Shown: one piece after another, positions 1-64,000 of the stretch
Numbering within the stretch: position 1 is the stretch's first letter
How the letters are laid out: every line of letters begins with the position of its first letter
NCBI GenBank assembly: GCA_050953065.1
Contig: JBMNLZ010000003.1
Span: 480,001 to 544,000 of the forward strand
Origin: Bacilli bacterium
GTDB taxonomy: Bacteria > Bacillota_I > Bacilli_A > ML615J-28 > CAG-698
Reading direction: 5' to 3'
Length of the DNA stretch: 64,000 nt
The notes under the pieces: generated by a model
Database searches by the model: none
Told to the model about the DNA's origin: nothing
What the model saw: the letters and a program-made list of their open reading frames with translations, nothing else
Made by a program: the position numbers and the translations under genes

Positions 1-1160
1 TTATAAAATGTTTTAGTGTTCCCATGAATTGAAAAAGTATAATAACCCTTTTCTTTAAAATGAGTTGCTAGTGAATCATATGGTTGATCGATATAGTTAA
101 AGACAGTAATTCTATCTCCTGTTGGATAAAGTCCAGTCATTACAGAAAACTCAGCATCAGAAGTATTACCAATTCCTACTGCATTATAAAAGTTTTGAGC
201 ATAATATGTTGTACCTGTCTTTTCTCCTTCTAGACCTAATAGTCTATCAATATTAGGAGTAATTGAATAATAAACAATTTCTTTATCGCTATTTTCTATT
301 GCAAGTTTTAAACCAATACAATAATTATTTAAAGATTCAGCTTGAATTAAAAGTAAATTCTTACCTTCATAAATTCCACTATTATCTTCATCTCCTAAAT
401 ATGTTTCAAGTCTTTCTAATACTTCATTTTTCTTATCTTCAAAATTTCTAATTTCTCCTGGAAAAACTGCTCTAAAAGCATCATAGAAATAATAATTCCA
501 AAGTCCCATTGCTTGAATTCCATAAAGAGGATAGTCATTATCCTCATACCATGTATCTTCTTTTTGATAAGCATATATGCTCATCACATTTATCATTAAT
601 AAAACTGAAACAACAATTAAAGAAATTCCTAAATAAACTCTATTTTTATGATTATCAAAACTATGATTTCTAAACTCTTTATCTTTTCTTTTTTTATAAA
701 AAAATCTAATAAATAAAAAAACCATAACAACAGCAGGAAACAATGCAAAAAACTGTGCGTTAGCAATTAAAACAGATAAGGCTCCTAAAACAAAATCCAT
801 AACCATTCCCCCACCACCAGGATTAGTAAATGAATCTAAATTAGAAAAAGAAAACATCATATTATAATTATAAAAGTAAATACTTAATAAAACACTTAAG
901 ACACTTAAAATAATTGACACAATCATTAAGTATCTTGTTCTTCTAAAATCAGACTTTATAATTAAGACTCCAAGTGCTATAAAGAAAAGCATTACTCCGA
1001 ACTCTCCAATAATATAATTTACAACCATAAAGAAAGTTCTATTATAAGGACTTAAGTTTTTATTAAAAATTATGGTAGTTAGAAGAAAGCCGTTAATCAT
1101 ATTAGTTACAATAAAAGCAATAATATAAATAACCTGTCTTCTTTTATCTTTTTGTTCCAT
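1..1160 (-). CDS. LTA synthase (LtaS)-family / sulfatase-fold membrane protein, 3' end outside the window
   Basis: Manual translation from the ATG at 1160 (MEQKDKRRQVIYII...) gives several TM helices, then LIQAESLNN and GIGNTSDAEFSVMTGLYP and HGNTKTFY, which are typical LtaS-family motifs. Absent from the ORF track because it runs off the edge. Confidence 0.85.
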   Translation of the reverse strand, partial: MEQKDKRRQVIYIIAFIVTNMINGFLLTTIIFNKNLSPYNRTFFMVVNYIIGEFGVMLFFIALGVLIIKSDFRRTRYLMIVSIILSVLSVLLSIYFYNYNMMFSFSNLDSFTNPGGGGMVMDFVLGALSVLIANAQFFALFPAVVMVFLFIRFFYKKRKDKEFRNHSFDNHKNRVYLGISLIVVSVLLMINVMSIYAYQKEDTWYEDNDYPLYGIQAMGLWNYYFYDAFRAVFPGEIRNFEDKKNEVLERLETYLGDEDNSGIYEGKNLLLIQAESLNNYCIGLKLAIENSDKEIVYYSITPNIDRLLGLEGEKTGTTYYAQNFYNAVGIGNTSDAEFSVMTGLYPTGDRITVFNYIDQPYDSLATHFKEKGYYTFSIHGNTKTFY

Positions 1161-1173
1161 TTTTTAACTTCTT

Positions 1174-1752
1174 TTATAAACCTTTCTTCTTTATCATTTG
1201 ATAGTTAACAGCAAACAAAGCAAAAACTACTAAAGTAAGTATTATATTAACAAAAATATTTGCTTGGCTAAACAATACAAAAACATTATAAGCAATGATT
1301 GCAATAAAAGCTAAAAAGCTTTTAAAGCGTATCATTCCCAAAACAAAACCTAAAAAACTACTGATTAAAACACTTAATACTAAAAACCAAAAATCAAGTA
1401 GTTTTAAAAATTCCATCTTCTGATAGATTATTAAAACCCAAGTATAATAATACACCAAACCTAAAACTATTACTATAATAATTTCTAAAACAAGTAAAGT
1501 ATATTCAATAAATACTTTTGTTCTAGTAATCCCAATTGATAAACTTTTTTTCAAATACCCATTAAAGATATCAAAAGCACTTATTCCACTAATAATCCCA
1601 AAAAATAAAAAAACATATTTTACAATCATATCAAAAGTAAACCATTTAGAAGAAGTACTACTAATTTCATTTTTAAATAAAGCCATTAAAAATAAAATCG
1701 TCGCTGCTATAATTAGATAATTAAAGAATTTAAATCGTTTCTTTCTTCTCAT
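1174..1752 (-). CDS. Multi-pass membrane protein, possibly ABC-2-type permease-like
   Basis: About 5 hydrophobic segments and SIGITRTKVF, resembling the permease 'smGvTRk' motif. ATGA overlap with the upstream ORF. Confidence 0.5.
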   Translation of the reverse strand: MRRKKRFKFFNYLIIAATILFLMALFKNEISSTSSKWFTFDMIVKYVFLFFGIISGISAFDIFNGYLKKSLSIGITRTKVFIEYTLLVLEIIIVIVLGLVYYYTWVLIIYQKMEFLKLLDFWFLVLSVLISSFLGFVLGMIRFKSFLAFIAIIAYNVFVLFSQANIFVNIILTLVVFALFAVNYQMIKKKGL

Positions 1753-2564
1753 AAGTATTCCTCTAACTCATAAAAGTTTAATACTAGACATTTCCCAAGG
1801 CGCTTACATTCTTTAATTTTAAAATTATCTAAATTATAAATTATAGTCTTTCCTTCTTTTTCAAAAAGTCTTTTTGATAAAATCTCCTCATCTGATGGAT
1901 AATCATCTACTACTACAAAATTATCTTTTTTAGGATTAATTATTCTTACATTATTAAAATCATCTAAAATGATTACTTTATCTAACGTATCTTTAAAACA
2001 AGCAATACTATCTAAACAAATAAAACAAATTCCATCTGCATTAATATCAGTAATTGCTTTAGCAATTTCTACTTTTTCTAAAATATTTTCAACATAAATT
2101 GTTGGATTACTAATAATTAACATTTGTTTATCTATCGCATAAGCAAAAGCACAATTTAGAAAGGTATTACCTTTTGGACTAAAGATATATTTATTTTTTA
2201 TTTCACATTCACTTCTTACATCAAATGTATTAATCATATTATCAAATTTAACTACATTAACAACCTTTTTATATCTTTTATAAATATCTTCACTAATTAA
2301 CTTAGCTTTAATGGTATTGATATAATTATCTTTAAAATCTAAATAAACTCTAGATTTAAAATAATCTTTTTGATCAAATAAATCCACATCATTTACAAAA
2401 CAAGTATTATTGTTTTCTTTGATGCCAGTTAATTGATTAATAAAGTTATTAACAACTTCGATAGATTTTGAAAAGATACCCCATCTTTCATCTGGTAAGA
2501 TTTCAAAGTTAAGGATATATTTATCTATTTTTAAATGTTTTATTTTGATTGATTTAACACTCAT
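1749..2564 (-). CDS. Hypothetical protein, degenerate ABC ATPase-like fold
   Basis: Layout resembles an ABC ATPase (ERWGIF, LIISNPT, DKVIILDD) but the Walker A GKT and Walker B DE residues are missing. Confidence 0.4.
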   Translation of the reverse strand: MSVKSIKIKHLKIDKYILNFEILPDERWGIFSKSIEVVNNFINQLTGIKENNNTCFVNDVDLFDQKDYFKSRVYLDFKDNYINTIKAKLISEDIYKRYKKVVNVVKFDNMINTFDVRSECEIKNKYIFSPKGNTFLNCAFAYAIDKQMLIISNPTIYVENILEKVEIAKAITDINADGICFICLDSIACFKDTLDKVIILDDFNNVRIINPKKDNFVVVDDYPSDEEILSKRLFEKEGKTIIYNLDNFKIKECKRLGKCLVLNFYELEEYL

Positions 2565-2751
2565 ACTTTTTCCTTAGATTTAAATTTATTAATACTGCTC
2601 TTTATTATACTTCATTTTTTTTAAAAAATAAAGTTTAAAACAAAAAAACACAGGAAGTCTAGTAAGCATAATTTATAACCTATCTTAAAAAAGATAAACA
2701 AGGCTTTTTAGCCTTGTTTATAAACTTAAACTTTTTATAAAATTTTAAAAC

Positions 2752-4236
2752 CTAATCTATATGCCCCCAAACAATTGGTCTGTTATCAGGATTAAAAGAA
2801 TCATCCCAAGTAGCAGGCTTACTTTCAGCTTCAGCATAAATTAAAATTACATTACATCCAGAAAATGCATGATAACCTATTTTAGTAATCACTAGAGGCA
2901 ATCTTATCTCTAAAAGACTACTACAACCATTAAAAGCGTTGTCTTCTATTTTATTAGTGTTTACTGCAAGACTAATAGCTGTAAGTTTACTGCATCCTTC
3001 AAAAGTAGAACTTCTTATAATCACAACTCCACTTGGTAAATGGATATATTCTATATTACTACAACCATTAAAAGCATTATTCCCTAAATAACTAAGACTA
3101 CTAGATAGGCTAACATTAAGTAAACTAGTACAATTATTAAAACAAGAATTTCCTATTGAAACAACTGTATTTGGTATTTCTATATCACCTAAACTTACAC
3201 AATTTGAAAAACTACCAACACCTATCATTAAAAGACCTGTTTTAAAAACAACTGTCCTTAAAGATTTGTTTTCCAAAAAAGCAAAATCAGGAATATTGCT
3301 TACTCCATCAGGAATAATAATTTCATCTAAACTCTCACAATATGCAAAACAAGAATCTCCTAAAGATATTAAAGAATTAGACAGTTCAACTGAAATTAAA
3401 TTACTACAACCATTAAAAGCATATTTATCAATTGAAGTAATTGAATCAGGTAAAGCTATTTCTAATAAACTACTACAGCCACTAAAAGCACTTATCCCAA
3501 TTGCTTTAATACTAGACTCATCTTGAAAAGAAACTGTTTTTAAGTTAGAAGCATTGAAGAATAACTTACTTGGGAGTTCTTCTAAACTATTAGAAAGAGT
3601 TATACTTTCTAATAGTTTATTTTCTTTAAAAGATTCAGCTAATATTTGATTAACTGTTTTATCATCAATTTTATTAGGAATTACAATTTCAGTTAAATTA
3701 TTATCAATCAGTCCATATATACAAAGTGTCTGATCTTTTTTTAACGCTACTTTAAAAGTATCGTTTTCAACAAAACTTTTAAAGTCTACTAAAAGTGGTC
3801 TAGTACAAGAATTAAAATTAGTATCCCAAGTATTAGGTATCTTAAAGTTTTCTACAAAAATTTTTAAATTACTACAATTAAAAAAAGCATTAGCACCAAT
3901 TACATTAACTGTTTCTGGAATAATAATTTCTTCAATTTCTTTACAACCAGAAAAGCAAGATTCACCAATTTCAATTAAATTCTTATTTAAGATGACTTCT
4001 TTAATATTTAAATTATCTTTAAAAACAGCATCGTTTATTTTTACTACATCTAAATCTTCAAGTTTTTCAGGTATTACTACTTTTTCTTCATTTCCTTCAT
4101 ATGATGTTATATGAACAGTCTCTTCTATAATTTCATATTTAAAAAGACTTTCAACTTCTTCTTTTTTAGCACATCCGCTAAGAAGTAGTAATAAAATGAC
4201 TATCATGAATGTTTTAATCTTCATAAGATACCACAC
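2752..4236 (-). CDS. BspA-type leucine-rich repeat (LRR_5) lipoprotein
   Basis: Lipobox LLSGC and many IGxxAFxGCxxLxxIxIP repeats. True start may be the ATG at 4224. Confidence 0.9.
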   Translation of the reverse strand: MWYLMKIKTFMIVILLLLLSGCAKKEEVESLFKYEIIEETVHITSYEGNEEKVVIPEKLEDLDVVKINDAVFKDNLNIKEVILNKNLIEIGESCFSGCKEIEEIIIPETVNVIGANAFFNCSNLKIFVENFKIPNTWDTNFNSCTRPLLVDFKSFVENDTFKVALKKDQTLCIYGLIDNNLTEIVIPNKIDDKTVNQILAESFKENKLLESITLSNSLEELPSKLFFNASNLKTVSFQDESSIKAIGISAFSGCSSLLEIALPDSITSIDKYAFNGCSNLISVELSNSLISLGDSCFAYCESLDEIIIPDGVSNIPDFAFLENKSLRTVVFKTGLLMIGVGSFSNCVSLGDIEIPNTVVSIGNSCFNNCTSLLNVSLSSSLSYLGNNAFNGCSNIEYIHLPSGVVIIRSSTFEGCSKLTAISLAVNTNKIEDNAFNGCSSLLEIRLPLVITKIGYHAFSGCNVILIYAEAESKPATWDDSFNPDNRPIVWGHID

Positions 4237-4332
4237 TCCTCTTACTATAATTATACCATATAAACCAAAAAAATTAAATTTCTTTAAAAATAAAAAATCC
4301 TAAGACTTTTGAGTTTTAGGATTTTTACTTAA

Positions 4333-4656
4333 TTACTGCAAATTGTATTTGTTAGTAAGGTCTCTTAATTTTTTGTCATAAGATTCAGCTTTTTCTTGAG
4401 GAATTGCATAAAATTTTTTAGGAACTAATTTTATATTGCTTGCAAATTCTTTAGCTACTTTAACAAATTCTAACAAATCTTTATCATCTGATTTAACTGT
4501 TAAAGAAGATAATTCATCAACTGCTTTAACAACTTTATCATATTCACGCTCATCAATTATTTGAGCATCATCACCATCTATATATCTATAAGATTCAGTT
4601 GCTGAAACGATATAAGCTATTAGATTTTCTATTTCTAGACTTAATTTTTTTTCCAT
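4333..4656 (-). CDS. Hypothetical protein (107 aa)
   Basis: ORF with an AAAGGA RBS and a downstream hairpin at about 4294-4327. Confidence 0.6.
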   Translation of the reverse strand: MEKKLSLEIENLIAYIVSATESYRYIDGDDAQIIDEREYDKVVKAVDELSSLTVKSDDKDLLEFVKVAKEFASNIKLVPKKFYAIPQEKAESYDKKLRDLTNKYNLQ

Positions 4657-4687
4657 ATTTTTTTCCTTTCTTTTTTATTTTTATTTT

Positions 4688-5080
4688 TTAACCATTAGTG
4701 ATTACTTTAAATCCACTTTTAAAACTAATATTAAAATTATCTACTGTTACTTCATCTTCATCAAGAACATCAACATAATGGCAACCAATACCATCTGGTC
4801 TAATCTGAAAACGATCATCATTTAATACTTGGTTGATATCAATAATTGCAATTGCCCCAGTATCAGTCGCAATCCCATCAAAAAAACCATCGCCTTCTGC
4901 TGTTCTTGTAACATAGATTGTAATATGATCAATAACTAATTTATGAAAACTATTCATATCTGAATAAAATGAATCCCAAAGTTTTTCAATAAACTTATCA
5001 CCTGCAGGTGTTTTTTTTATCAGATATCCTGGGTCTCCAACAAAATACCTTCCTTTTTTAAGTTGATAACTTCTAACCAT
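4688..5080 (-). CDS. Hypothetical protein, DUF4241-like motifs
   Basis: YFVGDPGY, TAEGDG and TDTGAIAIID motifs. Start placed at the ATG at 5080, just after the upstream stop. Confidence 0.55.
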   Translation of the reverse strand: MVRSYQLKKGRYFVGDPGYLIKKTPAGDKFIEKLWDSFYSDMNSFHKLVIDHITIYVTRTAEGDGFFDGIATDTGAIAIIDINQVLNDDRFQIRPDGIGCHYVDVLDEDEVTVDNFNISFKSGFKVITNG

Positions 5081-5084
5081 CTTC

Positions 5085-6134
5085 TCAACACCAAAGTTTT
5101 TCTCTAAAATCAATTAAAGCTATGACTGGTTCTACTGAAGCTGATGAATCAGTTTCTTCTACTAAAGTCAGGTCAGTTATTGTTTTATCTTCCCAAATTA
5201 AATGGACATATTCTGGTTTGTCAATGAAAGGGGTTCTATTACCTTGAGCTTCATAAATAACTTGATTTCTATTTCTTTCAAATTCATCAACAGGGTCTTC
5301 TTTATGCCATTTTAATAAAACAGTCAATTCACCCATTTTAGCTCCTGCAGGAGTATAGTGATTTGATTCATCTTCTAAACCAACATCTGTTAAAGTTAAA
5401 ATATCTTTATACATTATAGCCATATAAAAGATAATTCTTGCTACATCTCCTTTATGAGCATCACCTGGATAATATCCACCATTTGAAACAGTCTGACATT
5501 CACCAGTTGCATCTGAATACCACCTATCACTTCTACTGCTGTTTACCCTAGGTGTAATAGCACGTAGATTGTGAAGGTCACTTGCTTGATTTCTACCAGA
5601 TTCAGTAACTCTCGCCATTCCTAAGCGAGCATTTGGCCACACATGCTCTCTATGCCATGAAGTAGAATCCCACGTTGCATTAACTAACGCTCCATCATAA
5701 ACATTCATTACTTTTGTACTATCAGTTAAACTGATATCAGCTGCTGCTAAATGAGTTTTAGCTTCTGCATAAGAAGTAGGACTAAAGTTTTCATTTAGAA
5801 TCTGATTTAATTTATCAACTAATGTAGTTCCAACTAAATCATTAGCACTATAATAATAATCAGCCTCATCAGTTGATGGTGTATAATAATAAAACCCAAA
5901 TGAATTTTGAGAAGAACTATAAGTTGGATTATCAATTGAATCTTGCTTTTGATTAAACAAATTTTCAAAAGCTTCTGGATACAATACATATGTAACTGCA
6001 ACGCCTATGATTAAGACAATCGCAACTACAAACGTTAATATTTTATATGCTTTAGTTTTTTGAAATTTTTTAACTTCTTTTTTTACTTGCTTTTCAACTT
6101 TCTTTTCAGTAGTTGTTTTTTTTGTTTTCGCCAT
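5085..6134 (-). CDS. Membrane-anchored endonuclease I-family (His-Me finger) extracellular nuclease
   Basis: WHREHVWP, SDLHNL, VNSSRSD, KGDVARIIFYM, WHKEDPVDEFERNRN and QGNRTPFID motifs. N-terminal TM helix. Confidence 0.9.
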   Translation of the reverse strand: MAKTKKTTTEKKVEKQVKKEVKKFQKTKAYKILTFVVAIVLIIGVAVTYVLYPEAFENLFNQKQDSIDNPTYSSSQNSFGFYYYTPSTDEADYYYSANDLVGTTLVDKLNQILNENFSPTSYAEAKTHLAAADISLTDSTKVMNVYDGALVNATWDSTSWHREHVWPNARLGMARVTESGRNQASDLHNLRAITPRVNSSRSDRWYSDATGECQTVSNGGYYPGDAHKGDVARIIFYMAIMYKDILTLTDVGLEDESNHYTPAGAKMGELTVLLKWHKEDPVDEFERNRNQVIYEAQGNRTPFIDKPEYVHLIWEDKTITDLTLVEETDSSASVEPVIALIDFREKLWC

Positions 6135-6199
6135 TTTACCTCCTTTTTTAAATTTACCTTATTTATTAAAGACTAAATCTTTTTACTTATTAAATTTTC

Positions 6200-7393
6200 T
6201 TATGAAGCAGGAGCTTCTGGTTGAGCTGCAAATTCAGTTTCTAAAGCAACACCAAAACTTAATTTAATATTTGGAATAGCTTTTAAGTAAGCATCTCTAG
6301 AAGCTGCATCAGCTCTTTCCATCCAAATTCTTACAGTCATAACTTGACTAGCACTATGAGCAGTACCTAATACTACAGGTAATAAAGGCGTTGCTTGAAT
6401 AGCATCACCAGCTAAATCACCATTTATTACTCTTAAAACATTATATAGATTGCTTCCCCCACCACTTGCTTTTGTATAACCTATAACACCATTAGCACTT
6501 GGATAACTATCAGTAGGTTTAATAAATAAAATATCTCCTTTATTTGGTGCATTGCTAACTACTGTTGCATGAGGTGCCCATATTCCAATTATTTTATCAC
6601 AAGTAGCGTTTAAAAAGGCAACTCTAACAAAAGGAATTGTTGCAGTAGCACCTTCTTCACCAACTTCTGTAATAGTTGAAGCCCCTTTTAAATAAACATA
6701 CTTTACAGTAGTATCAGTTGAATCGCCATTATAACCAGTAAAATAAAGTTTAAATTGAATGTAGTTAAAACTTCCATCCACTCCAGCTGTATAAGTAGGA
6801 GCATCTTTACCAGTTATTCTATAAAAAGTAATCCCATCTCCAGAAATATTAGCTAACTTAGCATTATTAATAGCTGGATCAACAAAGTTACCACCTTTTG
6901 AAAAATTAGCATTAGAAACATAATCATTAAAACCAGTAGGCATCGCTGTATTTGCTTTTGAAGTTGCAAACACCTTCAAAGTCCCTACAGTATCAGCTTG
7001 GATTTGAGCACCTGAAGGAGTTAGAGCTTCTGTTACTGTAACATTAACAACTGCACTAATTTCAGTCCCTGAAATTTTAATTGTTAACTCACCAGTCCCA
7101 GCACTAACACCTGTCACTTTTCCCGTTTGATCAACTGTAAAAACATTCGGATTTGAGGATGTATAAACAAGAGCATTTTCACTTCCAGAAACTGTTGGCG
7201 TAACCGTTACAGTTTCACCCTCTACTACTTGAATATCTTTATCTTTAACATTAAGTGTAGCATTAAATGAAAAATTAACATTTTTACAACCAACCAACAC
7301 AATACCTAATATTAACAACATTAACATTTTATAAAAATTAGATCTTTTTGTTTTGCTTTCTTTTTTTAAAACTTTCAAATTCTCTTTAATCAT
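6200..7393 (-). CDS. Lipoprotein with one Ig-like (Big_2) domain and an unassigned beta-rich C-terminal domain
   Basis: VLVGC lipobox and YTSSNPNVFTVDQTGKVTGVSAG motif. Confidence 0.75.
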   Translation of the reverse strand: MIKENLKVLKKESKTKRSNFYKMLMLLILGIVLVGCKNVNFSFNATLNVKDKDIQVVEGETVTVTPTVSGSENALVYTSSNPNVFTVDQTGKVTGVSAGTGELTIKISGTEISAVVNVTVTEALTPSGAQIQADTVGTLKVFATSKANTAMPTGFNDYVSNANFSKGGNFVDPAINNAKLANISGDGITFYRITGKDAPTYTAGVDGSFNYIQFKLYFTGYNGDSTDTTVKYVYLKGASTITEVGEEGATATIPFVRVAFLNATCDKIIGIWAPHATVVSNAPNKGDILFIKPTDSYPSANGVIGYTKASGGGSNLYNVLRVINGDLAGDAIQATPLLPVVLGTAHSASQVMTVRIWMERADAASRDAYLKAIPNIKLSFGVALETEFAAQPEAPAS

Positions 7394-7547
7394 TATTTTC
7401 CCCCTTTTTTATTTACGTTAGCATTATATCAAAGATTCCCTCTTTTTTCAATACGATACTATGTTTTATAAAAAAAACTTTTTTTATCACTTTTATTTTA
7501 TATATTTTTCATTTTTTTCCAAAATTTTGGAAAAAACAGTTAAATTG

Positions 7548-8441
7548 CTAAAATTTTTTTCTTCTAACTTTTCCTTTAAAAATATTTTTTTTATATTTAG
7601 GATTATAATTAGTCTCACGAACCTTTCTTCTTTCAACTTCTCTATAATATTTTTCTTCAAGACTGTGTTCCCTAAGATATTTTTTTCCTTTAACTCTTAG
7701 ATATACATCTCTACTATTTCTAGCCTTTAATTCTAAAAATCTTTTGTTTCCAATTTTTTTAATATCTAATACTACATTTAAATGTTGATGTTTAACTCTA
7801 GGAATTTCTCTTGCAATTCCTGCTGCTTCTTTTTTTGTTTTAGCTTCTATTGGAAAAGCAATTGGAATATACCAAGCTTTCCCAACGTGCCCACACTTAC
7901 AAATTACTTCAAATTTATAATTACCGTTTTCATCAGCAATGATTGGATCATCTTCTATTTCTTCTTTGATTTTAATAATGTTAGCTTTTATATTATCTAA
8001 ATTATCGTAATCTCTATAAACTATTATAGTTTGGTTTTCTTTAAAGTTTAAAAAAGCATTTTCTTTAATATCGATTACTTCTTTTGGAATTTCTAAATTT
8101 TCTAGATTAGTACAATTCATAAAAGCTTCTTCAGAAATTGAAACAATTGATTTAGGAATATTAATCTGTTTTAAAGAAGTACAGTTTTTAAAACAAGCTT
8201 TTGGAATAATTGTTAGTTTTGAATCTTGAACAAATCTAACTTCTTTTAATTCTTTACAAGATTCAAAGCTTTCTTGTTCTATCTTTTGTAGGTTTTTATT
8301 AAAAGATATTTTACGCAAATTATTATCACATCTAAAGGCTGTTTGTTTGATTGACATAATTGAAGCAGGAAGACTTAATTTTCTTTCATTCTTATGAGCA
8401 ATTTCTTTTTTAGAAATTAACTCCGTTATAATTTCTTTCAT
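7548..8441 (-). CDS. LRR_5 protein fused to a basic C-terminal KCGHVG domain
   Basis: N-terminal LRR_5 repeats, C-terminal FEVICKCGHVG...PRVKHQH. No signal peptide. Confidence 0.7.
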   Translation of the reverse strand: MKEIITELISKKEIAHKNERKLSLPASIMSIKQTAFRCDNNLRKISFNKNLQKIEQESFESCKELKEVRFVQDSKLTIIPKACFKNCTSLKQINIPKSIVSISEEAFMNCTNLENLEIPKEVIDIKENAFLNFKENQTIIVYRDYDNLDNIKANIIKIKEEIEDDPIIADENGNYKFEVICKCGHVGKAWYIPIAFPIEAKTKKEAAGIAREIPRVKHQHLNVVLDIKKIGNKRFLELKARNSRDVYLRVKGKKYLREHSLEEKYYREVERRKVRETNYNPKYKKNIFKGKVRRKKF

Positions 8442-8461
8442 AATATTTCACCACTCTTAAA

Positions 8462-8498
8462 ATAAAAGCTCTTAAAGCAATAGTTTAAGAGCTTTTAT
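8462..8498 (-). terminator. Intrinsic terminator
   Basis: 15-bp inverted repeat ATAAAAGCTCTTAAA/TTTAAGAGCTTTTAT just downstream of 8520-11633. Confidence 0.75.
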
Positions 8499-8519
8499 GT
8501 TTTTTTATTTTATCTTATT

Positions 8520-11500
8520 TTATCTAGGAGTTACTACTAATATTGCATTACCATCACTTCTCATAGCTCCACCTGCTATAGTATTGACAGTTTTAAATGC
8601 ACTTGTAGAACCATATGTAGTACCTGTTCTAACAATCATTGTAGTAGATCCACCACCATCTAAGTTGTAAGCATCAACACAATAATAATATGCCATAATA
8701 GCTTGCATTGCTTCAACTCCAACTCCATATCTATCTGGTTCTGCTCTACCACCTACTGTTACCATTACAACAGTACCATCAGCTTTTTGACCAATTAAAG
8801 TTCTTGGATGACGTTGACCTAAGTCAGATCTTGATGCAATACATTCTGCAGGATCAACTATTGCATTATTTAAAATAAAGCCTCTAGTTCCACCTGTTGC
8901 ATTCTTAATATTAGCAAATTCACCAGTATAGCTATATTGAACTCTAATTGTTGTTCCGCTTGCTAAAGCTGCATTTACTGTTTCGTTGTTGCTTACTATA
9001 GAGAATTGACCTCTTCCTAAAGTAGTAGTTTTTGCAGTACTACTAATAGCACCTTTTCCATAGAAATCATCAGCACTATTTGCTAGAACTAAATCACCAT
9101 TGCCAACTGTATAAACATTAGCAGATCCTCCATCTAAATTAACTGGAACAATTTGTTTATCTGAATTCCATAATGCAAAGTATACACTTACCTCACCTGC
9201 ACCAGGAGTTTGATTGCTCTTATTAACTGTAAATGTATTAGTCACTACTCCACTTGAATTATAAACTGATAAACTTAAAGCTCTTACTGGAGTACCAGCT
9301 ATAATTGCATTTGTTGTTCCATCATTAGTAAAGCCGATTGTTTTATAAGCAGTCGTATTACCTACTGTTGTTTTATAGTTTTCACCTTCACATACTGTTG
9401 CTCCTGTTGTTTGATATGGTAGGTTTCCATAAGCATTAATATCAAAGAAATCTGCATTGATTGCTGCAATTACTTTCATTGTTGGATTCTTTGACTCATA
9501 ATCTGCGGCTAAAACTGGTACAGTTGCAAGTTGCCATCCCCAGTTATTAGGTTTAGCTCGCCATACAATCATTTTTGCTTGCTGAGAATTATCAACATGC
9601 ATTACTGATACTTCTTGATTATGCATAGTACTTGAGCCTGGATCTTTTGTTTGACCTAAGTATTTAGCAACATGTACTCCATAACCTAGATTATGGACTG
9701 CAACAGTTTGACTAGGTACCCATGAACTTTGAGTAGCAAGAGGTGCACCACCATCTCCTTCTACTGTCATTATCATAGTTCCTGACCCTTGTGTTGGATG
9801 TGTTACAGTAACTGTAGTATAACCTACCGCTAAAGCACTTATAACACCACTACTTGAAACATTAATAATTCCTGCTGGATTACATGTAAAACTACATTCG
9901 CTATTAGAAATAGCTGTAGATTGATAATTTGTGATATTAAATTGATATGTATTAGATGTACCTAATTTCATAAAACCATTTGGACTAGCTGCTACATTTA
10001 AGACACCAGGTATTGCCATTGGTTCAATAATATTTAAGACTGTCATCCCAGAACCATGCGTTGGATGAGTTGCTGTAATAATTGCAAAACCTACACCTTT
10101 AGCTGAAATTGTTCCATATGAAGAAACTGTAGCAACGTTAGAATTGCTTGTTGTAAATGTACATTCAAGTCTAGAAACAATTCCACCACCTGCTTTATCT
10201 ACATAGAATTGATGTCCTGAATCGTTAACTTCAATCATAGTTGTTGAAGAAGGTCTTAAAATAATTCCTTTTGTAGTAGTATCAGCAACTACAGTAACTG
10301 TTGTTGAAGCTGAAACGTTTGTATTTTCAACACTAGTAGCAGTAACTGTTGCGCTTCCTGCTGCAACACCTGTAACTTTACCTGTTTGATCAACTGTAGC
10401 ATAGTTTGAAGCACTACTATTCCATGTTAGAGATGTATCAGTTAAATTTCTAGTTAATTTCTCCAGTGTAACAATTTGTCCTGCTACGATTGTAATGCTT
10501 GCAGGATGTACTACAACTTTTGGTGCAGTTGGATTTTCAATAACTGTAACATTACATGTTGCTTTTAATGATGTATTAGCTACACTTGTAGCTGTAATAA
10601 CAGCAGACCCGCTTGCAACAGCAGTTACTTTACCATTAGCATCAACTGTAGCCTTAGCCTCAGCATTTGATGACCATGTTACTGCTTGATTTTCAAGATT
10701 AGTTATTGTTGCAATTAGTGTTGCTGTCTTTCCTTCTTCAACTATTATAGAAGTCTCTGAAAGAGTAATTGTTGGCGTTGCAACTGCTGCTCTTACTGTA
10801 ACACTAACTGTTGCTGTAATTGATGCATTTTCTTTATATGTAACTGTAATTGTTGCACTTCCTTCTGCAACAGCAGTTACTTTACCATTTGCATCAACTG
10901 TTGCAACACTAGTATTACTACTTGTAAAATAAAACAAATTATTTGTAACTGCAATATTTCCAACAACTGTAATTGTTGCAGTAGCATTAACATCTAATTC
11001 TGAATTGGCTAATGTAGCTGTAATAGAATTTAGTGTTTCAAGAGAGGAAATAACTGTAACTTCTACTGTAGCCTTAATTGAAGGATTTTGCTTATATGTA
11101 ACTGTAATAGTTGCAGTTCCTGGTCCTATAGCTTTAATCTTTCCTGTAGCATAAGCTGATACAATATTTTGATTGCTACTTGAAAAATTAAACAAATCAT
11201 TAGTAACAGCAATGTTACCACTTACTGCTAAAATAACTTCTCCATTAAGTCCAAATTCTACCTCATTTGGACTAACCGTAATTGAAGTTAATACAGGATT
11301 TGGATTATCTGTAGCTTCAGTTACTGTAACTGGTATTTTTATAGAAATATCTGTTGCTTTAATACTGACTGTTAATTCAGCCTCACCTACTGCAACACCT
11401 GAAATAAAGCCATTTTCTACTGTAAAGATATTTACATTAGAAGATGTAAAAACTATAACTTCTCCTCCTGCAGCATTTAATAATTTAGGTTTAATTTGAT

Positions 11501-11633
11501 AAATTTCACCCACCTCAACTGTAACTGTTGTTTCAGTAATTGAAAGCTCAACACGTTTGTTAGTCGTTTGCTTACAACCTACTAAAAAAACACCCATTAA
11601 AAATAAAAATAAAACAATTCCAAATTTTCTCAT
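8520..11633 (-). CDS. Ig-like (Big_2) repeat lipoprotein with C-terminal phosphodiester glycosidase (NAGPA) domain
   Basis: FLVGC lipobox, repeated WSSN..ATVD.NGKVTAVA.G, and NAGPA motifs AINADFF, RHPRTLIG and AYNLDGGGSTTM. Confidence 0.9.
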   Translation of the reverse strand: MRKFGIVLFLFLMGVFLVGCKQTTNKRVELSITETTVTVEVGEIYQIKPKLLNAAGGEVIVFTSSNVNIFTVENGFISGVAVGEAELTVSIKATDISIKIPVTVTEATDNPNPVLTSITVSPNEVEFGLNGEVILAVSGNIAVTNDLFNFSSSNQNIVSAYATGKIKAIGPGTATITVTYKQNPSIKATVEVTVISSLETLNSITATLANSELDVNATATITVVGNIAVTNNLFYFTSSNTSVATVDANGKVTAVAEGSATITVTYKENASITATVSVTVRAAVATPTITLSETSIIVEEGKTATLIATITNLENQAVTWSSNAEAKATVDANGKVTAVASGSAVITATSVANTSLKATCNVTVIENPTAPKVVVHPASITIVAGQIVTLEKLTRNLTDTSLTWNSSASNYATVDQTGKVTGVAAGSATVTATSVENTNVSASTTVTVVADTTTKGIILRPSSTTMIEVNDSGHQFYVDKAGGGIVSRLECTFTTSNSNVATVSSYGTISAKGVGFAIITATHPTHGSGMTVLNIIEPMAIPGVLNVAASPNGFMKLGTSNTYQFNITNYQSTAISNSECSFTCNPAGIINVSSSGVISALAVGYTTVTVTHPTQGSGTMIMTVEGDGGAPLATQSSWVPSQTVAVHNLGYGVHVAKYLGQTKDPGSSTMHNQEVSVMHVDNSQQAKMIVWRAKPNNWGWQLATVPVLAADYESKNPTMKVIAAINADFFDINAYGNLPYQTTGATVCEGENYKTTVGNTTAYKTIGFTNDGTTNAIIAGTPVRALSLSVYNSSGVVTNTFTVNKSNQTPGAGEVSVYFALWNSDKQIVPVNLDGGSANVYTVGNGDLVLANSADDFYGKGAISSTAKTTTLGRGQFSIVSNNETVNAALASGTTIRVQYSYTGEFANIKNATGGTRGFILNNAIVDPAECIASRSDLGQRHPRTLIGQKADGTVVMVTVGGRAEPDRYGVGVEAMQAIMAYYYCVDAYNLDGGGSTTMIVRTGTTYGSTSAFKTVNTIAGGAMRSDGNAILVVTPR

Positions 11634-11663
11634 ACGTTTCTCCTTTTAAATTATTAATCTATA

Positions 11664-12167
11664 TTAATCTATTAAAGTAATAGATTTAATTATCAAATCT
11701 TCTTTTGGAAAATCTTTCAATCGCCAACCATCATTTTCTGTATAAGTTGATGTATAACTTAATGCTAAAACTACTTCTAAACTTTCCTGATCAACTACTT
11801 TTCCAAATGCTGCATAATTACCATCTAAAAATGTTGAATCAGCCGAAACAATAAAAAATTGAGTTGAAGCAGAATTATAATCACCTTCGGCTCTTGCCAT
11901 TGAAATAACTCCTGCTTTATGTGATAGATTATTCTCTATTCCATTTTTAGAAAACTCTCCAGTTATATTTTCTCTATCTTCTTTTGATTGAAGATGATGT
12001 TGATCATCAACATAAAGCCAGCCTGCTTGAATCACAAAATCTTTTATAACTCGATGAAAGATAACATTATCATAATATGATTCTTCAACTAAACTCAAAA
12101 AATTAGCTACTGATATTGGAGCAATATCAGGATATAATTCAATCCTTATTTCTCTTAAATCTTCCAT
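11664..12167 (-). CDS. Cyclophilin-type peptidyl-prolyl isomerase (C-terminal part of an in-frame split gene)
   Basis: APISVANF, FHRVIKDFVIQAG, GVISMAR, SASTQFFI and LDGNYAAFGKVV motifs. Confidence 0.9.
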   Translation of the reverse strand: MEDLREIRIELYPDIAPISVANFLSLVEESYYDNVIFHRVIKDFVIQAGWLYVDDQHHLQSKEDRENITGEFSKNGIENNLSHKAGVISMARAEGDYNSASTQFFIVSADSTFLDGNYAAFGKVVDQESLEVVLALSYTSTYTENDGWRLKDFPKEDLIIKSITLID

Positions 12168-12173
12168 CGTAAT

Positions 12174-12458
12174 TCATTTAGCAAAAAGAGTAATGTTTGT
12201 ATCTAACATAGTTTTATCAAACTCTTCAATTGGTTGTTCATATCGACCATTATCTAAAAACCAGCCCGAAAAGACATATCCTTCTTTTGTTGGAGTTGGT
12301 AATTCCTCTGGAAAACTCCCAAGTTCAAAAGTAATATTCTTTAATTCATCTCCGCCATTAGTATCAAAAACAATTTTTTTCATGCTAACAGAATCTCCTT
12401 TACAAGAAGATAGGATAAATAAAAAAATTATTAATAAAACAATATTAAACTTTTTCAT
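12174..12458 (-). CDS. Lipoprotein signal plus InlB B-repeat domain (N-terminal part of the split PPIase gene)
   Basis: LSSC lipobox and FDTNGG..LPTPTKEGYVFSGW..ITLFAK(W). Ends at a TGA in frame with the PPIase. Confidence 0.8.
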   Translation of the reverse strand: MKKFNIVLLIIFLFILSSCKGDSVSMKKIVFDTNGGDELKNITFELGSFPEELPTPTKEGYVFSGWFLDNGRYEQPIEEFDKTMLDTNITLFAK

Positions 12459-12604
12459 TTTTCTTGCCTCTTAAACTTAGTTATATTTTATCAGTTTTTC
12501 CTTATTAAAGCAAACCAAAATTAAAACTCAAGTTATTTTTTATATTGCGTTACGATTAATGTGAAATATTTAAGAATTAAAAGTAAACTTAAACTTCTAT
12601 ATAA

Positions 12605-13861
12605 TTAATTTTTTAAACAAGCTATAGGAACAACTAATACTCCATCTTCTCTTTTATAGGCTGCTGGTACAGCAGTTAACACCATTAAGAAGCTCGGCCC
12701 TTTTAATTTTTGATCTATTTTATTTTTTAACTTAATCAAATTATTAGCTGCCTCATCAATTTCAGCACCACCAAGTTTAATTTCGATTGCTCCCCATCTT
12801 CCATCATTTAAATGAATTATTGAATCTACCTCTAAGCCATCAGCATCTTTATATTGATATAATTCTCCACCAATACTTTGAGCATAAACTTTTAAATCCC
12901 TATGACATAGTGATTCAAAGAAAAAACCCATTGTATTTAAATCATTTATTAAATCATATGGTTTAGCGCCTAAAGCAACTGCTGCGATAGAAGGATCTAC
13001 GAATTGCCTTTTATCAGCAGTTCTAATTGTAGTTTTTGATCTTAATTTAGGAGACCAAGCTTTAATGTTTTCTATTACAAACAATTTTTCAAAAGCTCCA
13101 ATATATGATATAAGCGTCTTCATATCTATTGTTGAATCATTTGAAGCAACATCAGATTGTAAGGTTTTGTTTGTAGCAAATGTAGATATATTTCTAGCAT
13201 AAGCTCTAAGAATTGCTTGAGCTCTACTTGGATTTCTTTTAATACCATCTACATCAACAATATCTTCAGTTGTCAGCGATTTAAAATAGGCTGAAACTAA
13301 TGTTTGATAATGCTCTTCTTTTAAAACCGTTTCAGGCCACCCACCTCTACAAATAACAACAGCTATCTCATTAAGTGATAATTTAGATTCTCCAAATATA
13401 GAATCATTCCCATCAAACAAACTACTTAATGATACCTCACCACTAGAATCACCCGATTCCCATAAGCTCATTGTTCTCATAGTAATTTTAGAAATTCTAC
13501 CAGTTCCACTATGACGATTTTGATCTTCAACTGGTTTTGCTGAACCAGTTAAAATATATTGACCTGAAAGTCCCGTTTCATCAATATCGGTTCTAATAAA
13601 ATCCCAAAGATCAGGAATTTTTTGCCATTCATCAAACATAAGAGGTTTATCGCCTTCTAATAAATTTTCTTTGCTAGTTGTAGCATAAGCTAAATATTGT
13701 CTATAAGTTATAGGATTTTGCAATTTAATAATCTTTTTAGCAAATCTTGCTCCCGTTGTAGATTTGCCACACCACTTAGGTCCTTCTATTGCAATACAAC
13801 CTAAAGCATTAAGTTCAGCTTCAATTGTTTTTTCTATTAATCTATTAATATAACGTTTCAC
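12605..13861 (-). CDS. AAA_14 ATPase with DUF4143 (PD-(D/E)XK-like) C-terminal domain
   Basis: GPKWCGKST, FDEWQ, ILTGSA, GFFFESL and EVDSII...AIEIKLG motifs. Confidence 0.9.
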   Translation of the reverse strand: MKRYINRLIEKTIEAELNALGCIAIEGPKWCGKSTTGARFAKKIIKLQNPITYRQYLAYATTSKENLLEGDKPLMFDEWQKIPDLWDFIRTDIDETGLSGQYILTGSAKPVEDQNRHSGTGRISKITMRTMSLWESGDSSGEVSLSSLFDGNDSIFGESKLSLNEIAVVICRGGWPETVLKEEHYQTLVSAYFKSLTTEDIVDVDGIKRNPSRAQAILRAYARNISTFATNKTLQSDVASNDSTIDMKTLISYIGAFEKLFVIENIKAWSPKLRSKTTIRTADKRQFVDPSIAAVALGAKPYDLINDLNTMGFFFESLCHRDLKVYAQSIGGELYQYKDADGLEVDSIIHLNDGRWGAIEIKLGGAEIDEAANNLIKLKNKIDQKLKGPSFLMVLTAVPAAYKREDGVLVVPIACLKN

Positions 13862-13883
13862 AATCCACCTCCACTACACCTTT

Positions 13884-13912
13884 ATAATACCTTTTTTAGA
13901 TTAAAATGTCAA
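13884..13912 (-). promoter_or_regulatory. Sigma-A promoter of the DUF4143 ATPase
   Basis: Minus strand TTGACA-N17-TATTAT, followed by a GGAGG RBS. Confidence 0.65.
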
Positions 13913-13916
13913 TCAA

Positions 13917-13978
13917 ATTCCCAGTTTTGTGGACTTTTCATTCCCAGTTTTGTGGACTTTTCATTCCCAGTTTTGTGG
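13917..13978. repeat. 23-bp tandem direct repeat (2.7 copies) ATTCCCAGTTTTGTGGACTTTTC
   Basis: Units at 13917, 13940 and 13963 (last one partial). Confidence 0.95.
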
Positions 13979-13982
13979 GAAT

Positions 13983-14146
13983 TTATAAAGTTTTAAAATC
14001 TAATCTATATGCCCAAACAATTGTTCCTATTATCAAGATTATTAACATTTAAGTCATCATCAAAAATTAGATTTTAAATAAAGTTAATATAAATAATACT
14101 TTTATAATTCTTTTTCTATTTTCCTTTTTAAGATTTTTATCACCAC
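13983..14146 (-). pseudogene. Composite gene debris: degenerate copy of the LRR-gene 3' end plus a truncated 5' end of a probable AAA_14 ATPase
   Basis: 13983-14041 aligns to 2733-2793. 14146-14102 reads MVIKILKRKIEKEL* behind an AAGGAG RBS. Confidence 0.55.
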
Positions 14147-14166
14147 TATATATGCTCCTTAAAAAT

Positions 14167-14217
14167 ATTTTTCAAGGGACTTTTGGTGCTCTAATGAGAA
14201 TTTTTCAAGGGACTTTT
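14167..14217. repeat. 18-bp direct repeat ATTTTTCAAGGGACTTTT x2 (period 33)
   Basis: Exact copies at 14167-14184 and 14200-14217. Confidence 0.9.
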
Positions 14218-14228
14218 ATAAACAAATT

Positions 14229-14275
14229 AAAACAAACCTTATTTTATGGTTGATTCATAAAGCAAGGTTTGTTTT
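14229..14275 (-). terminator. Terminator-like hairpin after abiEii
   Basis: AAAACAAACCTT...AAGGTTTGTTTT inverted repeat. Confidence 0.6.
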
Positions 14276-14285
14276 TAGAATGTAT

Positions 14286-15230
14286 TTATAAGTTTTGTTT
14301 TTTCCATAAAATCATTGGATGTTTGTTAGCACGATTAATAGTTTCTAAATCTTGAAATAACAATTCAAAACAATATTTTTTATTTTCAACATTTTTTATA
14401 AAAGCAATTTGATTAGAATCAAAATCTAAAAGTTTTTTAAGAAATTTTTTTACTTCATATTTAGCATCATCAAAATCAAATTTATCAGTTTTTTTTAATA
14501 CAGGTAATAACTCTCTAACATAGCTGGCATTGCTTATTTTATCAATAATATCAATATTAAAAACTATTTTTTGATTTATACTAGAAAGTAATAAATAAAA
14601 AAGCAAAACATTTTTTAAAATGTTTATATCATCTTGATTCAAAATTTTATTTTTTATCATCTGATATGTATCATATAAATCCCTGATTTGATTACGCATT
14701 AATAAAGCAGTTATTTTACCTGCGTAAATTTCAATTTTTGATAAAGACAAAATATTTGTTTTTTTATTAAAAATTTCGTTATTTAAACTTAAAGTTTGAT
14801 AATCTAATAGGTAGCTTCTTAGTGAATAATTCACTTCAATTTTTATGTTATCATTTCCACCACCACACGGTCTATAAGAAATAACATGAGAATCTAAACT
14901 ATGAAAGTATCTTGATTTTTCACTAATTTTATAACCTTGCATCTCCAAATATTCTTTTAAATCATCATTGATTTTTTTGCGATCTTTAAACATTTTTTCT
15001 TTATCTATATTTTGTGTATAATCTAAATCAATATCAACAGACAACCGTGGTAAATCATCATATAATATATTAATAGCAGTCCCACCCTTTAAAGCAAGTT
15101 TCCCTTTTAACACTTCGCTTGTATTTATATAATCCAAGATTTCTACCAACCTCAATACTTTTTCGAAAGTATTTCTAACGTATCCATATTTTTTGGATAA
15201 TTCACTTAATATTTTTATATCATAATTCAT
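14286..15230 (-). CDS. abiEii: AbiEii/AbiGii nucleotidyltransferase toxin (type IV TA)
   Basis: LALKGGTAIN, RLSVDIDLD, IKIEVN and KITALLMRNQIRDLYD motifs. Start placed at the ATG at 15230. Confidence 0.9.
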   Translation of the reverse strand: MNYDIKILSELSKKYGYVRNTFEKVLRLVEILDYINTSEVLKGKLALKGGTAINILYDDLPRLSVDIDLDYTQNIDKEKMFKDRKKINDDLKEYLEMQGYKISEKSRYFHSLDSHVISYRPCGGGNDNIKIEVNYSLRSYLLDYQTLSLNNEIFNKKTNILSLSKIEIYAGKITALLMRNQIRDLYDTYQMIKNKILNQDDINILKNVLLFYLLLSSINQKIVFNIDIIDKISNASYVRELLPVLKKTDKFDFDDAKYEVKKFLKKLLDFDSNQIAFIKNVENKKYCFELLFQDLETINRANKHPMILWKKQNL

Positions 15231-15987
15231 TTTTATTTTCTTCCTCTTTTTTATATAAAAGCCATTTAGGTACAATCAATTGAAAAGATGAAATATATTC
15301 TCCTTCTGCTTTTGATTCATCATTTAAATAACGAACACTTTTATTAATGTTAGTTTTTAAAATACTTAAAAAATCTTCTTTTAAATTTAAATAATCTTTT
15401 AAATAAAATAAAATGAATCCTACTTTTTGATAAAGTGATTGAATATTATATTTTTTCAAATACATAAGTAGTTTCTCTTCATTTATTTTTTTCACCATTT
15501 TTATATTATTGATAATTTCTTCTAAAGAAGAAATTTTATCAATATAATGGATAGAATCAATAATTGTTCTTTCGATATCAGTAACTTTAATTTTATAATT
15601 ATATTCAATTTCCTTGACACCAAACTTCTTATTTGTTTTTACACAAATATATTTAATACCTTCAAATTCAAAATCATTAAAATGGATACTTGAAGATACA
15701 TATACAACATTATATACTTGATTAGTAAAACCGTATACTTCAAAAGCTGAATAATGGCTTAAATAAGAATCTTTATTAATGCTTGAAGCTATTTGAAATT
15801 TATTAGCAAATATTTCTTGTGTCATAGGATTAACACATGAATATAGATCATTTCTAATCTTTCTTAATAATCCTTTTTGTATTAGTCTTCTTAAAGCCGA
15901 ATAGGTAGTTGCTTTATTCTTAAAAACAGTATATGCTTCATCAAAATTAAAGATTACTTTTTCAGATAATTCTTTATACCCTATCAT
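15220..15987 (-). CDS. abiEi: AbiEi-family antitoxin / transcriptional regulator
   Basis: N-terminal wHTH (LRRLIQKGLLRKIRNDLY), YLSHYSAFEVYG and VTDIERTIID motifs. Overlaps abiEii. Confidence 0.85.
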   Translation of the reverse strand: MIGYKELSEKVIFNFDEAYTVFKNKATTYSALRRLIQKGLLRKIRNDLYSCVNPMTQEIFANKFQIASSINKDSYLSHYSAFEVYGFTNQVYNVVYVSSSIHFNDFEFEGIKYICVKTNKKFGVKEIEYNYKIKVTDIERTIIDSIHYIDKISSLEEIINNIKMVKKINEEKLLMYLKKYNIQSLYQKVGFILFYLKDYLNLKEDFLSILKTNINKSVRYLNDESKAEGEYISSFQLIVPKWLLYKKEEENKNEL

Positions 15988-16261
15988 TTTGCCACCTCAC
16001 CATCACTTTAATTATAAAACAAAATTATTTAAATAGCAATAATTTTGTTTGTTTTTTAAAGTGCGTGAATCAAACTGTTTTTCCTATTCTTTATATTATA
16101 TTAGCAAGTTTTTTAAGAATTACTCTTTTTTTATCTTTAATTTAAAATAAATTTTCAAACGATTATTTTTTTATCGTTTGAAATTGATAATAATTAATCA
16201 CAGATTTTTTTACAATAAAAAAACTTCTAACGTATTTTAACACATTAGAAGTTTTAAAAAA

Positions 16262-16939
16262 TTACTCTTTTTTATTTTTAGGTCTAATTTTTAATTTAGT
16301 TTTTAGAACTAACCACCATCTTTGTATTTTTTCTTTTCTCTTTAAGGCATTTAGTTTTCTTTGTTTTTTCTTTTCTTCTTTCTTTTCTAATTGTAATTGT
16401 TTAAAAATTTCTTTTTCACTCTTTACTTTAGCTTTATGTTTAACAAGCAAACTACTAGCTATAACTTTTCTAATTTTATTGACCTTTCTTTTTGTAATTT
16501 TCCCTTGAGAATCAGTCACATAAGCACATAGTTTTGAAAGTTTGATTTTACCTAAATTATAATCAGCAATTATTGTTTCAAGTTCAGTTGAAGAAATATT
16601 TAATTTAATTGAATCCCTTGATAATATTATAACTTGTTTTGTAGGATCAAGTTTATTTAGATTTTGATAAGTTTTATAATAATCAATCGTTTGTTCTTTA
16701 TACATAAAACCAAAAGCAACTATTCTTATATCATTAATATTACTATTAAAAATTTGTATAGCAAATTCTTTTGTATTAGTTAATGGCTCATGATCATATG
16801 TTCCATAGATTCTAAATTTTTTATTGTTAAAAAATTTAAAAACTCTAATCAATATAATTAAAGATGTAATTGCTAATACTAAAAATATAATAATGAAAAA
16901 CACAACTATATATTCAAAATTATCTATTATTACTTGCAT
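16262..16939 (-). CDS. Hypothetical membrane-anchored protein with basic coiled-coil tail
   Basis: N-terminal TM helix and Lys-rich C-terminus. Overlaps the upstream HTH gene. Confidence 0.65.
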   Translation of the reverse strand: MQVIIDNFEYIVVFFIIIFLVLAITSLIILIRVFKFFNNKKFRIYGTYDHEPLTNTKEFAIQIFNSNINDIRIVAFGFMYKEQTIDYYKTYQNLNKLDPTKQVIILSRDSIKLNISSTELETIIADYNLGKIKLSKLCAYVTDSQGKITKRKVNKIRKVIASSLLVKHKAKVKSEKEIFKQLQLEKKEEKKKQRKLNALKRKEKIQRWWLVLKTKLKIRPKNKKE

Positions 16940-18239
16940 CTTCTACTCCTTTTGATAATTTATCAATTATCTTATTTACTTTTTTCATTGTATTAGAATT
17001 ATAGTATTCAACTTCAAATAAAGCACCGTTATTAATTAAATACTCAATAATATCTAAATCTTTAGCATCGGTAACTGATAATATATAATTTAAATCATTT
17101 TGATTTAAATTTTTTATTATATATTTTAATAATTCTAGATTGCTTGAAGCAACTGCAGCATATCCTATTTGTTGGAAATCTAGAACTTTTTTATATGTAT
17201 TAATACAATACATATAAGCATCTTTATGTTTTTCAAGAATTAATCTAGCAACTAATTTATTTAAATTTAAATATAACTCTTTATTTAAAGCAATTTTAAA
17301 AATTTCTAAATTGCCTGATGCAGCAATTCTAAATATTACATCTTGAGCAGAAGTTATTCTTAATTCAAGATTATTAATAACATAATCCATGTTATTAATA
17401 TACCAAGCAATTCCATCATAGAATTTATATGTTAGAAAAGTCTTAATAATTAATTCATAATCATTAATAAATTTAAATTTAAAACTAATTGTTTTTAAAA
17501 TTCTTTCCAATTTGTATTTAGCAATTATTTCTAACCATTCTACTTTCAATAAATATGGAATCTTTTTATTTCTTTCAAGACCAAAAAAAAGAGGTACTCT
17601 TTTAATAACTTTAGTTTCATATAACATTAAAACTAAACCTTGATAATTTTCTTTATTTAAAAAGTTAAAGATTTCTTTAGCATACGCTTCATCTGGGAAA
17701 ACAAGCGAATTATAAAGTCTAACATAAGAGTCTAAATATTTCTTTACATTATCAACATTATTCTTTAAAGCATACCATATTATTTTAGTATAAATTGATC
17801 TTGCTTTATGATGAGTCTCTTCTAATAATTTAACATTTGATTCATGTAATAAATTAAATAATTCTAAATTATCATATTCTATCACATATTCAACTAAAGT
17901 ATTACCATAAATATCAGGATTGCTGATACTCATGTTTTTTACTTCTAACCCAGCAAAAGCATCAAGTCCCCTTTTAACTAATTTCTCATATTCAGAAATA
18001 ACAGTCTTACCTTTATCTTCTGAATTATAAATTAATAATTCTTCCATTGAAATATCAAATAACTTTGATATAGCAATAAGATTTTGAATATCAAAAGAAC
18101 TTTTACCATTTAGGTTTTGGGAAACTGCAGATTTAGAAATCGATAATTCTTTTGCTAAATCATCTTGAGTCATATTTCGTTCTTTTAATAATTTCTTAAT
18201 TAATTCTCCTACTTTATTGTTATCAATAACTTCAGGCAT
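16920..18239 (-). CDS. XRE-family HTH protein with ankyrin-like helical repeats
   Basis: MTQDDLAKELSISKSAVSQ HTH, and ankyrin-like DIYGNTLVEY, AASGNLEIFK and LDIIEYLINNGA segments. Confidence 0.75.
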   Translation of the reverse strand: MPEVIDNNKVGELIKKLLKERNMTQDDLAKELSISKSAVSQNLNGKSSFDIQNLIAISKLFDISMEELLIYNSEDKGKTVISEYEKLVKRGLDAFAGLEVKNMSISNPDIYGNTLVEYVIEYDNLELFNLLHESNVKLLEETHHKARSIYTKIIWYALKNNVDNVKKYLDSYVRLYNSLVFPDEAYAKEIFNFLNKENYQGLVLMLYETKVIKRVPLFFGLERNKKIPYLLKVEWLEIIAKYKLERILKTISFKFKFINDYELIIKTFLTYKFYDGIAWYINNMDYVINNLELRITSAQDVIFRIAASGNLEIFKIALNKELYLNLNKLVARLILEKHKDAYMYCINTYKKVLDFQQIGYAAVASSNLELLKYIIKNLNQNDLNYILSVTDAKDLDIIEYLINNGALFEVEYYNSNTMKKVNKIIDKLSKGVEDASNNR

Positions 18240-18356
18240 ATGATTCAGCTCCTCTCACACTAGTATTATATCACTATTTTTTTGAAAATCAAAAACGTTA
18301 TTAATTAACTTTTTATAAACTGATAATTTTTAAAATATTTTATTTATTTAAAAATG

Positions 18357-18389
18357 AAAAATAAGTTAAGACTTACTTAACTTATTTTT
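18357..18389 (-). terminator. Terminator at the trailer end of the CRISPR array
   Basis: AAAAATAAGTTAAG/CTTAACTTATTTTT inverted repeat abutting the degenerate terminal repeat. Confidence 0.7.
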
Positions 18390-18390
18390 T

Positions 18391-21300
18391 TATTAAACTC
18401 CTATAAAGGAATAATATTCACGCTGTAGAAGTTAGCAAAATTAAAGGTGACATCTAGTTACAACTCCTATAAAGGAATAATATTCACATAGAGAAAGTGT
18501 CAAAGTATTGGTGGACACTCTGTTACAACTCCTATAAAGGAATAATATTCACGATTATGAAAATTGAAAAAAATGGAAAGGAGTTAGAGTTACAACTCCT
18601 ATAAAGGAATAATATTCACGAACTAGTGAATGGTCAGTGGAAGTTGACTACTATGTTACAACTCCTATAAAGGAATAATATTCACGGTATGAATTCCCTG
18701 ATAAGACTTCAGGACCTAGAGTGTTACAACTCCTATAAAGGAATAATATTCACAAGAAGCTAAGAAAGTTAAAGAAGCTGAGACTTTGTTACAACTCCTA
18801 TAAAGGAATAATATTCACGAATTAACTGAACTATATAATGATAATCTAGATTTGTTACAACTCCTATAAAGGAATAATATTCACAGGGAATCCGTTTACA
18901 ATGGCCACTGAGAAAGACCGGTTACAACTCCTATAAAGGAATAATATTCACAAAATGTAGTAGAAAGTACTGCTGAAACAGTTATGGGTTACAACTCCTA
19001 TAAAGGAATAATATTCACAAGTATTGGTAGACACTCTTACTGGAGCCATCCAGTTACAACTCCTATAAAGGAATAATATTCACGATAAGTGTGGCCAAAC
19101 TCTTCCGAAAGACCAAATGTTACAACTCCTATAAAGGAATAATATTCACTCATAAAGGAGTTCCCGCAGAGAAACTTCTTATCAGTTACAACTCCTATAA
19201 AGGAATAATATTCACGAAAACAGCAAGAATAGTGCTGTAAGGGCTGCTATGTTACAACTCCTATAAAGGAATAATATTCACATTCATACGTTTTTTAAAA
19301 ATAATTATTCTCTAGGTTACAACTCCTATAAAGGAATAATATTCACAAGTTTAAAGCTGGAGAAAAAACTATCAGTTATTACGTTACAACTCCTATAAAG
19401 GAATAATATTCACTGGGTAATGGACACTCATAATTGTGAAGTGATAAAAGTTACAACTCCTATAAAGGAATAATATTCACAAGATGAAAAATTCTGGGTT
19501 TGTCGCATTGACAAGTTACAACTCCTATAAAGGAATAATATTCACAAGTGAAAATAAATATAAATATTTCTTGACTTTAAGTTACAACTCCTATAAAGGA
19601 ATAATATTCACATTTTTATGAGAAGAGTAAAGATAAGTATCATATGTTACAACTCCTATAAAGGAATAATATTCACTCAACCGAAAGGTTGATTTTTTGT
19701 TTAAAAAAATGTTACAACTCCTATAAAGGAATAATATTCACAAGCTACTACGTAATATGGTGAATGACCTCTTACGTTACAACTCCTATAAAGGAATAAT
19801 ATTCACGTTACAACATTTGAATATTTTTTCAATGTATTTATGTTACAACTCCTATAAAGGAATAATATTCACAAAGACAAAGTAGCGATATTATATATGA
19901 TAATTAGTTACAACTCCTATAAAGGAATAATATTCACAAATGAAAAAAATTACTAAAGAAGTGTTAGAAAGTTACAACTCCTATAAAGGAATAATATTCA
20001 CATTTGAATATGTTAAGAAACCGATTAACATTTAAGTTACAACTCCTATAAAGGAATAATATTCACATTTAAAAATAAGAAGAAAAGGAGTTATCATGAA
20101 AAGTTACAACTCCTATAAAGGAATAATATTCACCTAGAATCGCTGAAATGGAAGCTCAATTAGCTCTAGTTACAACTCCTATAAAGGAATAATATTCACA
20201 TAGAATAAAGTTTTTAAATAATAAACAATATCAAGTTACAACTCCTATAAAGGAATAATATTCACTTGTAGCCGAAAAAAGAGTTCCATCAGAAGCTGAG
20301 TTACAACTCCTATAAAGGAATAATATTCACGATTTTGATTTAAACAAAAAAATTGAAATTGAGACAGTTACAACTCCTATAAAGGAATAATATTCACTCG
20401 CACCATCTACCACAAGAGAAGTTTTCATCAGAGTTACAACTCCTATAAAGGAATAATATTCACGTAGTAAAAGGGGGGCGCTAGTTTGAAATCTTTAGTT
20501 ACAACTCCTATAAAGGAATAATATTCACAGACTAAAAACGGAAAGGATTGGCGAACAAGTATTGTTACAACTCCTATAAAGGAATAATATTCACAATAGA
20601 AAATGCACTTTAAAAAAAAGAGTTGAAAAGTTACAACTCCTATAAAGGAATAATATTCACAATTTTAAAACTGTTTATAAACCTAGTTCTATAAAGAGTT
20701 ACAACTCCTATAAAGGAATAATATTCACTATAATGATAGTATTTGGTTTAATAGGCTTTATTGTTACAACTCCTATAAAGGAATAATATTCACGTTTATT
20801 TTTGTACATATACTATTAATGATGAATTTATGTTACAACTCCTATAAAGGAATAATATTCACAAGAAATGAATAAAAATAACGAACTAAACAAAAGACAG
20901 TTACAACTCCTATAAAGGAATAATATTCACAGTAAAGGAAATAGTTATATTTTAAGTGATGGACTTTGTTACAACTCCTATAAAGGAATAATATTCACGG
21001 TTTATTAGGAGATAGCAACTAAGTGGGCGGTAGTTACAACTCCTATAAAGGAATAATATTCACAAAAAACGGGTGAGATATTAAATATTCATGAAGTTTA
21101 GTTACAACTCCTATAAAGGAATAATATTCACAGTTAGTCAAAAAAGTTAGGGGGTGAAAAAGAATGTTACAACTCCTATAAAGGAATAATATTCACATGA
21201 GTATGAATGAATTTGAAGTAGGCGAAGTTGTAGTTACAACTCCTATAAAGGAATAATATTCACATAGTGTCATCAAGTTTTAATTCTCTTGCACGTAGTT

Positions 21301-21724
21301 ACAACTCCTATAAAGGAATAATATTCACAGTTAGGAGTTGAAGAAATAAATGGGAAAACCATGTTACAACTCCTATAAAGGAATAATATTCACATGATGG
21401 AACAGACAACAAATAAATTCATTCCAAGTTACAACTCCTATAAAGGAATAATATTCACTTAACTAAGTCTGTGCCAAATAGTATGCCAACATCAGTTACA
21501 ACTCCTATAAAGGAATAATATTCACATATTTATGTATTATATAATAGAGTTAGTCAAAAAAGTTACAACTCCTATAAAGGAATAATATTCACACAGTGTA
21601 AGCGCTGGAATAGATGTAACTATTAAGTTACAACTCCTATAAAGGAATAATATTCACTTGAAAAAGTAGATAAAAACGGGAAAATTTATCAAAGTTACAA
21701 CTCCTATAAAGGAATAATATTCAC
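18391..21724 (-). CRISPR. CRISPR array: 51 repeats (31 bp; transcribed form GTGAATATTATTCCTTTATAGGAGTTGTAAC) and 50 spacers of about 33-38 bp
   Basis: Repeats counted by eye. The degenerate repeat at 18391-18421 marks the trailer and the AT-rich leader lies next to cas2, so transcription is from the minus strand. Confidence 0.98.
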
Positions 21725-21885
21725 AGCTCAAAAATATATTCATTCATATTTTTGGATGTGTTTATTTCTATTTTTATAATTTTCTTATATTTTTTTAAAA
21801 AAACAATTATTTTTTTATCGACCATCGACTTTTTTAAATCGTTTTTTACAGTAAAATTTACTGAGTTTTAATCGATGGTCGAAAA
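21725..21885 (-). promoter_or_regulatory. CRISPR leader with 11-bp inverted repeat TCGACCATCGA/TCGATGGTCGA
   Basis: AT-rich region between cas2 and the first repeat. IR arms at 21818-21828 and 21872-21882. Confidence 0.8.
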
Positions 21886-22146
21886 TTATATAACAATTTC
21901 TTGCTTTCTTTCTTTTCCAATATAGTTTTTTACTAAATATTTATCTGAAAGCATTTCATATATTACGATACTATCATAATCTTTATCAGTAACATTATCT
22001 AATTCTATTTTTAAATCTCTTAACTGTTTATAAGTTAGATTCCCTTCAAATACAGATTCTTGAAGATGATATAAATAACGCCTTAATATCTTCATCACTT
22101 TTACACATCTTTTAGCTTCTACATCATATGATATTATTACATACAT
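21886..22146 (-). CDS. cas2: CRISPR-associated endonuclease Cas2
   Basis: MYVIISYDV...YLYHLQESVFEG...DSIVIY motifs. Confidence 0.95.
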   Translation of the reverse strand: MYVIISYDVEAKRCVKVMKILRRYLYHLQESVFEGNLTYKQLRDLKIELDNVTDKDYDSIVIYEMLSDKYLVKNYIGKERKQEIVI

Positions 22147-22147
22147 A

Positions 22148-23146
22148 TTACCACCCCATTTTAAAGCCTACATATCGTTCTTTTTCTTTAATATGATTTG
22201 ATAATTTATGTATCTCTTTACTTATAATTTGATTATATGATAAATTGTTTTTTGATAAATTTGTTTTAATAGTTGATTTTAAATTGTTTTCTATTTCTTC
22301 AATAAAGATTTTAGCTCCTTCTTTATTTAAATAAATACCCTCTTTGTATTCAAAAAAATGTGTTTTTAGAATTTGTTTTTTATTTATCATTCTAAAAATA
22401 AGTCTATCAATTAGCACAGGTTTAAAGATATCTGCAATATCGAATTGCAAGCCTTCTTTTCTTCTTGCATTACTATGAATAAAAGGGAAAGAAATATGCA
22501 AACTAGAACGATGAATTTTGTTAGCTATTAAAGAATATAACAGAGCATAACCATAACTCATCAAAGCATTTACTTCATCCTTAGGAGGATTTTTAGTTCT
22601 TTTTAAAAAACTAAATTCATTGTTTCTAATAATTTCAGAAAAAGAACTATAATATATTTGTTTGGCTTTAGCCTCATAAATCATTAGTTCATCATATTTT
22701 TTAAGTTCACATTTTTTTATGTTTTTTAAGACTTCACTTAATTCATTTATTTCAGAATTTAAAATAGCATATTTTTTATGATAATATTTTAAAAGAGCTA
22801 AGCAATTATAAATTGAAGAATATGTAATCTCTTTTGCAACATAATTTCTTTTAATATCATCATTTAAACACATTACTTGCTTAACAATTACCTTTCCAAA
22901 CTTTGGAAAGTTTGGAATAAAACTTCCTAAATATTTACCATAATATGAAAAGAAATTAACACTAATATAATTATCATTTAAAATAGAAATCGTATTTTTA
23001 TTTAAAGTTATTTGTGAGAAAGCATTAATTTGTTCAATTTGATTTACAGGTAAATACGTTTTATTGTTTTTAGAATCAATTAATACAAGACTATTGTCTT
23101 GTCTTAATAGTTCACCATGAGAATATAAATAATATCTATTCTTCAT
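22148..23146 (-). CDS. cas1: CRISPR integrase Cas1 (type I-B-like)
   Basis: GELLRQDNSL, FFSYYGKYLGSF, RTKNPPKDEVNALMSYGYALLY and FDIADIFKPVLIDR motifs. Start placed at the ATG at 23146. Confidence 0.95.
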   Translation of the reverse strand: MKNRYYLYSHGELLRQDNSLVLIDSKNNKTYLPVNQIEQINAFSQITLNKNTISILNDNYISVNFFSYYGKYLGSFIPNFPKFGKVIVKQVMCLNDDIKRNYVAKEITYSSIYNCLALLKYYHKKYAILNSEINELSEVLKNIKKCELKKYDELMIYEAKAKQIYYSSFSEIIRNNEFSFLKRTKNPPKDEVNALMSYGYALLYSLIANKIHRSSLHISFPFIHSNARRKEGLQFDIADIFKPVLIDRLIFRMINKKQILKTHFFEYKEGIYLNKEGAKIFIEEIENNLKSTIKTNLSKNNLSYNQIISKEIHKLSNHIKEKERYVGFKMGW

Positions 23147-23855
23147 ACTTAAGCATACCAAACCCCATTGAATTTTTAGATCCAATCCCTGTATTAAGAA
23201 TAATATTTAAAATAGCTTGATCTAGATTTTCAAAGGTAATACTTATATCATATGCTTTAATGAAACTCTTTTTAAAATGCATTAGTCTACTCTTTTTTTC
23301 AATAATTTCAGGAATTAAAAATAGAGGGCATTCTCTATCAAAAGTTAATGCATATTTCTTTTTAATATTATTAATTATAGAATTTTTAAATTTTTCATCA
23401 TTTGGACTAAAGTAATTAGTTCTTTTTTCATCTTCTTCATAGCAAGTAACTGGTGAAATACTACTAAAAGTCATTTTCTCTTTTATAGGGAAAAAATCTT
23501 TCAAATTATCATAACCATTGTGTTCAACAATGTTTTTACCAATTTGAACAAATTGGTTCATGCTTAAAAATTCTGAAACCTTTATAGCTATATCCTCATC
23601 CATACACGCTAAATCAAAATAAGCATTTGAAAGAAATGTAATTTCTTTGGAACTAGCTAAATATTTAAATTCCCCAAACAAATCACTAATTGTAAACATT
23701 TTAAATTTTCTATTTTCAAACCTATTACCTTCATTATGCAATTGCTTAAATTTTTCATCACTGCCAAGCATTGTATAAACCAAACTTTGAATATAGTGTT
23801 TATAATTAATAGGAATTGTTTTTCCCTTTAAAGCTAATTTAATTCTTACTCTCAA
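23136..23855 (-). CDS. cas6: CRISPR pre-crRNA endoribonuclease Cas6
   Basis: PINYKHYIQSLVY, LHNEG..RKFKMFT and GIGSKNSMGFG motifs. TTG start at 23855 after GGAGGT. Confidence 0.92.
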   Translation of the reverse strand: MRVRIKLALKGKTIPINYKHYIQSLVYTMLGSDEKFKQLHNEGNRFENRKFKMFTISDLFGEFKYLASSKEITFLSNAYFDLACMDEDIAIKVSEFLSMNQFVQIGKNIVEHNGYDNLKDFFPIKEKMTFSSISPVTCYEEDEKRTNYFSPNDEKFKNSIINNIKKKYALTFDRECPLFLIPEIIEKKSRLMHFKKSFIKAYDISITFENLDQAILNIILNTGIGSKNSMGFGMLKYEE

Positions 23856-24534
23856 TAGCTCTACCTCCACCTATAAAATTAGTCTTCCCAAGACCAATTT
23901 CAAAAAAAACTCTATTTATATTCTTTACTTCAAACTCACCAATTAAACCACTTAAATTAAACAATTTATCATTAAATCTATATCTAAATTCATCATAGAT
24001 TTTCTTTTCATTTAGACATTTTAAAGAAATGTCTAAAGAAAAATCACAATTATAATTTTTATTGTAATATTCTAATTGTTTAATTATATTTTCACATTCA
24101 ACAATCGGAGTTATAATTCTAATCTTCCCAGAATAATTATCTTTAGAAATAACTTCTTTTTTATGTTCTAATAATTGATAAAAATATTCGAAGAAATAAT
24201 TACTTTCAAAAAAACTAATTATATAATCTTCATATTTTACTAATTCTTTAAATAAGAAAATATTTATAGTGATAATCTCACCTTGTGAGATTTCTTTTTT
24301 TTCAACAAAATTTCTTTCAATCATTAGTCCTGGATAACTTGTAAAATTTTCTCCACTTATATGATAATAAATACAAGAAGGAGCCAGTTTACAATCAATA
24401 CAATTACCATCAATATTAATACACGTTAATCTTTTAATTTTTTTTATAATTTCATGATAGATTAAATATTTATAGTCTTTATTAAAACTAGCTCCAAAAG
24501 GAAACTTTAAAGTAAATTGATGTTTTATAACCAT
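23839..24534 (-). CDS. Second, divergent Cas6-like RAMP with a Cys cluster
   Basis: N-terminal CINIDGNCIDCKLAPSCIY and C-terminal Gly-rich loop GLGKTNFIGGG. Confidence 0.7.
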   Translation of the reverse strand: MVIKHQFTLKFPFGASFNKDYKYLIYHEIIKKIKRLTCINIDGNCIDCKLAPSCIYYHISGENFTSYPGLMIERNFVEKKEISQGEIITINIFLFKELVKYEDYIISFFESNYFFEYFYQLLEHKKEVISKDNYSGKIRIITPIVECENIIKQLEYYNKNYNCDFSLDISLKCLNEKKIYDEFRYRFNDKLFNLSGLIGEFEVKNINRVFFEIGLGKTNFIGGGRAIESKN

Positions 24535-25640
24535 TCTATTTCAACAAATCCTGGGATTTCTTCATAGTTTTCAAATTCTGCACTTGAAACAATATTCATA
24601 GAACCAATTACATATGGTTTAGCAATATCTTTAGCTTTTTTTGGATCTTTACCAGGATTAAAAAAATCATAAAATCTTGTTCTATAGAAGTTTTCATCAA
24701 AAGCATGACCTGCTGATTTAACTATATAATTAGTATTCTTACCTAATTGCATAATTATTTTATTATTTTCTAACTTATTTCTTAGATCAGCAATTTGATT
24801 TAAAGCAGATTTTTTATCAAAGTCTTTTTCATAAGGAATGTTTTTTATGAATGCTTCTTCATACTTCAAAGCATTTAAAACAAAATCTTTATTCATCTTT
24901 TGAAAAAGATTTTTTATATTAACAATTCTATTTGATATTTCTTTATATATAACATATGAAATATTGTTTTTAAATTCAACTTTTGGATTTAATGCTAAAT
25001 TATTTATTAAGATAAATTCATCTTTTTTAAAAGTGTCTTTTTGTATACATTCATAAACTACTGGCATTGGACCTTTTTTTGAAATTCTTGAAATTAAAAC
25101 TACAATTGGTTCATCATCAAATACTACATCCCTACAAATTAATTTTTGATTGCTCAATGTGAATACTTCTCTTTCAACTCTTTCAACTTCTCTTTTATTT
25201 GAAAGATTTGCTTTATACCAATTTCTAATTTCACTATTATTTTTAATAACATCAAACATAATAACATTGATTATATAGCCCTTTAAAGATGAACCTGGTA
25301 TCATCAGTTTTGAATTTGTTTTTATATTTTCATATATATCCAACTGATTAATTTTAGGGCAAGCCATCTTTATTTGATATTCAAAATCAATAGTTTCTAA
25401 TTCTTTAGTAGTCGGAGAAAACAACTCCGCCAATTGTTTTTTAGCTTCTCCTGATGCACTAGCATTAGTTGTTGATAACATTTTTAAAAACTCATTTGAT
25501 AATAAAGTGCTTTTATTTTTTTTGAAAGCTAATTCTAAAATTTTTTCAAATTCATATTTTTTATTTGCTTGAATTAAATAATTAGGATATTTCAATCCAT
25601 TACCAATATGAAGAGGTGATATTATTTTTATATTTTGCAT
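24525..25640 (-). CDS. csm5: Type III-A RAMP Csm5
   Basis: IISPLHIGNG and IPGSSLKG motifs, and gene position. Confidence 0.88.
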   Translation of the reverse strand: MQNIKIISPLHIGNGLKYPNYLIQANKKYEFEKILELAFKKNKSTLLSNEFLKMLSTTNASASGEAKKQLAELFSPTTKELETIDFEYQIKMACPKINQLDIYENIKTNSKLMIPGSSLKGYIINVIMFDVIKNNSEIRNWYKANLSNKREVERVEREVFTLSNQKLICRDVVFDDEPIVVLISRISKKGPMPVVYECIQKDTFKKDEFILINNLALNPKVEFKNNISYVIYKEISNRIVNIKNLFQKMNKDFVLNALKYEEAFIKNIPYEKDFDKKSALNQIADLRNKLENNKIIMQLGKNTNYIVKSAGHAFDENFYRTRFYDFFNPGKDPKKAKDIAKPYVIGSMNIVSSAEFENYEEIPGFVEIEWL

Positions 25641-25649
25641 AAAAACCTC

Positions 25650-26597
25650 CTATACCAAAAAGCCTAAGCCGTTATGATAAACTATAAATTTTTCTCCATT
25701 TTCAGGAACTAAAGAACCAACAACATCTTTAGTTGTTTTAAAAACACTTCCTTCAGTCATACAAGTAATTTCTTTTTTATAGACTCTTTGGCTTGTTAAA
25801 TCAAATTTATTATTTAAAACTGCAATTTTGTAATATGACAAATCATAATCAATATCATTATTATTTAAAACTGTTTTTGACAATAATACTTTTTTCTCAT
25901 TGCTAGAGTTAAAGAATACTTCTTTAAACTCTAAAAATTTAAATAAGTTAATGCCAATTGAACGTTTTCCACCAATTGAAAGATATTCAAATTTTTTCAA
26001 ACTTTCAACAACATCTTTTAAAATCTCATCATTTTCTACTTTTAAATAACAATCAAAGCAGACTTCTTTTTCTAAATAGGTTACCCTATTATAAAACAAA
26101 TTTGTATCATCATTATAATTAACTTTATTTCTAGTTCTTACGATTGATTTATAAGGAGCATCGTATGAAAAACTATCCTTTTCTTCCTTTTTAATCAATA
26201 ATGTATTATCTTGAATTAAAAGATATTCTTGGTTGATAATTTTTTGATTATATGTTTTATTAAATTCAAGATAATTTTTTTGATAATCTTCAAAGATTCC
26301 TTTAGAAACAAACTTAATTTTTTTAGCTTTTTTGATTCTTTTAAAATCATCTAATTTAGCATCGCTTGCTAAATTATCTGGATTTATATCTAAAGGAAAT
26401 GGTAGCGTATTTTCAAAAAAGAATGAAGAAACCAAAAACTGATATTTTTGATTGTTCAAATTATCTAAATAATTTTCCAATTCTTCTTTTCCTAAATTAC
26501 TTTTTAAAGCCATAGCCAAGGCTCCAAAAAAGTTTTGTGAGTCAGGAATAGAAGTAATTGGACCACAATTAATAAACTTTAGTTTATAAATTTTCAT
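25650..26597 (-). CDS. csm4: Type III-A RAMP Csm4
   Basis: PDSQNFFGAL, VSSFF, IGGKRSIG and EGSVF motifs. Confidence 0.9.
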   Translation of the reverse strand: MKIYKLKFINCGPITSIPDSQNFFGALAMALKSNLGKEELENYLDNLNNQKYQFLVSSFFFENTLPFPLDINPDNLASDAKLDDFKRIKKAKKIKFVSKGIFEDYQKNYLEFNKTYNQKIINQEYLLIQDNTLLIKKEEKDSFSYDAPYKSIVRTRNKVNYNDDTNLFYNRVTYLEKEVCFDCYLKVENDEILKDVVESLKKFEYLSIGGKRSIGINLFKFLEFKEVFFNSSNEKKVLLSKTVLNNNDIDYDLSYYKIAVLNNKFDLTSQRVYKKEITCMTEGSVFKTTKDVVGSLVPENGEKFIVYHNGLGFLV

Positions 26598-26598
26598 A

Positions 26599-27186
26599 TT
26601 ATAATTCTCTTTCGTTTTTTATAACAACTGCTACCTTACCATATCCTCTTGTACCACTACCACCTAAATAATTTAGTTCTAATAGGTCAAAGCCCTTTTT
26701 AAGACTTTTAGCCATTCCCGTAATATCTTCGTTGTCATATGCATTAATAACTATTTCACTTTCAAAAGAAATTCCCGCTGGGACTCTTTCTGAAATTCTT
26801 GGATTAGCTGCTTTGCCTGTTTTTTTATCAATACTGTTTTCAGTTTTAGCTTCAGTAAATACATTTTTACCTAAAGAATTTTCTAAAGTTTCAATTGATT
26901 CATTAGTTAAATTCATATCTCTAAAAATTACTCTTGAAGGAGCATTTTCATCTGGTTCAAAAATTTTCATATTAGGATCATTATTTAATTCTAAAAGACT
27001 TCTAATTTTGCCTTTAAGGCTGCTGCCTGGAATAATTGGTTGATTATTTAATGGATTCTTAATAACAGGATTATCAATCCCACCAATTCCATAAATTTCT
27101 TTTGAACCACCTATATGAATACCAGTTAATATTTTTAACTCAATTTCCCACACTAATCTTTTTGTTATTCTAATATCTTTACTCAT
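26599..27186 (-). CDS. csm3: Type III-A backbone RNase Csm3
   Basis: TGIHIGG..GGIDNPVIKNP (catalytic Asp present), IPGSSLKGKIRSLLE and YLGGSGTRGYG motifs. Confidence 0.95.
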   Translation of the reverse strand: MSKDIRITKRLVWEIELKILTGIHIGGSKEIYGIGGIDNPVIKNPLNNQPIIPGSSLKGKIRSLLELNNDPNMKIFEPDENAPSRVIFRDMNLTNESIETLENSLGKNVFTEAKTENSIDKKTGKAANPRISERVPAGISFESEIVINAYDNEDITGMAKSLKKGFDLLELNYLGGSGTRGYGKVAVVIKNEREL

Positions 27187-27199
27187 TTTTTCCTCCTAT

Positions 27200-27661
27200 T
27201 TATTTTTTAAGATAAGCTACTATACTTTCAAAAAATTTTGAAAAAGTATAAATATCTTTATCAGATTTTAATTTATCATTATTAATACAAACTTTCATTA
27301 ATTCAAAAAAATCTTTTTCAACTAATTCTCGACCTACTGCATAAGCTACTAGTGGTAAAATCATAAACATTTTTTCTAAACCTTTTTCAAAACCATCAGT
27401 TTTAGTTAATTCTTCTGCTTCTTTTACCATAGAATAAATTTTTCTAATTTGATTAGATTTAGTTGATTTAAATCCATTAGCGATTTTATAAGCTTTACCT
27501 TCAGGTAAATACAAATCTTCCTTTGTTAAATATTTAAATAAAGTAAAGTTAGCATTTTTAATTTCTCTAGAAATTACAACAACTTCACTTTCTTGAAAAT
27601 CTCTTCTTTGTTGAAAAGTGTTTTGATTATAATTTCTATTACCATAATTATTTTTATTCAT
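27200..27661 (-). CDS. csm2: Type III-A small subunit Csm2
   Basis: SNQIRKIY, VAYAVGR and FFESIVAY motifs. Confidence 0.9.
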   Translation of the reverse strand: MNKNNYGNRNYNQNTFQQRRDFQESEVVVISREIKNANFTLFKYLTKEDLYLPEGKAYKIANGFKSTKSNQIRKIYSMVKEAEELTKTDGFEKGLEKMFMILPLVAYAVGRELVEKDFFELMKVCINNDKLKSDKDIYTFSKFFESIVAYLKK

Positions 27662-27666
27662 AATTT

Positions 27667-29961
27667 TTATTTTTCCTTTCTACTTTTTAATAAGGCATAT
27701 TCAAAAATTACCTTGTATTTTTTTAAACTCTCAATTTCAACATCTCTACGAACAAAAAGCTTTTTTAACTTATCTTTCTCTACTCCTTTTAAATTTCTTT
27801 CAAAAGAATATGAAAGATGAGGTATAAATTTCATAAATTCATAAATTGGATTATTTGATTCTAGTGCTCTTGCTAAACAATCATAAATCTTATAAACAAT
27901 CGACCTAGAAATTTGTCCTTCTTCAAGTTTTGCTTTATAATCTTCACTTTCTTTAATCACAAAATCTAGTTCACTATTATTTAGTGTAACATCAAAAATA
28001 GTAAAACTATTTTTTTCTTCTTTTGCTTTAGAAGCCTCTAAATATCTTTCAGCTTGCAATACTGCATATCTAATTGGCGACTTGGAGTTAAAAATTTCCA
28101 CCCCAGAACTTATATGAATGTCTTTATTATCTGAAACATAATTTTTCAATTCATCACAAATGTCTTTATTAATACTTAAGATTTCACTAGCAGGAGCAAT
28201 CAAAACCAGATCATCTCCTCCTGAATAATTGATATAGACTTTATCATTTCTATTCTTCTTCATCATATCATTAAGTTTCTTTGTAAAGAAATAATCTAGC
28301 GTTCTTGATAAAGTTAATACTTTTGAGAATGTTTTAAATTCTTTAGGTATTCCTCTATTAAAAATAAAGCCTAAATTATCAACATCCATTTTTAAAATAG
28401 CTAACTTTTTATCACCTATTGATTTAGCAGCTATTTCTTCAAATGAATTTCCATTTGCATTTAAATTAGCATAATACTTAGACTCACCTAATTCATTACC
28501 ATTGATAGTTACATAAAAAGCATCTTCTAATATCTCTTTAAATTCTTCAGCTATTTTAATTTGACCTAATTTCCCAAAATCAAGTTTAAACAACTTATCT
28601 CTTATAGAACCATTAAAAGTATATTCAACAATAAGTTTATTATTATGTACTAATAAGTCATTTAATTTAATATAATCTTCACAATCTTGACAACGTTCTC
28701 CATTTAAAGCTTCGTTGATTTCACACAATTCACAAACCTTGTTTAAAGCCTCGCCTACAAAAGAAACATCTTCTTTTTTAAATAAAGTTTTAAATTTTTG
28801 TTTTTTACTAATCAAAACTTTTTTATTATCAGGATGCATCACTTCATCATAAATAATATTGAAATCGTTTATATCGCCTTCATAAGTTGCAAATGCAAAA
28901 GACAATTTACCTTTATATTTTTTAAACAATTCATCTTCAATTTCAAATAATGTTTTTTCAATCACTTCATCAAAATTATCTAATTTAGGTAAAAGCAACA
29001 TCCCTCTACCACCAGCTGAAAACAAAATGTTTTCATATGATAAATTAAAGTCATTTAAAATCTTATATCCAATTAAGTCCGTTAAAAGTAATAAGAAAAA
29101 TGATCTGGTTCTTAAAGACTTAGCAATATCTTTTTTAGTTGCTTCACCTTCAGTAACTTTATAAATGTAATCTTGGGTTCCTGATAAATCATATTCTAAT
29201 AATACAAATTTTAAATCTCTTGATGCATCTCCAAACTTATAATTTAACGACTTTAAAGTTGCTGCTAAAGCTGCAGTAACTTTTAAGTGATCAAACAAAC
29301 TTACAGAAGATTTGTATTCTGGAAAATCTTTTACATAAGTTGCAGAAGGAATACAAGTTGTATACGATTTAAGCAATGGATATAATCTGTGATGAATTAT
29401 AAAATCATTTTTGTCTTTAATCTTTTGACATTCTTCTCTAAATTTATCGAATAACTCCTTATATTCTTTTTTTGCCTGATCCAAATTAGTTGTTTTTGAT
29501 TCACTAATTAATTTAAAATCATCAAGTGTTTTCAAATCCAAATATTTTGGACTAGAAACACTTTGCCCTTCTAAAGAAATCTCATTAAAAATACTGTTCA
29601 TTCTTTTCATAATGAAATCATTCTTATTTTGTTTATAAGCAATGTCTTCATCTACGTCTTCATCGACAGGACTTTTTCTATCATGTGCAGAAGCAAGTCT
29701 ATCTGCTTTAGCGACTTCCGATCTTTCATCTTTATGATGGTTAGCTGCTAAAGTATTAATACTTGTAAGATTAGGCAAGTTATTCAAAATAAATTTTGAA
29801 GTAAAAGCCGCATGCACATACTCTCCCATATTTTTGATAAACGTTTCGTCATAACTTCCTGCTTCTATTCTATCACCTGTTCTTTGATAAAATTTACCAA
29901 TATCATGCAAAAGTCCTGCTAATGTAGAATGCAAAATTTCTAATTTTTTTTCTCTCTCCAT
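27667..29961 (-). CDS. cas10: Cas10/Csm1 with intact HD and Palm (GGDD) motifs
   Basis: GLLHDIGKF, SLFDHLK, KMDVDNLG and YSGGDDL motifs. Confidence 0.97.
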   Translation of the reverse strand: MEREKKLEILHSTLAGLLHDIGKFYQRTGDRIEAGSYDETFIKNMGEYVHAAFTSKFILNNLPNLTSINTLAANHHKDERSEVAKADRLASAHDRKSPVDEDVDEDIAYKQNKNDFIMKRMNSIFNEISLEGQSVSSPKYLDLKTLDDFKLISESKTTNLDQAKKEYKELFDKFREECQKIKDKNDFIIHHRLYPLLKSYTTCIPSATYVKDFPEYKSSVSLFDHLKVTAALAATLKSLNYKFGDASRDLKFVLLEYDLSGTQDYIYKVTEGEATKKDIAKSLRTRSFFLLLLTDLIGYKILNDFNLSYENILFSAGGRGMLLLPKLDNFDEVIEKTLFEIEDELFKKYKGKLSFAFATYEGDINDFNIIYDEVMHPDNKKVLISKKQKFKTLFKKEDVSFVGEALNKVCELCEINEALNGERCQDCEDYIKLNDLLVHNNKLIVEYTFNGSIRDKLFKLDFGKLGQIKIAEEFKEILEDAFYVTINGNELGESKYYANLNANGNSFEEIAAKSIGDKKLAILKMDVDNLGFIFNRGIPKEFKTFSKVLTLSRTLDYFFTKKLNDMMKKNRNDKVYINYSGGDDLVLIAPASEILSINKDICDELKNYVSDNKDIHISSGVEIFNSKSPIRYAVLQAERYLEASKAKEEKNSFTIFDVTLNNSELDFVIKESEDYKAKLEEGQISRSIVYKIYDCLARALESNNPIYEFMKFIPHLSYSFERNLKGVEKDKLKKLFVRRDVEIESLKKYKVIFEYALLKSRKEK

Positions 29962-29962
29962 T

Positions 29963-31270
29963 CTATTCTCCTTTCGTTTTATTTTTTATATAAATATTTA
30001 TTTCTTCATATAAATCCCATTTAATTTGTTTTTGAATATCTTTATTACAGTATTCAAAAACTTCTTTAATATTCTTTAATATTGCCTTAACACTAATATT
30101 AAATTCTTTTTTTATTTTATCTTCACTAAAGCCTACAATTTCATGAGAAGATTTATTTCTGATTTTCCTTTCAAAGTCTAAAAAAGAATCTAGTTTTTTA
30201 CTATAAAAAGAAAATTTTTCTTTATCCTCTTTTATTAAATATTCAAATAATCCTTTCGCATTTCTAAAGGAAATGTATTCATTTTTTTTATCTAAATGAT
30301 TTTTTATATTAGAATACTTTTCTTCTAATTTTTCTACATCTATAAGATTTCTTTGTTTTTTAGAAGCATAATTAAATATGCTATCATTGAATTCTTTTTT
30401 TATGACCATATCAGTTAGTTCAACAAATATCGGAGAAATTGCTCTTGCAAAATCAGTCGCCAATCCAAGTTCATCTCTAATAGACAAATACAATATGTAT
30501 TCATATATTTTAGAAGTTTCTTTTCTTTTTATCGGGAAAAACTCAATTTTTGTTGGAATTTGGAAAGCTTTTTTATAGTTAAGAATTGATTTAAAATAGA
30601 CTTTATCAACTAAAGCTTTAGTTTCCTTGCCAAAAATATTTGGATGGTATTTCTCTACTATTGTTTTTGCTCCTAAATAATTGTATGAATCAAGCATCGT
30701 ATTAAAAATAGAAATTGTTGAAAACCTAATTAGATTAGGAAGTTTTGAAACCTCGCATCTATTTGGAGAATCTATTTCACCATCATAAGAATACTCTAAA
30801 ACTTCTTTACCCGTTGTCACTTTAAACATTTCTTTATTGTCATCTTTATGTGTACTTTCTTTAATATTTTTATTTACTTTCATGTAAATAAAAGGATGAT
30901 GAATATGAACACTAATCAATTCCAGTGAAGCAATCATTTGAGGAGTTCCTGATGTAATATTTAATATCACTTCGCTCTCAGGGTATTTATCAATTATATC
31001 TTTTAACGTTTTTTCAATATCATCATCAATTATTCCCTCTTCATTAGGTTTTGTTAAATCAGGTCTTTCAATTCTAATAACTTGGATTTTTGGATTTAAT
31101 TCTTTTAAAGCCTCATCAATTATATTATTTGGATCTCTATCTATAGCATCCTTTGAATAATACAAATACGCTTTGTCTATATGGTTGTGTCTTACTATAT
31201 GTAAAATTGCACCATCTCTACAATTTGAAATTGGATCAGTCATACCAACAAAACTAAATAATATTTTCAT
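29963..31270 (-). CDS. csm6: Csm6 CARF-HEPN ribonuclease
   Basis: ILFSFVGMTDP..DGAILHIVRH, LNITSGTPQM (CARF) and HEPN RNKSSH motifs. Confidence 0.92.
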   Translation of the reverse strand: MKILFSFVGMTDPISNCRDGAILHIVRHNHIDKAYLYYSKDAIDRDPNNIIDEALKELNPKIQVIRIERPDLTKPNEEGIIDDDIEKTLKDIIDKYPESEVILNITSGTPQMIASLELISVHIHHPFIYMKVNKNIKESTHKDDNKEMFKVTTGKEVLEYSYDGEIDSPNRCEVSKLPNLIRFSTISIFNTMLDSYNYLGAKTIVEKYHPNIFGKETKALVDKVYFKSILNYKKAFQIPTKIEFFPIKRKETSKIYEYILYLSIRDELGLATDFARAISPIFVELTDMVIKKEFNDSIFNYASKKQRNLIDVEKLEEKYSNIKNHLDKKNEYISFRNAKGLFEYLIKEDKEKFSFYSKKLDSFLDFERKIRNKSSHEIVGFSEDKIKKEFNISVKAILKNIKEVFEYCNKDIQKQIKWDLYEEINIYIKNKTKGE

Positions 31271-31305
31271 ATGTCCTCTTTTTTTAAAAAAATCTACTTT
31301 ATTAC

Positions 31306-31439
31306 ATTATAATACAAAACTAACATTTTAAAAAGATAAAAAACAAAAATCTTTTTGTTCCCATTATGGAGTTAATTTAATACTTATTAGCTTTTTTGGT
31401 TCCTATTGTATGGACTTTTTAAAATAGATAATGTATAAT
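31306..31439. promoter_or_regulatory. Divergent csm6/WYL promoter region with two related operator-like sites
   Basis: Plus strand TGGACT-N17-TATAAT (31411-31439) and a minus-strand TATAAT at 31311-31306. Sites GTTCCCATTATGGAGTT (31357) and GTTCCTATTGTATGGACTT (31399). Confidence 0.55.
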
Positions 31440-31471
31440 CAAATTATCTTTTAAAAAAGAAGGTGTAATTT

Positions 31472-32518
31472 ATGGGATTTATAATTTTAACCGATAATAA
31501 TAAACAACATCTTAATCTCTCTAAAGAGGCTTGGCTTTGTATTGATGATGATATCAATAATTTTACAAATCCTAGAAACAAGAAAAATCTATCAGGATTT
31601 TTAAATACTGTTTTTAATAATTTTTATAGAGAAGCTAATGCTTCTATCTCAATCAGAATAACTAATTATCAGGATGAGTTAAATAATATCTTAAAGCCAT
31701 TTGAAATTGGAATTGAAAGTAATATACTTTTTACCTTAAAAGAAAAATTAATCGAAAACGAAACGTTTAAATTAAAACAAAATATTTCTCAAATTAAGGG
31801 TGAAGGCAGAAAATTTAGAATTAATAATGATAATTTAAAAATTCTAGAAGATTCTCATGAGAATCTTTTTTACGATAATTCCTTAGGGCTTTACTTAAAA
31901 GCGATATTTGAGGAATACACTAAAAAACCATATTATTTAAGAGAACAAATTTATTTTAAAGAACACATTGATAAAATCAATTATAGTCTTAAAAATAATC
32001 AAATGATAAAAATAACTTTAATAAATAACGTTAAATTTTGGGTTTCACCATTTTCATTAGAAACCGAAAAAACTCAAACCTTTAATTATTTAATTGGAGT
32101 TGCTAGAGAATTTAATAAAAATCAAACTCCACCTAAAACAATCTCTTCGTTTAGATTGTCAAAAATCAAAGACATTTATATTAGTGAAAGAAAATCAAAT
32201 ATTTCAAATCAATTGAAAAACTCTATATCAAAACAACTAAATAATAGTGGACCACAATTTATGAGTTCCACTGAATGTTTAATAAAAGTAAAGTTAACTG
32301 AAAAAGGAAAAAAGAAATACTCCAGTCAAATATATATGAGACCAACATATACAAAAATTGAGGATGATATCTATTATTTTTATGCAACTGAAACTCAAAT
32401 AATTTATTATTTTTTTAAATTTGGTAACGATGCTTTAATAATCGAACCAATTGCTTTAAAAAAATATTTAGAAAAATTTTATTATGAATCATATATAGCT
32501 TATAAAGAAATAAAATAA
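31472..32518 (+). CDS. WYL-domain protein (WYL1-like, probable N-terminal RHH elements)
   Basis: VSPF..FNYLIG..SFRLSKI WYL core, KVKLTEKG..MRP and YYFFKFG C-terminal motifs. Confidence 0.85.
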   Translation: MGFIILTDNNKQHLNLSKEAWLCIDDDINNFTNPRNKKNLSGFLNTVFNNFYREANASISIRITNYQDELNNILKPFEIGIESNILFTLKEKLIENETFKLKQNISQIKGEGRKFRINNDNLKILEDSHENLFYDNSLGLYLKAIFEEYTKKPYYLREQIYFKEHIDKINYSLKNNQMIKITLINNVKFWVSPFSLETEKTQTFNYLIGVAREFNKNQTPPKTISSFRLSKIKDIYISERKSNISNQLKNSISKQLNNSGPQFMSSTECLIKVKLTEKGKKKYSSQIYMRPTYTKIEDDIYYFYATETQIIYYFFKFGNDALIIEPIALKKYLEKFYYESYIAYKEIK

Positions 32519-32552
32519 TATTTAAAAGTAAAATCTAAAAAAAATTATTGAT

Positions 32553-32587
32553 ATAAAAATGTCTACTTAAATAGTAGACATTTTTAT
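32553..32587. terminator. Bidirectional terminator between the convergent WYL and ruvB-like genes
   Basis: ATAAAAATGTCTACT/AGTAGACATTTTTAT perfect inverted repeat. Confidence 0.8.
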
Positions 32588-32590
32588 TGT

Positions 32591-33904
32591 TTACTTCATA
32601 TAATTAACAACTGCCTCAGTTGCAACTCTACCCTTTGGTGTTTTCCTAATAAAACCAATTGCCATTAAGTATGGTTCATGTTGGTTTTCAACTGTTTGGA
32701 CACTTTCACCAAGCATTGTTGCGATAGTTTCAAGTCCAACCGGACTTCCTTTATATTCATTAATTAAAATATTTAAAATATCTCTATCAGTTGCATCTAA
32801 CCCTAAATCATCAATCTTACGCTCTTTAAAATACATCTCAACAATCATTTCAGTAATTGTTGTTGATTTTAAAACTTGTGTTTTATCTCTAATTCCTTTT
32901 AAGTACTTATTAGCAATTCTAGGGACACCTTTACTTCTCTTAGCAATTGCTTCAATTGCCTTATCTTCAATCTCAAAACCAAATTCACCTTTAGCATTTT
33001 TTAGTTTTGTTGCGCTGTTTTTAATTAATTGAGTTAATTCTTCTATTGAACAAAGAGATAATTTATACTGTAAAGCAAAACGATCTCTAAATGGTTTTTC
33101 TAATAAACCTAAATGATTGGTTGCACCAATCAAAGTAAATTTAGGTAACTTGATAAATTCATTTATAACATCTTTTTTTTCTTTTTTAAAATAAGAAATA
33201 GAATAACTTTCTAAAGCAGTATAAATAGCCTCAGCTGCAGCTTTATTAATTCTATGAATTTCATCAATAAAAATGATATCACCTTCACTTATATTAGAGA
33301 TCACCTGAACAAAACTATTAACATCTTTTATTGCAGGTCCGTTCATTATGACAATGTTGGCATCCATTTCACTAGCTATTACTTTAGCAAGTGTTGTTTT
33401 ACCAAGACCAGCTGGACCATAAACCATAATATGTTCTAAAGTATCATGTCTTTGCTTAGCAGCAATGATTGCTTCTTTTAAAGACTTAACTACTTGAGTT
33501 TGACCAATAAACTCAGATAATTTCTTAGGTCTTAAAATATCTCTATCATCTAAATAAATATTTTTACTTTTATTTTTAGATTTTTGTTTTTTGATTAGAA
33601 GTTTATTATAAAGTTCTAATTGAGTATCAAGTCTAGTATGTTCTTTTTTTAAAGGTTTAATTAGTTTTCTAGATAAACCCTTTTCTTTTATAACTTTATC
33701 TATTTCTAAAAATGAAGTAATAGTTTTACTTAAATCTTTTTTTAGTTTCAAAGGAATATTTGAAACTAAAATATTATTTAAGTTTTGAACAATATTCATC
33801 AGATTTTCTAAAACTTTCTTTTCATTTTTTGATTTTATATCTTTAATCATTAAAACAATTAAATCTTTACTATTAAGATATAAAGCTTCTACTGTTAAAG
33901 GCAT
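32591..33904 (-). CDS. ruvB: RuvB-like Holliday-junction AAA+ ATPase with an N-terminal extension of about 115 aa
   Basis: LRPKKLSEFIGQ, GPAGLGKTT, IFIDEIH, FTLIGAT, FRDRF, GVPRIAN and EPYL..TPKGR motifs. Confidence 0.85.
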   Translation of the reverse strand: MPLTVEALYLNSKDLIVLMIKDIKSKNEKKVLENLMNIVQNLNNILVSNIPLKLKKDLSKTITSFLEIDKVIKEKGLSRKLIKPLKKEHTRLDTQLELYNKLLIKKQKSKNKSKNIYLDDRDILRPKKLSEFIGQTQVVKSLKEAIIAAKQRHDTLEHIMVYGPAGLGKTTLAKVIASEMDANIVIMNGPAIKDVNSFVQVISNISEGDIIFIDEIHRINKAAAEAIYTALESYSISYFKKEKKDVINEFIKLPKFTLIGATNHLGLLEKPFRDRFALQYKLSLCSIEELTQLIKNSATKLKNAKGEFGFEIEDKAIEAIAKRSKGVPRIANKYLKGIRDKTQVLKSTTITEMIVEMYFKERKIDDLGLDATDRDILNILINEYKGSPVGLETIATMLGESVQTVENQHEPYLMAIGFIRKTPKGRVATEAVVNYMK

Positions 33905-33915
33905 TTAATCTCTCC

Positions 33916-34548
33916 TTATTTTAAATTAATGATTTCTTTATAAGCATTTAACTTTTCTTTATCAAAACAATTAATCATAAATTCTTTTAAATTCATAATT
34001 TTTGAATAATTATCTTTATTTAACTTTTTACCATATTGATTGTATTCAGCTTGAATTAAAAATGTATGAGTATATATTTTAATTCTTTTCTTTAAGATAT
34101 TAGATAAAGATTCTTTATAAGAAGAACACTGAGTTACTTTTTCATGGAATTGATAATTAGCATTTTCAGTAGTTCTATTAAAACTAAATTCAATAATAAT
34201 TATATTATTAGAATTTAATAATAAATAATCTATTCTACTTGTTGTATATGGAATATGATATTCAGCAATAATACTAGTTTCGTTTAAATATTTTTCTTCT
34301 AAATTATCAATTAAACTAAAAATAATATTAATACTATCCATCCATGAAACAACTTCTGTCTCACAAACATCTAATCCTTGTTTACTAGCATATTCTTTTA
34401 GATTAATAAAGTATTGATAATCTTTTATTCTTTTAACTCTATCATCTAACCCCATATCACGGATTTGCCAGGTAACTGAACCTTCTTGTAATTTAGAAAT
34501 AGCCTTTTTAAATTCTATTAAATTTTCATATGCAAATAAACATTTCAT
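33916..34548 (-). CDS. Hypothetical protein with PD-(D/E)XK-like motif
   Basis: EVVSWMDSI and AEYHIPYTTSRIDYLLL..IIIIEFS, resembling the N-terminal nuclease-like region of DUF2075 proteins. Confidence 0.55.
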   Translation of the reverse strand: MKCLFAYENLIEFKKAISKLQEGSVTWQIRDMGLDDRVKRIKDYQYFINLKEYASKQGLDVCETEVVSWMDSINIIFSLIDNLEEKYLNETSIIAEYHIPYTTSRIDYLLLNSNNIIIIEFSFNRTTENANYQFHEKVTQCSSYKESLSNILKKRIKIYTHTFLIQAEYNQYGKKLNKDNYSKIMNLKEFMINCFDKEKLNAYKEIINLK

Positions 34549-34655
34549 TTATTTATGCCTTTCAATTTTTATAAAAAACTATATAATAACTTCTTAAATT
34601 ATAACATAATCTAATATTTTTATAAAGTTTATTTAAACTATCTAATCTTCAATAA

Positions 34656-36041
34656 CTAAACTTGTGGAAACACTTTTTTCATTAATCCTTTTAAAATAAC
34701 TAAAACTAACAATATAAGATAACAAGCAATTCTAATTTCTGGTACTACTTTCCCATATAAAAAGCTATAATATATATTAATCCCCGTATGTCCAAGCACA
34801 ACTACAGCAATATCAAAAATCATTAAAATTATAAGAAGACTAATAATTGTTTTCTTTTTTTCTAGCCTTTCAAAATTAGCATATTTTTGCCAGATTACCA
34901 ATCCTATTAATTCAAACATTATTAAAACATATGGCCACATATTTAAAACCACATCAATTGAATAAGTCAACACAACAAATGAATATATAAAATAATTTAT
35001 ACTCATACTTGCTAGATATATAAAATATAAAAGCGTTCCAATAATTATTGTTTTTTTAACATTAAAAAATATAAGCAAGACTAAACCTCCTAATATGATT
35101 AATGAATATACTATCTGCATTGTTAATACTACAGCATATGAAATATTAAAAGAATCCATAAGAGAAAGTCCAAACGAAGATATAAATGCATGAATAATAC
35201 TCATAACAATTCCTAATGTTACAAACAAAGTTTTAAAGCCTTTTTCTTTTTTATAATTAAAAGTTATTAAAAGAATAATCCCCCAAATCATAAAAACAAA
35301 CGAAAAACCCTTAAAGATCCATATAAAACCCAAGGTATTAAAAGGAAGAATTTTATTTAATATTAAATTAAGATGTTCTAATATTACTAATATAGCAGCT
35401 ATTATAATACCCTTCTTTTCTTTTTTATATATAAAATAAAACAATACCAAATGTAGAATTAAAAAATATATAAGTATTGCTTGTATACCAACAATGATTA
35501 ATAAATGAGGTTGACTAGGTAATCTAATCAAATATAAAACAAAAAGAATATCTAATGCTACTATAACAAAATATAAAAAAATAGCTAAAAACAGATTCTT
35601 TAACTTTTTATACTTTTCTAAAGTTTTAATTGTTTTTAAATCTTTTCTACTCATAAAAAGAAAAACAATAAAATTAATAATTAATAGTCCAGTTACATAT
35701 AAAAATGCAAAAGTTTTAAAAGCACCTAAAAAAGAAATAGTAACTGCGATAATTAATAAAACATTAATTACAAATAATATATTATAACCAATAATAAACT
35801 TCTTATCTTTTTTTTCTATTATTTCTTTATTATCATTTATTATCTCATAGTCTTCCTTTAAAAAGACTTCTTTTTCTACTTCAAATACACTAGCTAATCT
35901 TTCAATATCATCATCTGTTAAATTTAGTTTTCCTTCTTCCCATTTAGAAATAACCTTAGTTTTAACATTCATTTTTTTAGCTAATTCTTTTTGAGTCCAT
36001 AATTGATTAATTCTTAAATCTTTAATTATCTTAAAAACCAT
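34656..36041 (-). CDS. XRE HTH fused to a multi-pass membrane domain
   Basis: WTQKELAKKMNV..ISKWEEG HTH followed by roughly a dozen hydrophobic segments. Confidence 0.8.
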   Translation of the reverse strand: MVFKIIKDLRINQLWTQKELAKKMNVKTKVISKWEEGKLNLTDDDIERLASVFEVEKEVFLKEDYEIINDNKEIIEKKDKKFIIGYNILFVINVLLIIAVTISFLGAFKTFAFLYVTGLLIINFIVFLFMSRKDLKTIKTLEKYKKLKNLFLAIFLYFVIVALDILFVLYLIRLPSQPHLLIIVGIQAILIYFLILHLVLFYFIYKKEKKGIIIAAILVILEHLNLILNKILPFNTLGFIWIFKGFSFVFMIWGIILLITFNYKKEKGFKTLFVTLGIVMSIIHAFISSFGLSLMDSFNISYAVVLTMQIVYSLIILGGLVLLIFFNVKKTIIIGTLLYFIYLASMSINYFIYSFVVLTYSIDVVLNMWPYVLIMFELIGLVIWQKYANFERLEKKKTIISLLIILMIFDIAVVVLGHTGINIYYSFLYGKVVPEIRIACYLILLVLVILKGLMKKVFPQV

Positions 36042-36266
36042 TTCTTTTTTTCCTTTTTTTATATATTTTCTTTGTATAAAAATTATAACATAAAAACTCT
36101 TCTTTACAAAGTTAGTGTTTAAAAGAAAGAAAAAGCAAGATTTTTAAAACCTTGCTTTTAAAGTTATTCTATCTTACATTCTAGATAAAACATTATACTT
36201 TATTTTACTTTCAGTAACACCATATATTTTTTTTAAAATTGTAATTAGATTTAATAATTAATAAAT

Positions 36267-38990
36267 CTAAGGAACTATTGTAAATGTTACTGTTCCTACA
36301 TCATCTCCATGCGTAACTATGATTGTTACTGTACCCTCTGATACAGTAGTAATACTACCATATTGACTAACCGTACAAATTGATGTATCACTACTAGTAA
36401 TATTACAATCTATACGACCAATTGAAGTACCATCCATTTCATAAGGATATACTTGATAATATCCATATGTATTATCAGATAATGCTTTTGAAATTGTAGT
36501 TAGACTAACTCCGTCTGCTCCACCAACTGCACCAGATGCATAGACTTTAACTTTCAAGGTATCAGGAGCTATAGTAAATGTTACTGATCCTATACTACCT
36601 TGATAGGTAACTGTACTTGACAGGGTTATTGTTTCAAGTAGCGTGCCTCCTGAATAATCCCCTTGATTATATAAGCCATTTGTATAAGTATTATAACCAG
36701 AAACACTTCCTCCTGTATAAATACTATAAGTTGAGCCTATTTGTAATAGATTACTACTAATTAAAAACGATCTATAAGTTTTACTTGGTTTATATGTTGC
36801 AATGTCATTTCCACTAGCATCTTGAAGCCTAATAATACTAGAAGATGCTGAAGTTAAATTAACCTTAATTGCACATTGAGTTGAACTAGTACTAACATTT
36901 TGAGCCATCCCAGCTGATCCACTTGCAATTAGAAATCCACCTGTTATATTAAATGTCCTATCATAATCTAGCGGACCATTGCCATCATTTGTTGGACCAT
37001 TAACAATCACTGTTCCACCTGACATATTAATAGAACCATTAGCATCTAGTCCATCTCCTGATGCATTAACATAGATATTTCCACCATTAATAGTTAATAA
37101 TGCATTACCACTACTACCAGGACCTGGTCTAAAATTAGAAGACCCATCAACTCCACCGGCAACGTTAATCCCATCATCTGTTGCTACAATACTAATATCA
37201 CCATTATTAATTGTAACGTTTAATGCTTCTAGTCCTTCATAACTTTTAATAATATTAATAGTTCCACCATTAATATTTAAATTATTATCAGCATGAATTC
37301 CATCATCATTTGATGATAGTTTTAAAGTGCCATTATTAATTGTAATTTGATTATTACTATGAATCGCATCATCTTTTGATTCAATATCAATAACACCACC
37401 ATAAATTTCTAAATTATTTAATCCCTTTATTCCTTTACCACTATTTAATGTTAAATTAGAATTACTAACACCAGACCTTATAATAAAATCTCCGTTTAAA
37501 ATTGTTAGAACAGATGAACAATCAATTCCATCTCCATAAGCAATAATATTATAAGAACCATTTTCAATTGTAATATAACCCAAAGATGTATCAGTATCAT
37601 GTTCACAATGCATTCCATCCATTCCAGCTGTAATCTCTAAATAAACATTCTTACAAATAATACTATTATTAGCCTTTAAAGCATGTTTTTTTGAATTAAT
37701 AATTAAACTACCACTTTTAATTTTTAAATCATCATTACTATCAACTGCATTATTATAATTAGCATTAATATAAAGAGTTCCTTGACCTTCAAAAGTAATA
37801 TCATCACAACTATGAATACAGGCTTTGATTTCAGTCTCAGATGTTGCTGAATCAGTTATATAATTAACTGAATCACTAGCCGTACTGATTGTTAATTTAT
37901 CAGAACTTGTTGCTTTAATAACTGAGCCATTCTTACTTGTTAAATTTAGGTTGTTTAAAATCAAAGTTACTTTTTCTTCTTTTGAAACATTAATTAAAAT
38001 ATTAGCATCATTTGATGTGCCTTCTAATGTATAAGTACCTGGCAGATAAATAGTCAATTGGTTTTTATTAATATCTACTCTTTTAGTACTAGCAATAATT
38101 TCTTCATTAGAAAAAAGAATTGTTGCTTCTACTTCACTTACATCCACTTCTGATCCTATTTCTAATACTGTAACTATTATAAAATCACTTGCACCTTCAA
38201 CCTCAGCCTCAATTCTACTAGTACCAACTGCAATAGCAGTTAATTTACCTGTTTGAGTGATTGTTGCTACATTTGTATAATTAGAGGTCCAAATAACATC
38301 TTCAGTATAAGCAATATTTGAAACTATACTTAAATCAACTGTCTCACCAATATGTAAATAAATTGCTTTTTCAGAAAAAATAGTTATTTTTAAAACTTCT
38401 TCTGTTTGACTATTTTCTTCATCACTTGCCTCATCCTCTAAAACATTAATAATTACAAAGTCTGAAACACCATTAACACTAGCAGTAATTTTAGTTGTAC
38501 CTTTTTTTAAGGCTCTAACTTTACCTTCATTTGAAATACTTGCTACATCTTTAAAACTAGATGTCCATCTAACTGGGGCAGTAGAATTAGTTTCTACTTC
38601 TAAAGTCAAACTATCACCTACATTTAAAACAACAACTGAATTACCTAAAATTGTAATTGAATCTGTATGATTTGAAATAGTACTTCTAACAACCTTAACA
38701 TTTAATGTAATACTTTTTTCTTTAGAATTAGTTAATTCTACTTTTATTTTAGTTGAGCCTTCCTTTAATCCATATAATATGCCATCTATTACTTGAGCAA
38801 TTTCGCTATTATCTGGAGTGTAGATTATTTCAAAATCATAATCTATAAAATCAACAATAGGTAATAATTTTTCTGTTTTACCTACTTCAATCTCATAGTC
38901 TTTCTTTTGAAAATCAAACTTTCTTGCTGATAGTTGACTACAACCTGTTAATACAATAATCACAAAAATAAAATAAAGAATTCTTTTCAT
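36267..38990 (-). CDS. Ig-like lipoprotein with DUF4353 (Cthe_2159-like) carbohydrate-binding beta-helix
   Basis: LTGC lipobox, Big_2 repeats, PGTYTLEG, DDGIHAD, KSYEGLEA and GDGLDANG motifs. Confidence 0.85.
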   Translation of the reverse strand: MKRILYFIFVIIVLTGCSQLSARKFDFQKKDYEIEVGKTEKLLPIVDFIDYDFEIIYTPDNSEIAQVIDGILYGLKEGSTKIKVELTNSKEKSITLNVKVVRSTISNHTDSITILGNSVVVLNVGDSLTLEVETNSTAPVRWTSSFKDVASISNEGKVRALKKGTTKITASVNGVSDFVIINVLEDEASDEENSQTEEVLKITIFSEKAIYLHIGETVDLSIVSNIAYTEDVIWTSNYTNVATITQTGKLTAIAVGTSRIEAEVEGASDFIIVTVLEIGSEVDVSEVEATILFSNEEIIASTKRVDINKNQLTIYLPGTYTLEGTSNDANILINVSKEEKVTLILNNLNLTSKNGSVIKATSSDKLTISTASDSVNYITDSATSETEIKACIHSCDDITFEGQGTLYINANYNNAVDSNDDLKIKSGSLIINSKKHALKANNSIICKNVYLEITAGMDGMHCEHDTDTSLGYITIENGSYNIIAYGDGIDCSSVLTILNGDFIIRSGVSNSNLTLNSGKGIKGLNNLEIYGGVIDIESKDDAIHSNNQITINNGTLKLSSNDDGIHADNNLNINGGTINIIKSYEGLEALNVTINNGDISIVATDDGINVAGGVDGSSNFRPGPGSSGNALLTINGGNIYVNASGDGLDANGSINMSGGTVIVNGPTNDGNGPLDYDRTFNITGGFLIASGSAGMAQNVSTSSTQCAIKVNLTSASSSIIRLQDASGNDIATYKPSKTYRSFLISSNLLQIGSTYSIYTGGSVSGYNTYTNGLYNQGDYSGGTLLETITLSSTVTYQGSIGSVTFTIAPDTLKVKVYASGAVGGADGVSLTTISKALSDNTYGYYQVYPYEMDGTSIGRIDCNITSSDTSICTVSQYGSITTVSEGTVTIIVTHGDDVGTVTFTIVP

Positions 38991-39130
38991 TTGAACACCT
39001 CAAAATACAATTATATTACAACTGTATAAATAATAAACAAATGGCAAGAGATTTTTATTGGATTTTTTTAAAAAAAAGCAAGAGATTTTTTAATTCTCTT
39101 GCTTTACTATATTAAATTTTGATTAATACA

Positions 39131-42100
39131 TTATTCAATTGTTACTGTTATAAATCCGTAAGAATCACTTCCATACTTAACATTAAGTGTTACTGTTCCT
39201 GTCTTTAATGCAACAATACTTCCATCATAACTAACATAAGCAATTGAACTATCACCAGAAGTAAAATTAAGATAATTATAGTCAATTAAATTTTTATTTG
39301 AATTATAAACATAAACTTTATAAATTCCTGGTGTTGCATCTATTAAATCTTTTGATAAAGTAGTAAGGCTCGTTCCATCTGCCCCACCTACTGCATCAGT
39401 TTGATACACCTTAACATTTAAGTTGCTAGGATAGACCGTAACTTTAATTGAACTTATAACGTTAGGATTCTCTTCTAATGTTGCTTGAATAATAACTGTA
39501 CCTAAACGAAGTCCAGTTATTAGACCGTTTTGATCAACTGATGCAATTGTTGCATTGCTACTACTCCAAACAATTGTTCCAGTCCCCGAAGTTAGAGTTG
39601 CAGTTAAAGCAAGAGTTCCATCTTTTATAACCATGTTATTCCCTGAAATATTTAACATTGGATAAAGAGTATCTACTACTGATATTGTTATAGAACCATA
39701 GAAATTAGAACTCTCAACACTAATTGTTACTTCTCCTGCTTTTAAAGCATTGATATAACCATTTGTATCTACACTACAAATTGTATCATCACTAAAGAAG
39801 AAATTTGCATAAGAACAACCTATTGGACTACCAGTTGAACTATATAAATAAATTCTATAAAAAGTTGGATTTTCATCTTCTAAAGGTTTTGAAATTGAAG
39901 TTAAACTATCTATTTCAAAACCTGTTTCCATATGAGCTGAGAAGACTTTTAAAACTATAGCATTAATATTTACTGTTACATCAAACGTTGCTAAAACATT
40001 TGAATTTGATTGCAATGTAGCAACAATTGTTGTAGTACCTGGTTCAACTGTTGAAACAAGACCTGTTTGACTAACTGTTGCAACAGAAGTATTTCTAGAA
40101 GTCCATATAATATTTCCAGCCCCCTCACTAAGAGTCGCAGATAATTGTAATGTATTACCATCTATAACACTGTTTTCTCCTGAAATAGTAATTGTTGGGA
40201 AAAGAGTTTCAACAACTGCAATATTAACAAATCCATAAGTATTGTTATATTTAACATTGATTGTGGCTGTTCCACTTCCAACAGTTGTAATATTACCATT
40301 TCCTTCTACTGTTACAACTTCTGTATTATTTACAGTTATAGTTGCATTAGTACAATTTATTGGACTGTTATCAGTAGCAAAAATATATACTCGATAAAAA
40401 CCTGCATTATTATCAGATAAAGGTTTTGAAATTGAAATTAAACTATTTACATTTGCATCAATACTTGCATCAGATAAATACACTTTAACCTTTAACAAGT
40501 TAGCATGAACTCTAATTTGAACTGTTTTTGTAACAGTTGTATTACCAACCATTGTTGCAGTAATGTTAACTGTTCCTTGACTAACTCCTGTTACAAAACC
40601 GTTTGCTGCAACTGTAGCAATAGAAGTATTGCTGCTTGTCCAAGAAACTGTTCCCGTTGCATCATGGATTTGAGCTGTTAGAGGAATTTTAGCACCTGCA
40701 ATAACTTCAGTCTCTCCTGTAATAGTAATTGTTGGAGCGATATGTTCTACTATAGTAATTGTGACACTTCCACATTCATTTCCATATTTAACAGTGATTG
40801 TTACCTCACCAACTCCAGGTGTACTAATAGAACCATATGAACTTACTGTACAAACACTACTATTAGTTGTAGTAAAACTACAATTCATACGACTAATTGC
40901 AGTGCCATCTTCTTTATAAATATATACTTGATAATATCCAGCACTACTACCCGCTAGTTCTTGAGAAATTATAGTTAAGCTAGTTCCAGTAGCACCACCT
41001 ACAGCAAGGCTTTTGTATACTTTAACATTTAATGTATTTGAATAAACCGTAATTCTAATTGTTGCTGTAACAGCCGCATTACTATTTAAAGTTGCAGTAA
41101 TATCTACATTCCCTTTACTTACTCCTGTTACTTTACCATTCTCATCAACAGTTGCAATTCCTGCATCACTTGTTGTCCAAGTAAATTCTCCACTGCCATG
41201 ACTTAGCAAGGCTGTTAATTCTAGCGTTTCATCTACTATAACTTCAACCCCACCTGTAATAGTAACAGTTGGAAGAACTGTAATTATTATAGTTTCAACA
41301 TATTCATTATTAGCACCTACCATAACTTTAATTTCTGTTGTTCCTGCTGCAACTGCTGTTACTTTAGCATTCTCATCAACTGTTGCAATCTCTTCATTAT
41401 CAGAAGTCCAAGTAACACTAGAATAATAAGTATTTTCAAATGAAACCATTAATTCACTACTATCACCAACTGTGATTGTAGAATTACCAGTAATAGTAAT
41501 TTCACCTGGCCCAGTTAAATCATTTACATATATTTCAATAGAAATTGAAATTGAAGAATTCATAATTGAAGTTGCTGTGATTGTTGCTGTGCCAGCTGCA
41601 ACAGCGCTAACAATTCCATCTGCACTAACTGTTGCAACACCTTCATCACTACTACTAAATGTAACCATATTTGATGCAGTAGCAGGAATCGCTGTAACTG
41701 TTAACGTTGTAGTTGCATTAAGAGTTAAGAATGTCTCAATCGCACTAATTTCTAAAGCAGTTAAAACAGCTAGTTTAGCAGATATTTTAATTTTAATAGT
41801 AGCAGATATATTAATATTAGTTATTAAAGTTACTTTAACAGTTGCTTCCCCTTCAGCTACTGCTGTCACTTGATTGCCTGAAAGAGTAATTAAATTTGAA
41901 TCAGTTGTTGTAAAAGAAAGTAAACTAGTATCAGCAATTCCAACTAAAGTCGGATTTAAAGTTATTTGATCTTCTACTCTCATTCTAATTTCAGCATCAA
42001 CAAAACTAATTTCAGGTACATCACCATCTTCAACAACAAATGTTATACTTTCTGTCGTATTACCTTTTTTAATAGTGATTGTTACATTTCCTGCAGCAAA

Positions 42101-42667
42101 AGCTTTAATATTACCATTTTCATCAACTGTAGCAATAGCATCATTACTAGAAGAGAAACTACATGTACTATTATCAACAATATTTCCATCTGAATCATAA
42201 ATATAAACTTGATAATATCCAGTACTACTAGCTGCTAATGATTTTAAAATATTAGTTAAACCATTCCCCTCAGCTCCACCTACTGTATCTTCTTGATATA
42301 CTTTGGCATTTAATGTTTCTGTTTGTATTTCTCCTGCTTGATTTATTAAAACATTAACACTAGCAAAAACACTCTCATCAGATTTTAGGCTAGCTTTTAC
42401 AGTTGTAGTTCCTTCAGCTAGTGCTGTAACTTTAGCACCTTCAATTCTAATTAAATCAGGATTAGCTACTGTAAAAACAATTAAATCAAGACTTTCAATT
42501 CCAACTAAAGTTGGATTTAAAGTTATTTCATCTCCTACCTCTAAAACAATTTCATCATTAGTAAAACTAATCTCAGGTTTAACACTAGTTCCACCATCAC
42601 AAGCTACTAATACTAGTCCTACTAATAACATAAACAATAATACAATACTTTTTTTAAATTTAAACAT
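39131..42667 (-). CDS. Large Ig-like (Big_2) repeat lipoprotein with no recognisable catalytic domain
   Basis: LVAC lipobox, Big_2 repeats alternating with five copies of an extended variant repeat. Confidence 0.85.
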   Translation of the reverse strand: MFKFKKSIVLLFMLLVGLVLVACDGGTSVKPEISFTNDEIVLEVGDEITLNPTLVGIESLDLIVFTVANPDLIRIEGAKVTALAEGTTTVKASLKSDESVFASVNVLINQAGEIQTETLNAKVYQEDTVGGAEGNGLTNILKSLAASSTGYYQVYIYDSDGNIVDNSTCSFSSSNDAIATVDENGNIKAFAAGNVTITIKKGNTTESITFVVEDGDVPEISFVDAEIRMRVEDQITLNPTLVGIADTSLLSFTTTDSNLITLSGNQVTAVAEGEATVKVTLITNINISATIKIKISAKLAVLTALEISAIETFLTLNATTTLTVTAIPATASNMVTFSSSDEGVATVSADGIVSAVAAGTATITATSIMNSSISISIEIYVNDLTGPGEITITGNSTITVGDSSELMVSFENTYYSSVTWTSDNEEIATVDENAKVTAVAAGTTEIKVMVGANNEYVETIIITVLPTVTITGGVEVIVDETLELTALLSHGSGEFTWTTSDAGIATVDENGKVTGVSKGNVDITATLNSNAAVTATIRITVYSNTLNVKVYKSLAVGGATGTSLTIISQELAGSSAGYYQVYIYKEDGTAISRMNCSFTTTNSSVCTVSSYGSISTPGVGEVTITVKYGNECGSVTITIVEHIAPTITITGETEVIAGAKIPLTAQIHDATGTVSWTSSNTSIATVAANGFVTGVSQGTVNITATMVGNTTVTKTVQIRVHANLLKVKVYLSDASIDANVNSLISISKPLSDNNAGFYRVYIFATDNSPINCTNATITVNNTEVVTVEGNGNITTVGSGTATINVKYNNTYGFVNIAVVETLFPTITISGENSVIDGNTLQLSATLSEGAGNIIWTSRNTSVATVSQTGLVSTVEPGTTTIVATLQSNSNVLATFDVTVNINAIVLKVFSAHMETGFEIDSLTSISKPLEDENPTFYRIYLYSSTGSPIGCSYANFFFSDDTICSVDTNGYINALKAGEVTISVESSNFYGSITISVVDTLYPMLNISGNNMVIKDGTLALTATLTSGTGTIVWSSSNATIASVDQNGLITGLRLGTVIIQATLEENPNVISSIKVTVYPSNLNVKVYQTDAVGGADGTSLTTLSKDLIDATPGIYKVYVYNSNKNLIDYNYLNFTSGDSSIAYVSYDGSIVALKTGTVTLNVKYGSDSYGFITVTIE

Positions 42668-42803
42668 TTTCTCAATCTCCTTCTTTATTAATTAAAAATT
42701 AAAACAGTGAGTTTTTAATTTTTAATATCTTTTACTCACTGTTGATTAATCTTTGTTTAGACGAATTGATTATATCATAATTTGTTAATGCTGTCTACAA
42801 ATT

Positions 42804-42870
42804 AAAAAGCGGAAGACGCATCTTCCACTTTCGTCCCGAGGCTTCGAAAGTATCTCAGGCCTATCAAACT
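42804..42870 (-). ncRNA. Candidate structured small RNA (pseudoknot plus terminator)
   Basis: GC-rich island with interleaved helices CCUGAG/CUCGGG and ACUUUCG/CGAAAGU, then a GUGGAAGA/UCUUCCGC-U5 terminator. Upstream TTGACA at 42902-42897. Confidence 0.4.
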
Positions 42871-42906
42871 TAATTATTAAGAAATTCGACTTTACTTGTC
42901 AAGGTG

Positions 42907-44640
42907 TTAATTATATTTTTCTAATTCTTCTTTTAAAATACTAAAAGGAGCAGGACCAGTATCTAAATAAGCTTTATGAAAAGCTAAATCAGAATACTTA
43001 TCTTCTAGCCTTTTCTTAAAATCTATCTTTAAATCTTGAATTTGAAAATAACCATAAAAGTATGTTAAATATATAAGTGGTATTTTTAATATTTGATTAT
43101 ATATTTCTTCAAAATCTTCTTTTTCATATACTGCATATTTTTGAATAAATTCATATGCTTCATCTAAAGACCAACCATGATAATGAATCCCAATATCAAG
43201 TAAGCATGTAATTAAAGCACCTGATATATCATTAAACTCAAAAGCTTTTTTAGCATCCTCATCAATAAAGCCTACAACTTCATTTTCAATATATGTTGCC
43301 CAACCTTCAATATAACCTAAATAATGCATTACTTTTCTAACATCATGAGCATTTGTATTTTTAAAATAAACCATTTGATATAAATGTCCTGGATAACTCT
43401 CATGACCTACTACTCTATATAAAGTATTATTCAACTCACTTACATAATTTGGATTAAGATAAACTGTTTCTTTTATATTAGCATCAATTGGTGAAATTAA
43501 ATATGAGGCCATAGCTTGGCTATCATGTAAATGCTTAGCCATTTCTTTAACTTCATATTCTATTAAAACATTAATCGGTGGAAATGATTCTTCCATACTA
43601 GTTTTGAAAAATTCAATTAAACCATCAAGTTCTAAACCATCCATTAAATTAAGTGCTAATTTCTCATTGTATTTATTAAAAGAAAAAACATACCTTTTTA
43701 TAAGTGTTCTTAGTTTAGCCTTAAAATAATCTTCTAATTCTAAAATACTTATATCAGTCCCGTTTTGAGATCTAAAAGAAGCTTCATAATATTCTTTCCC
43801 ATTTAGATAATTACAAAGTGCTCCATTATGAGTTACTTTCCCTTTTAAAAGTAGTAACGCATCTTTTAGATAAGTATAAGCATTTATAAAATCATTTTCT
43901 GCTAAGTTTTTATTTTCTTCTTTTAAAGAAATCTTTTCTTCAGCACTTAAAAAACTTAATCCATCAACTTTCTCATTAAAGATTTCAATTAAAAATACTT
44001 CTTCTTCATTAATAAAATCTTCACATTGACCAACAATTTGATCAATCTCAGCATCAGTTAATCCTCTATTGTTATTACTTCTTAGAGTTTCATAACTAAT
44101 CATATTTTCAAATGTTTCTCTTAAGTTTCTTATGTAATCAAAATAATTGTTAATATCACCTAAATCATCAAAACGATAATCAGCTAAATTAGAAGGAAAT
44201 GTTAGCTGAAAACCAAGTTCAGCATTAAGTGAAGTACTATAGCCAATAAAATTTTCAAGCAGTAACAATCTATCAAGATAATCTAGAACAATTTTTTTAG
44301 TAAGAATTTGACTCTTTGATAAAGAGTCATCTTCAAACTCTAAAACTGTTGTTTTTAATTCTTTTAAATATTCATAATGAAGCGTTTCATCTTCTTCTAA
44401 AAAAATATAAGCAGAAACACTTAGATTGGTTAATCCATATTTTTCTGGATATTTAAAATAATAATTAACATTTATTGGATCTTCTCCAACAATATCTACA
44501 ACAATTGAATCTAAAAGATTATTAAAAAGCAAATTATCAGCTTTTTCTTTTTTTGCACAACCCAATAAACTAAAAGAAGAAAAAGCAATTAATAATATTA
44601 ATAATATTTTTTTAGTAATTTTTCTCATTCTTTTCTCCAC
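42907..44640 (-). CDS. DUF885 family lipoprotein (metallopeptidase-like)
   Basis: LLGC lipobox, HESYPGHLYQ, EGWATYIE and DIGIHYHGW motifs. Confidence 0.88.
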   Translation of the reverse strand: MEKRMRKITKKILLILLIAFSSFSLLGCAKKEKADNLLFNNLLDSIVVDIVGEDPINVNYYFKYPEKYGLTNLSVSAYIFLEEDETLHYEYLKELKTTVLEFEDDSLSKSQILTKKIVLDYLDRLLLLENFIGYSTSLNAELGFQLTFPSNLADYRFDDLGDINNYFDYIRNLRETFENMISYETLRSNNNRGLTDAEIDQIVGQCEDFINEEEVFLIEIFNEKVDGLSFLSAEEKISLKEENKNLAENDFINAYTYLKDALLLLKGKVTHNGALCNYLNGKEYYEASFRSQNGTDISILELEDYFKAKLRTLIKRYVFSFNKYNEKLALNLMDGLELDGLIEFFKTSMEESFPPINVLIEYEVKEMAKHLHDSQAMASYLISPIDANIKETVYLNPNYVSELNNTLYRVVGHESYPGHLYQMVYFKNTNAHDVRKVMHYLGYIEGWATYIENEVVGFIDEDAKKAFEFNDISGALITCLLDIGIHYHGWSLDEAYEFIQKYAVYEKEDFEEIYNQILKIPLIYLTYFYGYFQIQDLKIDFKKRLEDKYSDLAFHKAYLDTGPAPFSILKEELEKYN

Positions 44641-44778
44641 TTTAAATATCTATTTATCTCACTTCAATTATAACATAAATTAAAAATATTTAAATAAAAA
44701 GTAAGAGCTAAAACTCTTACCTTTTTTGTAAGGTCCATATTAATTATATTAGCAACATTTTCAAAAATTACTCTTTTT

Positions 44779-46506
44779 TTAATTATATTTTTCTAGTTCT
44801 TCTTTTAAAATACTAAAAGGAGCAGGACCAATATCAAGTAGGGCTGTATGGAAAGCTAAATCAGTATACTCCTCACCCAGTCTTTCTTTAAAACTAGTTT
44901 TTAATTCTTGGACTTGGAAATAACCATACATATATGGTGCATACATCATTGGATTTTCTAAGATTACACTATAAATAAATTCTGGAGTATTTACAGTTAA
45001 ATTAAAATTTTCATTCATATATTCGGTTGCTACTTCTAAAGACCAACCATGATAATGAATGCCAATATCAAGTAAGCATAATTTTAAAGGACCAGCAGAG
45101 TTTTTATATTCAAATGCTTTTTTAGCATCCTCATCAATAAAGCCCACAATTTCATTTTCAATATACATTGTCCAACCTTCAGCATAAGCTAAATAGCTAA
45201 ACATTTTTCTTACATTATGAAGATTGCTTGTTTTTAAATAAACATGTTGATATAAGTGTCCTGGAAAACCTTCATGAGCTACTGTTAAATATAAGGTATT
45301 ATCCACCTCACCTACATATGTTGGATTAAGATAGATTACTTCTGTAGTAATTTCATCAATTGGTGATGTAAAATACATCGCCGAAGTAGTAGAACCTTGC
45401 ATATGTTCTGGAAAAGTTAGAATACTATATTCTATCTCTTCGTCTAAAGGAGGAAAAAGCCCTTCCATTTTAGTTTGAAAAAACTCTATTAAACTATCAA
45501 GAGTTAATCCTTCCATTAAATCAATACTAACACTATCTTGATATGTATCCGTATTTTCATCATACCAAGCCTTAAGCTCTGCTAATTTTTCTTCAAAATA
45601 TGCTTCTATTTTTAAAACAGATAAATTACTTCCAAGTTCAGCTCTTAGAGTTGCTTCATAAAATTCTTTACCTTTCAAATAATTACTAGATGAACCATTA
45701 TGAGTAATTTTACCCTTTAAAGGTATAAGTGCATTTTTAAGGTAAATATATGCTTCAATAAATTCATTGTTTAATAAACTTAAAAGCTCTTGTTTTTTAA
45801 CAGCTTTACTAGCTTCATCTAAAAAGATTACTTCATCAAGTTTTTCATTAAAACTAGCAATTAAAAAGTTTTCTTCTTGATTAATTAACTCATCACATTG
45901 ATCAATAATTTGATCGATTAAACTATCAGTTAATCCCATATTATTATTACTTCTCCAAGTCTCATAAGCAATTGCATTTTCAAATGATTCTTTTAAGCAC
46001 CTTATATAATCAAGATAATTATCAATATCCGTTTCAGTATTAAAACGATATACTGTTAATTGATATGGCAACATTGCTTGAATGCCATCTGAAAGATCTA
46101 AAACAGTCTTATATCCATAAAAGCCTTCTAATGATATATCGCTTTCTAAAGCATCTAAAAAGACTTTTTTTGTTAGGATTTGAGAAACTGATAATTCTTT
46201 ATCATCAAATTCTAAAAGCCTATTTTTTAAATTCTTTAAAATTTCAAAGTGTTCTTCATCATCTTCTTTTGTATAAGAATATGGTAAAACAGTTGAATTA
46301 TCTATTCCTAATTTTTCAGGATACTTTAACATATAATTAATAACTAATGGATCAATTCCAAGCAACTCTACAAATGCTTCATCTAAAAAGAGATTAAACT
46401 CTTCATTATCAACAACTTCTTTTGGTTTTTTATCACAACCAATTAAAGTAAATGAGGTAAGAAGAATTAATACTAATAATAAAATTCTTTTAAATTTGTT
46501 TTTCAT
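44779..46506 (-). CDS. DUF885 family lipoprotein, tandem paralog
   Basis: LIGC lipobox, HEGFPGHLYQ and EGWTMYIE motifs. C-terminus GPAPFSILKEELEKYN is identical to the neighbour. Confidence 0.88.
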   Translation of the reverse strand: MKNKFKRILLLVLILLTSFTLIGCDKKPKEVVDNEEFNLFLDEAFVELLGIDPLVINYMLKYPEKLGIDNSTVLPYSYTKEDDEEHFEILKNLKNRLLEFDDKELSVSQILTKKVFLDALESDISLEGFYGYKTVLDLSDGIQAMLPYQLTVYRFNTETDIDNYLDYIRCLKESFENAIAYETWRSNNNMGLTDSLIDQIIDQCDELINQEENFLIASFNEKLDEVIFLDEASKAVKKQELLSLLNNEFIEAYIYLKNALIPLKGKITHNGSSSNYLKGKEFYEATLRAELGSNLSVLKIEAYFEEKLAELKAWYDENTDTYQDSVSIDLMEGLTLDSLIEFFQTKMEGLFPPLDEEIEYSILTFPEHMQGSTTSAMYFTSPIDEITTEVIYLNPTYVGEVDNTLYLTVAHEGFPGHLYQHVYLKTSNLHNVRKMFSYLAYAEGWTMYIENEIVGFIDEDAKKAFEYKNSAGPLKLCLLDIGIHYHGWSLEVATEYMNENFNLTVNTPEFIYSVILENPMMYAPYMYGYFQVQELKTSFKERLGEEYTDLAFHTALLDIGPAPFSILKEELEKYN

Positions 46507-46571
46507 AATTTGACTCCTTTTTACTACTTGATTATAACACCAAATTTAAAATAATTAAATGGGCTCTATAT

Positions 46572-47801
46572 TTAATTAATTTTTAAAAATTCTATTTCAG
46601 TTATAAATTTCTTTTCTTTTTCATCATAATTATTTGTATAATTACAGCCTGAACTTAATAATATTTGGTTTGCTAAAAACAAACCTAGTCCGCTACCTTC
46701 TTTATAGTTTTCAGCTTGAAATCCTTTTTCCGTTAATCGTGAGCAAGACTCTTGTGAAATATAATCGGACTCATTTATAAAAATAATTGTTAGCTTATTG
46801 GCTAGTCTATCTTTTTTTAATTCAATTTCAATTTGTCCTCCTTTTGGTGAATATTTAATTGTATTTTCAATTAAAATAAAAAAAGCTAAAAATATATCAT
46901 CATGTGCATATACAGAGTATTCTTCGTTTGCTGATTTAATTTTAATTGTTTGTTGCTTTTTCTTAGCGCTATAAATAAAAAGTTTTTCAAGTTTTTTAAG
47001 ATTGCGGTGTAAATTTAAATACTTTAATTCTTTTTCATCATCTATCTCGAAATTCAACAATCTTTTCTGGTAGCGAAGCCTAAAATCGAAAATTTTGTGC
47101 ACTTCAAATAAATCATTTATTCCGTTCGATTTATCTTTTAATGTTTTTTTAATTTTATTGTATCTAAAATCTATATCCAAAACTATTTTTTCAATGAAAT
47201 CAAAAATGTCATCATATAATTTATTTCTGTTTTTTAATTTTTCTATTCTTTCATCAATGTTATCAGTACTTAAGATTATATTTTCCTTCTTAGAATTATG
47301 ATTATCTTTAATTTTTTCATAAATACTATTATATTGGCCAATAATATATTCAACATTTTCATCTTTTCTATCTTTAGGACTGATTGTTTCTATTAAATCT
47401 CTAATATTTGTATTCCAATTTTTTAAATCATGAAATCCATTACTCTTAATATTAAAAGCCTCCTCAAATCTAGCAAACTTTTCAATTTTATCTTTAATAG
47501 AAATATCATAAATTTTAAGATTTTTATACTCTTTATCATTGTTGTATTTATATCTTTTTTTAATTTTACCAATTTCAGAGCAGAACTCAATTAATAAAGA
47601 TGTAAATATATAATCTCGTCTAAAAAAACACGTATATCCATAGGGACAATTCTTAAACCCTTCATAATTAATTAAAATCATTTTTTTGTAAAATTTTAAA
47701 CATTTACTATTATTTTTAAAATAATTTTTTTTACAAAAATTCTCTTTGTTCAAATCTACCTTTTCTATTTTATAATTGCCTATCTGAAGTTTATTAAACA
47801 T
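46572..47801 (-). CDS. Soluble histidine kinase-like protein (HATPase_c)
   Basis: H-box-like FHDLKN, N-box LIENTIKYS and G2 GSGLGL. No TM segments. Confidence 0.75.
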   Translation of the reverse strand: MFNKLQIGNYKIEKVDLNKENFCKKNYFKNNSKCLKFYKKMILINYEGFKNCPYGYTCFFRRDYIFTSLLIEFCSEIGKIKKRYKYNNDKEYKNLKIYDISIKDKIEKFARFEEAFNIKSNGFHDLKNWNTNIRDLIETISPKDRKDENVEYIIGQYNSIYEKIKDNHNSKKENIILSTDNIDERIEKLKNRNKLYDDIFDFIEKIVLDIDFRYNKIKKTLKDKSNGINDLFEVHKIFDFRLRYQKRLLNFEIDDEKELKYLNLHRNLKKLEKLFIYSAKKKQQTIKIKSANEEYSVYAHDDIFLAFFILIENTIKYSPKGGQIEIELKKDRLANKLTIIFINESDYISQESCSRLTEKGFQAENYKEGSGLGLFLANQILLSSGCNYTNNYDEKEKKFITEIEFLKIN

Positions 47802-47802
47802 T

Positions 47803-48501
47803 TTAAATTACCCTCATGTTTATATATATTTTTAAAATTTCAGAAAGCATTTTTACGGCAATATTTACAATTTCAACATTTCTATCTTCAAATATTTTTT
47901 CATATTCGCTCATATAATTTTTCTTATCAATTAATGACCTTACATAAAGATGCTCCATATATGCTATATATTTGTTTGTTGCCCCCTTTTTCTTCATCTT
48001 GGATTCAATCACATCCCACATTTTAACCGGATTCCAAAAAGTTTCACAATATTTATCTAATTCTGAAACTAACTTGGGTGTCGACTCTCCCTTTTCAATA
48101 AAGCCATCTAATATTGTAGCACTATTAGAATAGTTTTCATCAAAATCCGAAGGGTTTTGTCCTGAATATAATATTACTTTTTTTTCTGGATACATTTTCT
48201 TTATATTTTCAGCAACTGCAATCCCTTGGCACTTTCGATCAAATTTCTGCCCAACCCCCTTTATATCACATAAAATGACATTATAATCTTTTATATCATC
48301 CACTTTATAAAACTCATGCATAACAAATGTATTTTTATAACCTAAATTATTTAAAGCATTTTCATCGATTCCGTCATTGTCAATCACACATAACTTTACA
48401 ATTTCTCTTTTAGGATTTTCATAATTTATGCTTGTGTTACTACTCCAATCTCTAATCGTTTTCATTTTTTTAATTCTATTTAATAGCCTTTTATTATTCA
48501 T
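47803..48501 (-). CDS. Response-regulator receiver-domain protein without an evident DNA-binding output
   Basis: LCVIDND, VILCDIKGVG (phospho-Asp), VILYSG and FIEKG motifs. Confidence 0.75.
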   Translation of the reverse strand: MNNKRLLNRIKKMKTIRDWSSNTSINYENPKREIVKLCVIDNDGIDENALNNLGYKNTFVMHEFYKVDDIKDYNVILCDIKGVGQKFDRKCQGIAVAENIKKMYPEKKVILYSGQNPSDFDENYSNSATILDGFIEKGESTPKLVSELDKYCETFWNPVKMWDVIESKMKKKGATNKYIAYMEHLYVRSLIDKKNYMSEYEKIFEDRNVEIVNIAVKMLSEILKIYINMRVI

Positions 48502-48530
48502 AATCTATCCCTTTCCTCTTTCTTTTTTTC

Positions 48531-49538
48531 TTATTTAACTTTATCAATAACTTTTACTAAATACTCTCCAAATATCTCAATATTTTCTTTTCTAAATCCG
48601 AAAATTTTGTCTAAATCTTCTTTTGTTTTAGGTTTCATTTTTGCAAGATATTCAGCAACTTTATCACTGTATACTTCATCTTCTGTTAATTTATTATATT
48701 TAGCAATTTTAGGACGTTCTTCTAAAAGTTTGTTATATATCTCTTCGGTTTTATTGCTTTCTTTAGAGTTTTTAAAATGACTAAAAAATTCAATGATTTC
48801 CTTTCCAAAAGTTTCTATTTTATTTGGTCCAAATCCTTTAACTTTGCTTAATTCTTCTAATGTCTTAGGATTAGCTTTAATTAATCGGTTCATTTCTTCG
48901 TTATTAAAAACCATATATACAGGAAATAAATTGTATTTTTTTGATATATTAAGTCTTAAATCTTTTAAGTCAGCTTCAATTTGGGTTTCAACTTTCTCAT
49001 CAACATTCTTTTTTTTCTGGTTTTTTTCTTCAATTGGTAAAAATTCGATTTTTGAAAATCCTTTTTCTCTAATTTCTTTTTGATAAAAATCCTTTACATC
49101 TTCAATCATCTTTTTAACATCTTCTGCTCTTAAGATTTTTATTTGCATATCTTCTGCAATTTCTTTTGCATCACTCGTTAAATCAGATGTAGTTATTAGC
49201 CAAAGATGGCTTAAATCATGTCTTTTTTTAGCACTTGCCAATTGATTTATCGGAGAAGTGCCTACTCTATTTTTCCAATATTTAGCTTGAATTCCTATAC
49301 GAAAAATGCTTCCATCTTTTTGATGTGCTGTAACAATTAAGTCAACCCCTCCATCGCCTTTTCCTTTTTCACTATTTTTTTTAACTTCATAACCTGCAAT
49401 ATCTCTAAAATAATAATACAAGAACCATTCAAACTTTTCATAATCATAATACTTGTCATCCATTAATTGATTAAATGAATTTGGAAATTTATAATCAATC
49501 ATTGTTTTTTTATTTAGTATTTCATTTATTAAATTCAT
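48531..49538 (-). CDS. Mrr-family restriction endonuclease domain plus two HRDC domains
   Basis: FEWFL, GDGGVDLI..IQAKYW and LITTS motifs. HRDC motifs PVYMVFNNEEM..PKTLEELSKVKGFGPNK and KPKTKEDLDKIFGF. Confidence 0.85.
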   Translation of the reverse strand: MNLINEILNKKTMIDYKFPNSFNQLMDDKYYDYEKFEWFLYYYFRDIAGYEVKKNSEKGKGDGGVDLIVTAHQKDGSIFRIGIQAKYWKNRVGTSPINQLASAKKRHDLSHLWLITTSDLTSDAKEIAEDMQIKILRAEDVKKMIEDVKDFYQKEIREKGFSKIEFLPIEEKNQKKKNVDEKVETQIEADLKDLRLNISKKYNLFPVYMVFNNEEMNRLIKANPKTLEELSKVKGFGPNKIETFGKEIIEFFSHFKNSKESNKTEEIYNKLLEERPKIAKYNKLTEDEVYSDKVAEYLAKMKPKTKEDLDKIFGFRKENIEIFGEYLVKVIDKVK

Positions 49539-49854
49539 ATATCCTCCTTTTAATTAAATACTTATATTTTTTTATTTTCAAAAAACTAAATGAAAAAGAA
49601 AATCTTTTATACTTGGAAAGATTTTTTATTTTATTTAAAATCTAATTTCCTAATAGTTTGAAATAAATTTATTCACAATAATACTTCTTAATATATTATC
49701 TACTTCTAATTATAACATTAGTTTATAAATTATTAAATGTTTTTTTAATAAACTAATGTTTATTAATCTCAATATATTATACGCAAACAATTATTAATCA
49801 TTTACTGATATTTTAAGTTAAATAATTGAACTGCAACTTTTTAATGCACCTTAA

Positions 49855-49883
49855 TTGACAACCATAAATTTATCTAATATAAT
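49855..49883 (+). promoter_or_regulatory. Sigma-A promoter of cdr
   Basis: TTGACA followed about 17 bp later by TATAAT, then a GGAGG RBS. Confidence 0.7.
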
Positions 49884-49911
49884 CTAATTAATATGCAACT
49901 GGAGGATAAAT

Positions 49912-51612
49912 ATGAAAAAGAAAATCTTAATTATTGGTGGTGTTGCAGGTGGCGCTAATGCTGCAACTCGCCTAAGACGCAACGATGAATTTGCTGAAAT
50001 AATTCTTTTTGAAAGAGGAGAATATATTTCATTTGCTAATTGTGGCCTACCTTATTACATCGGCGGAGTAATTGAAAATAGAAGTTCACTAATCGTTCAA
50101 TCAAAAGAAGATATTGAAGCAAAATTTAATATTGATGTTAGAATCTTTAGCGAAGTAATTTCAATTAATAAAGATAAAAAAACTATAACTGTTAATAATT
50201 TAAAAGAAAATAAAATATATGAAGAAAGTTATGATAATTTAATCATCTCAACTGGAGCAATGCCTATTAAACCTAATATTGAAGGAGCTAGTGATGCTTT
50301 AAATATCTTTACAATCCGTAATATTCCAGATACTGATAATATTAAAAATTTTATTAATAACAATAAACCTAAAACTGCTGTAGTAGTTGGGGGTGGATTT
50401 ATTGGACTAGAAATGGTTGAAAACCTACAACATTTAGGAATTAAAGTAACCTTAGTAGAAATGGCTCCTCAAGTAATGACTCCAATTGATTTTGAACTTG
50501 CTCAGATAATTCATCTTCATCTAAAGGATAAGGGAGTTAATTTAATTTTAAATAATGGTGTTAAAGCATTTAAAGATAAGGGTAAAAAAATAATTCTATC
50601 TGATGGAAAAGAAATCTCTACTGATATGGTGATTCTAGCAATTGGAGTTAGACCTGAAAATATTCTAGCAAAGAATGCTCTTCTTACCTTAGGAGAAAGA
50701 GGCGGTATTTTAGTAAATGAATTTCTTCAAACATCAGACCCAGCAATTTATGCTGTAGGAGACGTTATAGAAACAAACGATTTTCTAACAAAAAAACTCT
50801 CTAATATTCCTCTAGCAGGTCCTGCTAATAAACAAGGAAGAATAGCAGCTGATAATATCTATGGTAAAGGCGAAAAATATATTGGAGCACTTGGTACTTC
50901 AGTTGCTAAAGTCTTTGATTTAACTGTAGCATCAACTGGTTATAACGAAAAAATTCTAAAAGCATTAAACCTGAAATATAACGCAATCCATGCTCATCCT
51001 TTATCTAATGCAGGATATTATCCAGGTGGGGCATCAATTTCGATTAAACTTCTTTATAACCCTGAAACAGAAGAAATCTATGGTGCTCAAGCAGTTGGAA
51101 TAAAAGGCGTTGATAAAAGAATTGATGTTTTAGCTACCGCCATTTATTCTAAACTTAAAGCAAGCGAACTTAGAAACCTAGAGCTTTCTTATGCTCCTCC
51201 TTTTTCCTCTGCTAAAGATCCTGTTAATATGTTAGGTTATGTTGCAGAAAACATTAAAAGAGGATTAGTTAAAACATTCCAGTGGTATGAGGTTAAAGAT
51301 TTAATCAAAGAAAAAGCATTCTTATTAGACATAAGAGAACAGTTTGAAAGAGATTTAGGTACTATACCTGCATCTCTTCATATTCCATTTAGTAAAGTTA
51401 GATCATCTTTAGATCTTCTTCCTAAAGATAAGCCAATTTATCTATTCTGCCAATCAGGCGTTAGAGCCAACTCCGTAACACGTCTTTTAAACCAAAGAGG
51501 TTTTGATGTTTATAACCTATCAGGAGGTTATAGAACATATAGTTTTGTCTGTGATACAAAGAATATTTCAACTGAAGAAATTGATGATTCAGGTGTTTTA
51601 ATAAAGAAATAA
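49912..51612 (+). CDS. cdr: CoA-disulfide reductase with C-terminal rhodanese domain
   Basis: GGVAGG, SFANCGLPY, GGGFIGLE, YAPPFS and rhodanese FCQSGVR motifs. Confidence 0.93.
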   Translation: MKKKILIIGGVAGGANAATRLRRNDEFAEIILFERGEYISFANCGLPYYIGGVIENRSSLIVQSKEDIEAKFNIDVRIFSEVISINKDKKTITVNNLKENKIYEESYDNLIISTGAMPIKPNIEGASDALNIFTIRNIPDTDNIKNFINNNKPKTAVVVGGGFIGLEMVENLQHLGIKVTLVEMAPQVMTPIDFELAQIIHLHLKDKGVNLILNNGVKAFKDKGKKIILSDGKEISTDMVILAIGVRPENILAKNALLTLGERGGILVNEFLQTSDPAIYAVGDVIETNDFLTKKLSNIPLAGPANKQGRIAADNIYGKGEKYIGALGTSVAKVFDLTVASTGYNEKILKALNLKYNAIHAHPLSNAGYYPGGASISIKLLYNPETEEIYGAQAVGIKGVDKRIDVLATAIYSKLKASELRNLELSYAPPFSSAKDPVNMLGYVAENIKRGLVKTFQWYEVKDLIKEKAFLLDIREQFERDLGTIPASLHIPFSKVRSSLDLLPKDKPIYLFCQSGVRANSVTRLLNQRGFDVYNLSGGYRTYSFVCDTKNISTEEIDDSGVLIKK

Positions 51613-51747
51613 CAAATGATTTTAACACCAAAATCCAATCATTATAATTAGTGTATCAATAATAAGAGTCAGTATTGAGACTCTATGATTAAAAAATTAG
51701 ATCATAAAGATAAATAAGACTGCTATTTAAAAAACGCAGTCTTATTT

Positions 51748-51960
51748 TTATTCATCAAACTTTCTTCTTTTTAAAAAATATCCTTTCTTTTCTTCTTTTG
51801 CTTCTTCTGTTAACTCTTCTTTTTTAGAATAACTAAGTACAACAAAGAAAAACAAAACCCAAATAGGAAAACAAACAAAAACAAAGATATAAATATTCCA
51901 ATTTAAAACCCTAAATAAAACAAATCCTAATATTAGAATTAAAACCATTATTAATTTCAC
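51748..51960 (-). CDS. Small 2-TM hypothetical protein
   Basis: GTG start after an AGGGG RBS, two hydrophobic helices and a basic tail. Confidence 0.55.
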   Translation of the reverse strand: MKLIMVLILILGFVLFRVLNWNIYIFVFVCFPIWVLFFFVVLSYSKKEELTEEAKEEKKGYFLKRRKFDE

Positions 51961-52232
51961 ATTTTTCCCCTATTTTTCAAGTAAATTATCTCAAATTATA
52001 AACTAAACCAATAAACTTATAAACCGCCCCTTAAAACACCGTTTAAGGCCTTAAATTCCCTCTAAAATCGTTTTTAATTTCTAATTCCAATAAATACCTT
52101 AATTAAAATTTAAACCAACTAAACTAAAATTTAAACTTCACGTAAATCTATGCTTTTTGTTTTACCTCATCTATTTTATACAAGTATTATACTATAAAAG
52201 ATAAAAAATAAAAAGATAAAAAATGAAGAGGA

Positions 52233-53336
52233 TTAATCATCCTCTTCATCATCTTCTTCGTCGTCTTCTTCATCTTCTTCATCGTCTTCATCTTCATCTT
52301 CAACAACTCTATCTTTTTCAAATTCAAATTCAAAATCCCCTGAATGTATTTCATAACTATAAACATTTTTTTGTAATGTTTCATCATAAACTACACTTAT
52401 TAGAATATAACCTTCTTCATCTATTTCATTTTCTATTTCATAATCAACATGAATTTGATTAGCATTAATTTCTTTATAGATTAAAAAGTTTATTTCTTTT
52501 TCTTCAGTTTCATAGATAAGTTCAATTATAAGTTCTTTAGAAGATAATTCAATTTTAATTTCACTTTCAAAGATTTCTTCATCATTTTCATAAATACTGT
52601 AATTAAATTTCTCTTTAGTATTTTCTTTTTTATATTCTACTTCGATGTAATTATCAATATTTTCTATTTGAAAAGCTTTTAAACTCAACTCTTCTTCTTT
52701 ATTAACTTTAATTAATTTTCCTTCAAAACTATATTCCTCATTTAAAAACTCCATAATGCCTTTAAATATGGTTTCATTCTTTGTTTTAGTTTCGTTATAG
52801 TAAAGAATATAATCAACAACTGTTCCATCTAATAATTTAGAAGTAAATTTAACTTCTCTTTTAAAAGTATCTTTAGTAGAAGTTTTTATTTCAAATAAGG
52901 ATTCATCATTATTATTAACTAATGGTTCTAAAAAATTTAAGTATTGATTTAGAATATCTATTTGATTGTTTACTAATAATGGATTTTCTCCTTCATTACT
53001 CATAGCACTAGCACTAACTTGATTGTGTTGATATAAAAGCATTACAGAAGAAAAACAAGATACACTATAAATTTCTTCTTTAGTTTCAAACGATAAACTT
53101 CTTGTTTGAATGTAAGGAGCAGTATTTAGGTTTGTTAAAAAGATTGTTAGAATAATGATAAATCCAAAAGCAGCTGATAAGATAAATGCAAAACTATTTG
53201 TTTTAAATCTACTCTTTTTTACCTCTAACTCTTTTTCTTCAATTTCTATATTTTTAAAATCAATTTTAGAAATTACATCTGGAGTTAAAAGATAAATATC
53301 ATCTTTAATTTTCTTTTTTAAATCTTTAGTCTTCAT
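52233..53336 (-). CDS. Probable anti-sigma membrane protein with acidic tail
   Basis: Overlaps the ECF sigma stop. Short cytoplasmic N-terminus, a single TM helix, and an extracellular domain similar to 53906-54844. Confidence 0.65.
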   Translation of the reverse strand: MKTKDLKKKIKDDIYLLTPDVISKIDFKNIEIEEKELEVKKSRFKTNSFAFILSAAFGFIIILTIFLTNLNTAPYIQTRSLSFETKEEIYSVSCFSSVMLLYQHNQVSASAMSNEGENPLLVNNQIDILNQYLNFLEPLVNNNDESLFEIKTSTKDTFKREVKFTSKLLDGTVVDYILYYNETKTKNETIFKGIMEFLNEEYSFEGKLIKVNKEEELSLKAFQIENIDNYIEVEYKKENTKEKFNYSIYENDEEIFESEIKIELSSKELIIELIYETEEKEINFLIYKEINANQIHVDYEIENEIDEEGYILISVVYDETLQKNVYSYEIHSGDFEFEFEKDRVVEDEDEDDEEDEEDDEEDDEEDD

Positions 53337-53838
53337 CTTTTACCTCCTTTTTCATTTTCTTAATTGCTTTATTATAGATCCAAAGGATTGTTCCAAGTGG
53401 TTTATCTAAAACTAAAGCAATATCTTTATGTTTTAAATCTTGAACGATTTTTAATAAAACAACTTGTTTTTCTAAATCATCTAAAACACTTAAATATTTA
53501 TTCATATCAAGCACAGACTTTTCTTCTTTTATTTCTTCTTGATGTAAGTCTATAATGTCAGATTCTAATAATACTTCTTTTTTTCGTTTTAAATAATCTA
53601 TGCAATAATTTTTAGTTAGAGTTAAAAGCCAATTAATAAATTTATATTTTGGATTATAATAGTTAATCTTTTCAACCATCCTCATATAAACTTCTTGCAT
53701 AATATCTTCTGCCAAAAAGCGATCTTTTATGATTGATGTAATCATAGAATAGACTACATATCTAGTATCATAATAAATCGCTTCAAAGGCCTGTTCATCT
53801 TTTTGTTTAATTGCTTCAACATATTTTTTGTAATCCAT
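53326..53838 (-). CDS. ECF sigma-70 family RNA polymerase sigma factor
   Basis: AEDIMQEVY, FINWLLTLTKNYCIDY and HKDIALVLDKPLGT motifs. Confidence 0.92.
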   Translation of the reverse strand: MDYKKYVEAIKQKDEQAFEAIYYDTRYVVYSMITSIIKDRFLAEDIMQEVYMRMVEKINYYNPKYKFINWLLTLTKNYCIDYLKRKKEVLLESDIIDLHQEEIKEEKSVLDMNKYLSVLDDLEKQVVLLKIVQDLKHKDIALVLDKPLGTILWIYNKAIKKMKKEVKDED

Positions 53839-53905
53839 ATCATATCTCCTTGCTTAACAAGGATTATATCACATTTGAAACAATAATTAAAATATTATAT
53901 TATTT

Positions 53906-54844
53906 TTATACGTCTTCTTCTTCATCATCCTCATCATCATCGTCATCATCATAGTTGCTTTCAAATTCATCTTCAAATTCACCATCATTATCATCATCTA
54001 CTTCATAAGTAATTGTGCTCTTACCTGTTACATCATTAACTGCAACAGTTAATTTAGCTTTACCTTTACTTACAGCTACGCCATTTTCTTTAACTTCATA
54101 TTCAACTTCAATTTCATTATCTTCTTGTTCGAATTTATATTTTCTTGATGAGTTTCCTTCAATTGTTTCTAGAGAAATTTCAGTTTCATTGTCTTCTTGT
54201 TCAAAACTAATTTTTAAAGATTTAACTAAATTACCATTTTGATAAATTTCATATGTGAATTCTTTTTCAACTTCATCTAATTCTTCTTCGAATTCATATT
54301 CTAACAAACAATAGTTATCACTGTCTATATATGCTTTAATTTCTACTTGAGTTTCAGTTTCATCTTCTTCTATTTCAACTTCTTTTTTTCCTTCAAATAA
54401 ATATTCAACTTCTCCTACTACCATAAGACCAGTAATAGTAGTTTCTTCATCATCTTGTTTTTCTTCATTAAAATAGAATTTATAAAGCATTACAGTTCCA
54501 TCAATATCTTTAAATGAAATTTCAATTAATGAAGCATATAATTCATTATCAGATTCAGTTTCTTTTACTTTAAAACCATTATCTAGTTTAAGACTTTCAA
54601 TGATTGCAAGATAAGGCTCAATTTCAGTAATTACAGGTTTTTCTTCTGTAGGAGTTAACTCGCTAGTAGCCAATCTAACCGGAGTTGGACTAACAGCACT
54701 TAAAGATCTAACAGTACTTACAGCTGAAAATCCCAACAAATCATTTTCTGATTTAAAAGCGCTAGCTCTAGTTTTACTAAAACTACAAGCCGCCAATAAA
54801 ACAACAACTAATACAACACTTACTAAACTTAAAAATTTTTTCAT
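53906..54844 (-). CDS. Acidic lipoprotein, paralog of the putative anti-sigma extracellular domain
   Basis: LAAC lipobox, YKFYFNE motif shared with YILYYNE, and a poly-D/E tail. Confidence 0.75.
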   Translation of the reverse strand: MKKFLSLVSVVLVVVLLAACSFSKTRASAFKSENDLLGFSAVSTVRSLSAVSPTPVRLATSELTPTEEKPVITEIEPYLAIIESLKLDNGFKVKETESDNELYASLIEISFKDIDGTVMLYKFYFNEEKQDDEETTITGLMVVGEVEYLFEGKKEVEIEEDETETQVEIKAYIDSDNYCLLEYEFEEELDEVEKEFTYEIYQNGNLVKSLKISFEQEDNETEISLETIEGNSSRKYKFEQEDNEIEVEYEVKENGVAVSKGKAKLTVAVNDVTGKSTITYEVDDDNDGEFEDEFESNYDDDDDDEDDEEEDV

Positions 54845-54952
54845 TTTTTAACCCTCCTTTATTTGGTTTCAATAACTATACGACAAATTTAATATTTTAT
54901 TGGTAAAAAAAATAAAAGTTTTATTAACTTTTATTTTTTTAAATAAATTCAA

Positions 54953-56215
54953 TTAATCTTTTAAGCATCCAATAGGAACTACTAATACACCATCATCTCT
55001 TTTATAAGCATATTTAGTCCCAGTCACAACCATTAAAAAAGAAGGCTCTCTCATTTTATCAATATCTATTTTTTCTTTTAATTTCAATAAATTTAGAGCT
55101 GCTTTATCAATATCAGAAGAGCCTAATTTTATTTCAACAGCTCCCCATTTACCATTATTCAAATGAATAATAGCATCTACTTCTAATTCATTTTTATCAC
55201 GATAATGATACACCTTACCATTGTTAGCTTGAGCATATACTCTTAAATCTCTAATTACTAAAGATTCAAATAAATTACCAAATGTTTTCCAATCATTTTT
55301 TAAATCTTCACTTGTTGCTCCTAAAAAATAGGCTGCAATAGCAGGATCTACAAAATGTCTTGTATCAGAAACTCTAATTGTTGTTTTCGATCTTAAGAAA
55401 GGGCTCCACGCTGGTAAGTCCTCTATAACAAATATCTTTTTAAAAGTTTTTATATAATCAACCAAAGTATTTAGATGCATATTTTCATATTTAGAAGTGA
55501 CATCAGCAAGAATCTTTGTATTAGTAGCTTGTGATGCGGTGTTTCTTGCAAGAGATCTAAGAATTGCATAAGCTTTATTTTCATCCCTTTCTGTCCCATC
55601 AATTAACTTTATCTCAGTTTTTATAATCGATTCAGAATAACCTGCTATTTGTTTTAAAGCGATGCTTTCACTTTTACCTAGAGATTTAGGCCACCCACCT
55701 GTGACAATTGCTACGCTTAAATCATCTATCGATAATTTTGATTCTGAATTTATATCAACCTTTTCATTTCCAAACAAATTTAAAAATGAAATATCACCTG
55801 TTGATTTGCCTTGTTCATAAAGAGTCATTGTACGCATATTCACTCTAGAGATTCTTCCCGTCCCAGAATGAATAATACTATCATCATCCACAGTCACTGA
55901 GCCTGTAAGTATATATAAACCTTCTTGATTACGCTTATCAATATCGTATCTAATTGCTCCCCATAATTTTGGAGCATCTTGCCATTCATCTATAAGCCTA
56001 GGATTTTCTCCTACTAATAATCTAGAAGGCATGATATCAGCAGTTTGTAGATATTGATCTCTCATATCTTCGTCTTGCAAATATATTTTACTTTTTGCTA
56101 ATTGTTCAGCAGATGTTGTTTTTCCACACCATTTAGGACCAACAATCAAAACAGCACCAAAAGCTTCCAATTCTTCTTTAATTGTTTTATCTATTATTCT
56201 TGGAAAATATTTCAT
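54953..56215 (-). CDS. AAA_14 ATPase with DUF4143 domain (paralog of 12605-13861)
   Basis: GPKWCGKTT, IDEWQ, ILTGS, GNLFESL and EVDAII..AVEIKLG motifs. Confidence 0.9.
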   Translation of the reverse strand: MKYFPRIIDKTIKEELEAFGAVLIVGPKWCGKTTSAEQLAKSKIYLQDEDMRDQYLQTADIMPSRLLVGENPRLIDEWQDAPKLWGAIRYDIDKRNQEGLYILTGSVTVDDDSIIHSGTGRISRVNMRTMTLYEQGKSTGDISFLNLFGNEKVDINSESKLSIDDLSVAIVTGGWPKSLGKSESIALKQIAGYSESIIKTEIKLIDGTERDENKAYAILRSLARNTASQATNTKILADVTSKYENMHLNTLVDYIKTFKKIFVIEDLPAWSPFLRSKTTIRVSDTRHFVDPAIAAYFLGATSEDLKNDWKTFGNLFESLVIRDLRVYAQANNGKVYHYRDKNELEVDAIIHLNNGKWGAVEIKLGSSDIDKAALNLLKLKEKIDIDKMREPSFLMVVTGTKYAYKRDDGVLVVPIGCLKD

Positions 56216-56271
56216 TTTTTTCCTCCACTTTTAAACCTATTATATCAAAGTCTTTTAATTTAAGCAATACC

Positions 56272-56340
56272 TATTGTGTGTTTTGTCCATTTTTCATTGT
56301 GCGTTTCGGCTGGTTTTCATTGTGTGTTTCGGCTGAAAAT
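56272..56340. repeat. Imperfect 23-bp tandem repeat x3 (CATTGTGYGTTTCGGCTGGTTTT-like)
   Basis: Units at 56272, 56295 and 56318. Confidence 0.85.
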
Positions 56341-56408
56341 ATTTTAAAATTAACTATAAAAAAAGGATATTAATGAAATCATTAATACCCTTAGATTATT
56401 TTTAAAAA

Positions 56409-59400
56409 CTATCTAGGAGCTACAATTAAAATTGCATTCCCATTAGTTCTTAATGTATTAGTATTAGTATCAGCATTATAGTTAGGACTATTAGTAACTG
56501 TGAAAGCAGATGCATTTCCATATGCAGTTCCAGTTCTAATAATCATAGTAGAACTTCCTCCACCATCTAAGTTATAAGCTTCAATACATCTATAATATGC
56601 CATCATAGCTTGCATTTCTTCAACTCTCATACCATACATTTGATAGCCATCTCTTGTTTGTCTACCATCAACAACAACCATTACAATAGTACCATCAGCT
56701 TTTTTACCAATTACAGTTCTTGGGTGACGGACACTAAACAAACTGTCTGCTTCAAGTCCCGTAACAATTGCATTATTGTTAATAAATGCATGTCTACAAC
56801 CAGTTGCACTCTTAACATTAGCCATTGCACCTGTGTATTCCCATTGTACTCTAGCAGTATTGCCAACTGCTAATAAATTATTTAAAGTTGCATTATTACT
56901 TACAATTCCAAATTGACCTTTATCTAAAGTAGCTGAAGTTGGAATTGAAGTAACACTACCTTTACCATAAAATTCAACTGAACTATTAGCTAAAACTGCT
57001 TGATTAGTTCCTGCTGCAACAACATATAGTTTTGCAGATCCTGCACTAACTGCTTTTGGATTAAATGTAGTCTTATCACTCCATGTACCAAAGAAGACAC
57101 TAATTGCTCCAGCTGCAGGTGCAGAGTTTCTTCCTGTAACATCAAACTTTTGAGTACCAACTGTTAGAACCATCTTTCTATCTGGTGTTCCACCACCAGC
57201 TATCATATTATTTATAGTACCATCATTAGTAAATCCTATTGTTACTATATTACCAGCACTCTTATAGAATTCACCATCAGAAACTGTCGCACCCATTGTT
57301 TGATATGGAGGTGCACCAGTACCACCTAAATCAAAGAAGTCAGCATTAATTCCCGCAATTACTTTCCAGCCTGGATTTTTATTTTCATAATCAACAGCTG
57401 AACTTGTTAGTGTTGCAAGTTGCCAGCCATATTTATTTGGAGTTGCTCTCCATACTACAATTTTTTTAGTTGTTGCTTTATCTACGTGTAAAACATTTAC
57501 TTGTTGAGTAACTGGAGTTGCTTGTGCACTAGTCCACTTAGTTGTTGCTTTATACTTACCTTGAGTAACTCCATATCCTACACTCTTAGTAGAAAGTGTA
57601 GCTGTAACCGTATAAGTTCCAGGAGTAGTTATCGGAGGAGTATCAGTTCCAATTGTTAAAGTAATTGTTCCAGATCCTTTTGAAGGATGAGTTGCAGTAA
57701 TTGTTGCACTTCCTGCTTTTGAAGCAGTAATTGTTCCATACGTTGAAACTGTAGCAACACTTGAATCACTTGTTGTAAATGTACATTCAGTTCTAGAAAC
57801 ACTTGTTCCACCTGAATCTTTTACAAAAATTTGATACCCAGCTCCACCTACTGGAATAGTTCCAGATGGATCTTGAGTTAAAGTAAGTGAACCTGTTGGA
57901 GGAGGCGTAGTCCCACCACCAATTGTTAAAACAATTGAACCTGTTCCTTTTGTTGCGTGAGTTACATTGATTGTTACTGTACCAGCTTTTAAAGCTGAGA
58001 TTGTTCCATATTGACTAACTGTTGCAATTGTAGCATCACTTGGTGTAAATGTACATTCAAGACGAGAAACACTTGCACCACCTGAATCTGTAATATATAA
58101 TTGATAACCTGTTGCACCAACCTCAATTGCCCCAGTTGGACTTTGAGAAACACTTAAAGTACCACTAGGAGCCGCAGTAACTGTTACTGCACATGTTGCT
58201 TTTACTGATGTGTTAGCAACTGAAGTTGCTGTAATTGTTGCACTACCTGCTGCAACACCTGTTACAACACCACTTGAAGATACCGTTGCAACACTCGTTG
58301 CACTACTTGACCAAGTTACACTTGTATTACTTGCATTTGTTACTGTTGCTGTTAATGTCTTTGTTGTCCCAGCAACAAGTGATAAAGTTGTATCTGAAAT
58401 ATTTATAGTTGGTAAAGCAGGAGCTGAAACTGTCACACTTGCTTGAGCTTGAATACTATTGTTTCCATTTAGTTTTGCAATAATGTTTGCACTACCTTGA
58501 GCTACTGCTGTAACTTTTCCATTACTATCTACTGTTGCAACACTTGTATTACTACTGCTCCATGAAACTGATTTATCAGTTAAAGATGCTGCTACTACTG
58601 TTGCTGTAATTGTTGCAGTGCCTCCTACTGTTAAATTAAGTGCAGTTGGATTTAACGTAACACTCATTTGATCAGTTACTTGAATTTGATGAGTTCCTTT
58701 AATGCTTCCTGAAACAATTGAAGTTGCTGTGATTGTTGCAGTGCCTACTTTCATTCCAGTTACTCTACCATTTGCATCTATGGTTGCAACTGTAGAATCA
58801 CTAGAAGTCCATGTAACTGCACTACTTGCTCCAACTGGATAAGCTGCTGCAGTTAAGATTATATTTTGTCCATAACTAACTGTTGATGCTCCACTAATTG
58901 TAATTCCTGCTGGAAGCGGAATTACTGTTACATTAAAAATAGCTTTTTTATCAGGATCTCCAACAAGTGATGCTGTAATTTGAACAGATCCACCAGCAAC
59001 ACCCATCACCCAACCATTAGCATCAACTGTAGCAATGCTAGTGTTACTTGATGAAAAAGTAAAAGTTGCAGGTTCGCTAGCTGGAGTATAAGTTACATTT
59101 AATTTTGCTTTATTTCCAACTAATACTTCATTAGCACCAGAGAGAGTAATTGAAGTAATTGGGCTAGCTGAAGTTTCAGCTTCTTTTACAAGCAAAGTAA
59201 ATGTTCCATATACTTCTAAATTATCTGCTAAAACTACAGTAATAGTAACAACACCAGTTGATATTCCTGTTACAATTCCAAATTCATTAACTGTAGCTTT
59301 TGTATCATCATCACTTGACCATACAAGAGCACCTGTAATACTACCTTTATCAGGACTAACAGTTAATACAATTGAATCACTTGTATTAACAAAATTGCTT

Positions 59401-60038
59401 CCACTAATAATTAATGATGTTGGTAGAATTGTAACTACAGTTCCAGCTCTAACCGTTACATCAATAATTACTGAAACGCCATTAACAATAGCAATTATTT
59501 TTGCATTACCTGCAGCAACGCCAGTAATTATACCATTAGTATCTACTGTAACAACACTTGTATTATTCGATAACCAATTAACAGCACCAGTATATAAGTT
59601 ACTGCCTTTTAAAACTTGCAATGCTAACATTTCACCAACTTCAATACTTACATTACCATTTGCGATTGAATAATTATCTAATACCGGTTGTTCATCTGGC
59701 TTGTTATTATCTGTCTCATCTGGTAGTGGATCTATTACAGTAACATTAACAATTGCAGTAACTTGCGTTCCAATTACCACAATTGTTAGATTAGCATTAC
59801 CAACACTAACCCCTTGAACTATTCCATTTGAAACTGTAAAGACATTTGTATTGCCAGAAATATATTGCACTCCCTTAGTTGCTCCAGTGATTGTTGGATT
59901 GATAGATACAAAATCTCCAACCTCAACTTCAATTGCAGCATCCTTAATTGTAATTGTTGCTTCAATTGATTCAGTTTGCAAACATCCAACTAAAACAAAA
60001 GCAAACATACAAACAAATAATAACATTATTTTTCTCAT
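56409..60038 (-). CDS. Ig-like repeat lipoprotein with C-terminal NAGPA phosphodiester glycosidase
   Basis: LVGC lipobox, Big_2 repeats, GINADFF, RHPRTVIG and AYNLDGGGSSTM motifs. Confidence 0.9.
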   Translation of the reverse strand: MRKIMLLFVCMFAFVLVGCLQTESIEATITIKDAAIEVEVGDFVSINPTITGATKGVQYISGNTNVFTVSNGIVQGVSVGNANLTIVVIGTQVTAIVNVTVIDPLPDETDNNKPDEQPVLDNYSIANGNVSIEVGEMLALQVLKGSNLYTGAVNWLSNNTSVVTVDTNGIITGVAAGNAKIIAIVNGVSVIIDVTVRAGTVVTILPTSLIISGSNFVNTSDSIVLTVSPDKGSITGALVWSSDDDTKATVNEFGIVTGISTGVVTITVVLADNLEVYGTFTLLVKEAETSASPITSITLSGANEVLVGNKAKLNVTYTPASEPATFTFSSSNTSIATVDANGWVMGVAGGSVQITASLVGDPDKKAIFNVTVIPLPAGITISGASTVSYGQNIILTAAAYPVGASSAVTWTSSDSTVATIDANGRVTGMKVGTATITATSIVSGSIKGTHQIQVTDQMSVTLNPTALNLTVGGTATITATVVAASLTDKSVSWSSSNTSVATVDSNGKVTAVAQGSANIIAKLNGNNSIQAQASVTVSAPALPTINISDTTLSLVAGTTKTLTATVTNASNTSVTWSSSATSVATVSSSGVVTGVAAGSATITATSVANTSVKATCAVTVTAAPSGTLSVSQSPTGAIEVGATGYQLYITDSGGASVSRLECTFTPSDATIATVSQYGTISALKAGTVTINVTHATKGTGSIVLTIGGGTTPPPTGSLTLTQDPSGTIPVGGAGYQIFVKDSGGTSVSRTECTFTTSDSSVATVSTYGTITASKAGSATITATHPSKGSGTITLTIGTDTPPITTPGTYTVTATLSTKSVGYGVTQGKYKATTKWTSAQATPVTQQVNVLHVDKATTKKIVVWRATPNKYGWQLATLTSSAVDYENKNPGWKVIAGINADFFDLGGTGAPPYQTMGATVSDGEFYKSAGNIVTIGFTNDGTINNMIAGGGTPDRKMVLTVGTQKFDVTGRNSAPAAGAISVFFGTWSDKTTFNPKAVSAGSAKLYVVAAGTNQAVLANSSVEFYGKGSVTSIPTSATLDKGQFGIVSNNATLNNLLAVGNTARVQWEYTGAMANVKSATGCRHAFINNNAIVTGLEADSLFSVRHPRTVIGKKADGTIVMVVVDGRQTRDGYQMYGMRVEEMQAMMAYYRCIEAYNLDGGGSSTMIIRTGTAYGNASAFTVTNSPNYNADTNTNTLRTNGNAILIVAPR

Positions 60039-60209
60039 ACTTTTTCTCCTTTTTTAAAAATCAAACAAAACTTCTCATTATACTAAACTTATTATACTAT
60101 AACATTCTATTAAAATCTATGTTTTTAAATAAAAAGTACCTTAAAAAGTTTTTTCTTAAGGTACTTTTAACTAGTATAAACATTTTATTAGTCTTCAAAC
60201 ATTAAATTT

Positions 60210-63149
60210 TTATGCATATTTTTTAACAACAGTTGATCCACTATGATATAAATAATCAGTTGTTATCATATCAATTCCATATCCAATTTGAGTAACTGCA
60301 GTTGCCGCAGTATTCAAAGTATATGAATTAACCTTTAATCCTTTGTTATGAAATTCTGTAACCATTGCTTGAGTTAATGCCCCATATGCGATATCAAGTG
60401 AAATGTTTTTTGATAAAGCCCAAGATTTATATGAATTATAACTATCTGTAGACCCACACAACCATTGTAATGTAGCGTCACTATAACTTGCTCTAATAGC
60501 ATCTAATACTGCTCTCATTGAAGTCATAAAAACAGTGTTTTGATACCAACCCTTACTCTTAACAAATTCAACCAAAGCACCTGTCTTACTTGTATCGTTA
60601 GTGTTAAGTCCTGTTGTCCATTTAATTTCAATAACTGCAATAACTTTATGTTGTTTACATAAATCTAGGTAATCACCCAAACTCATTATCTTACCAGTGT
60701 ATGTTCCTGCAGGAGGATAAGATGTTGATCTTGTTTGAGTAACTGTCATTGCTTGAAGTTGGGCTAGTGTTTTTGATTCTGGAGTTGACTCACTTTTTGG
60801 TTCTGTTAACACTCTTTCTCCACTTGAATCATTCAAATAAGAATTATGGAAAATAACAAATTGATTATCTTTTGTTACTCTAATGTCACATTCTAAAGCT
60901 TTATATCCTCTAGCAATTCCTTCTAAGAAAGCTTCTCTAGTATTTGAGACAAATGGTCCGTTACATCCACGATGTCCTACCCAAGTAAATGATGGATTAA
61001 CCAATTCCCCAGGAGGAGTTGAGCCACCTCCACTAGTAATTGTTAGAGTAATTGTTCCAGCACCCTTTGTTGCGTGAGTTACATTAATTGTTACTGTACC
61101 AGCTTTTAAAGCTGAGATTGTTCCATATTGACTAACTGTTGCAATTGTAGCATCACTTGGTGTAAATGTACATTCAAGACGAGAAACATTTGTGCCACTT
61201 GAATCTTTTACATATAGTTGATAGCCACTTGCTCCTACTTGAATTGTTGCGCTTGGGTCAGCTGTTACAGTTAAACCTGTAGTAGGTGGTGCAGTTACTG
61301 TTACTGCACATGTTGCTTTTACTGATGTATCGGCAACTGAAGTTGCTGTAATTGTTGCTGTTCCTGCTTTAACTGCTGTAACCTTTCCATTACTATCTAC
61401 TGTTGCAATACTTGTTGCACTACTTGACCAAGTTACTGAAGTATTACTAGTATTACCTACTGTTGCAGTTAAAGTCTTTGTATCACCTACAACTAACGAT
61501 AATGTATTATTTGAAAGGCTAATCGTCGGCAAACTAGGAGCGGTAACTGTCACACTTGCTTGAGCTTGAATACTATTATTTGCATTAAGCTTTGCAATAA
61601 TGTTTGCTGATCCAGCTGCTACTGCTGTTACTTTTCCATTACTGTCTACTGTTGCAACACTTGTATTACTACTGCTCCATGAAACTGACTTATCAGTTAG
61701 GGATGCTGCTACTACTGTTGCTGTTAATGTTTGATTAGATCCAGCCACTAGATTTAATGAAGTAGGATTTAAAGTAATACTCATTTGATCAGTTACTGTT
61801 ACCTGATGAGTTGCTTTAATGCTTGCACTTACTATTGAAGTTGCTGTGATTGTTGCAGTACCTACTTTCATTCCAGTTACTCTACCATTTACATCTATGG
61901 TTACAACTGTAGAATCACTTGAAGTCCACGTAACTATGTTTGTTGCTCCTGTTGGAATTGCTGTTGCTGTTAGAATTATATTTTGTCCATAACTAACTGT
62001 TGATGCTCCACTAATTGTAATTCCTGTTGGAAGAGGAATTACAGTTACGGTAAAGTTTGCTTTCTTTTCAGGATCTCCAACAAGTGATGCTGTAATTTGA
62101 ACAACACCTCCAGAAACTCCTGTTACCCAGCCTGCTGCATCTACTATTGCAACACTAGTGTTGCTTGAAGCATAAGTAAACGTTGCAGGTTCATTAGCTG
62201 GAGTATATGTTACATTTAATTTAATTTTATTTCCCTGTAATACTTCATTAGCTCCAGAAAGATTAATTGAAGTAATTGGACTGGCTGAAGTTTCAGATTC
62301 TTTTACGACTAAAGTAAATGTATTTGAAACAGATGTATCATCTGTTAGAGTTGCTGTGATTGTTACAATTCCTGTTGCAACACCTGTTACAATTCCAAAT
62401 TCATTTACTGTTGCTTTTGAATTATCACTACTTGTCCAAGTAATGCCTGTTATATTTCCTTGATTTGGAGTTACAGTTAAAATAACTGAATCACTAACAT
62501 TAACAAAACTACTTCCGTTAATTATAAGTGATGTTGGTTTAACTACTACCGCCCCATCTGTTCTTACGTTAACAACGATTGTTGCTGTTTGATTATCAAT
62601 AATTACAATAATTGTTGTTGTCCCTGCTTGATTAGCAGTCAGGATTCCATTAGCATCAATTGATGCAACCTCACTATTTTGACTCATCCAAATAATATCA
62701 TCATTTAAATAAGTTGAATCACCATAATTTGCTCTAAAGATTTCACTTTCTCCAACCTTTAGGTTTTGATTTCCAATTATAGTAATTTCTTTTACTTCTG
62801 TCTCTACATCTTCTTCATCAATAGAAGATGTAGCTTCAACTACCTTGATTGCTATGTTTGCTTTTGCTTCAATATTTGAAGGTGTCTCTTTAGCCTCAAT
62901 TGTTAGAAAAGCCAATCCTACACTAACTCCATAAATTATTCCATCTTCAACCGTAAAGATGTCTTCATCAGAAGTAATAAATTCAAAAGGTCCTGTATGG
63001 TTACTATCAAATTCAACCCTAACAAAATCTCCAACTTCTAATTCAATCATAGCTTTTTCAGGTGCAATCTTAATTATAACAGGCCCTAAACAGCCCGTTA
63101 ATATAAATGCTAATATTATTGCGATTATTAATGTTTTAATTTTTTTCAT
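60210..63149 (-). CDS. Ig-like repeat lipoprotein with C-terminal glycerophosphodiester phosphodiesterase (GDPD)
   Basis: LTGC lipobox, VGHRG..NTREAF, LECDIRVTKD..IFHN, IEIK and GIDMITTD motifs. Confidence 0.9.
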   Translation of the reverse strand: MKKIKTLIIAIILAFILTGCLGPVIIKIAPEKAMIELEVGDFVRVEFDSNHTGPFEFITSDEDIFTVEDGIIYGVSVGLAFLTIEAKETPSNIEAKANIAIKVVEATSSIDEEDVETEVKEITIIGNQNLKVGESEIFRANYGDSTYLNDDIIWMSQNSEVASIDANGILTANQAGTTTIIVIIDNQTATIVVNVRTDGAVVVKPTSLIINGSSFVNVSDSVILTVTPNQGNITGITWTSSDNSKATVNEFGIVTGVATGIVTITATLTDDTSVSNTFTLVVKESETSASPITSINLSGANEVLQGNKIKLNVTYTPANEPATFTYASSNTSVAIVDAAGWVTGVSGGVVQITASLVGDPEKKANFTVTVIPLPTGITISGASTVSYGQNIILTATAIPTGATNIVTWTSSDSTVVTIDVNGRVTGMKVGTATITATSIVSASIKATHQVTVTDQMSITLNPTSLNLVAGSNQTLTATVVAASLTDKSVSWSSSNTSVATVDSNGKVTAVAAGSANIIAKLNANNSIQAQASVTVTAPSLPTISLSNNTLSLVVGDTKTLTATVGNTSNTSVTWSSSATSIATVDSNGKVTAVKAGTATITATSVADTSVKATCAVTVTAPPTTGLTVTADPSATIQVGASGYQLYVKDSSGTNVSRLECTFTPSDATIATVSQYGTISALKAGTVTINVTHATKGAGTITLTITSGGGSTPPGELVNPSFTWVGHRGCNGPFVSNTREAFLEGIARGYKALECDIRVTKDNQFVIFHNSYLNDSSGERVLTEPKSESTPESKTLAQLQAMTVTQTRSTSYPPAGTYTGKIMSLGDYLDLCKQHKVIAVIEIKWTTGLNTNDTSKTGALVEFVKSKGWYQNTVFMTSMRAVLDAIRASYSDATLQWLCGSTDSYNSYKSWALSKNISLDIAYGALTQAMVTEFHNKGLKVNSYTLNTAATAVTQIGYGIDMITTDYLYHSGSTVVKKYA

Positions 63150-63225
63150 TAAATCACTCCTTAATTTGTTAAAAGCTTTTTACATCTATATTATACCTAT
63201 AAATATTTGTTTAGTCTAATATATT

Positions 63226-64000
63226 TTAAACGTCTTCAGTTTCCATTAATTTTATCTTAGACTTTTTCTTTTTATTATATAAAAACGCACAAACAAAAGT
63301 TGCAATCGGAACAATTGAAATTAAAACCAAACATCCAATTAAAGCTTGAACAATTTCAATCACAATCTCTTCTCTTAAAAGTAAAATCTCCGTATCAACA
63401 AAACTCATCATAAAAACAATAAAAGCTAAACTAGACCCAGCATAAGCTAAAATCAAAGTACTAGACATAGTCCCTATCATATCACGCCCTACTACTCCAC
63501 CTGACTTAATTGTTTGTTTAAAGGAAGGGTGCATAGATTCATCACTAATTTCTTTCAAAGCAGAACACATTGAAATCCCCATATCCATAACTGCTCCAAG
63601 CGTTCCAATTGTAATTGCTCCAAACAATAAAGCTCTCATATCAATTGGAGTATCCAAAATTATCCCTCTACTAAAAATACGGTACTCCTCAACTGTAGTA
63701 TTCCCCGACAAACTTAAAATGCTTCTTAAAATTATCGTTAGTATTGCACCAAGCAAAACACCAACAAAACAAGAGATAATTGAAGCAAGTCCTTTTTTAT
63801 TAACACCAACTATTAAAAGAGTTGTTACAAGTATTGTATATATACAAATTATAATCGTCCATAAATAAATATTTCTTCCTGATATAATAGCAGGAATATA
63901 CACAACAAAAACTCCAATAAAAGTAAGTGCTACTGCAAAAGCAGACATCAAACCTTTATACTTACCATAAATTATTAAAAAAAGTAAAAAAACAATTGCT
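63226..64000 (-). CDS. YibE/F family membrane protein, 5' end outside the window
   Basis: IGTLGAVMD..S and VGRDMIGTMSSTLILAYAG motifs. Confidence 0.85.
   Translation of the reverse strand, partial: AIVFLLFLIIYGKYKGLMSAFAVALTFIGVFVVYIPAIISGRNIYLWTIIICIYTILVTTLLIVGVNKKGLASIISCFVGVLLGAILTIILRSILSLSGNTTVEEYRIFSRGIILDTPIDMRALLFGAITIGTLGAVMDMGISMCSALKEISDESMHPSFKQTIKSGGVVGRDMIGTMSSTLILAYAGSSLAFIVFMMSFVDTEILLLREEIVIEIVQALIGCLVLISIVPIATFVCAFLYNKKKKSKIKLMETEDV

Follow-up and report, generated by a model that had tools for sequence, protein, structure and literature searches.

A WYL1-family protein divergent from a type III-A CRISPR–Cas operon, with conserved paired upstream boxes: a candidate RHH–WYL regulator of defence

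What a WYL1-like protein may do beside a type III-A CRISPR–Cas operon is the question raised by the locus described here. The window (the whole 64,000-nucleotide stretch of DNA that was analysed, to which all positions refer) holds in its ORF listing, at 31472..32518 on the + strand, a frame for a protein of 348 amino acids, P0001, which combines an RHH–RHH N-terminal domain, a WYL barrel and a WCX-like C-terminal domain. A first-pass annotation had described it as a 348-residue frame on the + strand, divergent from csm6 and devoid of an N-terminal winged HTH (wHTH), and this description holds, csm6 lying at 29963..31270 on the − strand.

Neither Pfam nor NCBIfam calls P0001 a WYL protein: no family of either database matched it, even at E ≤ 10, and the sole family-model match across Pfam, NCBIfam and PADLOC was the PADLOC CRISPR-associated WYL model PDLC01652 (E 1.5e-8, residues 159–333). 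No HTH family matched at E ≤ 10, and wHTH–WYL–WCX proteins align with P0001 only over the WYL and C-terminal parts. Among PDB sequences searched with phmmer, the best match was the WYL1 protein of 6OAW (RspWYL1; E 2.2e-11, residues 16–345 against chain positions 28–388), no other chain falling below E 0.1, and the family profile reached the same entry at E 2e-39 (positions 14–360 against 24–390). The comparison with RspWYL1 that had been recommended thus returned RspWYL1 itself and not ordinary wHTH–WYL regulators. Indeed, phmmer paired every WYL1 motif cited in the first-pass annotation with a stretch of the 6OAW chain: LSKEAW with LSPSAY, LSGFLNTVF with MSSFLTSIF, LGLYLKAIFEEY with LRRFLKAVYEDY, REQIYF with RERLIF, KVKLTEKG with KVYLTEKG and QIIYYFFKFG with QVKYYFNKFG. 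P0001 is a member of the WYL1 family, with its RHH, WYL and C-terminal domains, and not an ordinary wHTH–WYL regulator. Sequence scores suggest that RspWYL1 is a peripheral relative of the family of P0001, as the family profile gave it 139 bits when the PDB was searched, versus 289–468 bits for the 150 best representatives, scored in a different library.

The predicted fold leads to the same family. RspWYL1 is built from a tandem RHH N-terminal domain with a helical insertion, an Sm-like WYL barrel and an alpha/beta C-terminal domain (PMC6547453), and this three-domain fold is found in P0001: the AF2 model (pLDDT 92.4, pTM 0.84) has its best Foldseek match in 6oaw_B (E 4.5e-20, TMq 0.77, TMt 0.70, approx. 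21–22% identity), and displays strands E11–16 and E111–116, each followed by helices in a tandem-RHH layout, then a beta-barrel at 177–241 and an alpha/beta C-terminal domain. The RHH1 strand, KQHLNL (residues 11–16; 31502..31519, +), is largely kept in an alignment of 53 sequences (K11 in 50, Q12 in 51, H13 in 43 and N15 in 51), whereas a profile alignment places S and P of RspWYL1 where the family of P0001 has the nearly invariant H13 and N15. In the RHH2 strand, EGRKFR (residues 111–116; 31802..31819, +), K114 and R116 align with R131 and R133 of RspWYL1, if the numbering of the paper and that of the 6OAW chain differ by one residue, as we infer, and each is kept in 48 of the 53 members; the R131D/R133D mutant of RspWYL1 no longer binds ssRNA (PMC6547453). 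Across a family with only 25–47% identity, the outward-facing residues of the ribbon are thus nearly invariant. The WYL domain, an Sm-like beta-barrel placed at about residues 177–241 from the model strands and the PADLOC match (32000..32194, +), includes SFRLSKI, and R228, S230 and I232 are kept in 52, 49 and 49 of the 53 sequences, respectively. The C-terminal alpha/beta domain (about residues 246–348; 32207..32515, +) is WCX-like and, from the 6OAW alignment, which extends to residue 388, equivalent to the dimerisation domain of RspWYL1; the Pfam WCX family PF25583 is present in some homologs (e.g. P0022), P0001 itself lying below its reach. Beyond 6OAW, Foldseek matched the WYL regions of DriD, PafBC, CapW and BrxR, as well as Sm proteins. 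RspWYL1 and P0001 therefore share the same architecture over their full length, the basic ribbon residues and a CRISPR-adjacent gene, but they are only approximately 21–22% identical, and Cas13d is the neighbour of the former versus a multi-subunit type III-A system for the latter.

This system is encoded on the − strand. Its first gene, csm6 (CARF and HEPN; 29963..31270), matches TIGR02672 at E 5.9e-89 together with the Pfam Csm6 CARF and HEPN families, and carries the R-x4-H motif RNKSSH at residue 371. It is followed by cas10/csm1, csm2, csm3, csm4, csm5, a 231-residue frame, cas6, cas1 and cas2 (21886..29961, −; NCBIfam and Pfam matches), and by an array of 51 repeats given by array detection with no strand (18396..21725). 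Cas10 displays an HD motif at residue 19 and GGDD at residue 581. NCBIfam equivalogs score above their cut-offs for Csm1, Csm3, Csm4 and Csm6, while the model passed by Csm2 is of the hypothetical-equivalog domain type and Csm5 falls just short of its cut-off (34.9 versus 38.3 bits). Judged by gene content, this is an intact type III-A CRISPR–Cas operon, with csm1–6, cas6, an adaptation module, an array and catalytic motifs. On the other side, a terminator-like hairpin (32553..32587, +; a 15-pair stem, then a T-rich tail) separates the WYL1-like gene from the convergent ruvB. The genome (1,554,579 bases, approx. 94% complete) contains one cas1 and one cas2, and its second CRISPR array has no recognisable cas gene or other recognisable flank; from these counts and flanks, no sign of a Cas13d system was found. 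The gene of P0001 is not in a type VI-D locus and adjoins type III-A instead, in keeping with the context initially proposed for it.

In the 201-bp intergenic region shared by the two transcription units, two related boxes were recognised by pattern matching, both on the + strand. The distal box, GTTCCCATTATGGA (31357..31370), directly preceded by TTTTT, has its GTTCC at position −115 relative to the ATG and forms the 5′ partner in a pair spaced by 42 bp; the proximal box, GTTCCTATTGTATGGA (31399..31414), has its GTTCC at −73 and overlaps a −35-like hexamer. Indeed, a consensus scan placed a promoter-like site for the WYL1-like gene, TGGACT-17-TATAAT, at 31411..31439 (+; a pattern match, 10 of 12 positions), the TGGACT of which is overlapped by the proximal box, as had been noticed from the sequence beforehand. 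The earlier description of a csm6 promoter with a good −10 and no clear −35 is also borne out: read from the minus strand, a −10-like TATAAT occupies 31311–31306 (31306..31311, −), with a poor TTTTTA at the −35 position. This TATAAT was missing from the promoter scan because its first hexamer is too weak, just as the repeat-finding scan did not report the two boxes because they differ by a 2-nt indel.

The pattern GTTCCYATTN{0,2}ATGGA matched only these two boxes, whether it was run against the window, where 100 shuffled versions gave 0 matches, or against all 1,554,579 bases of the genome. When pairs of T[TG]GTTCC spaced by 41–44 bp were searched on both genome strands, the pair upstream of the WYL1-like gene was the only one, so that any regulon would be local. 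A single box was matched at two more places in the genome, each inside an ORF and probably a chance occurrence. A relationship between the boxes and the CRISPR repeat (which includes CTCCTATAAAGGAA) was considered and rejected, as they share only TCCTAT and GGA, a likeness judged by rough estimate to be due to chance. The two related sites seen in the first-pass annotation (31357 and 31399) are thus real; they form a pair that is unique in window and genome, and they recur upstream of homologs.

This recurrence was evaluated in the 200-nt upstream regions of 41 homolog regions (genome set, window included), after inspection of which the box pattern was defined, and in a replication set of 25 non-redundant metagenome upstream regions kept outside motif discovery. 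In the genome set, the gene-sense strand carried 42 occurrences of GTTCC (shuffle mean 3.9, maximum 10 in 200 shuffles) versus 15 for the antisense strand, and pairs 42/43 bp apart were found in 15 of the 41 regions (random-placement mean 1.07, maximum 5 of 2000), with one on the antisense strand; these counts are not fully independent, since some loci are close relatives (e.g. L003 and L010). The replication set yielded 21 sense occurrences (shuffle mean 2.4) versus 8 antisense, and 8 of 25 regions with a 42/43-bp pair (0.47 expected; antisense 0). No such pair was present in 43 of the 66 regions. Palindromic boxes (GTTCC-N7-GGAAC) were detected in 20 of the 66 regions, where shuffles averaged 1.9; of the 25 phased pairs, 14 had a palindromic proximal box and none a palindromic distal one. 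The boxes of the window are weaker than the family consensus, and the window fails a one-mismatch palindrome criterion because the right arms keep only GGA. A −10-like hexamer starts 34–35 nt past the proximal box in the window and in L002, L019 and L026, which places the right arm of that box at the −35 position. As a general rule, a fixed distance from proximal box to −10 was rejected (34–37 nt in five loci, varied elsewhere): the distances from box to promoter and from box to start differ by locus, and some proximal boxes lie just 5′ of the ribosome-binding site. Covariation of ribbon residue 13 with the box variants ATACC, ATTCC and GTACC showed no clean pattern. On these sequence counts, the paired boxes are conserved across the WYL1-like family as candidate operators.

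The genes that accompany the homologs are diverse. The family comprises 958 clusters at 50% identity (E ≤ 1e-30), and 74 homolog loci (43 genome and 31 metagenome) were surveyed. A type III-A or III-D system was adjacent in eight of them (6/43 and 2/31, other species included) and an AAA/HslV-like cluster in 19, the remaining neighbours being varied; the closest relatives of P0001 adjoin the AAA/HslV-like cluster. The expected linkage of homologs to CRISPR loci was therefore found for the eight type III loci, but not for the majority of the 74, which have no CRISPR neighbour. In most long loci, the WYL1-like gene borders a defence-like module. On a quick tree with many open forks, the type III-A-linked members fall at four separate places and cluster no more than shuffled labels. 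Three of the type III-A loci, the window, L035 and L041, which occupy different tree positions, have the gene divergent from the csm operon with a phased pair in the shared intergenic region, whereas in L030, L110 and the type III-D loci it is co-directional or convergent with the cas genes.

No Cas13d was recognised beside homologs in the 74 loci, with libraries that gave no positive-control Cas13d match and a search pattern, Y[LMI]KA.., that would miss RspWYL1 itself (FLKAVYEDY). One cluster of large neighbours (c22; 921–947 amino acids, in L033, L039, L040, L104 and L111) was considered as Cas13d and rejected on present evidence. It had no cas match in NCBIfam, the L033 copy showing one sub-threshold RING-domain match; the L040 representative had no Pfam match and no PDB sequence match at E ≤ 0.01; and the three genome copies had neither a PADLOC match nor a CRISPR array at their loci. 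A profile search for Cas13d-linked WYL1 in 401 genomes of one order gave matches in 16 genomes, two of them strong and full-length; of the 15 other matches, 14 are largely confined to the stretch from WYL to the C-terminus and one spans positions 116–238, and none resembles the RspWYL1 type.

With moderate confidence, we propose that P0001 is a ligand-sensing RHH–WYL–WCX transcription factor that regulates its own gene and probably also controls the csm operon. In the scheme that we infer for DNA binding, the sign of regulation, the ligand and csm control, the two RHH motifs of each chain would form a pseudo-dimeric DNA-reading ribbon, K-Q-H-L-N with K-F-R-I-N, and P0001, probably a dimer like RspWYL1, would bind the two phased boxes upstream of its own gene, namely the distal TTTGTTCC half-site and the proximal box 42 bp (four helical turns) downstream, over its own −35. 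In the resting state, P0001 would repress its own promoter, and it would probably also set the divergent csm6–cas10 promoter, which has a −10 and lacks a −35. A nucleic-acid ligand in the WYL/C-terminal cleft would alter DNA binding and raise type III-A expression during infection or damage. Simple occlusion of the csm6 promoter is not evident, as the distal box sits some 23 bp further upstream than the expected csm6 −35.

On the side of such a regulator stand homology and fold, the conserved ribbon residues, the box statistics with their metagenome replication, the unique pair, the recurrent divergent layout and the precedent of wHTH–WYL–WCX regulators of defence systems; a phased operator found across the family speaks for a transcription factor that has been exchanged among defence modules. 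However, RspWYL1 binds ssRNA much better than dsDNA in ITC, and its authors considered that Arg at position 4 of the ribbon (R133) disfavours dsDNA (PMC6547453); the equivalent residue, R116, is conserved in the family of P0001. Also to be set against it are the weak boxes of the window, the 43 of 66 regions without a pair, the uneven box distances, the varied orientation, the post hoc pattern and the missing covariation.

Known WYL regulators offer two points of comparison for a transcription factor. CapW and BrxR, repressors of CBASS, BREX and other defence islands, share with P0001 a WYL and WCX-like sensor module (Foldseek 9c5g, 7tb5 and 7qfz, E 3e-3 to 5e-3), a position at the edge of varied defence modules, often divergent, and repeat operators in their own promoter region, for which P0001 has candidate boxes. 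By contrast, their DNA-binding domain is a winged HTH versus a tandem RHH in the P0001 model, and the putative operator of P0001 is a phased half-site and palindrome with 42–43 bp spacing. Over the half running from the WYL domain to the C-terminus, the structures closest to P0001 after 6OAW are those of DriD and PafBC (8tp8, 9fnd, 9cu3 and 7tzv, E 1e-6 to 1e-5; the DriD C-domain reaches E 3e-6), but these proteins possess a wHTH that P0001 lacks, and they govern DNA-damage regulons versus a single local site here. Moreover, they are activators, and no evidence of activation by P0001 was obtained here. Promoters without a −35 are typically factor-dependent, and PafBC illustrates how a WYL factor can act where a promoter has no normal −35. 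CapW and BrxR are described as repressors released by a ligand, and DriD and PafBC as activators bound to ssDNA (PMC11662680), ligand-released repression being a proposal in the case of CapW/BrxR (PMC11662680, PMC9122601). For WYL genes beside type III-A, B and D cassettes, a role as regulators that sense a ligand has been predicted (Shah et al. 2018, Makarova et al. 2014; PMC6546367, PMC4012209). The type III WYL architectures catalogued there are CARF+WYL and HTH–WYL, versus RHH–WYL for P0001, and neither ‘RHH’ nor ‘ribbon-helix’ occurs in the main text of these two sources.

More tentatively, and with some doubt, this proposal may be extended to the whole WYL1 family, perhaps including the Cas13d helper. 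Its members would be primarily RHH–WYL–WCX transcription factors sharing a phased operator, the regulator would have been swapped between modules, type III-A would be inducible by a nucleic-acid signal of infection, and Cas13d stimulation would be derived or secondary in one peripheral branch. The modules in question would be type III-A and III-D CRISPR, AAA/HslV-like protease clusters and others; the shared operator would be the TTTGTTCC half-site and a GTTCC-N7-GGAAC palindrome 42 bp downstream.

Among other explanations, the boxes could serve a stand-alone autoregulated gene, controlling its own expression or a distant function, with the adjacency to type III-A reflecting co-location in a defence island. 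Both boxes read in the same direction as the WYL1-like gene, and it is the promoter of this gene, not that of csm6, that the proximal box overlaps; moreover, the nearest relatives, L001 and L002, adjoin another gene cluster, and the orientation relative to the cas genes differs in other type III loci. We nevertheless hold this explanation to be unlikely: the only site pair of the genome leaves no distant regulon, most long loci place the gene at the edge of a defence module, the divergent layout seen around the 201-bp region of the window recurs in L035 and L041, and the csm6 promoter is devoid of a −35.

Alternatively, P0001 could help the effector directly, binding ssRNA and raising target capture or RNase activity of Csm/Csm6 independently of transcription, a role that could coexist with regulation. 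The analogy is with RspWYL1, the one characterised member, to which P0001 is homologous over its full length: RspWYL1 stimulates RNA cleavage by Cas13d in vitro and binds ssRNA (PMC5935466, PMC6547453), its ssRNA-binding residues R131/R133 are conserved as K114/R116, type III-A and type VI-D both have RNA targets, and eight of the 74 homolog loci are linked to type III. What has been published for RspWYL1 is that it stimulates RNA cleavage directly and binds ssRNA, and the available parts of these two papers report no DNA operator. However, as most homologs lack a CRISPR neighbour and the neighbouring modules are mutually unrelated, a single effector-specific contact is unlikely; in addition, the type III-A-linked members are scattered over four places of the quick tree, a direct helper would need no conserved DNA operator, and the interaction of RspWYL1 with Cas13d is weak in ITC (PMC6547453). 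Direct help is for us improbable. The first-pass annotation had envisaged an RNA sensor that regulates or enhances type III-A; WYL1 membership, type III-A adjacency and the paired sites were supported; the enhancing half, drawn solely from the analogy with RspWYL1, was not supported in the form proposed.

Finally, it is highly improbable that the boxes act in RNA, P0001 binding GUUCC or a GUUCC-N7-GGAAC hairpin in the 5′ leader to control translation or stability: the strong strand bias (42 sense versus 15 antisense, and 21 versus 8 in the replication set), the palindromic proximal boxes of L027, L029, L074, L089 and L093, which precede the ribosome-binding site by 10–20 nt and are not separated from it by a −10, and the ssRNA binding of RspWYL1 (PMC6547453) would suit this mechanism, but the fixed spacing of 42–43 bp corresponds to four turns of B-DNA, with no obvious significance for RNA, both boxes of the window lie 5′ of the predicted −10 and hence outside the mRNA of the WYL1-like gene, the distal box is never palindromic, and an asymmetric pseudo-dimeric RHH unit could account for the strand bias on DNA.

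WYL1 has so far been known only as a booster of Cas13d; here, its architecture proves to be widespread and usually away from Cas13d, and WYL1-like genes are preceded by a conserved DNA site with phased boxes. If P0001 does help the effector directly, then an RNA-targeting effector of class 1 would for the first time have an enhancer of the WYL1 type. If P0001 is a transcription factor, as we favour, it would represent a testable class of defence regulators in which an RHH takes the place of the wHTH of BrxR and CapW, and a 201-bp intergenic region with one protein offers a small system for how a type III-A operon switches on. Should the regulatory role extend to the whole family, the expression of type III-A here would be inducible by a nucleic-acid signal of infection.

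The gene at 31472-32518 (+) encodes P0001, a 348-aa protein without any match in Pfam or NCBIfam, even at E ≤ 10. It is matched by the PADLOC CRISPR-associated WYL model (E 1.5e-8), and its sole match when all PDB chains were searched by sequence is 6OAW 'WYL1' (E 2.2e-11, residues 16-345), i.e. RspWYL1, the Ruminococcus sp. accessory protein of type VI-D Cas13d. A profile built from an alignment of 53 P0001 homologs (A1) matched 6OAW over its whole length (E 2e-39), and no other PDB chain below E 0.1. The AlphaFold2 model computed on A1 is confident (pLDDT 92.4, pTM 0.84); its top structural match is 6oaw_B (E 4.5e-20, TM 0.77), followed by the halves of DriD, PafBC, CapW and BrxR that run from the WYL domain to the C-terminus, and then by Sm proteins. 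The first-pass annotation had described a WYL1-like protein lacking a wHTH, with motifs matching those of RspWYL1. Every one of these motifs aligns between P0001 and 6OAW and, as sequence, profile and model agree and the PADLOC WYL model also matches, this description is correct.

[quoted passage not shown] In the A1 profile alignment, these two residues (whose published numbering appears to be offset by one residue relative to the PDB chain) correspond to K114 and R116 of P0001, each kept in 48/53 family members. The outward-facing ribbon residues K11, H13, N15 and K114, R116, N118 are near-invariant in A1, the family being otherwise 25-47% identical.

On the minus strand, a complete type III-A operon (typed by Pfam and NCBIfam) begins 201 bp upstream of the P0001 gene. 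It comprises csm6 (29963-31270), cas10/csm1 (27667-29961), csm2, csm3, csm4, csm5, cas6, cas1 and cas2, and a CRISPR array of 51 repeats (18396-21725) lies beyond it. Both the HD and GGDD motifs of Cas10 and the R-x4-H HEPN motif of Csm6 are retained. Between csm5 and cas6, a 231-aa ORF without clear identity (23839-24534, -) has no Pfam or NCBIfam match and a weak Cas6-like PADLOC match (E 1.4e-5), and could represent a further Cas6-like gene in degenerate form. Downstream of the P0001 gene are a hairpin terminator (32553-32587) and, convergent with it, ruvB (32591-34548, -), a RuvB equivalog (NF000868, above cut-off) with an N-terminal extension of approximately 110 aa. The 210-aa gene directly upstream of this ruvB is not recognisable as RuvA and displays only weak NERD and PDC-S41 matches. 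Also near the CRISPR locus, a 461-aa protein (34656-36041, -) combines an N-terminal HTH_3 with a long C-terminal part without assigned function, its RmrA-like PADLOC matches being confined to the HTH part.

The genome holds one WYL1-like gene, one cas1 and one cas2, the two cas genes lying within the type III-A locus. A larger second CRISPR array (own genome contig C2:11636-18733, at least approx. 98 repeats) has a repeat that differs from that of the window array, and no recognisable cas gene was detected in its flanks (L046 and L047) within approximately 11 kb on one side and 17 kb on the other. With a single cas1 and cas2 and no recognisable cas genes beside the second array, type III-A is thus the sole CRISPR effector module found in this approximately 94%-complete assembly.

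Two related sites at 31357 and 31399 had been noted upstream of the P0001 gene. Both are there, a distal box (GTTCCCATTATGGA, 31357-31370) and, nearer to the start codon, a proximal box (GTTCCTATTGTATGGA, 31399-31414), each preceded by a T-run, and they form the only pair of their kind in the genome: nothing else matches their joint pattern, either in the window (no match across 100 shuffles) or in the 1.55-Mb genome, where no second T[TG]GTTCC pair at 41-44 bp spacing occurs. Unexpectedly, self-alignment of upstream regions revealed a similar box ahead of many homologs. In 41 upstream regions of 200 nt, taken from the window and from set 1 (43 loci, on contigs from one genome per species), GTTCC occurs 42 times in gene sense versus a shuffle mean of 3.9 (maximum 10 of 200), and 15 times antisense; [GA]T[TA]CC pairs 42 or 43 bp apart were found in 15/41 regions (antisense: 1), versus a mean of 1.07 (maximum 5 of 2000) for the same number of boxes placed at random. 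Because this pattern was picked after inspecting set 1, the test was repeated on set 2 (54 metagenome loci, reduced to 33 ORFs in 31 loci by dropping 12 ORFs near-identical to set 1 or the window and cutting redundancy), from which 25 non-redundant regions had 200 nt upstream. There, GTTCC was counted 21 times in sense (shuffle mean 2.4, maximum 7) and 8 times antisense, and 8/25 regions displayed the 42/43-bp pair versus 0.47 expected (maximum 4; antisense: 0). The pair is absent from 43/66 regions.

In 20/66 regions (1.9 on average in shuffles), the box also forms part of a palindrome, defined as an arm and its reverse complement separated by N6-9, with no more than one mismatch. Within the 25 phased pairs, this holds for the proximal member in 14 and for the distal member in none; the family consensus is a distal half-site TTTGTTCCTATTT and a proximal GTTCC-N7-GGAAC(A). 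The window boxes are weaker than this consensus and fail the one-mismatch criterion, since their right arms retain GGA alone. Two longer intergenic regions (L004 and L069) contain two phased pairs in one orientation, at approximately -181/-139 and -87/-45 relative to the start codon, which may represent one operator per divergent promoter.

The window's proximal box coincides in part with the TGGACT of a promoter-like TGGACT-17-TATAAT (31411-31439), and a -10-like hexamer likewise begins 34-35 nt past the proximal box in L002, L019 and L026. At some other loci the proximal box stands directly ahead of the ribosome-binding site, so that this geometry is not uniform. On the csm6 side, a TATAAT hexamer (31311-31306, -) is accompanied by TTTTTA at the -35 position, which agrees with the good -10 and unclear -35 initially proposed; the distal box lies approximately 23 bp further upstream of that -35 position. 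The divergent layout, with a phased pair lying between the two transcription units, recurs at two type III-A loci (L035 and L041). The WYL1-like gene is co-directional or convergent with cas genes in L030, L110, L023, L027 and L029, and is flanked by cas-like genes on both sides in L092.

The family is extensive: a search of 1.84 billion representative proteins with the A1 profile retrieved 1979 at E ≤ 1e-3, of which 1493 reach E ≤ 1e-10 and 958 reach E ≤ 1e-30. The best 150 score 289-468 bits, versus 139 bits for RspWYL1 in the PDB search; on these sequence scores, RspWYL1 therefore looks like a peripheral relative of the family. Neighbouring ORFs were called mechanically, clustered and typed by Pfam, NCBIfam and PADLOC; labels for set 2 came from BLAST comparison with the typed clusters. 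The CRISPR linkage of homologs holds for part of the loci: type III-A genes were detected in the flanks of 3/43 set 1 loci (L030, L035, L041) and 1/31 set 2 loci (L110), and type III-D genes in 3/43 (L023, L027, L029) and 1/31 (L092). STAND NTPases and helicases were also encountered, many contigs being too short for a call. In a quick tree (omitting the fragment L043, L042 where no ORF was called, and the second L002 copy), the four type III-A-linked proteins, P0001 included, fall at four separate places, with clustering no greater than for shuffled labels; the nearest relative of P0001 is a Liberiplasma protein (46% identity) encoded beside an AAA cluster.

This AAA+/HslV-like cluster is the commonest neighbour of WYL1-like genes (14/43 loci in set 1, 5/31 in set 2; L001-L016, L031, L068-L073 and L099, e.g. 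L001:7214-9809). It consists of a CDC48/FtsH/IetA-like AAA+ ATPase (in some cases including an M41 peptidase part), between one and four genes resembling HslV or proteasome beta, and unknown genes of approximately 200 aa, and appears to be a protease-type module, as yet undescribed, controlled by a WYL1-like regulator. Another neighbour (c22; 3/43 and 2/31), of 921-947 aa and no known family, adjoins the WYL1-like gene at L033:2815-5658, L039:5980-8757, L040:1733-4525, L104 and L111. Its middle region, rich in E, K, R and A, may be a coiled coil, and its C-terminal part is highly conserved. These proteins were considered as Cas13d and rejected on this evidence: they match no cas family, no CRISPR array lies nearby, and the representative L040 protein has neither a Pfam match nor a PDB match at E ≤ 0.01. 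No Cas13d was recognised at any surveyed locus, by a search whose back-translated pattern would miss RspWYL1 and which had no positive-control Cas13d match.

The best-supported reading is that P0001 is a ligand-responsive transcription factor, favoured by the near-invariant ribbon residues, the matching conserved box, the four-turn phasing, the strand bias, and a proximal box overlapping its own promoter. Ribbon residues of both strands would read the GTTCC-type box, which is conserved alongside them, and the phasing corresponds to four helical turns. The firmest element of this interpretation is autoregulation, whereas control over csm expression is a plausible inference. With RHH in place of wHTH, P0001 would parallel the wHTH-WYL-WCX regulators, of which CapW and BrxR are described as repressing until a ligand releases them, and DriD and PafBC as activating in the ssDNA-bound state (PMC11662680; PMC9122601). 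Candidate ligands are ssRNA and ssDNA. The main counter-evidence is biochemical, as RspWYL1 bound dsDNA poorly; its authors blame an Arg at ribbon position 4 (PMC6547453), and this Arg is also kept in the P0001 family. We conjecture that their dsDNA experiment may have lacked a cognate site. A direct role as helper of the type III-A effector, in the manner of the Cas13d accessory, would be compatible with regulation, but is improbable, being hard to square with the variety of unrelated neighbouring modules. What was observed in the first-pass annotation is confirmed as a whole, and its interpretation (an RNA sensor regulating or enhancing type III-A) is supported in part: the WYL1 architecture beside type III-A stands and a regulatory role is probable, whereas the direct enhancer fares poorly given those neighbours.

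WYL1 is described as a branch that combines RHH with WYL and is 'associated primarily with Ruminococcus', and the passages of Yan et al. 2018 that bear on it leave transcriptional versus direct action undecided (PMC5935466); their Data File S2 could bear on the breadth of that branch. Catalogues of type III accessory genes give CARF+WYL and HTH-WYL architectures (PMC6546367; PMC4012209); 'RHH' is absent from both texts and 'ribbon-helix' from PMC6546367. A full-text literature search returned no paper that presents, by title or abstract, an operator for the WYL1 family or a type III locus with a WYL1-type protein. The locus would add a regulator of WYL1 architecture linked to type III-A, for which comparison across homologs supports a phased operator under conservation.
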